Positions 1 through 32,007 of a stretch of 32,007 nt of DNA are shown one piece after another; the first letter of the stretch is position 1, and the number at the start of each line of letters is the position of its first letter. A model generated the notes under the pieces. It saw only the letters and a list, made by a program, of their open reading frames with translations. It ran no database searches and was not told the DNA's origin. The translations under genes were made by a program, and so were the position numbers. Source of the DNA: Candidatus Kerfeldbacteria bacterium. GTDB lineage: Bacteria; Patescibacteriota; Patescibacteriia; SBBC01. The stretch covers positions 1-32,007 of the forward strand of contig JACQKI010000015.1 in NCBI GenBank assembly GCA_016204645.1, in the 5' to 3' direction.

Positions 1-782
1 CCCTACATCTGGCACGCAGCTTCATCCGAGTCAGTGCGATTGACCAGTTGGCTCATCCCAAGAGTTTCTGGTTTGCGATCGTCAGCAAAATGTTGCGCGT
101 CGTCATCGTGCTGATTTTCTTCCAGGCAGTGTTTCTTCACGTTAATCAGATTGGCAGCTGGCACCGTGACGATATTCTCGTGTTACTCGCTGTCTACTTC
201 ACCATTGAATCACTGATCATCATCACCTTCCACCGCAATCTAGCGTACTATTTTCCAAGTTACGTACGTAAGGGGTCGTTTGACCACTACTTAACCAAGC
301 CGATTCCAGTCTTGCCGCACGTCGCCTTCCGAGTCGTCGATTTGATGGATACCATCTCGACCTTGCCGGTTGGCGTACTCTGGGCCTACCTCCTGGCGAC
401 GGGCACGGTGCACCTAACGGTCGCCAGTTCTACGCTCTTTGTACTCTCCGGCCTGTTGGCCATTGTCTTTACCTTCGGCCTGAGCACGATCGTGGCGGCC
501 ATATCGTTTTGGTCAATCAGCCAGACCGGACTCGGTCGTCTCTACGAGCAGCTCTTCCGGACTGGCCGTTACCCGACCGACGCCTTGGGATCTTCGCAGG
601 GATTCTTATTCACCTACATCCTACCGTTCATTACAGTCGGTACGCTCCCGGCTTCAGCCCTCAACCATTTGATTGAACCAACCACCTTAGCAGGTGTGGC
701 GCTTTCGGTTTTGGTGTTTGCACTGCTGGCCCGGATGCTGTGGCGTCGCGGATTGCGACGCTATTCCTCGGCTAGTTCCTAG
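1..782 (+). CDS. ABC-2 family transporter permease, 5-prime end cut by the window edge (paralogue of 3242..4030)
   Basis: The frame is open from nt 3 to TAG 780-782, and the track ORF 48..782 begins at an internal TTG. The protein is hydrophobic and multi-TM. Its C-terminus LWRRGLRRYSSASS closely matches LWNVGLRRYSSASS of the 3242..4030 product. The N-terminal residues align from about residue 10 of that paralogue, so only about 10 codons are missing. Confidence 0.8.
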   Translation, partial: LHLARSFIRVSAIDQLAHPKSFWFAIVSKMLRVVIVLIFFQAVFLHVNQIGSWHRDDILVLLAVYFTIESLIIITFHRNLAYYFPSYVRKGSFDHYLTKPIPVLPHVAFRVVDLMDTISTLPVGVLWAYLLATGTVHLTVASSTLFVLSGLLAIVFTFGLSTIVAAISFWSISQTGLGRLYEQLFRTGRYPTDALGSSQGFLFTYILPFITVGTLPASALNHLIEPTTLAGVALSVLVFALLARMLWRRGLRRYSSASS

Positions 783-842
783 CGCATCGCCAAGCGCGAA
801 AAAGAATCAGCTCTCAACGACCGGCTGGCAAAATCCGTGTGT

Positions 843-1385
843 CTACGATTTTAGTAAAGCCGAGAACTTTTTTCTGAGCGTAGCTAATTTAGGACTGATG
901 ATTGCCTGGCAGTACGGCTGGTTCGGGTTTTTTGCAAAATAATCTTGGTGGTACTTCTCGGCCGGGTAGAACGTTTCCAGCGGAACAATCGCAGTTGCAA
1001 TTTGATCATCGAATACGCCTGCAGCCTCAATTCGGCCTTTGACCGCGGTGGCGGTTTTCTGCTGGATCTCGTCGTGATAGAAAATCACTGACCGGTACTG
1101 CTCACCGACATCGTTGCCTTGCCGGTCGATCTGCGTTGGGTCATGGGTCAGGAAGAAAACTTCCAGCAGCTGTTCGTACGAGATAACAGCTGGGTCGAAC
1201 GTTAGCTGAATCACCTCAGCGTGGCCGGTGGCGTGGCTACACACCTGCTCGTAGGTCGGGTTCGGTATGTTCCCACCAGCGTATCCAGAGGTGACGTTTG
1301 AAACGCCATGGAGCTGTTTGAAAATAGCTTCGGTGCACCAAAAGCACCCGCCACCAAAAGTTGCCAGATTGGTTAGCGGATCCAT
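843..1385 (-). CDS. msrA: Peptide-methionine (S)-S-oxide reductase MsrA
   Basis: 180 aa with the catalytic GGGCFWCTEAIF motif (GCFWC) near the N-terminus. YHQDY and the length are typical of MsrA. Confidence 0.93.
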   Translation of the reverse strand: MDPLTNLATFGGGCFWCTEAIFKQLHGVSNVTSGYAGGNIPNPTYEQVCSHATGHAEVIQLTFDPAVISYEQLLEVFFLTHDPTQIDRQGNDVGEQYRSVIFYHDEIQQKTATAVKGRIEAAGVFDDQIATAIVPLETFYPAEKYHQDYFAKNPNQPYCQAIISPKLATLRKKFSALLKS

Positions 1386-1391
1386 AGTTTC

Positions 1392-1400
1392 AGTTTAGCA
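1392..1400 (-). promoter_or_regulatory. Candidate extended -10 element (TGcTAAACT on the minus strand) for msrA, leaderless geometry
   Basis: The reverse complement of 1392-1400 reads TGCTAAACT. Exactly 6 nt (1386-1391) separate it from the msrA ATG (1385-1383). No Shine-Dalgarno sequence is present. Confidence 0.4.
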
Positions 1401-1421
1401 CACGAATTTGATCGCGTCATT

Positions 1422-1430
1422 TGCTATACT
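1422..1430 (+). promoter_or_regulatory. Candidate extended -10 element (TGcTATACT) for gpsA, leaderless geometry
   Basis: TGCTATACT lies at 1422-1430. Exactly 6 nt (1431-1436) separate it from the ATG at 1437. No Shine-Dalgarno sequence is present. Confidence 0.4.
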
Positions 1431-1436
1431 GATTCC

Positions 1437-2390
1437 ATGGATGAACGGGATAAGCCTGGTCAAGTACTCGGTGTCGGTATTGTCGGCTACGGCCGGCTGG
1501 GCCGAGCCTTGCACCGCTTGATTGACCACGGCCGGTCCCGGGCAGCCGTCTTAATTTGGAATCGAACCCGCATCAATGTCCCGGGCTGGACATCGATTCA
1601 TCAATTAGCGCAGCAAGCCGAAGTGATTCTGTTGTGCATTCCATCTTTTGCTCTGCGCCAGCTGTTGGAAACGCTCAAACCCGCACTTCGGTCATCAACC
1701 GTGTTGGTCAGCTTTGCCAAAGGTATTGAGCATACCAGCGGTCAGACCGTTGATCAGGTCTTCGCGACGGTCGTACCAACCCAGCCGTTCGCCCTGGTCG
1801 GCGGTCCGATGCTGGCCGAGGAACTGGTTGCCGGACGGCAGGGGATTGCGGTCGTCGGCACACACGACCCTACGATCTATCTCAAACTGGTCTACTTGTT
1901 CGACGGGACTGAGCTGCTGCTCGAGCCATCAGGCGACCCACGCGCGGTCAGCCTGGCCGGAGTCCTAAAGAACGTCTATGCGCTGGCCGTCGGCATCAGC
2001 TACGGCGTCGGCTGCCAGCCGGGCGAGTGCCAAAATTTTCGGCAGCGGGCCTTGCAGGAAATGCTGGCAGTCGGCCAGCACCTAAGGTTACCCACGTCCA
2101 CCATTAACGGCCCAGCTGGCGTCGGCGACTTCATGACTACCAGCAGTAGTCCACTGTCCCGCAACCGCCGGGCTGGCGAACGGCTCGGTCAAGACGGCAG
2201 CCTTGACCGTGAAGCCGAATCAATCGCTTCCTTTCCGCACCTGATCGCGCTGGTGGGTGAGCTTGCAGCCTTCCCAATTCTGCGAGCGACGTCGCAAGCC
2301 GTCATGCATGGCCAATCGGTAGGTCGAGCTTTTGCCGCGGTCCTACCTGGAGCCGGCCAAAGCGGCGATAAAAACCCGAGCCGAAGTTGA
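1437..2390 (+). CDS. gpsA: NAD(P)H-dependent glycerol-3-phosphate dehydrogenase (GpsA-like)
   Basis: 317 aa with an N-terminal Rossmann GxGxxG (GIVGYGRLG). It shows FAKGIE, GGPMLAEEL and KNVYALAVGI. GVGDFMTTSSSPLSRNRRAGERLGQ matches the GpsA GDLxxTCxSxxSRNRxxG signature. Confidence 0.75.
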   Translation: MDERDKPGQVLGVGIVGYGRLGRALHRLIDHGRSRAAVLIWNRTRINVPGWTSIHQLAQQAEVILLCIPSFALRQLLETLKPALRSSTVLVSFAKGIEHTSGQTVDQVFATVVPTQPFALVGGPMLAEELVAGRQGIAVVGTHDPTIYLKLVYLFDGTELLLEPSGDPRAVSLAGVLKNVYALAVGISYGVGCQPGECQNFRQRALQEMLAVGQHLRLPTSTINGPAGVGDFMTTSSSPLSRNRRAGERLGQDGSLDREAESIASFPHLIALVGELAAFPILRATSQAVMHGQSVGRAFAAVLPGAGQSGDKNPSRS

Positions 2391-2408
2391 GCACCCAGTC
2401 GTCAGCTC

Positions 2409-2437
2409 TTGCTGCCAGTCGGAAAGTAGGGTAGAGT
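2409..2437 (+). promoter_or_regulatory. Candidate sigma-70-type promoter TTGCTG-N17-TAGAGT, 6 nt upstream of the GTG start at 2444
   Basis: -35 TTGCTG lies at 2409-2414, followed by a 17-nt spacer and -10 TAGAGT at 2432-2437. Six nt then precede GTG 2444. No Shine-Dalgarno sequence is present. Confidence 0.4.
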
Positions 2438-2443
2438 AGTACG

Positions 2444-3238
2444 GTGCGAAAGTACGTCGCGATTTTTCGGACTGCGCTGCAGCAGAGCATAACCTGGCGC
2501 GGGGCGTTCTGGTTCTACATCGCCCTGAACTTTTTGCCATTGCTAGCGTACTACTTCTTGTGGACGTCCATTTTCCAAGACCGGGCTGAAGCCGCCGGTT
2601 TCAGCTACGAGGCATTGCTGACGTACGCGGTCGTAGCTACGGTCTTCGGCCGCTTGACCTGGGCTTCACCCGAGTATGGGGTCATGGAGAACATCCGCGA
2701 AGGCACGCTGGCCAAGTACCTGGTCCAGCCAATGTCATACTTCGGCTACTACCTTACCAGCCGGCTGGCTTTTCGGACCTTTGGCACGCTCATCACGCTG
2801 CCCTTTACCGGTGTGGTAGTGGTGTTGGTTTGGTCACACCTGATGGCACCCCCCGAGGGCTGGCGCTGGTTGGCCGTCATCGCCACGCTACCGATTGCCT
2901 TTGCCCTGCAATTCTTGTTCGGCATGGCCCTCGGGCTACTGTCGTTCTGGATCCTTGAAGCCCGCTACTTCCAGTACTTTAAAGAAACCGCCCTTGACCT
3001 GCTGGTCGGCGCAGTACTGCCATTCAGTTTTTTCCCCACCTACATTCAGGCCATCTTTGAGCTGCTACCGTTCCGCTACATCGCTTCATTTCCAGTTGAG
3101 CTCTACCTCGGCCGACTGCCGACCAACGACGTGATTCTCGGATTTACCATGGCCAGCGCCTGGGTAGTCGGGCTGTTCCTGTTAACCCGTTGGATGTGGC
3201 GCCATGGCTTGCGCCGCTTCGTGGCCTTCGGAAATTAA
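2444..3238 (+). CDS. ABC-2 family transporter permease (first of a heterodimeric pair)
   Basis: 264 aa, about 6 TM segments, GTG start. The C-terminal WRHGLRRF motif is shared with the neighbouring paralogues. It lies directly upstream of a second permease and an ABC ATPase. Confidence 0.8.
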   Translation: MRKYVAIFRTALQQSITWRGAFWFYIALNFLPLLAYYFLWTSIFQDRAEAAGFSYEALLTYAVVATVFGRLTWASPEYGVMENIREGTLAKYLVQPMSYFGYYLTSRLAFRTFGTLITLPFTGVVVVLVWSHLMAPPEGWRWLAVIATLPIAFALQFLFGMALGLLSFWILEARYFQYFKETALDLLVGAVLPFSFFPTYIQAIFELLPFRYIASFPVELYLGRLPTNDVILGFTMASAWVVGLFLLTRWMWRHGLRRFVAFGN

Positions 3239-3241
3239 ACC

Positions 3242-4030
3242 ATGCGCCGCTACCTAAAACTTTTCAGACGATTCGTGAGCACCAGCTTGATCCGTGAAAT
3301 CGAATTCCGCTCGGGTTTCATCGTCCTGCTGTTGAGCGAGTTACTGCAAGATGCGATCACGATAGTCTTTTTCTCGGCCCTGTACGGCTCGGTCGCCACG
3401 GTTCGCGGCTGGTCGTACGCCGAAGCCTTGCTCCTGCTCGGCACGTTCATGCTCATCACCTACCTGACGCATGCCTTATTCTACCGAAACTTTGCCCGGG
3501 TTTCAGAGTACGTCAACCAAGGTCGTCTCGACGTGCTGCTGACCAAACCGGTTGACACGCAATTCATCATGACGCTGCGATACACCGCGGTGGCTGACCT
3601 GTTTAACATCGCGGCCGCCCTAATCGTGGTCGCGTTTGCAGTTAGCCGGCTTGACGTCCCGATCACGTTCGGAGCCGGGCTGGGTTATACCACGCTGGTT
3701 TTACTAGGGGCGGTCATCGTCTACGGAATCTGGTTCGCTATCTCGTTGCTGGCCTTCTGGTTGACCCAGATCGAAGAGATTCAAGAGTTGTGGAACAGCC
3801 TGTTCGACTTTACCCGTTACCCACGGCAAATCTACGAGGGCGGCGTACGGATACTATTCACAGTGGTCGTGCCGATCCTGACCATTGTCGCTTTTCCGGC
3901 TGAATTTTTTCTCGGTCGAATCGGCCCGGCTGCAATCCTCTATAACCTCGGGTTAGCAGTTATGCTCCTCGTTTTGACGCGCTGGCTCTGGAACGTCGGC
4001 CTTCGCCGGTACTCGTCAGCGTCGTCTTGA
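3242..4030 (+). CDS. ABC-2 family transporter permease (second of the pair)
   Basis: 262 aa, multi-TM, starting 3 nt after the preceding stop. It ends LWNVGLRRYSSASS like the partial gene at 1..782. Confidence 0.8.
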   Translation: MRRYLKLFRRFVSTSLIREIEFRSGFIVLLLSELLQDAITIVFFSALYGSVATVRGWSYAEALLLLGTFMLITYLTHALFYRNFARVSEYVNQGRLDVLLTKPVDTQFIMTLRYTAVADLFNIAAALIVVAFAVSRLDVPITFGAGLGYTTLVLLGAVIVYGIWFAISLLAFWLTQIEEIQELWNSLFDFTRYPRQIYEGGVRILFTVVVPILTIVAFPAEFFLGRIGPAAILYNLGLAVMLLVLTRWLWNVGLRRYSSASS

Positions 4031-4062
4031 ACCGTTAAGTACGCTATACTACAGTCTCGCGT

Positions 4063-5049
4063 ATGTCGATCATCGACGTTCAAAACCTCCGAAAAACTTA
4101 CACCTACCACAAGAAGGCGCCGGGTTTGGTCAACTCCATCCGCTCGCTGTTCAAGCGTGAGTCGCTGACCACCGAGGCGGTCAAGGGCATCAGCTTCAGC
4201 GTCGAGGAAGGGGAGCTGGTGGGATTTCTGGGTCCGAACGGCGCCGGCAAAACTACCACGTTGAAAATGCTGGCTGGAATTTTGTACCCGTCTGGCGGGC
4301 AGGCAACGGTGCTGGGTTTCGTACCCTGGGAGCGCCAGGCAGCCTACCAGAAGCAGTTCTCAATCGTGATGGGCCAGAAAAACCAGCTGTGGTGGGATCT
4401 GCCAGCGCACGAGTCGTTCCTGCTGAATAAGGAAATATACGAAATCCCTGACCAGCAGTTTCGGGTTGCGCTCGACGAGCTGACCGAGCTGCTCGACCTC
4501 AAAGACGTGCTCGACGTCCAAGTCCGGAAGCTAAGTCTCGGCCAGCGCATGAAAGCCGAGCTGACAGCCGCGCTCCTGCACCGGCCGAAGGTCTTGTTCC
4601 TGGACGAGCCGACGATCGGGCTGGACGTCGTCTCGCAGCAGAAGATGCGCGAATTCATCAAATCCTACAACGACCGCAAGCAGACTACGATTATGCTGAC
4701 CTCCCACTACATGGAAGACGTCGCGGCACTTGCCAAGCGGGTGATCATCATCGACCAGGGCGCGATTTTCTACGATGGGCCGTTGTCCGGTTTAGTCAGC
4801 AAGTTCCACGATTACAAAATCGTCAACATGACCTTCACCCGGTCGGTTGAACGCCGAACGCTGGCATCGTTCGGCGACGTGATTGAGGTGTCGGGCTTGA
4901 CCGCCAGCTTGCGCGTGCCTCGGACCGAGTCGACCAAGCGCGCAGCCGCCATGCTCCAGCAGCTGCCGATTGACGACATCACCATTGAAGAAGAACCGAT
5001 CGACGACGTCATCCGTCAATTCTTTCTTGAGCGCAGCCGTGCGGCCTAG
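4063..5049 (+). CDS. ABC transporter ATP-binding protein with about 90-aa C-terminal extension
   Basis: Walker A GPNGAGKTT, ABC signature LSLGQRMK, Walker B VLFLDEPT and an H-loop TSH. At 328 aa it is longer than a minimal NBD. Confidence 0.92.
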   Translation: MSIIDVQNLRKTYTYHKKAPGLVNSIRSLFKRESLTTEAVKGISFSVEEGELVGFLGPNGAGKTTTLKMLAGILYPSGGQATVLGFVPWERQAAYQKQFSIVMGQKNQLWWDLPAHESFLLNKEIYEIPDQQFRVALDELTELLDLKDVLDVQVRKLSLGQRMKAELTAALLHRPKVLFLDEPTIGLDVVSQQKMREFIKSYNDRKQTTIMLTSHYMEDVAALAKRVIIIDQGAIFYDGPLSGLVSKFHDYKIVNMTFTRSVERRTLASFGDVIEVSGLTASLRVPRTESTKRAAAMLQQLPIDDITIEEEPIDDVIRQFFLERSRAA

Positions 5050-5907
5050 CATCACCGCCATCGTGGTCAGCTTCAACACGCCGGACGAGCTCCAGCGGTG
5101 CCTCGCCAGCCTGCGGGCCTCGACCGGGGTTGGACTGAAGACAATCGTGGTCGACAACGATTCAGCCTTCGACGTCGCGGCTGTGGTCCAGCGTGCATAC
5201 CCCGACGCCGAGCTGATTCGGAACTCGAGCAACCGCGGATTTGCAGCGGCCGTCAACCAGGGCCTGGCCCGAGCCAGCGAAACAGTCGTGCTCATCAACC
5301 CGGATCTGACCGTTCAACCGGACACCTTAGCCATCTTGTACGACCGCCTGATCGCTCACCCGAACGCCGGCATCGTCGGACCGAAGCTCCGCTACCCTGA
5401 CGGGACGCACCAGCCTTCAGTAAAACGCTTCCCCCGTTGGATCGACTTAGCGTTGACTCTGGCTAAGCTCCCAAACTTTGTTCCCGGACTGAGTCGTCGC
5501 TACCACGCCACAGATACAGACTATGACCGGGAGCAGATGGTCGATCAAGTGATGGGCTCGTGCTTCATGATCCGTCCCCAGACGCTGTACGCAGTCGGAA
5601 GCTTCGACGAAGGTTTTTTTATTTGGTTTGAGGGGTCGATTTTTGCCGGCGAGCCAGGCAGCGCGGCTGGCTGACGCTGTACACGCCGGCTGCAACGGCC
5701 ATACACGTCCGAGGAGCGAGCTTCCGGCCGCAGCCGAGCCGATTCAAGCAGCGTCTGCTACGTCAGAGCATCCGCCACTACTGCCGGAAACATTTTGGCC
5801 TGCTGGCCGAGCTCGGCTTACTCCCGGCCTTGGCCGTCAGCGCCGGCAGCGGACTGCTGATAGACGTGTTCCGGCTCCGGAAACCCCAAGCCGTACGGGA
5901 CTACTAA
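5039..5907 (+). pseudogene. Family 2 glycosyltransferase (COG1216/WbbL-like) interrupted by a 1-nt frameshift in the G4 run at 5632-5635
   Basis: From GTG 5039 the first frame gives ITAIVVSFNTPDEL...VVDNDS...NRGFAAAVN...FDEGFFIWFEG and terminates at 5674. From 5635 the frame one nucleotide back reads VDFCRRARQRGWLTLYTPAATAIHVRGAS... and is open to TAA 5905-5907. The joined product of about 289 aa aligns end to end with the GT2 at 9330..10145 (FFMYFEDVDWCRRFW vs FFIWFEGVDFCRRAR). An assembly or sequencing error cannot be excluded. Confidence 0.7.
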
Positions 5908-6854
5908 TGCCGCATCCGCCGTTCCACTGCCCGAACTGCCACCAGCCACTCTCAACGCACCAGCTCGCCATGACCTGCCGGTCGTGTCGTGCCACGTACC
6001 CTGTCCGTCACGGGATTCCGCAGCTCCTCCACCCGCGGTTCATGGACAGCTTTAAAGAATCCGAGCAGCACTTCCACGACGAGCTGTCGGCTTCGGCCAC
6101 CAACCGATCGATCGCCAGCCGGTCATCGCGTTTCCACAACCGTTTCAAACAGCCGATGATGGAGCTGCCGCTCGGCTCGGCAGTCCTCGAAGTTGCCTGC
6201 GGTACGCGGGTCGACGGCGTGGAAATTGCCGCGGCCGGGCAATCGGCCACCGCGCTCGATATTTCGCCGGACGCGGTCGTCCAGGCCCAGTCGTTGGTCA
6301 GGCAGGTCGGCCTTGAAGGCCGTCTGCGCTTAGCCGTGTCGGACGCCGAGCACCTGCCGTTTTCCGACCGGGTGTTCGACGCGACCTTCGTCGCCGCTTC
6401 CTTCCACCACTTTCCCAACCAACTGTCCGCGCTCTTAGAGATGCGGCGCGTCACCAAGCCGGGCGGCCTCGTCATCTTCGGGGTCGAGCCGCAGGCCTGG
6501 CCGTACCGAACGCTCTACCGCTGGCTAGGGCCGCTCAAGCGGTACATCCGACGCCGCCAGTACCGGATGTACAACTCCGTCGCCGACGATTCGACCGAAG
6601 GGTACACTGAACCGCAACTCCGGGAGCTATTTCGGCGAGCCGATCTTGAAATCCAGGAGGTCTCGCCTGCCAAGCTGCTGAGCGAATGCTACGATTCGAG
6701 CGTCCGGCTACTCCAGCGGCTGCTGCGTCGGCAGCTGCATCCCTGGGCCTGGCTCGACCATCGGTTGGCGGACGTCGACGCTGGCTTGGAGCGCCTGCCC
6801 GGCATCAGCAAACTATTTTGGCACTGGAACGTCATCAGTCGAGTGCCGGTATGA
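5907..6854 (+). CDS. Class I SAM-dependent methyltransferase with N-terminal Trm112-like zinc ribbon
   Basis: ATG 5907 overlaps the TAA of the upstream gene (TAATG). The N-terminus has CPNC-x15-CRSC...YPVRHGIPQLL. Motif I is VLEVACGTRVDG, followed by LDISPD, LPFSDRVFDATFV and PGGLVIFG. The track ORF 5628..6854 has a spurious 5-prime extension. Confidence 0.85.
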   Translation: MPHPPFHCPNCHQPLSTHQLAMTCRSCRATYPVRHGIPQLLHPRFMDSFKESEQHFHDELSASATNRSIASRSSRFHNRFKQPMMELPLGSAVLEVACGTRVDGVEIAAAGQSATALDISPDAVVQAQSLVRQVGLEGRLRLAVSDAEHLPFSDRVFDATFVAASFHHFPNQLSALLEMRRVTKPGGLVIFGVEPQAWPYRTLYRWLGPLKRYIRRRQYRMYNSVADDSTEGYTEPQLRELFRRADLEIQEVSPAKLLSECYDSSVRLLQRLLRRQLHPWAWLDHRLADVDAGLERLPGISKLFWHWNVISRVPV

Positions 6855-8332
6855 ATTTCCAGCTGCCGAAACCGCGGTTGGTCTGGAGCATCGCCGGAGT
6901 CTACTGCCTGAGCGAAGTCCTGTCGTTCACGGGCTTCCTGCAACCAACCGTGGGGCTAGTCGCGTTTTGCCTGATCGCGTTCGGCGCGGCCGTGATTACC
7001 TGGCGCTCACTGGACAACGGCTTACTCGTGCTGCTGGCTGAGCTGTTCGTGGGCGGTAAAGGGTACTTGTACAGTCTCGAGGTCGGCCAGGTGACGGTTT
7101 CGATTCGGCACGCCCTGTTTGTCATCGTCGGATTGATCTGGCTGGTGAAGTCCGCAGCTGGCCGCGTACGGCCGCTGCTGCCGGCTGTGCTCAGCCGCTG
7201 GCTGGTAGCACTGGCAGCGGTGGTAGCGCTCGGGGTGGTGATCGGATTGATTCGCGGTAACCACCCACGCGACATCTTCTTCGACGCCAACGCCTTCCTG
7301 TTTTACCTGCTGGTACTCGTCTTGGCCTGGCCGAAGCTCGACTGGCCGCGATTCGTGACTAAGCTGCTGGCCGTAGTGGCGGCAGCTGCGGTCGTGCTGG
7401 GATTGAAGAGCTTGGTAGTCCTGGGCATCTTTGTACACTGGCGGATCGACGGACTGGTCGCAGTCTACCGGTGGATCCGCAATACCGGCGTCGGCGAAAT
7501 CGCGCCGATTTTCGGAGGAACCTACCGGGTCTTCTTCCAGAGCCAGGTGTACGGTTTGCTGGCCGTGGCGCTGCTAACGCCGTGGCTGCTGCCGCGCATC
7601 CGGCCGAGCGACCGGTGGCCGCGGTGGCTGCTGGTTCCAGTTACCCTGGCTTTGGCATCGGTCATGGTCTCACTCTCGCGCAGCTTCTGGCTCGGCGGTT
7701 CGCTGGCGGTCGTGGGAGCGGGGGTTGTTGTCTGGCGTCGCTACCATTGGGCGACTCGAGAGTGGGTTTCGGTAGGCGTAGCCAGCGCGTTGGTTCTGTT
7801 CGCAGCCTACACGCTCAACTCCTGGGCGCTCAACTTTCCGTACCCGTACCCGTTGCCCGGCGCACCCGGCCGCGGCGATGCGATCCGCGAACGGCTCACC
7901 ACCATCAGCGGGGAAGCCGCGGTCTCCAGCCGGCAGCAGCAGTTCAGGGCATTACTGCCGGCTATCGAGCAGCACCCGCTGTTCGGATCGGGTTTTGGGA
8001 CGGCCGTCACCTACCGGAGCCAAGACCCGCGCCAAACGCAGTTGCCTTCCCAGGGAATCTACACCACCTACGCTTTTGAATTGGCGTACCTCGACCTGGC
8101 GCTAAAGGTCGGCCTGGTCGGATTGCTGGTCTACCTCGGCTTGCTGGCCACTACCCTTAGGCAGCTAGTCCGCTCGATCAATCCGTTGACGTTCGGACTG
8201 GCTGTGGGCTTGGTTGCGCTGCTGGGCGTTCACCTGACAACCCCGTACCTCAATCATCCGCTCGGCATCGGCTTCGTGCTGCTCGCATTCGCCGCGATCG
8301 CCCGACTGCCGGCGGTCGGCCACCGCCCATGA
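6851..8332 (+). CDS. O-antigen ligase / Wzy_C-like polytopic membrane protein
   Basis: ATG 6851 forms an ATGA overlap with the upstream stop. The 493-aa protein has about 11-12 TM segments. It shows SLSRSFWLGG, a large extracytoplasmic loop, and HPLFGSGFGT followed by LALKVGLVGLL, as in the Wzy_C family. Confidence 0.7.
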   Translation: MNFQLPKPRLVWSIAGVYCLSEVLSFTGFLQPTVGLVAFCLIAFGAAVITWRSLDNGLLVLLAELFVGGKGYLYSLEVGQVTVSIRHALFVIVGLIWLVKSAAGRVRPLLPAVLSRWLVALAAVVALGVVIGLIRGNHPRDIFFDANAFLFYLLVLVLAWPKLDWPRFVTKLLAVVAAAAVVLGLKSLVVLGIFVHWRIDGLVAVYRWIRNTGVGEIAPIFGGTYRVFFQSQVYGLLAVALLTPWLLPRIRPSDRWPRWLLVPVTLALASVMVSLSRSFWLGGSLAVVGAGVVVWRRYHWATREWVSVGVASALVLFAAYTLNSWALNFPYPYPLPGAPGRGDAIRERLTTISGEAAVSSRQQQFRALLPAIEQHPLFGSGFGTAVTYRSQDPRQTQLPSQGIYTTYAFELAYLDLALKVGLVGLLVYLGLLATTLRQLVRSINPLTFGLAVGLVALLGVHLTTPYLNHPLGIGFVLLAFAAIARLPAVGHRP

Positions 8333-9333
8333 CCGTTTCCGTCCACATCGTTACCTGGAACAGCCAGTCCTTTCTTCCGGCTCTCCGGCGGAGCCTCGAA
8401 TCGCAAACGCACCAGCCCGAGCGGATTATCGTGATTGATAATAACTCGACTGACGGCACCCTCGACGGCTTAGCGGACTGGCCAGGTATCCACGTCCTGC
8501 GGCAGACCCGCAACCTAGGGTTTGCCCGAGCCCACAACCAGGCGATCAACCTCAGCCGCAGCCAAGCGGTGCTGGTCACCAACCCTGACGTGATCCTGGA
8601 ACCAAGTTGCCTCGCAGCGTTGGTTGACGCGCTCGAGCGTGATCTCCGGCTCGGCAGCGTTACTCCAAAAATCCGACGCTTCTCGCACACCTCGGACGAC
8701 TTGAGAGAACCAGTTCGCTCTGCTACGATTGACGCTGCCGGCATGGTCGTACGTCGGTCACGGCAAGCCCTCAACCGAGCTGAAGGGTCCGATGACCGCG
8801 GTCAGGTTGACCAACCCATCGACGTCTTCGGAGCGCCCGGCGTATTAGCCCTGTACCGCCGACAGGCGCTGAACGACGTAGCCTTTGGGCGAGAGTACTT
8901 TGATGAAGATTTCTTCGCCTATAAAGAAGACGTCGACGTGGCCTGGCGGCTGCGCTGGGCAGGCTGGGGGAGTCGCTACGTTCCGGCTGCCCGAGCCTAC
9001 CACTACCGGACGTTGGATCACCACCAAGACCGCCTGACGAAGCTGGTAGCCACGCGCTCCCGTCGGTCGCCAACGCTCCGCTACCTTTCGTATCGAAACC
9101 ATCTGCTCATGCTCATCAAGAACGAAACCATCGGTACGCTGCTGCCGCACCTGCCCTTCATCGCCTGGTACGAGCTGCGAAAGTTCCTGTTCGCGGCGGT
9201 CCGCGAGTGGTCGACCCTACGCGGCTTGGTCGACGCGCTCCGGCTCGCTCCCCGCATGCTCCGCAAACGCCGGGTGGTTACCGAGCGCCGTCGCCTGAGC
9301 GCATCCAGCATGCGTCGCCTGATCAGCCCATGA
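8329..9333 (+). CDS. Family 2 glycosyltransferase
   Basis: ATGA overlap at 8329-8332. It shows VHIVTWNS, VIDNNSTDGT, NLGFARAHN and KEDVDVAWRLRWAGW. 334 aa. Confidence 0.88.
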   Translation: MTVSVHIVTWNSQSFLPALRRSLESQTHQPERIIVIDNNSTDGTLDGLADWPGIHVLRQTRNLGFARAHNQAINLSRSQAVLVTNPDVILEPSCLAALVDALERDLRLGSVTPKIRRFSHTSDDLREPVRSATIDAAGMVVRRSRQALNRAEGSDDRGQVDQPIDVFGAPGVLALYRRQALNDVAFGREYFDEDFFAYKEDVDVAWRLRWAGWGSRYVPAARAYHYRTLDHHQDRLTKLVATRSRRSPTLRYLSYRNHLLMLIKNETIGTLLPHLPFIAWYELRKFLFAAVREWSTLRGLVDALRLAPRMLRKRRVVTERRRLSASSMRRLISP

Positions 9334-10145
9334 ACCTTGACCTGTCGGTCATCATCGTTAACTACAAAGAACCCGGTTTCTTGCGGCAGTGCCTAAAAGG
9401 CATCCGTTCGGCTAACCCGAGACTGACTTACGAAATCATCGTGATTGACAATGCCTCAAACGACGGGAGCGTCGACATGGTGCGAGAACACTTTCCGGAT
9501 GTTCAGCTCTTGGCCCAAACCGTCAACCGCGGCTTTGCGGTCGGTGTCAACCTCGGACTGCGAGCCTCGTCTGGCCGGTACGTGCTGATCCTCAATCCGG
9601 ATATGGCAATCTTCGCCGGCAGCCTCGAGTCATTAGTCGCCTACCTCGATGCCCATTCACAAGTCGGGATGGTAGCCCCCAAGCTGCTCAACCCGGACGG
9701 CTCGGTTCAGATGTCGTGTCTTCTATTTCCCAAGTTGACCACTCCGATTTTGCGCCGGACGCCGATCGGCCAGCTGCCGTTTGCCCGCCGGCAGCTCCGC
9801 GCGTACCTGATGGTGGATTGGGACCACCGCGCCGAACGACCAGTCGAATGGGTCCTGGGCTCGTGTATGCTAGTTCGACGATCGGCGGTCGACCACGTCG
9901 GGCCAATGGACGAACGATTCTTCATGTACTTCGAGGATGTTGACTGGTGCCGGAGATTCTGGGAAAAACATTGGCGCGTCGTCTACCTCCCGTCGGTCCA
10001 GCTGGTTCACTACCACCAGCGGATGTCGGCTGAAAATCCCGGGTTGAAAGGCGTGTTCCAGAAGCTAACCCGTATTCACATTCAGAGCGGCTTCAAGTAC
10101 TTCCAAAAGTACTGGAGAATCCCGAATCCGCAGTTGGTAGCCTGA
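9330..10145 (+). CDS. Family 2 glycosyltransferase
   Basis: ATGA overlap at 9330-9333. It shows LSVIIVNYKE, VIDNASNDGS, NRGFAVGVN and FEDVDWCRRFW. 271 aa. The track ORF 9207.. is a 5-prime over-extension. Confidence 0.88.
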   Translation: MNLDLSVIIVNYKEPGFLRQCLKGIRSANPRLTYEIIVIDNASNDGSVDMVREHFPDVQLLAQTVNRGFAVGVNLGLRASSGRYVLILNPDMAIFAGSLESLVAYLDAHSQVGMVAPKLLNPDGSVQMSCLLFPKLTTPILRRTPIGQLPFARRQLRAYLMVDWDHRAERPVEWVLGSCMLVRRSAVDHVGPMDERFFMYFEDVDWCRRFWEKHWRVVYLPSVQLVHYHQRMSAENPGLKGVFQKLTRIHIQSGFKYFQKYWRIPNPQLVA

Positions 10146-10147
10146 CC

Positions 10148-12064
10148 ATGAAACTCATCCCAAAGCTCAAGCGTCGGTCGGGCTGGCGCGGTCGACTGAT
10201 CGCCTGGGCGGCCTGCCATCCGGTAGCCGCCCGGGTCATCGGATTAGTTCTGGCGCTGTCGGTTTTTACTGCGGCCATTCTAGCGCCGGTGCAAGCCGCG
10301 ATCGAGCACGGCCGATCTGCCCGCGAGTTCCTGACCACAGCTCAGCAGGCGCTCTCCAAGCAGGACTTTTCCGCCGCCTTGGACGCCACCGAGCAAGCAG
10401 CGCGCGAGCTGGCCGCGACTGACCGCGCTGTCGACAAGCTCGCCGCGCTGCGCCCGCTCCCCATCATCGGCACCCAGGTTACCGCGGTCGAGGTGCTGAC
10501 CGACGTAGCTCGACTGCTGGTCGGGGCCATGCAGGATGGCACCGCTGCCGGCGACTCAATTTTTGGACCACTGAAAGCCGGGCGCGGCAGCGTCAGCTTG
10601 GCCCAGCTGACCCCGGCGGACAAGCGAGCGATCCTGGAGCGGATTGCGACCTCGGGGCCGCAGCTGGAGCGGGTCAGGCAGCACGTCCAACGAGCAGCCG
10701 AGCGGTTCCACGACATGCCGCGAAACGGGCTGTTCCCCCCGCTGCGGTCCGCGATTGCTCCGCTCGAAGAGCAGGTGCCGTTCTTGGAACAGGTCGCCGA
10801 GCAGCTCATTCCAGCCACCCGAATCATCCCGGCCGTGGCCGGATTCCCTGACCCGAAGACGTACCTGCTCCTGCTCCAAAACAACTCAGAACTCCGGCCA
10901 ACCGGCGGCTTCATCGGTACGTACGGCATCCTGAAGGTCTCGTCCGGAGAGATTACGTCGTTTACCACCAACGATGTTTACACCCTCGACAAGCCGGTCG
11001 CCGACAGCCTGTTCATCGAGCCGCCGGCTCCGCTCCGACGGTACAACAATGCTACGCAGTGGTTTTTTCGCGACGCCAACTGGTCGCCCGACTTTCCAAC
11101 CTCCGCCCAAAAGGCCCTCGAGTTTTATCGCCTCGAAAACGGCCCACAGCGCAGCTTCGACGGCGTGATAGCGGTCACGCCGACCTTTGTCAGCTCGCTG
11201 CTGACAATCAGCGGTGACATCACGGTCGACGGCATCACCTTTACGCCGGACAACCTGGTCGACCGGCTGCAGCCGCTGGCCGAGCGTAAGGAACTGATCG
11301 GGGAAATGTCAAAAACCTTGCTCAACCGTCTGCTGGCCCTGCCGCAGCGCCGCTGGCAAGAAATGATCGTAGCATTGACGACCGCCCTGGAAGAAAAGCA
11401 CATGCTGCTGTACGCTGGCGACGCATCGCTGCAGGAACAGATCCTCGGACAGAACTGGGGCGGGGAAGTGCGCCCGGCGTCGATCGACGGGTTCTACGTG
11501 GTCGATGCAAACCTAGCCAGTCTCAAAACCGACCAGGTGGTCGACCGCTCGATCAACTACGAACTTACGGTTGAACGCGACCAGGCGACCGCCACGGTAA
11601 CTATCAGCTACACCAACCGCGGCGCCTTTACTCGGACCACGACGCGGTACCGTACCTACGCGCGGCTGTACGTCCCGAACGGCAGCACCCTGATCAGCGC
11701 TGACGGCGCCATGCGCAACGACAAAATTCGAGGCGGCGGGGTCGGCACCGTCGACGTCGGGCAGGACCTCAACCGGACCGTATTCGGTGCATTCATCTCA
11801 ATCGAGCCCGGAGAAACCAAATCGCTTTCGTTCAGTTACCGGCTGCCGGCGGCGGTCGTTGAGTCCCTCAACCGGGGACAGTACCAGCTGTACGTCCAGA
11901 AGCAACCGGGCACGATTGCCCACCGGCTTTCCGCCAGTCTAGAATTTTCAAGGAACGTCGAGCTGGTCAGTGGAGTTGACAGCGCGGAACAATCCGGTCA
12001 TAGTCGAGTGTCGGTTGCATCCGATCTCCGAACCGACCGACAGCTGACCGTAACCTTTAAGTAA
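10148..12064 (+). CDS. DUF4012-like membrane-anchored extracytoplasmic protein
   Basis: 638 aa with a single N-terminal TM ([19 protein letters not shown]). [22 protein letters not shown] (nt 10862-10921) matches my recollection of the QNNxExRxxGG core of DUF4012. The context is a glycosyltransferase operon. Confidence 0.6.
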
Positions 12065-12066
12065 CC

Positions 12067-13074
12067 GTGTTCATCAAGCGCATCGGCATCGACCTCGGTA
12101 CCACCTACACGCTCGTCCACCTCCCCGGACGAGGCATTGTGCTGAACGAACCGTCGGTGGTGGCTCTATCGGTTGCCGATCGGAAGATCTTAGCCGTCGG
12201 CAACGAAGCGAAAGAAATGCTCGGCCGGACACCTGACTCAATCGTCGCCACTCGGCCGCTCAAAGACGGCGTGATCGCCGACTACCGGACTACCGAAGCG
12301 ATGCTCCGTTACTTCATCAACAAGGCCACCGGCGGAATTCGACTGTTCCGGCCGGAGGTCATGATCGCTGTGCCGGCCGGCATCACCTCAACCGAACGAC
12401 GGGCCGTAATCGATGCAACCATCGCCGCCGGCGCGAAAGCCGCCTACATCATCAAGGAACCAATCGCCGCCGCCATCGGCGCGAACATCCCCATCGGTTC
12501 GGCATCCGGCCACATGATCATCGACATCGGCGGCGGCACCAGCGAAATCGCGGTCATCAGCCTCGGCGGCATCGTCGCCAACACCAGCGTGCGGATCGGC
12601 GGCAACAAGCTGGATGCCGCCATCCAAGAGTACATCCGCAAGAAGTACGGCTTGGCCATCGGTGAGCGAACTGCCGAGGAACTGAAGATTAACATTGGCT
12701 CGGCCGTGCCATTGGATAAGAAACTGACCGTGGAAATCCGCGGCCGCGACGTGGTCAGCGGCTTGCCGAAAACCATTAGCGTCGTGTCGGACGACGTTAC
12801 CGAGGCCATCCAAGACGAGCTGGGCGGCATCATCCAGGCCGTCAAGCTCGTGCTCCAGGAAACGCCGCCCGAGCTGTCGGCCGACGTCATCGACAAAGGT
12901 ATGGTTTTGTCCGGAGGATCGGCTCAGCTCAGGCACATCGATCAACTGCTGACGCAAGCCACCGGAGTGCCGGCCTACGTGGCTGATGATCCGCTGCTGT
13001 GCGTCGCCCGTGGCACCGGCATCGCCCTCGACAACCTCGAGTCGTACAAGCGCAGCATCCTGTCGGCAAAGTAA
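12067..13074 (+). CDS. MreB/Mbl-family actin homologue, paralogue 1 (inside the glycan operon)
   Basis: 335 aa, GTG start 2 nt after the DUF4012 stop. Phosphate-1 is GIDLGTTYT, phosphate-2 is [13 protein letters not shown], and the adenosine motif is VLSGGSAQL. It is roughly 50-55% identical by eye to the mreB at 18128. Confidence 0.9.
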
Positions 13075-13076
13075 GT

Positions 13077-14276
13077 ATGGTCATCGGGATCGATGCATCA
13101 CGCGCCAACGTTCGGGAACGAACCGGAACTGAGTGGTACGCCTTCCACCTGATACGCGCCCTGACGGCTATCGACCGATCCAATCGGTACGTTTTGTACC
13201 TAACGGAACAGCCGATCGACGACCTCCGGCAGCTCGGGCCGAACGTCACCTACCGGATTTTGGGCTGGCCATTTCGGTTGCTGTGGAGCCAGCTTCGCTT
13301 ATCCTTGGAGATGCTGCGGCGTCCGCCCGACCTACTGTTCGTGCCGGCTCACACCATTCCGATCATCCACCCGCGCAGCACGGTCACTACCCTCCACGAC
13401 GTCGGCTTCGAGCGGTTCCCCGAACTGTACGGTCGCCGGCCGATCGGACGTCCAGGCCTGACGGGACGACTGCTCGGGTTAGTCATTCGGCTGCTGACGC
13501 TCGGTCGGTACGGCAACAGCGAGCTCGACTACCACCGATGGTCTGCCCGCCTGGCAGCCTCGAAAGCGGCCCACGTGATCACAGTTTCACAGTTTACTAA
13601 GTCTGAAATCATCAGCTGCTACGGAACTGATGCTGCGCGAATCAGCGTCGTCCACCTCGGTTTTGACCGGACGGAGTTCCAGCGCCCGCCGCCTCCGGCC
13701 ATAGACAGCGCCGTCGCTCGTTTTCGGATTGCCAGGCCATACGCCATCTTCGTCGGCCGACTGGAAAGAAAAAAGAACATTACCGGCGTTATCAACGCCT
13801 TGGCGCGTGCGCGGCGAACGCTACCGACGCTCCAGCTGGTATTGATCGGAAACCCGGGGTTAGGCTGGGGTGAAGCCGAGCGCCTGATTCGGATGCACCG
13901 ACTGGACGCAGCGGTTTACCGGCTTGGCTGGCAGCCCCGCCACGTGTACGTTCCGCTGCTAGCTGGCGCAACCGCTCTGGTATTCATCTCTCGCTACGAA
14001 GGTTTTGGCCTACCGGTACTCGAAGCCTTCGCGGTCGATACGCCGGTGATAGTCGCTTCGGGTTCGGCCTTACCCGAAGTTGCAGGCAGCGCCGCAATCG
14101 CGGTCGCTCCCGATGACACTGACGGAGCTGCCCGCGCGCTGATCGACCTAGCCAGCGACAACCAACTTCGTCGAGCGCTGCTGACGCGGGCCCGGCAACG
14201 CCTCGCCCTGTTCAGCTGGTCCCGCGTCGCTCAAGCGACACTGGCTATACTCGAACGGGTCGGCCAGCGCCGGTGA
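13077..14276 (+). CDS. GT4 (group 1) glycosyltransferase
   Basis: ATG 13077 lies 2 nt after the MreB-paralogue stop. It has the YEGFGLPVLEAFA signature of the GT-B/GT4 E-x7-E region. 399 aa. The track ORF 12999.. is over-extended. Confidence 0.88.
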   Translation: MVIGIDASRANVRERTGTEWYAFHLIRALTAIDRSNRYVLYLTEQPIDDLRQLGPNVTYRILGWPFRLLWSQLRLSLEMLRRPPDLLFVPAHTIPIIHPRSTVTTLHDVGFERFPELYGRRPIGRPGLTGRLLGLVIRLLTLGRYGNSELDYHRWSARLAASKAAHVITVSQFTKSEIISCYGTDAARISVVHLGFDRTEFQRPPPPAIDSAVARFRIARPYAIFVGRLERKKNITGVINALARARRTLPTLQLVLIGNPGLGWGEAERLIRMHRLDAAVYRLGWQPRHVYVPLLAGATALVFISRYEGFGLPVLEAFAVDTPVIVASGSALPEVAGSAAIAVAPDDTDGAARALIDLASDNQLRRALLTRARQRLALFSWSRVAQATLAILERVGQRR

Positions 14277-14288
14277 CCGAACAGAGGG

Positions 14289-14317
14289 TTGCATGAAACA
14301 CGCAACCGTGGTAGAGT
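14289..14317 (+). promoter_or_regulatory. Candidate promoter TTGCAT-N17-TAGAGT upstream of holB
   Basis: -35 TTGCAT lies at 14289-14294, followed by a 17-nt spacer and -10 TAGAGT at 14312-14317. The hexamer abuts ATG 14318. If it is functional, the true start is more likely the in-frame GTG 14333 or ATG 14342. Confidence 0.3.
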
Positions 14318-15400
14318 ATGCGACGCTGTACCGTGACTAACATGCGCGCAAAATCCAGCCGGCCGAAGGCGGCCGCCGCCCGGTCACGAGCCGTGGCCGC
14401 TTCGGCGCATCCGACGACTGACCACCAGTCGGGCATACCCGTCAACCCTCGATCGGCCGAGTACCTACGCCAGTTGCTCAACGGCCGGCGCCGCTCCCAC
14501 GCCTACCTGATTGTCGGCCCGCGTGGGGTCGGTAAGACGTGGCTGGCTCGGGTCATGGCCAACGCCGCGGTCTGTCATCGTCCGAGCAACGGTCAGGCCT
14601 GCGGCGATTGCGAATCATGCGCAATGTTCGCCCTTAACCGGCATCCGGACGTGACCGTGGTCGGCGAACGCGAACAGCCGACTACAGTCGAGCACATCCG
14701 AGCGCTGCTCTCGACGCTCGACCGACGTCCAACCGTTTCCCAGCGACGAGTTACGGTGATTGACCAAGCCGAACAGCTAACCGAAGAAGCGGCCAACGCG
14801 CTGCTCAAGTCTCTCGAGGAACCGAGCGGCGCCGGCATGTTCATCCTGACCGCTTCGAGCCTACGAGCGCTGCCGCCGACCGTTGTTTCGCGCTGTGCCG
14901 TTGTCACGGTCGCGCCTGTCCCGGTTGAAACGCTCAAGGCGCAGCTGATCCGAGACGGACTCGACTCCACCCGAGCCGGGGCCATCGCCGTCCTGAGCGA
15001 CGGGCGGCCTGGAATTGCCCGCTACCTAGCAACCCTGCCAGCAGCCTACGAACAGTTTCTGGCCGATTCGGATGTGCTGATCTCCGTATGGCGAGCTCCG
15101 CTGCACGAACGGTTGACCATGGCGGCTGACGTCGTCGACGACTACCAAGAACCGAGCCGGCTGATCGGATTGCTCGAACGGTGGCAGTCGTTGATCGGAC
15201 GGCTACTCCGGATTTCGGCTGGACTGTCTGACCGCGGGCCGCGGCACGAACAGCTGCACGACATCGCCCGCCGCCTGACCCCCAGCTCCTTCGCCGAAAC
15301 CGCCGACCGCTTGCTGGCGGTTCGGCAACGACTCAACGGCACAGCTAATACTCGCCTGAATATCGAGTCACTCGTCTTGCACTTGCCACGACTGGTATGA
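14318..15400 (+). CDS. holB: DNA polymerase III subunit delta-prime (HolB)
   Basis: AAA+ P-loop HAYLIVGPRGVGKTWLA and a Cys cluster CHRPSNGQACGDCESCAMF. It also shows VTVIDQAEQLT (Walker B-like) and ANALLKSLEEP. The start is uncertain, with in-frame alternatives at 14333 and 14342. Confidence 0.85.
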   Translation: MRRCTVTNMRAKSSRPKAAAARSRAVAASAHPTTDHQSGIPVNPRSAEYLRQLLNGRRRSHAYLIVGPRGVGKTWLARVMANAAVCHRPSNGQACGDCESCAMFALNRHPDVTVVGEREQPTTVEHIRALLSTLDRRPTVSQRRVTVIDQAEQLTEEAANALLKSLEEPSGAGMFILTASSLRALPPTVVSRCAVVTVAPVPVETLKAQLIRDGLDSTRAGAIAVLSDGRPGIARYLATLPAAYEQFLADSDVLISVWRAPLHERLTMAADVVDDYQEPSRLIGLLERWQSLIGRLLRISAGLSDRGPRHEQLHDIARRLTPSSFAETADRLLAVRQRLNGTANTRLNIESLVLHLPRLV

Positions 15401-16464
15401 GAGTACCGCAGGCACTACTGGCGTTGGTTGCCGGTCTGGTCATGACTGCCCAAGGGTGTTCCATCAGCTTTCGAACCGGCGGCCCGTTGGACGGCGGCGT
15501 GTTCCGGTCTGATGACGGCGGGACCACCTGGAATGCCGTCGCCAACGCTGGCACCACCGCCAAGGGAAAGCCAATTCGAATTGACCACCTTGACATCGAG
15601 TTCATTCGGATCGACCCGGTGACCAGCGCTACGGTCTACCTCGGAACCCGCGGGGCCGGACTGTACCGTTCTGACGACAGCGGTGACCGGTGGGTTACAA
15701 CGGGCTTGGGCGCTGGAACCTACGTGGCCCTGGCAATCGACCCATCCGCCCCGTCTATTCTGTACGCGGCCAGCGGCGGAGTGATAACCAAGAGCGGCGA
15801 CGGCGGCGCCACCTGGAAACCGATCTACGTTGAGTCGAAGCCGGATCGCACCATCACCGACTTGGCCATCCAGCCGACCGACTCGAGCGTTCTGCTGGCG
15901 GCCACCAACCGCGGCGACGTGCTGCTCAGCCGCGATTACGGCAATACCTGGCAGCTGCTGTCGAGCCTGACGACGGTCGACCACATCAACCGGCTGCTCT
16001 TCCCCCCAGCCAACGGGACAACCGTCTACGCCCTGACTCGTGCCAGCGGCCTGTTCCGCTCGACTGACGGCGGCGCCAGCTGGCAGTCGATGAAACAGAG
16101 CCTGCAGCCGTTCCCGGGATCCACCAGCATCTCTTCGGTGGCCACCGTCACCGGCCGGTCAGATACGCTGTACCTGGCGTCGGGCTACGGCCTGCTGGTG
16201 ACGCGCGACGGCGGCGCTTCGTGGCAGCCGATCAACACCCTAGTACCATTCGGCAGTCAGCCGATCCAGGCCGTTGCCGTCAACCCTGCGAACGAAGCCA
16301 CCATGTACGTCCTAGTCGGCAACCGACTCCGTAAATCGATCGACGGCGGCGCCAGCTGGGACGCTAAAATCACCGTTTCGACCGGCCGGCTGCTAACCGC
16401 GCTGACCCTCAACCCCGATCGGCCTGACCAGCTCTTCGTCGGTACTATCAAGCCAAAAAAGTAG
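15397..16464 (+). CDS. Secreted Asp-box (BNR) repeat beta-propeller protein, possible lipoprotein
   Basis: ATGA overlap with holB. The signal peptide is MRVPQALLALVAGLVMTAQGCS. Seven SxDxGxTW-type boxes are present: SDDGGTTW, SDDSGDRW, SGDGGATW, SRDYGNTW, STDGGASW, TRDGGASW and SIDGGASW. Confidence 0.8.
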   Translation: MRVPQALLALVAGLVMTAQGCSISFRTGGPLDGGVFRSDDGGTTWNAVANAGTTAKGKPIRIDHLDIEFIRIDPVTSATVYLGTRGAGLYRSDDSGDRWVTTGLGAGTYVALAIDPSAPSILYAASGGVITKSGDGGATWKPIYVESKPDRTITDLAIQPTDSSVLLAATNRGDVLLSRDYGNTWQLLSSLTTVDHINRLLFPPANGTTVYALTRASGLFRSTDGGASWQSMKQSLQPFPGSTSISSVATVTGRSDTLYLASGYGLLVTRDGGASWQPINTLVPFGSQPIQAVAVNPANEATMYVLVGNRLRKSIDGGASWDAKITVSTGRLLTALTLNPDRPDQLFVGTIKPKK

Positions 16465-16468
16465 GCGT

Positions 16469-17005
16469 ATGACTGCTGCCCTCTTCGAAGCCGCGATTGA
16501 CCACCTCCGCCAGGAACTCGTCAGCGTCCGAACGGGCCGGGCCAATCCCAGCCTGGTCGAAAACGTTTCGGTCGAAGCCTACGGCGCCACCGTACCGCTG
16601 CCGCAACTGGCCAGCACCTCGTCTGCCGACGCTCGAACCATCGTCATCCAGCCGTGGGACAAAAACGTCCTAAAAGACATTGAACGGGCGCTCCAGCAGG
16701 CTGCCCTGGGTATGGCGCCGGTCAACGACGGTACCGTCATCCGGCTCAGCGTACCACCCTTGACGGAAGAGCGACGGAGAGAGTACCTCAAGATCCTAAA
16801 CTCCAAGCTCGAAGCCGCCCGAGTGGCCGTCCGCAAAATCAGAGAAGACCAGCAGCACGCGCTGCGCCAAGCCAAGCAGGCAGGGCAGCTCTCCGAAGAC
16901 CAGCTGTTCGCGCAGCAAAAAACCCTCCAGAAGCACGTCGACAGCTACATGCAGCAGATCCAAGCCTTAGGCCAGCAGAAAGAGCAAGAACTGCTGACAG
17001 TCTAA
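16469..17005 (+). CDS. frr: Ribosome recycling factor
   Basis: 178 aa. VEAYGATVPLPQLA, IQPWDK, PVNDGTVIRLSVPPLTEERRREYLK and a C-terminal helical region fit RRF. Confidence 0.92.
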   Translation: MTAALFEAAIDHLRQELVSVRTGRANPSLVENVSVEAYGATVPLPQLASTSSADARTIVIQPWDKNVLKDIERALQQAALGMAPVNDGTVIRLSVPPLTEERRREYLKILNSKLEAARVAVRKIREDQQHALRQAKQAGQLSEDQLFAQQKTLQKHVDSYMQQIQALGQQKEQELLTV

Positions 17006-17011
17006 TCGCCC

Positions 17012-18127
17012 ATGCTGCTCACCTTTATCATTTTCATCGTCGTTGTCTCGCTGCTGGTGTTCGTCCACGAGCTCGGGCACTTCATGACCGCCCGGCGATT
17101 AGGGGTAACCGTGGAAGAATTCGGTTTTGGCTTTCCGCCGCGGATATTCGGCCTTCGACGCAGGGGAACCGTCTACTCCCTGAACTGGATACCATTCGGC
17201 GGCTTCGTGCGACTGAAGGGCGAAACGCCGGGAACCAGTCTGGATCCAGACAGTTTCGCGGCTCAGTCGCGGCCACGTCGGTTCGGCATTTTAGCCGCCG
17301 GCGTCCTGATGAACTACCTGCTCAGCGCCGTGCTCTTCACCGCCGGTTTTACGGTAGGTTTACCCTCGGTCAGCGATACCGCTCCAGGCAGCGCACCCCT
17401 GAAAGATGTCCGACCGCAAATCGTCAGCCTGGAAGACGGCGGGCCAGCCGCCCACGGCGGCTTGCGCGTCGGCGACTCGATCGTCGCCTTCAACGACCGA
17501 CCGCTGACTAGCTCACGCGAACTGAAAGAGCTTCAGCGCGAAAACGCCGGTTCGCCGATTACCCTGTCGGTTCAGCGCGGTCAACGTCAACGGACGCTCA
17601 CGCTCAGTCCGGCTCAAAGCCCGAACGGCGATTACCGAATCGGAGTGGGCATCCTCGACGTCGGAACCCTGACCTACCCGTTTCCGCAATCTATCTGGTA
17701 CGGCTTGACTACAACGGTCCGCATAACCGGCGACATCTTCGTTTCGTTCGGCCACCTGCTGCGCGACTTAGTTGTCGAACGGACTGTCAGTCCAGATCTG
17801 TCCGGTCCGGTCGGGGTGGTGGTCTTGACCGGTCAAGCCCTCGAGCTGGGGTGGCCGTACCTCATCCAGTTTACCGCCTTGCTGTCGGTCACCTTGGCGG
17901 TCATCAATTTTTTCCCGTTGCCTGCCCTGGACGGCGGGCGGGCACTGTTCGTCATCATCGAATCGGTCCGCCGGAAGGCCATCGACTACCGAGTTGAGTC
18001 GCTGATTCACGCCATCGGATTCTACGTCTTGATCGCCTTAGTACTGTTGGTCAGCTTACGAGACGTACAGCGACTGGGCTTAGGGGATAAGCTGGTCGAA
18101 AACGTCCGGCAGATTTTCGGAGGCTAA
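17012..18127 (+). CDS. rseP: RIP metalloprotease RseP (site-2 protease, M50 family) with PDZ domain
   Basis: HELGHF zinc motif at the N-terminus, a central PDZ-like segment (GGLRVGDSIVAFNDRPL), and a C-terminal NFFPLPALDGGR motif. Confidence 0.9.
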   Translation: MLLTFIIFIVVVSLLVFVHELGHFMTARRLGVTVEEFGFGFPPRIFGLRRRGTVYSLNWIPFGGFVRLKGETPGTSLDPDSFAAQSRPRRFGILAAGVLMNYLLSAVLFTAGFTVGLPSVSDTAPGSAPLKDVRPQIVSLEDGGPAAHGGLRVGDSIVAFNDRPLTSSRELKELQRENAGSPITLSVQRGQRQRTLTLSPAQSPNGDYRIGVGILDVGTLTYPFPQSIWYGLTTTVRITGDIFVSFGHLLRDLVVERTVSPDLSGPVGVVVLTGQALELGWPYLIQFTALLSVTLAVINFFPLPALDGGRALFVIIESVRRKAIDYRVESLIHAIGFYVLIALVLLVSLRDVQRLGLGDKLVENVRQIFGG

Positions 18128-19183
18128 GTGTTCGGAAAACTGCTCGGACGTTTCTCGCGCGACATGGGCATCGACCTCGGTACTAAAAACACCTTGGTCT
18201 ACATTAAAGACAAAGGAATCGTCATCAACGAGCCCTCGGTCGTGGCGGTTAATACGCGGACCGATCAAATCTTAGCGGTCGGCGAAGAAGCGCGGCTGAT
18301 GGTTGGGAAGACACCCAGCCACATCGTCGCCATCCGGCCGCTGATGAGCGGCGTGATTTCCGACTTCGAGGTGACTGAACGAATGCTCCGGCACTTCATC
18401 GACCGGGTCCACCGCGAAGTGCTCTCGTTCCTCAGCCGGCCGCGGGTAGTCATCGGCATTCCGCTCGGCGTAACCGAAGTCGAACGCAAAGCAGTCGAAG
18501 ACGCGACCCTCCACGCCGGCGCCCGCGAAGTTTTTTTAATCGAAGAGCCGATGGCCGCTGCTATCGGAGCCCGGCTGCCGATTCAGGACGCCTCCGGTAA
18601 CATGGTGGTGGACATGGGCGGCGGAACGACCGAGATTGCAGTCATCAGCTTGGGTGGCATCGTCAGCTGGCGGTCGCTGCGCGTTGCCGGAAACGAGCTC
18701 GATCAAAACATCATCCAGTATGCGCGTGAGCACTTCAACGTCTTGCTCGGAGAGCGAACCGCCGAGGAGCTCAAAATAAAAATCGGCGGGGTGACGGACC
18801 AGGTCGAGCAGCTCGAGGCGCCGATGCGTGGCCGCGACCTGCTGACCGGACTTCCCAAGGAAGTGACCATCGCCACCGGCCACCTGCGCGAAGCCATGCA
18901 GCGCTCGATAAACCTGATCATCGACAACATCAAGTCGACAATCGAGGCGACACCGCCAGAGCTGGTGGCTGATATCTACTCCCGCGGCATCGTACTCAGC
19001 GGCGGCGGTGGGCTGCTGCGGGGCTTTGCGCAGGCCATTCAGAGCGAAACCCACATCCCGGTCCACGTCGTCGATGATCCGCTGACCGCAGTCGTCCGCG
19101 GAACCGGAATTGTCCTCGACGACCTCGACAACTTGCGCAGCGTACTGCTGCTGTCAGCCAACGAAGTTTCCGCGCCGAGGTGA
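18128..19183 (+). CDS. mreB: Rod shape-determining protein MreB (paralogue 2, canonical locus)
   Basis: 351 aa with GIDLGTKNT, DMGGGTTEIAVIS and VLSGGGGLL, followed by mreC/mreD/mrdA. GGAGG at 18119-18123 is the only clear Shine-Dalgarno sequence seen in the window. Confidence 0.93.
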   Translation: MFGKLLGRFSRDMGIDLGTKNTLVYIKDKGIVINEPSVVAVNTRTDQILAVGEEARLMVGKTPSHIVAIRPLMSGVISDFEVTERMLRHFIDRVHREVLSFLSRPRVVIGIPLGVTEVERKAVEDATLHAGAREVFLIEEPMAAAIGARLPIQDASGNMVVDMGGGTTEIAVISLGGIVSWRSLRVAGNELDQNIIQYAREHFNVLLGERTAEELKIKIGGVTDQVEQLEAPMRGRDLLTGLPKEVTIATGHLREAMQRSINLIIDNIKSTIEATPPELVADIYSRGIVLSGGGGLLRGFAQAIQSETHIPVHVVDDPLTAVVRGTGIVLDDLDNLRSVLLLSANEVSAPR

Positions 19184-19980
19184 CGTTGGCAGCCGGTCCT
19201 CCACAACGCCGGACAATCTTGACGATTGGCAGTACGCTCGTCGCAATCGTACTGCTGCACTACCTGGGCGTCCTTCGGCCCCTCGAACGCTTGGCAGTGC
19301 AAACGTTACTGCCGATCGGCCGTTGGACGACAGGATGGTTGAGCCCCGTAGCCGAAACCCGGTCCAGTGAAACGTCCGCCCGGATGGCCATCCTGGAACA
19401 GCGGATCGCCGAACTGAACGTAGAGAATGCCCAGCTGCAATCCGCGCTCGAGGCAGCTGTCGAAGCGGATGAACAAGAGCGATTTCTAAAAACGCGTCAG
19501 TTCGAAGGAGTCGCAGCTCGGCTGGTTGCCCGGAGCGGCGATCCGACCTCCGAGTTTGTGACGGTCGACCGCGGTACCCGAGCCGGTATCCAAATCGATG
19601 CCCCTGCGATCGTAGCCGGCGGCGTTATCATCGGACGAGTTATCGCGGTCACCGACGACATCTCACGGATCCTGCTGAGTACCGACAACCGTAGCAGCTT
19701 CGCCGGTGTCAGCCTGCAGTCTACCACCACGCAGGGGTTAGTCTCCGGCGCGCGTGGTCTGTCGCTGAGCATGGGGCTGATTTCCCAGTCAGAACACATT
19801 GAAGCTGGAGATATCATCGTGACCTCCGGGGTGGACAGCGGAGTCCCGCGCGGGTTGGTGCTGGGCGAAGTCGAGCGAGTCGATCGGCAAACCGGTGCGC
19901 TGTTCCAGTCGGCCTCCCTGCGTCCGCTCTTCCAATCTAACCGTCTCGACGTGATTACCATCCTGACCACCAATCAGTAG
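19180..19980 (+). CDS. mreC: Rod shape-determining protein MreC
   Basis: GTGA overlap with mreB. It has an N-terminal TM and a coiled coil (LEQRIAELNVENAQLQSALE). GDIIVTSGVDSGVPRGLVLGEV is typical of MreC. Confidence 0.85.
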   Translation: MTLAAGPPQRRTILTIGSTLVAIVLLHYLGVLRPLERLAVQTLLPIGRWTTGWLSPVAETRSSETSARMAILEQRIAELNVENAQLQSALEAAVEADEQERFLKTRQFEGVAARLVARSGDPTSEFVTVDRGTRAGIQIDAPAIVAGGVIIGRVIAVTDDISRILLSTDNRSSFAGVSLQSTTTQGLVSGARGLSLSMGLISQSEHIEAGDIIVTSGVDSGVPRGLVLGEVERVDRQTGALFQSASLRPLFQSNRLDVITILTTNQ

Positions 19981-19981
19981 C

Positions 19982-20506
19982 ATGCCCCGATTCATCCTGA
20001 TCGGAATCTTAGTCGTGGCCCTGCTGGCCAGCCTGTTCGTCACCCCGCACCTGCAACCGCTGCTCCTGAAACCCAGCCTGTTCCTGCCTGCTCTCTTGCT
20101 AATCCTACTGCTGGGCGACACCTGGCTGGCGCTCCGGAGCGCGGCAGTCGGGGGAGTAGTGATGGACCTGTTCTCGGCCGGACCGTTCGGCGCGTACGTG
20201 TTTGCCTACGTTACAACCGTGGTGGTTACCCGCTGGGTATTCCGAACCAAAATTACCAACCGCTCGTTGCTGGCGCTGCTATCGCTGACCGGCATCGGGA
20301 GCATCCTGGCATCACTGCTGGTCATGGTCAACAGCCACCTCGGTCGCCTGATCGATCCTCGCGCACTCAGCGTCTCGCCGACGAGCAGCTGGGTGGCCGT
20401 GACGGTTACCGATGCCTTTCGAACGATGGCTCTGGCTGTGCTCGTCTACTGGATGATCCGCCTGTTCGGCCGTCGTTACTCCAGCTTGACCGCTCATGAA
20501 TTTTAG
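19982..20506 (+). CDS. mreD: Rod shape-determining protein MreD
   Basis: 174-aa polytopic membrane protein lying between mreC and the PBP2 gene. The call rests mainly on position and hydrophobicity. Confidence 0.65.
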   Translation: MPRFILIGILVVALLASLFVTPHLQPLLLKPSLFLPALLLILLLGDTWLALRSAAVGGVVMDLFSAGPFGAYVFAYVTTVVVTRWVFRTKITNRSLLALLSLTGIGSILASLLVMVNSHLGRLIDPRALSVSPTSSWVAVTVTDAFRTMALAVLVYWMIRLFGRRYSSLTAHEF

Positions 20507-22418
20507 TCGCACCACAAACCCCTTCACGCCGGTACCGCTCTCGGCCGACCGACAGCCGCTGCTCGTCCGCCGCGATCGTCGCGGGGTAGACCTCGAGGAC
20601 TACCTAGCTTCCGGTGCGGCGGCTGGTCGACTTTCGACTCCGACCTTAAACTTCAGAACGGCCGGAGCGATCATGTTTGTCGGTTTACTGGTGCTGCTCC
20701 TGCGCGTGGCCTACCTCCAGCTGGCTCACGGTGACGACTACCGAACCTCGTCCGAGCAAAACCGTATCCGGCTGGAGGTCGTGCAGGCGCCGCGCGGAAT
20801 CATCTATGACCGCCACCGGACGGCGCTGCTGTCAAACCAACCCTCCTTTACTCTGTACGCGACGCCAGCTGACCTGCCGCGCGATCCTTCTCAGCGGACC
20901 AACGTGGCCGATGTGCTGGCCGCCGCGTACCCTCAACTTACCAGCCAATCCATCCGAGCATCGCTCGCCGCAGCGTCCCCCAGTTCAATCCAACCAATCA
21001 TCCTCGCCGAACACGTACCCTACGAAGACGCGCTCCGGCTATCCACCGTGTTCGCCAGAATCCCGGGGATCTCAATCGAGGCGGTCAGCACCCGCGCCTA
21101 CCGCGACAACTCGGCTGCCCACCTGCTCGGCTACTTGGGAAAACCGACGGGCGACGAGCTGGCGAACCGGAACGACGTCACCTCGCTCTCGCAGGTTGGT
21201 CGGATGGGAATTGAACTTGCCTACGACCCAACGCTACGCGGAGTCGACGGCGTGCGCGAAGTCGAACGCGACCACCTGAACAAGGAACTGTCGGTCATCG
21301 CTAGCCGTCAGGCTACGCCCGGTCACAACTTGGTGTTGACCGTCGACGGCCAGCTCCAAGACGTACTCAACCAAGCCCTCGAACAGACCATCCGCCGGAT
21401 GCATGTTTCCGGAGCCGCAGCCGTTGCGCTCGACCCGCGCAACGGAGAAATTTTAGCGTTGGTCTCGCAGCCGTCGTTTGATCCCAATCTGTTCACCCAA
21501 GGCGGAGACGAAAGCGTATTTCGAGCCATTTTCGAAGATCAGCGCCATCCGCTGTTCTTCCGTGCCGTCAGCGGCTCGTACCCGTCGGGCTCGAGCATCA
21601 AGCCGGTGATCGCCGCGGCTGCGCTGGCCGAGGGCGTGATAAACGAACGCACCACAATCCAGAGCGTCGGCGGCATCAAAGTTGGGCCGAACTTCTTCCC
21701 CGACTGGAAAGCGGGCGGGCACGGATCCGTCGACGTCAGGACGGCCCTGTCCGAATCAGTCAACACCTTCTTTTACCTAATCGGCGGCGGTTTCGAAGAG
21801 TTCGTTGGCCTGGGCGTTGAGCGGATCGTCAACTACTTAACCCGCTTCGGTCTGGGACGAACACTCGGCCTCGACCTGCCGGGCGAGGCCGCCGGATTTC
21901 TACCGGACCGGACCTGGCGCAGCCAGCCATCATCGCCCCGCTGGTACGTCGGCGACACGTACAACTTATCGATCGGTCAAGGTTTCATCAACGTCACGCC
22001 GCTCCAGGTCGCAGCTTTCACCATGGCCGTAGCCAACGGCGGAACGCTCTACCAGCCGCACCTCGTCCGGTCGGTACTGGCCACCGACGGACAAACGCTG
22101 TCGACGGTAGAGCCGCGAATTCTCAACCGCACGGTCGAGGACCGATTCTTGGTTCCCGTCCGGGCGGGAATGCGGCAAGCCGTAACCAGCGGCAGCGCCC
22201 AAGCACTCGGCGACCTGCCCGTGGCAGTCGCCGCCAAAACGGGAACTGCGCAGTTCGGCAGCGAGGGAAAAACTCACGCCTGGCTGACGGCCTTCGCCCC
22301 GTTCGACCGTCCGGAGATCGTCGTAACCGTCATCGTCGAAAGCGGGGGAGAGGGTCATGCTACTGCTCTGCCAATCGCAGAACGAGCGTTGTCTGCGTAC
22401 TATGCCAACACTCGGTAA
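20496..22418 (+). CDS. mrdA: Penicillin-binding protein 2 (class B transpeptidase, MrdA)
   Basis: Overlaps mreD by 11 nt. It has SGSSIKP (SxxK), SESVN (SxN) and KTGTA (KTG). A single TM lies at about residues 56-75. Confidence 0.9.
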   Translation: MNFSRTTNPFTPVPLSADRQPLLVRRDRRGVDLEDYLASGAAAGRLSTPTLNFRTAGAIMFVGLLVLLLRVAYLQLAHGDDYRTSSEQNRIRLEVVQAPRGIIYDRHRTALLSNQPSFTLYATPADLPRDPSQRTNVADVLAAAYPQLTSQSIRASLAAASPSSIQPIILAEHVPYEDALRLSTVFARIPGISIEAVSTRAYRDNSAAHLLGYLGKPTGDELANRNDVTSLSQVGRMGIELAYDPTLRGVDGVREVERDHLNKELSVIASRQATPGHNLVLTVDGQLQDVLNQALEQTIRRMHVSGAAAVALDPRNGEILALVSQPSFDPNLFTQGGDESVFRAIFEDQRHPLFFRAVSGSYPSGSSIKPVIAAAALAEGVINERTTIQSVGGIKVGPNFFPDWKAGGHGSVDVRTALSESVNTFFYLIGGGFEEFVGLGVERIVNYLTRFGLGRTLGLDLPGEAAGFLPDRTWRSQPSSPRWYVGDTYNLSIGQGFINVTPLQVAAFTMAVANGGTLYQPHLVRSVLATDGQTLSTVEPRILNRTVEDRFLVPVRAGMRQAVTSGSAQALGDLPVAVAAKTGTAQFGSEGKTHAWLTAFAPFDRPEIVVTVIVESGGEGHATALPIAERALSAYYANTR

Positions 22419-22425
22419 AGCTAGC

Positions 22426-22454
22426 TTGACAGCCAAAAAAATCCGGCGTACCCT
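22426..22454 (+). promoter_or_regulatory. Weak candidate promoter TTGACA-N17-TACCCT upstream of greA
   Basis: A perfect -35 TTGACA lies at 22426-22431. A 17-nt spacer follows, then a poor -10 TACCCT at 22449-22454. greA starts at 22503. Confidence 0.25.
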
Positions 22455-22502
22455 GGAGGCGCACCGAACAAACCTAAACTTTAACCAGTACCCACCCGTT
22501 GT

Positions 22503-22970
22503 ATGACTGAACGACAGACCTTTATTACGGCCGATGGTCTAGAAAAACTCCGCCAAGAACTCAAGCACCTGAAAACGATCAAGCGCCGGGAAATTGCCCA
22601 GCGTATCCAGGAAGCTAAGGAACTCGGTGATCTTTCAGAAAACGCTGAGTACGTCGAGGCAAAAAACGAGCAAGCCTTTGTCGAGGGTCGAATCGCCGAA
22701 CTCGAAGCGGTCGTCAAAAACGCGGTCATCATCCAGCAGGAAAGAAACGCCGAACAAGTTCGAGTGGGCTCGAAGGTCAAAGCTAAGCCCGAAAACGGTC
22801 CGGCCGTAACTTACGCCATCGTCGGTTCGAACGAAGCAGACCCGAAGAACGGACGCATCTCCAACGAATCGCCGCTCGGCCAAGCCTTCCTCGGTAGGCG
22901 AGTCGGCGATTCAGTCATGATCGAGGCCCCGGCCGGAAAACGTAGTTTCCAAATCGTCGGTATCGCCTAA
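22503..22970 (+). CDS. greA: Transcription elongation factor GreA
   Basis: 155 aa. It shows LEKLRQELKHLK...RREIAQRIQEAKELGDLSENAEYVEAK (coiled-coil finger) and a C-terminal ISNESPLGQAFLGRRVGD. Confidence 0.93.
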   Translation: MTERQTFITADGLEKLRQELKHLKTIKRREIAQRIQEAKELGDLSENAEYVEAKNEQAFVEGRIAELEAVVKNAVIIQQERNAEQVRVGSKVKAKPENGPAVTYAIVGSNEADPKNGRISNESPLGQAFLGRRVGDSVMIEAPAGKRSFQIVGIA

Positions 22971-22979
22971 GCCAGCCGA

Positions 22980-23008
22980 TTGCCGCCGGCCGAGTTGGCG
23001 CGTATACT
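22980..23008 (+). promoter_or_regulatory. Candidate promoter TTGCCG-N17-TATACT, 6 nt upstream of the lysS ATG (leaderless geometry)
   Basis: -35 lies at 22980-22985, followed by a 17-nt spacer and -10 TATACT at 23003-23008. Six nt then precede ATG 23015. No Shine-Dalgarno sequence is present. Confidence 0.45.
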
Positions 23009-23014
23009 ACTGGC

Positions 23015-24466
23015 ATGCGGACATTCAGTGACCAGGAGCAAGCTCGTCGCGATAAGCTGGCGAAACTTCAAGGTACCGGTGTCGAAGTATACCCGGCCCG
23101 CGTCAAACGGACACACCAAATTCACCAGCTGCTTGATGACTGGAAAGATAAGCAGCCTGTGGTCATTGCCGGACGCGTGCGCGCCAGCCGAATCCAAGGC
23201 GGTTCTGCATTTCTTAAATTAGAAGATGAAACTGGATCGCTGCAAGTCTTTCTGCAGAAAAAACTACTGCCCGATTTTTCCGACTCGGTCAAATTAATCG
23301 ACCTGGGTGATTTTTTAGAAATAGCTGGCACCACCTTCGTCACCAAGCGCGGCGAGAAAACCGTTGATGCTACCAAGTTAGCGTGGTTAGCCAAAGCATT
23401 GCGTCCACTGCCGTCTGATTGGCACGGTCTGGCCGATATTGAAACTCGGTACCGCTTCCGAGAACTCGACATCCTGACTAACCCGGTCGTTAAAGACATC
23501 TTCCTCAAACGGGGGGCCGTCTTGCGCACGGTCCGCCGGTTCTTGGTTGAACGCGAGTTCGTCGAAGTCGAAACACCGATGCTCCAATCCATCCCCGGCG
23601 GCGCCACGGCCCGACCGTTCGTAACCCACCACCATGCCCTCGACACCGACCTCTACCTGCGCATCGCACCTGAGCTCTACCTCAAGCGCCTGATCGTCGG
23701 CGGCTTCGGCCGCGTCTTCGAAATCGGCCGAAACTTTCGCAACGAAGGCATTGACCACGACCATAATCCCGAGTTCACCATGATGGAGTGCTACGCTGCG
23801 TACACCGACTATGCATGGATGATGGATCTGACTGAGGACTTACTGATAGCGGTAGCCTCCGCCGTCAATGGTAAACCTGAAATCAAGATTGGGCAGAAGT
23901 TGTTTAAGATCAGCAAGCCGTTTCCGCGGTTTACTTATCGCCAGGCCTTGCTGCACATGACCAAGATCGACATCGATACCGTCAGCGATCAGGAGCTGCT
24001 GAAACTGGGTCGAGCCATCGGCACTGACCTGCCCGACGGTACTGGCCGGGCGCTGATGCTCGACGAAATATTTAAAACGCACGTTCGACCGAAATTCATC
24101 GCGCCCGGATTCTTGATGGATCACCCGACCGAGCTTTCGCCGCTGGCCAAAAAGAAGGCTGACAACCCAAAGTACGTTGAACGCTTCCAGCTGCTGGTCG
24201 GCGGCACCGAGCTGGCGAATGCCTTCAGCGAGCTGAACGATCCTGATGATCAGCGTCAGCGTTTTGAAGCTCAGGAAAAACTCCGGGCGAAAGGCGATGA
24301 TCAAGCTCAGCGAATTGATGAGAGCTACATTCGTTCGCTCGAGTACGGCATGCCGCCGACTTCGGGATTGGGCGTCGGCATCGATCGCATGACCGCCATC
24401 CTGACTAACCAGAAAGCACTCAAAGATGTCATTCTTTTCCCCACACTAAAACCAGAAAAACCATGA
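23015..24466 (+). CDS. lysS: Lysine--tRNA ligase, class II
   Basis: 483 aa with an N-terminal OB fold. Motif 2 is FEIGRNFRNEGIDHDHNPEFTMME and motif 3 is GLGVGIDRMTAIL. Confidence 0.93.
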   Translation: MRTFSDQEQARRDKLAKLQGTGVEVYPARVKRTHQIHQLLDDWKDKQPVVIAGRVRASRIQGGSAFLKLEDETGSLQVFLQKKLLPDFSDSVKLIDLGDFLEIAGTTFVTKRGEKTVDATKLAWLAKALRPLPSDWHGLADIETRYRFRELDILTNPVVKDIFLKRGAVLRTVRRFLVEREFVEVETPMLQSIPGGATARPFVTHHHALDTDLYLRIAPELYLKRLIVGGFGRVFEIGRNFRNEGIDHDHNPEFTMMECYAAYTDYAWMMDLTEDLLIAVASAVNGKPEIKIGQKLFKISKPFPRFTYRQALLHMTKIDIDTVSDQELLKLGRAIGTDLPDGTGRALMLDEIFKTHVRPKFIAPGFLMDHPTELSPLAKKKADNPKYVERFQLLVGGTELANAFSELNDPDDQRQRFEAQEKLRAKGDDQAQRIDESYIRSLEYGMPPTSGLGVGIDRMTAILTNQKALKDVILFPTLKPEKP

Positions 24467-24546
24467 TCCCGTTAGAAAGACCTCTGCATGAATGACTGGA
24501 CCTAAAAAATCCTTATGAACGCTTTATATGCTGACTTTCTATCGGG

Positions 24547-25098
24547 ATGACCCGCGCCGACGCCCTAGCCATCCTTGACGAATTCGTTAAGAATCCGAAT
24601 CTGAAAAAGCACATGCTAGCGGTTGAAGCCGCTATGCGCGCTTACGCCGGGAAATTTGGCGGCGATCCAGACGAGTGGGGGATTGTTGGTTTGCTGCACG
24701 ACTTTGATTGGGAGATTCATCCGACACTTGAAGATCATCCGCTGAAAGGTCAGTCAATCCTCGAACAACGCGGTGTGCCGTTGAATATTCGTCACGCCAT
24801 TCTCGCTCACGCCCCAGCGACTGGCGTTCGACCTGAAACATCAATGGAAAGGGCGCTGTTTGCGAGCGATGAAATTAGCGGTTTCATGGTAGCGGTCGCC
24901 CTGATGACTCCCCATAAAAAACTAACCGAGGTAACTGTTGAGAGTATCGAAAAAAAGCTCAAACGCAAGGACTTCGCCGCCAAAGTCAACCGCCAGGAAA
25001 TCGAAGCGGGGATTACCACACTCGGCATCCCGCGCGACCAGCACTTCCAAACCGTCCTCCAAGCACTCCAAGGCATTCATGAACAACTCGGGCTGTGA
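24547..25098 (+). CDS. HD-domain metal-dependent phosphohydrolase
   Basis: 183 aa. It shows H...LLHDFDWEIH and downstream His residues (HAILAH), typical of small HD/HDIG hydrolases. Confidence 0.75.
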   Translation: MTRADALAILDEFVKNPNLKKHMLAVEAAMRAYAGKFGGDPDEWGIVGLLHDFDWEIHPTLEDHPLKGQSILEQRGVPLNIRHAILAHAPATGVRPETSMERALFASDEISGFMVAVALMTPHKKLTEVTVESIEKKLKRKDFAAKVNRQEIEAGITTLGIPRDQHFQTVLQALQGIHEQLGL

Positions 25099-25697
25099 GC
25101 ATGTCGAAGCTGCTGATTGCTACACGCAACCCGGGCAAGTTCCGCGAAATCAAAGCCGTGCTAGAATCACGGGTATCAGAGCTGGTTACGCCCGACGACC
25201 TGGGCATCACTGAAGAACCGGTCGAGGACGGAGAAACCTTCGCTGAAAACTCGCTCCTTAAAGCCAACTTTTTCTGGCAACGATCCGGCCTACCGGTACT
25301 GGCCGATGATGGGGGGCTAGAAATCGATGCGCTGGGCGGTCGGCCAGGGGTGCACTCACGAGTCATCGACGGGAAACGTTTGAATGATCAAGCGCTACGC
25401 GACTGGATTCTCGATCAACTCCGCGATGTGCCGGAACCGAAACGCACGGCCAAATTGAAGACTGTCATCACGCTGCGCATCAACCAGGACCGCAATTTCC
25501 AAAAAGAAGTCTGGCTCGACGGATTAATTCGCCACAGCGATTTGCCGATTAGCCCTGGCTACCCCTTTCGCTCGATATTTTTCCTACCGGATTTACGTAA
25601 GTTTTTCGATCAACTAACGCCCGAGGAGCATAATCGAGTTAACCATCGCAAACGAGCGATTATCGAATTGATTCCCTACATCCAACAGTACCTATGA
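25095..25697 (+). CDS. rdgB: RdgB/HAM1-family non-canonical purine NTP pyrophosphatase
   Basis: IATRNPGKFREI, ETFAENSLLKA, LADDGGLEIDALGGRPGVHS and a C-terminal HR(K)RA motif. GTG 25095 overlaps the upstream stop, and ATG 25101 is an alternative start. Confidence 0.88.
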   Translation: MSMSKLLIATRNPGKFREIKAVLESRVSELVTPDDLGITEEPVEDGETFAENSLLKANFFWQRSGLPVLADDGGLEIDALGGRPGVHSRVIDGKRLNDQALRDWILDQLRDVPEPKRTAKLKTVITLRINQDRNFQKEVWLDGLIRHSDLPISPGYPFRSIFFLPDLRKFFDQLTPEEHNRVNHRKRAIIELIPYIQQYL

Positions 25698-26962
25698 TTG
25701 ACGTTAAAGATCTTCAAAAGAACCCTGATACGTATCGCCGAGCCGCGAAAAACCGCGGTGGATTTGCGCTCCAGCAGGTTGAAGCTGCGCTAAAAAAGTT
25801 GGCATCGGTTCCCAATCGAAAACCCTTAGAGCAAAAACAGGCCTTACTCAATGCCGGAAGCAAGCTGATTCCAACGCTCAAAGGCCAGGAGCGAGCGCAG
25901 AAAGTCCAAGAACTCCGGGTAGTTTCGAACGAAATCAAAGAGCTTAAAACCCAGATAGTCAGTGCTGAAACTGCAGATGCAATGATCGCTTTGCAGATTC
26001 CTAACCTACCGAAAGACGATGTACCGATCGGAAAAGACGCGTCTGATAACAAAACAATTCGTGAGCAGGGCAAGAAACCGAAGCTCAAGCTACCAAAAGA
26101 TTATCTGACTATCGCTGAGAAACTTGGAATCATCGATGTTGAACGAGCGGCCAAAGTATCCGGTTCTCGATTCGGCTATCTGATCGGGGCGGCAGCGGAG
26201 CTTGAGTTCGCGCTCATTCATTACGCGCAGGATATCGTCCTCCCAGAACGTTTTACCATGATCGTACCGCCAGTGCTCATCAAAGCAGACAACATGCAAG
26301 CCATGGGTTACTTAGCCGGAGGAGGGGAGCGGGAAACCTATCATTTTGAAAAAGATGATCTGTACCTGGTCGGCACTTCTGAACAGTCAATCGGACCAAT
26401 GCATCGTGATGAAACTTTTTCTGAAAGCGATTTACCGAAACGTTACCTGAGCTTTTCGACCTGCTTCCGCCGTGAAGCTGGATCGTACGGCAAAGACACT
26501 AAAGGCATTCTACGAGTGCATCAATTTGATAAACTAGAAATGTTTTCGTTTACGCTGCCTGAAAAATCAGATCAGGAACATGAATTTTTTCTGACGCTGC
26601 AAGAAAGACTTTGGCAGGGACTCGAGATTCCATACCGCGTTGTTAAACTTTGCACCGGTGAGCTTGGTTTTCCCAGTGCCCGGACATACGACATCGATGC
26701 GTGGATGCCGGGGCAGGGGAGATACTTTGAAGTCGCTTCGACATCGACCACTACCGATTACCAGTCCCGCGACCTCAACATCAAGGTCCAGCGTGAGGAT
26801 AAAAAAGAGCTGGTCCACATGCTCAACGGCACTGCCTTTGCCATCGGACGGACATTAGCCGCGATCATCGAAAACTACCAGCAGGCTGACGGCTCGGTTG
26901 CCATTCCAAAAGTCCTCCAGCCGTACCTGAACGGCCAAAAGACGATTTCCAAACCGCAGTAG
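25694..26962 (+). CDS. serS: Serine--tRNA ligase
   Basis: ATGA overlap at 25694. 422 aa with an N-terminal coiled-coil arm. It shows FRREAGSYGKDTKGILRVHQFDKLE (motif 2) and LNGTAFAIGRTLAAIIENYQ (motif 3). Confidence 0.93.
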   Translation: MIDVKDLQKNPDTYRRAAKNRGGFALQQVEAALKKLASVPNRKPLEQKQALLNAGSKLIPTLKGQERAQKVQELRVVSNEIKELKTQIVSAETADAMIALQIPNLPKDDVPIGKDASDNKTIREQGKKPKLKLPKDYLTIAEKLGIIDVERAAKVSGSRFGYLIGAAAELEFALIHYAQDIVLPERFTMIVPPVLIKADNMQAMGYLAGGGERETYHFEKDDLYLVGTSEQSIGPMHRDETFSESDLPKRYLSFSTCFRREAGSYGKDTKGILRVHQFDKLEMFSFTLPEKSDQEHEFFLTLQERLWQGLEIPYRVVKLCTGELGFPSARTYDIDAWMPGQGRYFEVASTSTTTDYQSRDLNIKVQREDKKELVHMLNGTAFAIGRTLAAIIENYQQADGSVAIPKVLQPYLNGQKTISKPQ

Positions 26963-26964
26963 CA

Positions 26965-28059
26965 ATGACCAAGTCAGACCGTACCTGGGTCGAGGTCTCG
27001 CGTCGTGCTCTATTGAGTAATTTTGGCCAATTTCAGCGCTTTTTTCATAGCCAAGCCCTAATTGCGCCGGTGGTTAAAGCCAACGCCTATGGGCATGGGA
27101 ACGGCTTAGTCGTAAAAACGCTCAACCACAGCCAAGTTTGGGGCTTCTGTGTGGCCTACGACAGTGAGGCTATCGAACTTCGACCGCTAACAGATAAGCC
27201 ATTACTCGTCTTAAGCGCTTGGCAACCGATCAACCTACCTACGCTGATTCGCCGTCGGATTCAACTGGTGATCTGGGATCGATCGGCTGCCCAGGCTGCC
27301 GCCCAAGCCGCTCAACGAATCAATCGTCAAGCAATCGTCCATCTGAAAATCGACACCGGCACTTCCCGAATTGGCACCCGGCCTGAAGCTTTGGCCCCGC
27401 TCCTCAACTACCTAAAACGTCAACGCTGGCTGCACCTGGAAGGGGTCTTTTCACACTACGCTGACTCGGAATCGAATTCGCTGCGCTTAGCACGCCAGCA
27501 GCGCGCTGACTTCATCCAAGCCGCCAGCCAAGTTTCAGCCCCCCTCGTCCACATAGCCTGCACCGCGGCCAGCCTGCGTTTACCGATTCCGCCAACCAAC
27601 CTAGTTCGGCTGGGCCTCGGCTTGTACGGGCTGTGGCCGTCGCCAGCCACCCGTCGGGCAGACCGCGTCAGGTTGAAACCAGCCATGACGTGGAAAACAC
27701 GGGTGCTGCAAGTCAAGTCGGTCCCGGCCGGCACTGCTATCGGCTACGATCGAACGTACCGCGTCCGTCGGGCGACGACCATTGCCGTGTTGCCCGTCGG
27801 CTACGCCGACGGCTACGACCGGCGGGCATCCAACCGCAGTCACGTCATCATCTCTGGCCGTCGGTGCCCAATCGTCGGACGTGTCAGCATGAACCTGGTT
27901 ATGGTCGACCTCGGCCGACGGCCGGTCAGTGCCGGAACCGAAGTCACCTTGCTCGGCCGGGGAGCGGAGGCCGACGTGCTGGCGCGTGAGTGGTCGACCA
28001 TCGGGTACGAAGTGGTCAGCCGGATTTCACCCAACATACCGCGGTACGCCGCGGCCTGA
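26965..28059 (+). CDS. alr: Alanine racemase
   Basis: PLP-lysine motif VVKANAYGHG, FSHYADSE, LPVGYADGY and GRVSMNLVMVDL. 364 aa. Confidence 0.9.
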   Translation: MTKSDRTWVEVSRRALLSNFGQFQRFFHSQALIAPVVKANAYGHGNGLVVKTLNHSQVWGFCVAYDSEAIELRPLTDKPLLVLSAWQPINLPTLIRRRIQLVIWDRSAAQAAAQAAQRINRQAIVHLKIDTGTSRIGTRPEALAPLLNYLKRQRWLHLEGVFSHYADSESNSLRLARQQRADFIQAASQVSAPLVHIACTAASLRLPIPPTNLVRLGLGLYGLWPSPATRRADRVRLKPAMTWKTRVLQVKSVPAGTAIGYDRTYRVRRATTIAVLPVGYADGYDRRASNRSHVIISGRRCPIVGRVSMNLVMVDLGRRPVSAGTEVTLLGRGAEADVLAREWSTIGYEVVSRISPNIPRYAAA

Positions 28060-28061
28060 GT

Positions 28062-29066
28062 ATGCTGAATCCCTGGCGCCAGCTTTTTTCTCGCCGATCG
28101 CGACGCCGAGATTTTGCCGCCCCAGCCCTGCAGCGCAACCCGATATTTATCGAGTCCCGCCGACCAGGCTGGCCGTGGATCGCGGCCGGCCTGCTGGCGG
28201 TGGCGGGAGCCGCGTTCGTCCTGCTCTCGCCGCGATTTCGGATTACCGACGTTACTGTCAGCGGCGCAGTCCGGCTGGATCCAACCAGCATCCGGGCCGC
28301 GGTCAACCGCCAGCTCAACCAGGGTTGGATCGGGCTGCACTGGAAACGGGTTGTCTTTTTAACCCCAACCGACTCGATCGCTAGCAGCCTGCGTCAATCG
28401 GTCCAGCCGCTGATCAGCCTCGACGAGATCGCGGTCGAACGCCACGGCCGCCACACCCTGGCGGTCCGCATTCGGGAGCGGCAGGCTAACTTGATTTGGC
28501 AGTCAAGCGGACGCCAGTTCATGCTCGACGACCGCGGCACGATTCTCGAGCGGGCGCCGACGCCGCTACCGCCCGGCCTGCTGACCGTGCTCGACCGTAA
28601 CAACATTCCGACTTCGATTGGCCAGCCGGTCGTTCCGCCGTCCCTGGTGGCCGCCATTCGTTCGCTGAACGATGCGCTGCCGAAGTTTGCAGTTCCAGTC
28701 GCCGGTTACTCCACCTGGCCGGTCAGCTGCCTGCCGGAGCCGACCCGCCCCGAACGATCAGTCATAATTTCCAACACCAACCAGTCGCTGAATAACCAGA
28801 ACGCCAACCGCTCCGCCGACGTCAACCGCGCTACCAAGGCCGACGACGCCACATCCGCGACTTGCAATCTGGTCGAACTGGCCGTCCGGGAACCGACCCT
28901 GGTGGTCAGAACGGAGGAGGGCTGGGAGCTGCGGATCGACTCCAGTCTCAACCTCGAAGCACAGCTGGCTAAGCTCCGCATTGCGCTGGTCGAACGGCTC
29001 GACAGTCAACGCCGTCAGCTCGAGTATGTCGACGTTCGCTTCGGCGATCGCGTCTTTTACCAGTAA
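28062..29066 (+). CDS. ftsQ: FtsQ/DivIB-like cell division protein (POTRA domain)
   Basis: ATG 28062 lies 2 nt after the alr stop. It has a basic cytoplasmic head and one TM (WPWIAAGLLAVAGAAFVLL). The POTRA-like segment is FRITDVTVSGAVRLDPTSIRAAV. The C-terminus is YVDVRFGDRVFY. Confidence 0.7.
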   Translation: MLNPWRQLFSRRSRRRDFAAPALQRNPIFIESRRPGWPWIAAGLLAVAGAAFVLLSPRFRITDVTVSGAVRLDPTSIRAAVNRQLNQGWIGLHWKRVVFLTPTDSIASSLRQSVQPLISLDEIAVERHGRHTLAVRIRERQANLIWQSSGRQFMLDDRGTILERAPTPLPPGLLTVLDRNNIPTSIGQPVVPPSLVAAIRSLNDALPKFAVPVAGYSTWPVSCLPEPTRPERSVIISNTNQSLNNQNANRSADVNRATKADDATSATCNLVELAVREPTLVVRTEEGWELRIDSSLNLEAQLAKLRIALVERLDSQRRQLEYVDVRFGDRVFYQ

Positions 29067-29079
29067 CCTTTCACACCGC

Positions 29080-31635
29080 ATGGGGGGCGTGCCGCTTCAC
29101 CACCAGGGCTTCCAGACTCCGTCCGACGCCGACGTCGTGCGACTGCTGGATTCGTCGCCGGGCGGTCTGGCCGGTTCGGTAGCGGCTGAACGCCGGCTGC
29201 ATGACGGACCGAACGTCTTACCCCGGAACGAGCAAGCTTGGTTCGGCATCGTAGTCAGGCAATTTGCCACGCCGCTGGTCGGCTTACTGGCGCTGGCCGC
29301 GCTGGTAGCGGCCGTCCTGGGCGAAACCAGCGACCTGGTTACCGTCATCGGCATCATCCTGCTGAACGGCTGTCTGGGGTTCATTCAGGAGTTCCGATCT
29401 GCGCGGTCACTGGCCGCGCTGCGAGCATTTCTGCGTCAAACCGCGACGGTCGTCCGCGATGGCGGCGCAATCCGGACGGTCGAGCGTTCGGATCTGGTCC
29501 GCGGCGACGTAGTGCTGCTGGCACCCGGTGATCAGGTACCGGCCGATCTCCGACTACTAGCGGTCGACCGGCTGTCAGTCGACGAATCGACTTTGACCGG
29601 CGAGTCGGACCAGCAGCCCAAGCAGGCCGGGCCGCTCCCGCAGCCGACCGAGCTGCTGCACCAATCCACCAACCTGCTGTTTGCCGGAACGTTCATCCGG
29701 TCTGGCCAGGGCAGGGGAGTGGTAATCGCCACCGGTTACCGGACGGTCCTCGGCTCGATTGCCGAGTTGGTGGCTGAAACGAAACGGGTCAGCGCCTTTG
29801 AGCAAAACCTGAAAACCCTGAGCCGTTTCCTACTCAGGGTGGTGGCGGTGTCGCTAGCCGCAGTCTTCGTCATCAACCTGCTGACCAAGAGTGAAACCAT
29901 TTCGCTGGCCGAACAGCTGCTGTTTGCCATGGCCCTGGCCGTCTCGGTCGTGCCCGAGGCGCTGCCGGCCGTGACCACCATCACCCTATCCCGGGGCGCT
30001 CTGCAGCTGGCCCGTCGGCACGTGGTGGTCAAACGGCTGACCGCGATCGAAGATTTGGGTCACATCGACGTGCTGTGCACTGACAAAACCGGGACGCTGA
30101 CCGAGAACAAGCCGAGCGTCTCGACCATAATCGCCACCGATCGGACCGCCCTGCTGACGGCTTGGCTCGAGTCGATACCGCCCTCCGTCAAAATCGGGGC
30201 TCGGTCGATCGGCGATCCCTTTGACCTGGCAGTGACGGTGCTGGCGCAACAAGAGGGGCTGCCGCCGCCGGATGCAGCTACCCTCGATCAAGTCCCGTTC
30301 AGCCCCGAACGGCGGCGGAGCGGGAGCTTGGTCCGATCCGGACGGCAGCTGCGCTACATCGTGCGCGGCGCCCCGGAAACGGTGCTGCCGGCATGCGCCA
30401 GCGGGTCAGGCCGACTGAGCCAAGCGTCGCTCTCGGTACGCCTGCAGGAACTGGGTCGCGCCGGAGAACGGGTCCTGGCGGTTGCGGTCAAGCGCTTAGA
30501 CGCTCGGCCGACCGAGCCGCTCGATAGCCTCGAGCAGGGCCTAGAACTGGTCGGGCTGATTACATTCCGCGACCCGCTCAAGCCCACCAGCCGCCGCGCC
30601 ATGCTCACAGCCGAACAGATGGGTGTGCAGGTTAAAATCGTGACCGGCGACAGTCCAACCGTCGCCGGCGCCGTCGCTCAGCGTCTCGGCCTGATCCGTA
30701 CGTCACGCGAGGTGATTACGGGCGAGCAGCTGGCACGGATGTCCGAAGCCGAGGCTGCTCAGACGGTCAGAACGTACCACGTCTTCGCCCGGATGACGCC
30801 GCAGAGCAAGTTCCAGCTGCTGCAAGCCTTACGGCACCAAGGCCGAACCGTCGGCTTCCTGGGCGAGGGGATTAACGACGCCCCGGCGCTCAAGCTGGCT
30901 TCGGTCGCGCTGGTAGTCGATTCGGCGGCTGACGTCGCCCGCGAAGCGGCTGATATCGTACTGCTCGACCGCAGCCTCGAGGTGGTGATTGAAGGCATTC
31001 GGCAGGGTCGAACCATCTACGTCAATATTCTCAAGTACGTTAAGTACACGCTGGTCGGGAACTTTGGAAACTTCTTCGCGATTGCCGGCATTTCGCTGAT
31101 CACCGACTTTCTGCCAATGCTGCCGGTCCAGATTCTCCTGACCAACATTCTGACTGACTTTCCGTTGATCGCGGTGGCCACCGATCGCGTTGACCCGGCC
31201 GAGACAAAACAACCGCAGCACTTCCGCCTGCGTGAGCTCGGATTCCTGACGTTGACGCTCGGCCTGGTCAGTTCACTATTCGATTTCATATTCTTTGGAA
31301 TCTTCCGGACCAGCGCGCCCACCACCATTCAAACCCTGTGGTTCACCTACAGCATTATCAGCGAGCTGGCGTTGATTTTCGTCCTGCGAACCAGTCGGCC
31401 GATCCAGCAGGCACGCGGCGCCGGCCTCAGTCTGATCTGGCTGACCGTGGTGGCTGGGCTGATTACCGTCAGCCTGCCGTTTACAGCCTATGGCCAACAT
31501 ACCTTCCACCTGGTGCGGCCGAGCAGTCAAGTCATGCTGATTATTGCCGGACTCGTGCTGTCCTACGTTGTCATGACCGAGATTGTGAAACGCTTGTACT
31601 ATCGGCAGTACCAGTACCATCCGACCAAGCCCTAG
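29080..31635 (+). CDS. Cation-translocating P-type ATPase (P2/P3-like; ion specificity not assignable)
   Basis: 851 aa from ATG 29080. It has a Cation_ATPase_N-like head, TGES, the phosphorylation site CTDKTGTLT, KIVTGD and GEGINDAPAL. TM4 carries VPEALPAV. About 10 TM segments. Confidence 0.9.
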   Translation: MGGVPLHHQGFQTPSDADVVRLLDSSPGGLAGSVAAERRLHDGPNVLPRNEQAWFGIVVRQFATPLVGLLALAALVAAVLGETSDLVTVIGIILLNGCLGFIQEFRSARSLAALRAFLRQTATVVRDGGAIRTVERSDLVRGDVVLLAPGDQVPADLRLLAVDRLSVDESTLTGESDQQPKQAGPLPQPTELLHQSTNLLFAGTFIRSGQGRGVVIATGYRTVLGSIAELVAETKRVSAFEQNLKTLSRFLLRVVAVSLAAVFVINLLTKSETISLAEQLLFAMALAVSVVPEALPAVTTITLSRGALQLARRHVVVKRLTAIEDLGHIDVLCTDKTGTLTENKPSVSTIIATDRTALLTAWLESIPPSVKIGARSIGDPFDLAVTVLAQQEGLPPPDAATLDQVPFSPERRRSGSLVRSGRQLRYIVRGAPETVLPACASGSGRLSQASLSVRLQELGRAGERVLAVAVKRLDARPTEPLDSLEQGLELVGLITFRDPLKPTSRRAMLTAEQMGVQVKIVTGDSPTVAGAVAQRLGLIRTSREVITGEQLARMSEAEAAQTVRTYHVFARMTPQSKFQLLQALRHQGRTVGFLGEGINDAPALKLASVALVVDSAADVAREAADIVLLDRSLEVVIEGIRQGRTIYVNILKYVKYTLVGNFGNFFAIAGISLITDFLPMLPVQILLTNILTDFPLIAVATDRVDPAETKQPQHFRLRELGFLTLTLGLVSSLFDFIFFGIFRTSAPTTIQTLWFTYSIISELALIFVLRTSRPIQQARGAGLSLIWLTVVAGLITVSLPFTAYGQHTFHLVRPSSQVMLIIAGLVLSYVVMTEIVKRLYYRQYQYHPTKP

Positions 31636-31657
31636 ATCGAGCGACATAAAAGATATA

Positions 31658-31683
31658 TTGTGCGACACTTGTGTATCGTACAA
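31658..31683. terminator. Candidate bidirectional intrinsic terminator hairpin between convergent genes
   Basis: The 5-prime arm 31658-31668 (TTGTGCGACAC) pairs with the 3-prime arm 31673-31683 (GTATCGTACAA) around loop TTGT. Eleven positions pair with 1 mismatch and 1 G-T. It sits in the only AT-rich spacer, 31636-31705. The minus-strand transcript would be followed by AUAUAUCUUUUAU. Confidence 0.35.
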
Positions 31684-31705
31684 AATTGAGATTGCGCCTT
31701 ATCCC

Positions 31706-32007
31706 CTACAACACTGGTAGGTATTTCAGCGGATCGTCAGGAATCCCGTTTACTCGAACTTCAAAGTGCAGGTGTGGACCAGTCGTGAGTCGACCAGCCC
31801 CGGCCGTGCCTGGGGTTGCGCCGGAACGGCCAATCACCTGTCCCCGCCTGACCGTATCCCCTTCATTGACCGACACCTGGCTGAGGTGGCCGTAAACCGT
31901 GGCTAAGTTGCCGCCGTGGACAATGGTCAAGAAGTTGTACGCAGACCACAGAATGTTTCCTTTGCTGTCGCGAATCCAGTCGAGCTTACGGGCGATGGCG
32001 ACTACCC
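31706..32007 (-). CDS. M23/LytM-family metallopeptidase, C-terminal part (gene continues beyond the right edge)
   Basis: The minus-strand frame is open from the window end to stop TAG (31708-31706). It shows YGHLSQVSVNEGDTVRRGQVIG and GPHLHFEVRVNG, the HxH motif of M23 peptidases. Confidence 0.85.
   Translation of the reverse strand, partial: VVAIARKLDWIRDSKGNILWSAYNFLTIVHGGNLATVYGHLSQVSVNEGDTVRRGQVIGRSGATPGTAGAGRLTTGPHLHFEVRVNGIPDDPLKYLPVL

Follow-up and report, generated by a model that had tools for sequence, protein, structure and literature searches.

The gene block between positions 2444 and 14276 forms the tail of an uncharacterised envelope-sugar cluster of the flippase/polymerase type, widely conserved among the ultra-small CPR bacteria, and the constant core of this cluster is a DUF4012 membrane protein, a second MreB (MreB1) and a GT4 glycosyltransferase, likewise uncharacterised. 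Taken together, the data point to a Wzx/Wzy-type envelope glycopolymer system containing the DUF4012-MreB1-GT4 core, with the interval 2444-14276 being a composite of an accessory ABC module (2444-5049) and the 3' two-thirds of the conserved glycan cluster (5039-14276), and we consider this combined explanation to be probable, though well short of certain.

Gene content and boundaries of the block

The window, meaning the whole stretch of DNA that was analysed, is a complete 32-kb contig from a metagenome-assembled genome of Candidatus Kerfeldbacteria (Patescibacteria/CPR). Its closest relative is L092. Every gene from 2444 to 14276 lies on the forward strand, and we counted 11 where a sequence-only reading had counted 12. 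The junctions were as that reading described them: the largest gap is 32 nt (4031-4062), five junctions overlap (5039/5049, by 11 nt; TAATG at 5905-5909; and ATGA at 6851, 8329 and 9330) and the remaining junctions are spaced by 2-3 nt. This tight packing is not special to the block: past it, intergenic distances stay at or below 41 nt across holB, a BNR protein, frr, rseP, mreB, mreC, mreD and pbp2 up to 22418. Pfam agreed with the families proposed for the permeases, ATPase, GT2 enzymes, methyltransferase, Wzy_C protein, DUF4012 protein, MreB and GT4. The proposal of an envelope-glycan gene cluster was supported, as was the absence from the block of a priming transferase, a nucleotide-sugar gene and an LCP gene; similarly, no priming phosphoglycosyltransferase, co-polymerase or LCP ligase was found in the cluster of any relative examined.

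Three -10-like hexamers on the forward strand are putative promoters: TAGAGT at 2432..2437, 6 nt before the start of permease A and conserved in L092; TATACT at 4045..4050, 12 nt before the start of the ATPase, which L001 and L092 share at the identical position and which would serve a unit running from the ATPase to the GT4; and TAGAGT at 14312..14317, abutting the holB start codon, which would serve the next unit and mark the 3' boundary. Five of six forward-strand TATACT/TAGAGT motifs stand 0-12 nt before the starts of gpsA, permease A, the ATPase, holB and lysS, and a motif of this type also precedes Wzx in the related locus L010. Gaps inside DUF4012-MreB1-GT4 are 0-19 nt, and the gap from GT4 to holB is larger (39-156 nt) in 8/8 gene-called loci. 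No promoter-like or terminator-like signal that might split the ABC genes from the glycosyltransferases was found between the ATPase and the latter, and the ATPase is probably co-transcribed with the glycosyltransferase genes in this lineage.

Conservation and components of the glycan cluster

Gene order was compared across 80 species-level loci, with order counts made on 69 of them and upstream-content counts on the 64 that were informative, and was found to be strongly conserved: rpsI, Wzx flippase, GT4/GT2, GT2a, an optional methyltransferase, Wzy_C, GT2b, GT2c, DUF4012, MreB1 and GT4. DUF4012, MreB1 and GT4 followed one another in 66/69 loci (MreB1 directly after DUF4012 in 68/69, GT4 directly after MreB1 in 66/69), and GT2c-DUF4012-MreB1-GT4 stayed together, with an upstream part that could be made up of Wzx/Wzy_C, of the ABC module or of a synthase-like GT2. 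By itself, this synteny argues only weakly for cooperation between MreB1 and the glycosyltransferases, because the order of the unrelated holB, frr and rseP genes is equally conserved.

MreB1 (12067..13074; Pfam MreB_Mbl, 1e-133) passes the NCBIfam MreB cut-offs and is the most conserved protein of the neighbourhood, with a median identity of 79% over 77 loci. It forms a separate orthologue group and is 50% identical to the canonical MreB2, which is encoded outside the unit with MreC, MreD and PBP2 in the elongation genes mreB2-mreC-mreD-pbp2 (18128..22418, forward strand), bearing out its earlier description as a paralogue. The DUF4012 protein (10148..12064; Pfam DUF4012) combines a basic N-terminal tail and a single transmembrane helix with a large extracytoplasmic part, modelled by AlphaFold2 (pLDDT 91.5) as a helical bundle, an alpha/beta domain and a beta-sandwich. 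Comparison of the model with the PDB gave no whole-fold match (TM 0.15-0.20, beta-sandwich only). Among 66 homologues there are 52 invariant residues and the cytoplasmic tail is not conserved, which argues against a simple contact between tail and MreB1. The family is large, with 1635 homologues at E <= 1e-10 and a relative encoded in 419 GTDB species genomes; it is enriched in CPR (PMC6744442), and in a Bifidobacterium EPS locus a member is flanked by a priming glycosyltransferase and wzz (PMC5412050). The GT4 (13077..14276; Pfam Glycos_transf_1) is the final gene of the unit.

The three GT2 enzymes of the sequence-only reading all matched Pfam Glycos_transf_2, but the first of them is not intact. 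GT2a (5039..5907), which is WbbL-like, has a length of 869 nt, not a multiple of three, and its frame is broken near 5639-5640, where 1 nt is missing relative to L001, L009 and L003 (TTTG-AGGGG in the window, TTTGAAGAGG in these relatives); the TAATG junction therefore ends a frame that was not begun at 5039. The gene is intact in the four relatives checked, namely L001, L003 and L009 (285-291 aa) and L092 (289 aa). In the Uhrbacteria protein P0218, GT2a is fused to Wzy_C, and this fusion shows a functional link between the two. GT2b (8329..9333) and GT2c (9330..10145) were found in 62 and 77 loci respectively. The methyltransferase (5907..6854; Pfam Methyltransf_11), which joins a CxxC...CxxC zinc ribbon (Trm112p match of 20.9 bits, slightly below cut-off) to a class I SAM domain, is an optional member, present in 8/80 related loci as well as in the window.

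The gene at 6851..8332 encodes an integral membrane protein of the Wzy_C/WaaL fold (Pfam Wzy_C, 41 bits), a candidate polymerase or ligase. Its AlphaFold2 model (pLDDT 93.9) was closest in the PDB to WaaL (7tpg_B, TM 0.45/0.52), followed by FtsW and RodA; the modelled fold is compatible with a polymerase, a ligase or a protein O-glycosyltransferase alike. A 513-aa membrane GT2 stands in its place in one clade, and the route of export and polymerisation is therefore not uniform. The cluster had earlier been read as having no Wzx flippase, which is best read as an artefact of the contig end: no Wzx is seen on this contig because it stops at a third permease, and a Wzx-like gene lies upstream in L010 and in 33 other species. 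Wzx (+GT4/GT2) was found in the upstream flank of the GT2a/Wzy_C genes in 33/64 loci, abutting them in the gene-called L007 and L008, and neither Wzx nor the ABC module was found within 10 kb upstream in 23/64. L010, a 76%-identical relative, also carries a Wzx-like gene and GT4/GT2 upstream of the block, in the order rpsI, Wzx, GT4/GT2, two permeases, several others, msrA, gpsA, permease A, permease B, ATPase and GT2a. Judging from these relatives, the Wzx and GT4/GT2 genes of the present genome presumably lie beyond the 5' end of the contig.

The ABC module

The module consists of two ABC-2 permeases of the PF06182 (ABC2_membrane_6) family, permease A (2444..3238; 84.5 bits) and permease B (3242..4030; 175 bits), which are 24% identical to each other (E 1e-12), and a 328-aa ATPase of the DrrA/ABCA-like type (4063..5049; Pfam ABC_tran) with a C-terminal domain of about 80 aa. 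A third PF06182 permease (1..782, forward strand; 2.6e-39) is truncated at the 5' end, where the contig begins: bases 1-47 contain no in-frame stop, and its relatives are 265 aa long. In relatives this gene comes second in an upstream pair of permeases, and in L010 its orthologue follows Wzx, a GT4/GT2 fusion and another permease. Full versions of the module (L039, L049 and L010) contain two permease pairs and one ATPase. In the ATPase orthologue profile, positions 37-318 align to 4YER, and positions 35-319 to ABCA1 NBD1 together with the region after it; the C-terminal extension, in which it had been proposed to look for a glycan-binding domain, is thus typical of the family, as in 4YER and ABCA1, and not Wzt-like. 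The assignment to the uncharacterised PF06182 (COG4586/4587/3694-type) systems rather than to Wzm/Wzt was upheld.

The earlier view that the unit is built on this exporter was not. The ABC module is an accessory, occasional add-on to the glycan cluster: it is present in 8/64 informative loci, which fall in four clades of the DUF4012 tree and carry it at one and the same variable junction, with orthologous ATPases that are 61-78% identical. The closest relatives of the ATPase occur in unrelated contexts; in L011 the module lies in such a context, and none of the 80 closest metagenomic loci (ATPases 50-65% identical; 36 of them with at least 4 kb of downstream sequence) adjoins this glycan cluster. 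As most relatives lack the module, it is not the backbone exporter in general. A functional tie to the glycan is nevertheless possible, because four clades have the module at one junction and, in this contig, the ATPase and GT2a genes overlap.

Proposed mechanism, alternatives and known systems

From the gene content, folds, conservation and boundaries demonstrated above, we infer the following mechanism. Cytoplasmic GT4 and GT2 enzymes would assemble a polyprenyl-linked oligosaccharide, methylated in some lineages, which Wzx would move across the membrane and the Wzy_C/WaaL-fold protein would polymerise or transfer on the outside. The DUF4012 protein, through its outward-facing conserved domain, may carry out or control a step that comes late and outside the cytoplasm, for example the handling of chains or their attachment to the wall, and MreB1 may position the glycan enzymes on the membrane just as the nearby MreB2-MreCD-PBP2 machinery works on peptidoglycan in parallel. 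The substrate of the ABC system could be a second chain or a lipid-linked intermediate, by analogy with the dual-chain wall polysaccharides of Gram-positive bacteria; alternatively, its function may be unrelated.

That the PF06182 transporter instead serves specifically to export the glycan which these glycosyltransferases make, in a new ABC-plus-Wzy_C assembly route, seems unlikely to us. The 11-nt overlap of the ATPase stop with the GT2a start, the putative promoter before the ATPase with none between it and the glycosyltransferases, the exact junction shared by eight species of four clades and the double permease pairs served by one ATPase all speak for it; however, Wzx occurs without the module in 33/64 loci, and in L010, the sole locus showing both, it stands beside the ABC genes, so that the transporter is not a Wzx replacement. 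The ATPase also lacks a Wzt-like carbohydrate-binding domain, L011 and the 80 metagenomic relatives place the module away from such clusters, and Firmicutes members of the family are under ppGpp riboswitch control with no reported glycan link (PMC6003355).

The Wzy_C family (Pfam PF04932) and the WaaL fold include O-oligosaccharyltransferases, so the cluster could serve general protein O-glycosylation, with a Wzx-flipped lipid-linked glycan transferred to pilins or surface-layer proteins by a PglL/PilO-type enzyme, and the lack of a co-polymerase or LCP ligase would suit this. We regard it as improbable: none of the loci has a neighbouring pilin or S-layer gene, the exchange of Wzy_C for a synthase-like GT2 in one clade suits a polymer better, and the proximity of mreBCD-pbp2, together with DUF4012 in EPS loci (PMC5412050), favours a wall or capsule polymer. 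Finally, there may be no single functional unit at all, but an inherited order in a streamlined co-directional genome, with MreB1 and DUF4012 having roles in shape or division unrelated to the glycosyltransferases. Packing and order are indeed as tight and as conserved over holB, the BNR protein, frr, rseP and mreBCD, and generic promoter and terminator scans were uninformative. Yet GT4 is followed, and Wzx preceded, by a consistently larger gap and a -10-like motif, neither of which occurs inside DUF4012-MreB1-GT4, GT2c-DUF4012-MreB1-GT4 stays together through upstream module changes, and GT2a and Wzy_C can be fused, all of which make this reading very unlikely.

The Wzx/Wzy-type system favoured here resembles the Gram-positive Wzx/Wzy pathways for capsule and lactobacillar wall polysaccharide in its MOP-family flippase gene (in relatives), its several cytoplasmic GT2/GT4 enzymes with one Wzy_C/WaaL-fold membrane protein, and its single co-directional cluster. 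It differs in that the cluster holds no priming transferase, PCP/Wzz-tyrosine kinase pair or LCP ligase, that DUF4012 and an MreB paralogue are constant, and that Wzx is off this contig. An ABC exporter together with a Wzy/WaaL-like protein had been thought to fit no textbook route, but there are precedents, since ABC-route O-antigen is ligated by WaaL. Another is provided by the dual-chain rhamnose-rich wall polysaccharide loci of lactococci, streptococci and enterococci, in which an ABC exporter, a Wzx-family flippase and a polymerising or transferring GT-C enzyme share one locus with three rhamnosyltransferase-like GT2s, the priming enzyme being encoded elsewhere (PMC9574508); there, however, the exporter is the Wzm/Wzt-type pair RgpC/RgpD, whereas here it is of the PF06182 type with two different permeases, rml genes are absent and most relatives lack the module. 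With the COG4586/COG4587/COG3694 systems (PF06182 permeases, NatA/DrrA-like ATPase), for no member of which is a substrate known (PMC6003355), the module shares two permeases and a 328-aa ATPase whose closest solved structures, C-terminal domain included, are ABCA NBDs and T. maritima 4YER; unlike them, it lies inside a glycan cluster here and in seven related species, where two permease pairs per ATPase can occur. In the EPS/CPS locus of Bifidobacterium longum 105-A, a DUF4012 protein likewise sits in a polysaccharide cluster, beside a priming glycosyltransferase and wzz but with no adjacent MreB (PMC5412050). The nearest parallel for MreB1 is wall teichoic acid attachment in Bacillus subtilis, where the wall-polymer ligases, the LCP enzymes TagTUV, were first identified as MreB partners and an MreB filament is thus tied to secondary wall-polymer machinery beside peptidoglycan elongation (PMC7831098). 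In the present cluster, where the link is drawn solely from gene order, no LCP protein is encoded, DUF4012 stands in for the extracytoplasmic partner, and the MreB is a dedicated, highly conserved paralogue inside the glycan cluster.

Gene content and gene order across Patescibacteria

All genes of the window were found on the + strand except one, msrA, and those of the block at 2444-14276, eleven by our count where the sequence-only reading had counted twelve, proved to be packed as it had described, with accurate coordinates, a largest gap of 32 nt (4031-4062), shared nucleotides at 5039/5049, in TAATG at 5905-5909 and in ATGA at 6851, 8329 and 9330, and other junctions of 2-3 nt. Profile-HMM searches against Pfam bore out each of its family calls; NCBIfam gave no equivalog-level name for any glycosyltransferase (GT), the methyltransferase, the permeases or Wzy_C. 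The MreB gene at 12067-13074 (MreB1) was recognised correctly as a paralogue, since a second MreB (MreB2), followed by MreC, MreD and PBP2, was found at 18128-22418 on the + strand. As gaps of no more than 41 nt run on through holB, a BNR protein gene, frr, rseP, mreB, mreC, mreD and pbp2 to 22418, such tight packing characterises the genome and is not particular to the 2444-14276 block. Rfam and tRNA scans of the window gave no matches. G+C content was 0.50-0.54 across 23000-27000 (lysS, HD protein, Ham1, serS) and approximately 0.60-0.65 in the rest of the contig. Two mechanically called ORFs, 27990-29066 (with only a faint FtsQ-type POTRA match) and 28981-31635 (a P-type cation ATPase), overlapped alr as well as one another by 70-86 nt, and each probably starts further downstream than called.

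Homologues of DUF4012 of about 640 aa were abundant in Patescibacteria (1635 matches at E ≤ 1e-10). We compared neighbourhoods by gene calling in nine relatives and by BLASTP annotation of 80 species-level loci against the proteins of the window. The common order was rplM, rpsI, a Wzx-like flippase, GT4 and GT2 (often fused), GT2a, an optional methyltransferase, Wzy_C, GT2b, GT2c, DUF4012, MreB1 and GT4, followed by holB, BNR protein, frr, rseP, MreB2 and mreC. MreB1 came directly after DUF4012 in 68 of the 69 loci with enough downstream sequence, with GT4 next in 66. Wzx(+GT4/GT2) lay upstream of the GT2a/Wzy_C genes in 33 of the 64 loci with at least 7 kb of upstream sequence, and abutted them in the gene-called relatives L007 and L008; a Polysacc_synt/MurJ-like gene was present upstream in L010, L007, L008 and L009. 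Relative L010, whose DUF4012 is 76% identical, carries rpsI, Wzx, GT4/GT2, two PF06182 permeases, three unknown genes, msrA, gpsA, permease A, permease B, ATPase and GT2a, and the 5' end of the window falls inside the second upstream permease of this order, downstream of the position of Wzx. No flippase lies in the window, and its reported absence from the unit is therefore probably a truncation artefact.

A variant clade in the DUF4012 tree (L042-L091, labelled Falkowbacteria, Buchananbacteria or Parcubacteria) had no detected Wzy_C. In L090, the one locus of this clade that was examined, a 513-aa membrane GT2 (Glyco_trans_2_3, synthase-like; 6394-7935) stood directly upstream of GT2b-GT2c-DUF4012-MreB1-GT4. 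The constant core is thus GT2c (usually after GT2b)-DUF4012-MreB1-GT4, with a polymerisation or export front end that varies. Many third-party MAG records named "uncultured Gammaproteobacteria bacterium" (L015, L019, L020, L029 and others), and L016, named "Candidatus Microgenomatus auricola", carried the Patescibacteria-type order, and these labels look wrong.

GT2a (5039-5907, + strand, 869 nt) changes frame near 5639-5640, where alignment with L001, L009 and L003 showed one base to be missing at a conserved FWFEEVD motif. The orthologue was intact in these three relatives and in the closest relative, L092, and the site is no slippery run, so programmed frameshifting was rejected; more likely, the break reflects an error of assembly or a gene that has recently become a pseudogene. 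In Candidatus Uhrbacteria one protein (P0218, 789 aa) carries a GT2a orthologue (41% identity) naturally fused to Wzy_C, which ties the two together functionally. A Buchananbacteria homologue (P0217, 658 aa) combined Wzy_C with PF13875.

The ABC module and putative transcription units

Permeases A (2444-3238) and B (3242-4030) matched only PF06182 (ABC2_membrane_6) in Pfam, and not the Wzm-type PF01061 (ABC2_membrane); they had no NCBIfam match, and PDB sequence searches with single sequences and profiles returned no permease relatives. The ATPase (4063-5049) was nearest to the nucleotide-binding domains (NBDs) of ABCA proteins and to Thermotoga maritima 4YER. Its C-terminal ~80 aa, in which Pfam found no domain, align with the equivalent regions of 4YER and ABCA1 NBD1, and so are not a glycan-binding domain of the Wzt type; Wzt ATPases carry such a C-terminal carbohydrate-binding domain in systems where a capped chain is recognised. 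With permeases outside PF01061 and an ATPase lacking the Wzt-type C-terminal domain, the system lies outside Wzm/Wzt as had been proposed, and two distinct PF06182 permeases encoded together with one DrrA/NatA-like ATPase agree, by Pfam, with the suggested membership of the COG4586/COG4587/COG3694 group. The sole functional mention of this trio that we found is control by a ppGpp riboswitch in some bacteria, with substrate unknown (PMC6003355); the Rfam scan found no such riboswitch upstream of the ABC genes of the window. A third PF06182 permease (1-782, + strand), its 5' end cut off by the contig start, belongs in relatives to a second permease pair without its own ATPase, implying that two pairs would share one ATPase. 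The full set of two pairs and one ATPase was present in L039, L049 and L010.

True ATPase orthologues (61-78% identical) were found in the window and seven other loci (L012, L014, L018, L020, L027, L039, L049), matches in L015, L025 and L082 being left out as unrelated ABC proteins at 27-30% identity. The module was thus carried by 8 of 64 related loci, and the ABC exporter does not hold as the conserved basis of the unit. In the window and those seven loci it was always directly upstream of GT2a, and in a neighbour-joining tree of DUF4012 the loci bearing it fell into four separate clades. This recurrence, seen in the 80-locus survey, makes a single lineage-specific insertion less likely. The same junction in other relatives held msrA, VKOR with heliorhodopsin, a divergent MacB-type transporter, or nothing; in L003 the heliorhodopsin gene (3983-4753) was accompanied there by VKOR and a DNA-alkylation-repair gene.

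The permease-permease-ATPase trio was also found elsewhere, in another Kerfeldbacteria genome (L011), where it lies amid unrelated genes, and in most of the loci L093-L172. A metagenome scan with the ATPase alignment gave the 80 closest loci (50-65% identity), none of which adjoined GT2a, Wzy_C, DUF4012 or MreB1, with at least 4 kb of downstream sequence in 36 of the 80. Neighbours checked at metagenomic loci included a P-type ATPase, RNase Y, a Fic protein and MiaA, and two CPR-like loci (low G+C, beside rpsI-rplM) had GT2, GT4 and a lamin-tail-domain protein among theirs. In both of these, L111 (4595-5920) and L115 (4378-5667), a PF06182 module with two permease pairs adjoins rpsI-rplM on the opposite strand, with the lamin-tail-domain protein upstream in both and GT2 and GT4 also there in L111. 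As few cluster loci carry the module and it is also found among unrelated genes, it is accessory to the glycan cluster. Its recurrence at one junction keeps a lineage-specific functional tie possible. Unproven and limited to its lineage, this is also the first recurrent genomic association for the PF06182 ABC family, no member of which has a known substrate.

Generic sigma-70 and terminator scans were both uninformative, the first with 8 promoter-like sites (4.2 expected), none at gene starts, and the second with 19 terminator-like sites (16.8 expected). The hexamers TATACT/TAGAGT, a motif defined post hoc from sites already seen, occurred six times on the + strand, and five of the six (1425, 2432, 4045, 14312 and 23003) sat 0-12 nt ahead of the start codons of gpsA, permease A, the ATPase, holB and lysS. 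The five starts are exactly those following the larger intergenic gaps of that strand and, since stretches of 20 nt ahead of gene starts make up only about 2% of the window, the placement is far from random. It suggests promoters that would give leaderless or very short-leader mRNAs. Relatives L001 and L092 keep the motif ahead of the ATPase, L092 also ahead of permease A, and L010 ahead of Wzx. No Shine-Dalgarno-like sequence was evident upstream of the listed starts. Gaps within DUF4012-MreB1-GT4 were 0-19 nt and that from GT4 to holB was 39-156 nt (8 of 8 gene-called loci). From the hexamer sites and gap sizes we infer one transcription unit running from the ATPase to GT4 and ending before holB, and probably beginning already at permease A. 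These boundaries agree with those first put forward, and neither hexamers nor gaps separate the ATPase from the GTs.

Wzy_C, DUF4012 and MreB1

Wzy_C scored above its Pfam cut-off and gave a confident structural model (pLDDT 93.9), whose best PDB match was the O-antigen ligase WaaL (7tpg_B; TM 0.45/0.52, 16% identity), followed by the SEDS proteins FtsW and RodA. Judged by the modelled fold, it may be a polymerase, a ligase or a protein O-glycosyltransferase. The acceptor of WaaL is lipid A-core; Patescibacteria are generally held to be without an outer membrane. PDB sequence searches with single sequences and profiles gave no relatives of Wzy_C or DUF4012.

DUF4012 scored 121.8 bits against PF13196 (gathering score 28), and its confident model (pLDDT 91.5) comprised a basic tail, one transmembrane helix, a long helical bundle (residues 25-230), an alpha/beta domain (237-435) and a beta-sandwich (447-637). 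Across 66 homologues 52 positions were invariant, many of them charged and most within the alpha/beta domain; the N-terminal tail was not conserved. The PDB fold search returned no Wzz or PCP protein, and its hits, all weak and partial, fell on the beta-sandwich (ribophorin I, ITIH1 and the N-domain of M1 aminopeptidases); no function was adopted from them. MreB1 matched NF010539 (460 bits, cut-off 293), TIGR00904 (447, cut-off 366) and Pfam MreB_Mbl (1e-133). It is 50% identical to MreB2, and the two fall into separate orthologue groups. MreB1 was the most conserved protein of the neighbourhood, with a median identity of 79% compared with 72% for MreB2, 55% for S9 and 39% for DUF4012. Full-text searches of an incomplete collection, pairing Patescibacteria or CPR with MreB, glycosyltransferase or O-antigen ligase, gave nothing on a DUF4012-MreB-GT4 link and only passing mentions of DUF4012, which has been flagged as a family of CPR and Gram-positive bacteria (PMC6744442) and which, in an EPS locus of Bifidobacterium, has the priming GT on one side and wzz on the other (PMC5412050).

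Candidate pathway and known systems

Given the gene content, folds, conservation and boundaries observed, the cluster is best read as a Wzx/Wzy-type pathway that makes an envelope glycopolymer. In it, GTs of the cytoplasm would assemble a lipid-linked unit, which would be methylated in some lineages and flipped by Wzx, and the Wzy_C protein would then polymerise or transfer it. DUF4012 would act at a late step outside the membrane, and MreB1, adjoining the canonical elongation genes, would be a spatial organiser of the glycan machinery. The window held no Wzz match for a Wzz/PCP co-polymerase. A priming transferase was rightly said to be lacking from the unit: neither the window nor the gene-called flanks of the nine relatives gave a Bac_transf or Glycos_transf_4 match. 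Its gene may lie outside the cluster, as it does for rgp loci (PMC9574508).

The proposal of a new route with the ABC system as its exporter could draw on the constant junction with GT2a; with the module in so few of the related loci and recurring amid unrelated genes, this ABC-centred idea is weakened and we regard it as unlikely. A protein O-glycosylation system with Wzy_C as oligosaccharyltransferase, which the fold would suit as well as a polymerase, is likewise improbable. Mere inherited gene order without a functional unit would sit easily with packing that is dense throughout the genome; against the GT2a-Wzy_C fusion and a module-independent core held in order across the loci examined, it seems very unlikely. 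Beyond the Wzx/Wzy-type reading, it is conceivable, if rather doubtful, that DUF4012, MreB1 and GT4 form a dedicated actin-guided machine, a second 'elongasome', inserting or attaching a non-peptidoglycan wall glycopolymer. On this view DUF4012 would stand in for LCP and Wzz proteins as a novel kind of transferase or chain regulator for glycopolymers on the extracytoplasmic side, and Wzx/Wzy_C, the PF06182 ABC module or a synthase-like GT2 would feed the machine interchangeably.

Patescibacteria (CPR), which account for a large part of bacterial diversity, live attached to other cells, and almost nothing is known of their envelope chemistry. The DUF4012-MreB1-GT4 core is Patescibacteria-wide and uncharacterised. 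The order of the cluster was conserved in the 80 species loci that were compared, drawn from 419 GTDB species genomes with a DUF4012 relative, and DUF4012 and a very conserved second MreB are tied by it to a glycan pathway. Both are concrete candidates for building and placing a surface polymer of these bacteria, and the core merits experimental follow-up.

For Wzm/Wzt export the ABC genes would be expected to stay with the GT genes across relatives, which they do not in this cluster. A precedent for its mixed content exists in the rhamnose-rich wall polysaccharide loci of Gram-positive cocci, where an ABC exporter is encoded together with a Wzx-family flippase, a polymerising GT-C enzyme and a Wzz-like protein, the priming enzyme gene being located elsewhere (PMC9574508). 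For the pairing of a glycopolymer protein with MreB, the LCP wall-polymer ligases were first discovered as MreB partners in B. subtilis (PMC7831098).

Follow-up and report, generated by a model that had tools for sequence, protein, structure and literature searches.

A short-N-terminus MreB paralogue adjoins envelope-glycan genes in Candidatus Kerfeldbacteria and related Patescibacteria

Introduction

MreB is the central organiser of wall growth in bacteria, and it is still a matter of debate how a single filament can coordinate precursor enzymes in the cytoplasm, secondary polymers and synthases outside the cell. Loop-type and helix-type membrane anchors of MreB both have experimental precedent, and the loop-dependent membrane role of residues L93/F94 was demonstrated in Thermotoga maritima MreB, whose L93A/F94A mutant no longer binds (PMC3163269). 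In Bacillus subtilis, MreB is tied to the synthesis of secondary wall polymers as well as of peptidoglycan (PMC6126333, PMC7831098), with TagA, TagB, TagF, TagG, TagH, TagO and the LCP proteins TagT and TagU among its associates (PMC6126333), and in Escherichia coli MurG forms a complex with MreB (PMC2170320). A phylogeny of Spiroplasma MreBs published in 2020 divided the CPR MreBs into two clades, and contains no analysis of their anchors, evolutionary rates or gene neighbourhoods (bioRxiv 10.1101/2020.05.13.095042). DUF4012, a family that will be of concern below, shows enrichment in CPR and Gram-positive bacteria (PMC6744442). One of its genes lies between a priming glycosyltransferase and wzz in the EPS/CPS cluster of Bifidobacterium longum 105-A, among whose tabulated ORFs there is no MreB gene (PMC5412050).

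The DNA considered here, referred to as the window, is a stretch of 32,007 nucleotides from a contig of Candidatus Kerfeldbacteria, an uncultured ultra-small bacterium, and it carries two intact MreB genes:

12067..13074, + strand: MreB-1, short-N-terminus MreB paralogue, 335 aa, GTG start
18128..19183, + strand: MreB-2, canonical mreBCD-linked MreB, 351 aa, first gene before mreCD-PBP2

Results

Two MreB proteins with different N-termini

MreB-1 scores 445.6 bits against Pfam MreB_Mbl (PF06723, cut-off 27), 460.3 bits against NCBIfam NF010539 (cut-off 293) and 446.6 bits against TIGR00904 (cut-off 365.75); the corresponding scores of MreB-2 (459.1, 478.9 and 449.4 bits) all exceed the cut-offs as well. 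A Ca. Kerfeldbacteria protein matches MreB-1 at 100%, and the top sequence match of MreB-1 in the PDB is Geobacillus MreB. GIDLGT (phosphate 1), EPxAAAIG, DxGGGTxE (phosphate 2) and LSGGxx (adenosine) are intact in both paralogues, where these four nucleotide-binding motifs align with those of T. maritima, Geobacillus, C. crescentus and E. coli MreB. The AF2 model of MreB-1 (pLDDT 90.1) has TM scores of 0.87-0.94 to MreB structures (0.92-0.94 to that of T. maritima) and lower ones to other actin-like folds (at most 0.79 for MamK/BeeR and at most 0.81 for Hsp70, Arp and actin chains). Motifs and predicted fold thus show MreB-1 to be a complete putative ATPase of the MreB fold. It is not an MreBH/Mbl orthologue: it belongs to a separate clade and reaches 376.8 bits against the MreBH model NF010540 (cut-off 515), under which MreB-2, at 404.9 bits, falls too.

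The features by which the two proteins would attach to the membrane are the following:

12067..12084, + strand: N-terminus of MreB-1, 6 residues (MFIKRI) ahead of GIDLGT, no amphipathic-helix extension
12331..12348, + strand: GGIRLF, hydrophobic loop of MreB-1, in which L93/F94 correspond to the membrane-insertion pair of T. maritima (1JCE alignment)
18128..18166, + strand: N-terminal extension of MreB-2, MFGKLLGRFSRDM, predicted amphipathic helix

An in-frame TAA at 12058-12060 rules out a longer N-terminus for MreB-1. Among the best 80 of 585 matches, the 79 orthologues with a readable 5′ end all start 8 residues ahead of DLGT, and Paceibacteria-type relatives have the same short start. The loop is encoded by GGC GGA ATT CGA CTG TTC (residues 89-94), and 81/81 MreB-1 sequences have L, F or I at positions 93/94. 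T. maritima MreB (1JCE/1JCF) resembles MreB-1 in having 6 residues before GIDLGT, a hydrophobic residue 2, a loop of the form GG-x-x-L93-F94 followed by K/R-P, and about 50% identity overall. MreB-1 differs from it in having E97 in place of the T. maritima R, and in its specific T109 and K130, as well as in coexisting with a paralogue that bears a predicted helix and in its conserved GT4/DUF4012 neighbourhood; its membrane binding, moreover, is predicted.

MreB-2 starts MFGKLLGRFSRDMGIDLGT, and E. coli K-12 MreB (NC_000913) starts MLKKFRGMFSNDLSIDLGT. A 7-residue extension is kept in 22/22 MreB-2 orthologues with a readable N-terminus; its hydrophobic moment in MreB-2 is 0.61, against 0.54 in E. 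coli, and 6.4% of shuffled sequences attain 0.61. The split between short and extended N-termini is constant in every orthologue examined, Paceibacteria-type pairs included. Nevertheless, the loop of MreB-2, REVLSFLSRPRV, is likewise hydrophobic (pattern E-x-F-[ST]-[LIV]-[LIV]-PRPRV among its orthologues), so it is the predicted helix alone that distinguishes the anchors of the two paralogues.

A preliminary description of this DNA had reported two MreB paralogues with all nucleotide-binding motifs intact, six residues before GIDLGT and a GGIRLF loop in MreB-1, and an MreB-2 N-terminus resembling that of E. coli; profile scores and motif alignment, direct reading at 12067-12084 and 12331-12348, and comparison with NC_000913 agree with it, and the T. 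maritima loop that it quoted proves correct on alignment with 1JCE. Its claim of a different anchoring mode stands in so far as the predicted helix is exclusive to MreB-2, and is qualified in that a hydrophobic loop is not exclusive to MreB-1.

Age and rate of the paralogues

Within the window MreB-1 and MreB-2 are 50% identical, and across relatives they share 46.6% on average, which is less than the identity of either to Geobacillus MreB (55% for MreB-1 and 52% for MreB-2); each is also closer to the MreBs of T. maritima, E. coli and C. crescentus than to the other paralogue. In neighbour-joining trees, built without bootstrap support, the MreB-1 and MreB-2 clades are reciprocally monophyletic, and for the MreB pair of another locus (L084) the best scores are reciprocal, at 377 against 287 bits and 385 against 301 bits. 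Identity pattern and trees together rule out a recent duplication, and the possibility that MreB-1 might be a recent lineage-specific copy, left to phylogeny in the earlier account, is answered in the negative, since the protein has a clade of its own that is also found in Paceibacteria-type relatives. Between genomes MreB-1 is 77.5% identical and MreB-2 64.1%, the former being higher in 276/276 genome pairs. MreB-1 thus appears, from sequence comparison, to be an old and very slowly evolving paralogue, widespread in Parcubacteria-group Patescibacteria. The differences fixed between the paralogues concentrate in subdomain IA (14/21, Fisher p = 0.01).

Neighbours of MreB-1 in the window

MreB-1 lies in a run of co-directional genes, most of them assigned by Pfam:

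48-782: additional permease, beside the ABC-2 type transporter
2444..5049, + strand: ABC-2 type transporter, two permeases and an ATPase (Pfam ABC2_membrane_6, ABC_tran)
4970-5674, + strand: GT2, first of the upstream glycan genes (4970..10145)
5628-6854, + strand: methyltransferase, upstream glycan genes
6686-8332, + strand: Wzy_C/O-antigen-ligase-like membrane protein, upstream glycan genes
8329-9333, + strand: GT2, upstream glycan genes
9207-10145, + strand: GT2, upstream glycan genes
10148..12064, + strand: DUF4012 protein, 638 aa (Pfam PF13196, 121.8 bits, cut-off 28, residues 236-374)
13077..14276, + strand: GT4-family glycosyltransferase, 399 aa, GT-B, retaining-type, no TM helix
14318-15400, + strand: holB, inter-MreB backbone (14318..18127)
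15397-16464, + strand: BNR/Ycf48-like, inter-MreB backbone
16469-17005, + strand: frr, inter-MreB backbone
17012-18127, + strand: rseP, inter-MreB backbone
19180-19980, + strand: mreC (Pfam MreC)
19982-20506, + strand: mreD (Pfam MreD, weak)
20496-22418, + strand: PBP2/mrdA (Pfam PBP_dimer and Transpeptidase)

The DUF4012 stop (12062-12064) and the MreB-1 start (12067) are separated by 2 nt, as are the MreB-1 stop (13072-13074) and the GT4 ATG (13077), and MreC, MreD and PBP2 follow 3′ of MreB-2; both the 2-nt coupling of the triplet and the placing of MreB-2 in a classical mreBCD-mrdA cluster had been described before, and the coordinates and Pfam matches bear this out.

The DUF4012 protein has a basic cytoplasmic tail, one TM helix and a large extracytoplasmic part, which is modelled as a helical bundle, an alpha/beta domain and a beta-sandwich (AF2, pLDDT 92). 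A sequence search of the PDB gave no homologue, and Foldseek against the PDB returned weak beta-sandwich matches alone (TM <0.2), to M1 aminopeptidase N-domains, ITIH1 and Ost1/ribophorin. Among relatives the tail is a short, basic stretch (median 23 aa) whose sequence is not conserved, which argues against a specific MreB-binding motif in it.

The GT4 protein consists of Glyco_transf_4 (PF13439, residues 17-198) and Glycos_transf_1 (PF00534, residues 220-375), with a C-terminal EX7E motif, E308-GFGLPVL-E316, whose E308 is shared by 90% or more of 68 family members. Its best PDB relatives are GlgM, MshA and PimA, with further generic matches to BshA and EpsE, and in NCBIfam it falls far under every equivalog cut-off for specificity. 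It is not MurG (GT28), its Pfam and NCBIfam matches being of GT4 type only.

The ABC-2 type transporter is a possible exporter, of uncertain membership in the module. Of the wall-teichoic-acid set (TagO priming transferase, TagA GT26, TagB-F, TagGH exporter and LCP ligase) none is found in the 32-kb window. Promoter-like (3 versus 3.4 expected) and terminator-like sites (18 versus 15 expected) occur in the window at chance level; a 10/12 sigma-70-like match at 11976-12004 is not significant.

Conservation of the neighbourhood

Linkage was followed in the loci of the best 80 of 585 matches, a sample therefore biased towards close relatives. DUF4012 precedes MreB-1 directly in 52/77 of these loci, and GT4 (family F2) follows it directly in 52/77 and at the second position in 12 more. 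In the same sample of the best 80, both genes are directly adjacent to MreB-1 in 36 of 67 well-flanked species loci, one of them in 29 and neither in 2, so that the recurrence of the triplet, a point raised in the preliminary description, is affirmed for both neighbours in 36/67 and for at least one in 65/67. Among the 42 fully flanked loci of these best 80 matches, 88% keep GT4 and 71% keep DUF4012, and any other gene is kept in at most 52%, a value reached by GT2b and GT2c; backbone genes follow with 36-50%, MreB-2 with 45%, Wzy_C with 24% and the ABC genes with 2%. The pair of MreB-1 and GT4 is kept in four context types, including 12 loci without any other detectable window gene nearby.

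In ABY1-type loci the co-directional backbone MreB1-(GT4)-holB-(BNR)-frr-rseP-MreB2 is kept, and in all ABY1-type context types MreB-1 is set among glycan genes; in context types C and D it stands immediately downstream of the mreBCD string. Paceibacteria-type loci have the MreB1, holB, frr, rseP and MreB2 backbone without BNR, with murA upstream of MreB-1 and with GT4 and DUF4012 absent from the locus. The latter two are missing from some ABY1-type loci as well, and the coupling is therefore not obligatory. In a third lineage (loci L082 and L086) a WecG/TagA-type transferase gene lies 3′ of an MreB1-like gene, with murB nearby. Flanking by DUF4012 and GT4 is, then, specific to one group, but the recurrence of glycan neighbours supports a linkage of MreB-1 to envelope-glycan enzymes. 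Adjacency counts for less in these genomes than it would in larger ones, as they are compact and co-directional. In a Pfam scan, ten long MreB-containing representatives proved to be kinase-MreB, zinc-ribbon-MreB or tandem-MreB proteins, and no Rosetta-stone fusion joining MreB to DUF4012 or GT4 was among them.

Discussion

Beyond the earlier report of two clades, the conserved backbone is new, as is the linkage to DUF4012/GT4, murA and WecG. What these might mean is a matter of interpretation, and we lean, with modest confidence, towards MreB-1 being a membrane-bound platform for glycan enzymes of the cytoplasmic face, alongside the MreB-2 machinery. MreB-1 would polymerise on the inner face of the membrane, held by M1/F2/I3 and L93/F94, and its filament would be a platform for enzymes that produce lipid-linked envelope-glycan precursors on the cytoplasmic side. 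In the Kerfeld-/Falkow-/Uhr-/Magasanikbacteria group the client would be the adjacent soluble GT4 transferase, whilst the single-pass DUF4012 protein may handle the glycan product outside the membrane, an arrangement that recalls the Bifidobacterium EPS cluster, where a DUF4012 gene adjoins wzz and the gene of the priming transferase. The linked enzyme would be MurA in Paceibacteria-type relatives, and the WecG/TagA-type transferase in the third lineage.

Two known systems lend themselves to comparison. B. subtilis, with MreB, Mbl and MreBH, resembles Kerfeldbacteria in having several MreB paralogues in a (presumed) monoderm, and its isoforms, linked to peptidoglycan and teichoic-acid enzymes alike, could be a parallel for MreB-1. 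The Bacillus paralogues are scattered and lie outside glycan clusters, however, whereas the linkage of Patescibacteria MreB-1 is fixed in gene order in many species. The MreB-MurG pairs of E. coli, Caulobacter and Chlamydia likewise place a cytoplasmic GT-B transferase beside MreB, MurG being membrane-peripheral and acting on a lipid-linked precursor. The neighbour of MreB-1 is a GT4 and not GT28/MurG, and its association with MreB-1 is deduced from synteny alone; as it has no MurG-family match, the MreB-MurG precedent is an analogy and not a matter of membership.

The preliminary description had suggested a dedicated glycan scaffold separate from the elongasome. The first half of this, a link to envelope-glycan enzymes, is upheld by the recurrent neighbours; the separateness is not supported, given the backbone that MreB-1 shares with MreB-2, also in Paceibacteria-type genomes free of GT4 and DUF4012. 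Most likely MreB-1 works alongside the MreB-2/MreCD/PBP2 machinery, not apart from it.

How far alongside is where a first competing account comes in, which we regard as possible but fairly unlikely: MreB-1 would be a second elongasome isoform (Mbl/MreBH-like) that co-polymerises with MreB-2 and guides RodA/PBP2, and its adjacency to DUF4012 and GT4 would reflect gene packing. This would fit the MreB1-holB-frr-rseP-MreB2 order common to two Patescibacteria classes with or without GT4/DUF4012, the position of MreB-1 just 3′ of the mreBCD string in context types C and D, the partial redundancy of the B. subtilis isoforms (PMC6126333), and the fact that neither an MreB fusion nor a conserved motif in the DUF4012 tail was found. 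Packing alone, however, sits badly with an MreB1-GT4 adjacency that outlasted at least four independent rearrangements, with the better retention of GT4 (88%) and DUF4012 (71%) than of the backbone (36-50%) and MreB-2 (45%) among the best 80 of 585 matches, and with other lineages again having cytoplasmic-face glycan enzymes (MurA, WecG-type, MurB) as neighbours. The clustering of 14/21 differences in subdomain IA and the differing anchors, moreover, argue for non-identical roles of the two paralogues.

At the other extreme, a dedicated MreB-1 filament might position glycopolymer synthesis and export (the GT2s, Wzy_C, DUF4012, GT4 and the ABC transporter) independently of the MreB-2 elongasome. 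The conserved triplet of overlapping or near-abutting genes, the glycan genes around MreB-1 in all ABY1-type context types, the differing membrane anchors and a paralogue identity of about 47%, which could block co-polymerisation, would all suit it. We nevertheless consider it improbable, given that the linkage to the mreBCD backbone is conserved too, that the MreB-1 family is older than its association with DUF4012/GT4 and is linked in Paceibacteria to murA, for a peptidoglycan enzyme, and that the upstream Wzy_C (24%) and ABC (2%) genes are poorly retained among the best 80 of 585 matches; elongasome independence is, in addition, not inferable from sequence. A function outside wall synthesis, for instance in polarity or attachment to a host, in the positioning of pili or in DNA segregation, with incidental neighbours, is very improbable, for although co-option of MreB paralogues is known from the swimming MreBs of Spiroplasma (bioRxiv 10.1101/2020.05.13.095042), nothing in the window suggests it, the recurrent neighbours are all envelope-glycan genes, and MreB-1 keeps the canonical MreB motifs and fold with 55% identity to Geobacillus MreB.

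The platform reading can be taken further, to a form that we put forward as unlikely but worth stating: MreB-1 filaments of Patescibacteria might directly recruit GT4 (Kerfeld/Falkow/Uhr), MurA (Paceibacteria) or a TagA-like transferase (elsewhere) into a loop-anchored ‘precursor factory’, distinct from a helix-anchored MreB-2 guiding extracellular synthases. If so, the two known jobs of MreB would be divided between two dedicated polymers, among the smallest known cells. More generally, a large uncultured ultra-small lineage appears to keep two MreBs with both known types of anchor, the non-canonical one evolving more slowly than the canonical one and adjoined, from group to group, by different glycan enzymes of the cytoplasmic face, and such a system could reveal whether paralogues can divide the functions of MreB between them. 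For the widespread DUF4012 family, this is a first link to the cytoskeleton, by gene adjacency. Even if adjacency were operon packing alone, a conserved MreB subfamily of Patescibacteria would be usefully defined, with a signature that includes an N-terminal MF-x, the loop [LFI][FLI]-x-PE, ITSTE and K130. In a cluster look-up, the nearest non-orthologous representatives carry Chloroflexota and Hydrogenedentota names, at 53-57% identity.

Gene content of the window

Genes of the window, ordered with the aid of Pfam and NCBIfam, are tightly packed and nearly all co-directional, msrA being the sole one on the minus strand.

Genes of the window (coordinates, strand, Pfam/NCBIfam assignment)
48-782, +, ABC-2 permease
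843-1385, -, msrA
1437-2390, +, gpsA
2444-5049, +, two ABC-2 permeases and ATPase
4970-5674, +, GT2 (GT2a)
5628-6854, +, methyltransferase
6686-8332, +, Wzy_C-type membrane protein
8329-9333, +, GT2
9207-10145, +, GT2 (GT2c)
10148-12064, +, DUF4012
12067-13074, +, MreB-1
13077-14276, +, GT4
14318-15400, +, holB
15397-16464, +, BNR/Ycf48-like
16469-17005, +, frr
17012-18127, +, rseP
18128-19183, +, MreB-2
19180-19980, +, mreC
19982-20506, +, mreD
20496-22418, +, PBP2
22503 onward, +, greA, lysS, HD, Ham1, serS, alr, FtsQ-like ORF, P-type ATPase

At 0.54-0.63 the GC content is high for a member of the Patescibacteria, and GC skew is negative throughout (1-32007). NCBI taxonomy places Candidatus Kerfeldbacteria in the Parcubacteria group of the Patescibacteria (CPR). 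The mechanically called ORFs of GT2a, the methyltransferase, Wzy_C and GT2c overlap their upstream neighbours by 47-169 nt (4970-5049, 5628-5674, 6686-6854 and 9207-9333); their true starts are probably internal, which leaves the finding unaffected. The 358-aa ORF at 27990-29066 has a weak NCBIfam match to FtsQ (E 2.3e-7, far under the cut-off) and none in Pfam, and, as its called start lies about 70 nt inside the 3′ end of alr, it probably begins farther downstream. A sigma-70-like match (TTGACA-17-CATAGT, 10/12) lies at 11976-12004, within the 3′ end of DUF4012 and about 63 nt before the MreB-1 start, but such sites occur in this region at chance expectation, which makes it merely a lead for an internal promoter.

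Two MreB families with different N-termini

The preliminary description had reported two intact MreB paralogues, each in its own context, and the sequence bears this out: they are 50% identical, all nucleotide-binding motifs are present in both, 2-nt gaps separate MreB-1 from DUF4012 and from GT4, and GGIRLF is encoded at 12331-12348. The T. maritima loop sequence quoted there also proved right on alignment to PDB 1JCE. MreB-1 is a protein of 335 aa with a GTG start; its N-terminus cannot extend further, since an in-frame stop lies two codons upstream. In the 1JCE alignment its loop residues L93 and F94 carry the same numbers as the pair mediating membrane binding of T. maritima MreB (Salje et al., PMC3163269). 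Its model (pLDDT 90) reaches TM 0.87-0.94 to the MreBs of T. maritima, Geobacillus, C. crescentus and B. subtilis, as opposed to 0.81 or below for the top non-MreB matches. MreBs fall into two classes, short ones and ones that add an amphipathic helix of some 7-9 residues at the N-terminus, the latter confined to Gram-negative bacteria in the sample of Salje et al. (PMC3163269).

A search with MreB-1 of one genome per GTDB species gave 585 matches, of which the best 80 (73-83% identity) were analysed, so close relatives are over-represented among these loci. Names among them include Falkow-, Magasanik-, Uhr-, Kerfeld-, Komeili- and Buchananbacteria, which GTDB places in class ABY1. MreB-1 starts 8 residues before DLGT (MF[IV]K[KR]IGIDLGT) in all 79 of these best 80 loci that have a 5′ end, where upstream stops usually bar an extension, and the loop reads GG-[IVFM]-[RKH]-[LFI]-[FLI]-RPEV in 81/81 sequences. 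MreB-2, on the other hand, starts 15 residues before DLGT (MFNKLLGKFSxD) in 22/22 MreB-2 orthologues with a readable N-terminus. The window's MreB-2 begins MFGKLLGRFSRDMGIDLGT, and E. coli MreB MLKKFRGMFSNDLSIDLGT (NC_000913); the hydrophobic moment of the extension is 0.61 versus 0.54 in E. coli, only weakly over shuffles, 6.4% of which reach 0.61. Judged from these sequences, the short versus the extended N-terminus marks two families and not the quirk of a single genome.

The MreB-2 loop, two residues longer than that of MreB-1, is also hydrophobic (F-x-[LIV]-[LIV]), so MreB-2 may use loop and helix together, as has been suggested for E. coli MreB (F103/M104; Salje et al., PMC3163269). MreB-2 is a CPR protein with a predicted E. 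coli-like amphipathic extension (18128-18166), whereas such extensions were Gram-negative-only in Salje et al. 2011; a Gram-negative envelope is reportedly absent from the CPR (PMC6744442).

Age and constraint of the pair

Whether MreB-1 might be a recent lineage-specific duplicate can be answered in the negative, since the mean identity of the two copies across species (46.6%) is less than that of either to reference MreBs (MreB-1 and MreB-2, respectively: Geobacillus 55% and 52%, T. maritima 49% and 51%, E. coli 49% and 51%, C. crescentus 48% and 50%), and each is monophyletic in neighbour-joining trees. Among 1.8 billion library proteins, the representatives closest to MreB-1 are for the most part MreBs with a short N-terminus (51-58% identity). 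The locus of one representative, P0246, encodes a second, longer MreB, and this pair matches MreB-1 and MreB-2 with reciprocal best scores (377 vs 287 and 385 vs 301 bits). Relatives of P0246 are named Nealsonbacteria and Minisyncoccales (Paceibacteria-type), and its layout, murA, MreB1-like, holB, (x), frr, rseP, proS, MreB2-like, gatC, gatA, is repeated at three further loci. Their MreB1-like proteins share with the MreB-1 family the short N-terminus, G-x-F-x-F-[FL]-KPE and ITSTE. The presence of both paralogues in this shared layout implies that the pair and the backbone MreB1...holB-frr-rseP...MreB2 predate the split of the groups. Two clades of CPR MreBs, with some genomes carrying both, were noted in a 2020 preprint whose analysis did not extend to CPR anchors or neighbourhoods (bioRxiv 10.1101/2020.05.13.095042).

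In the 24 genomes among the best 80 of 585 loci that yielded both copies, MreB-1 is the more conserved in 276/276 genome pairs (77.5% vs 64.1% identity), MreB-2 diverging about 1.7 times faster. Orthologues of DUF4012 and GT4 share only some 27-46% identity with those of the window. The two clades are fixed differently at 21 positions, 14 of them in subdomain IA, the membrane-facing domain (Fisher p = 0.01). Residues of MreB-1 that differ from all four reference MreBs include E97, right after the loop (R, Y, K, R in the references), T109, and K130, immediately before catalytic E131 (E, E, D, E).

Genes retained beside MreB-1

The preliminary description asked whether DUF4012-MreB-GT4 recurs elsewhere, and it does: by tblastn, among the 67 loci with enough flank from the best 80 of 585 matches, both neighbours are directly adjacent in 36, GT4 only in 17, DUF4012 only in 12 (GT4 lying one gene farther in several) and neither in 2. 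By gene order (77 of the same best 80), DUF4012 is at -1 in 52 and the same GT4 family at +1 in 52 and at +2 in 12 more. Retention near MreB-1, in the 42 of these loci that have 8 kb or more of flank to either side, is 88% for GT4 and 71% for DUF4012, and lower for the GT2s (52%), frr and BNR (50%), MreB-2 (45%), holB (40%), rseP (36%) and Wzy_C (24%). Four contexts occur among the best 80: window-like (A); the triplet alone recognisable (B, 12 loci); mreB2-mreC-mreD-pfkB-RmlC-like-HIT-dehydratase-response regulator-MreB1-GT4-subtilase-epimerase (C); and mreB2-mreC-mreD-PBP2-greA-MreB1-GT4 (D). Most persistent of all is the MreB1-GT4 pair.

Outside ABY1-type genomes the neighbours differ between lineages yet belong to one functional class. 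In Paceibacteria-type loci murA (EPSP_synthase family) lies 2-6 nt upstream of the MreB1-like gene (L088 5730-8008, L089 5725-8008, L084 6565-8862), and in a third lineage (L082, L086) a transferase of the WecG/TagA family (GT26) is encoded just after the MreB gene, with murB nearby.

GT4 comprises both halves of the GT-B fold, contains the EX7E motif and is devoid of TM segments; it reaches no NCBIfam equivalog model, and its closest solved relatives are GlgM, MshA and PimA. Identity with MurG was rejected, GT4-type GT-B families being matched instead. A modest Pfam GT4-conflict match (PF20706, E 1e-10; 13077-14276), far weaker than those to general GT4 families, is probably family cross-talk and not a link to defence systems. 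The DUF4012 protein consists of a cytoplasmic tail (median 23 aa) that is basic, with a net charge of +6, and not conserved, one TM helix and a confidently modelled extracytoplasmic part (helical bundle 25-230, alpha/beta domain 237-440, beta-sandwich 447-637), for which no informative structural homologue was found. The literature on DUF4012 yielded only its enrichment in CPR and Gram-positive bacteria (PMC6744442) and its presence in an EPS cluster of Bifidobacterium, where the gene lies between wzz and that of the priming transferase (PMC5412050).

Discussion

Within the Patescibacteria, MreB-1 represents an ancient MreB subfamily that is under strong constraint and has a predicted T. maritima-type anchor, and its gene is preferentially retained beside cytoplasmic-face envelope-glycan enzymes. 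We infer that its filament would be a membrane platform for these adjoining enzymes, the client in the Kerfeldbacteria genome being GT4, with DUF4012 acting outside. As precedents, MurG is found in complex with MreB in E. coli (PMC2170320), and the partners listed for B. subtilis MreB include TagA/B/F/G/H/O and the LCP ligases TagT/U (PMC6126333, PMC7831098). MreB-1 could also be an ordinary second MreB isoform within a packed genome, which seems rather unlikely to us. Pfam revealed no fusions of MreB with DUF4012 or GT4 among ten long MreB-containing representatives. While the observations of the preliminary description and its linkage of MreB-1 to glycan enzymes hold, a dedicated glycan scaffold apart from the elongasome, which it also proposed, is improbable; neither the conserved backbone that joins the two paralogues nor the linkage to murA in Paceibacteria supports it.

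Two CPR MreB clades and associations of MreB with glycan enzymes are already known. Our searches turned up no earlier description of the two predicted anchor types side by side in a single genome, of a non-canonical copy that evolves more slowly, of the conserved backbone, or of linkages to GT4/DUF4012, murA and WecG that differ by lineage.

Some minor features of these loci may be added. The BNR/Sortilin/Ycf48-like beta-propeller gene (15397-16464) is a conserved part of the holB-BNR-frr-rseP string in ABY1-type loci, and no BNR family is annotated within the backbone string of Paceibacteria-type loci, where gatC-gatA, rather than mreC-mreD, follows the MreB2-like gene. A receiver-only response regulator directly precedes MreB-1 in L031 (5954-14349; also L036, L037, L039, L043, L046, L053 and L056), after a PfkB kinase, RmlC-like isomerase, HIT protein and RmlB-like dehydratase, and beyond GT4 comes a subtilase that carries FG-GAP repeats. 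In non-ABY1 lineages the opposite strand encodes, shortly upstream of the MreB1-like gene, a protein of about 400-470 aa with a PEGA domain (regions L082 512-4107, L086 6673-10602, L088 2699-4111).
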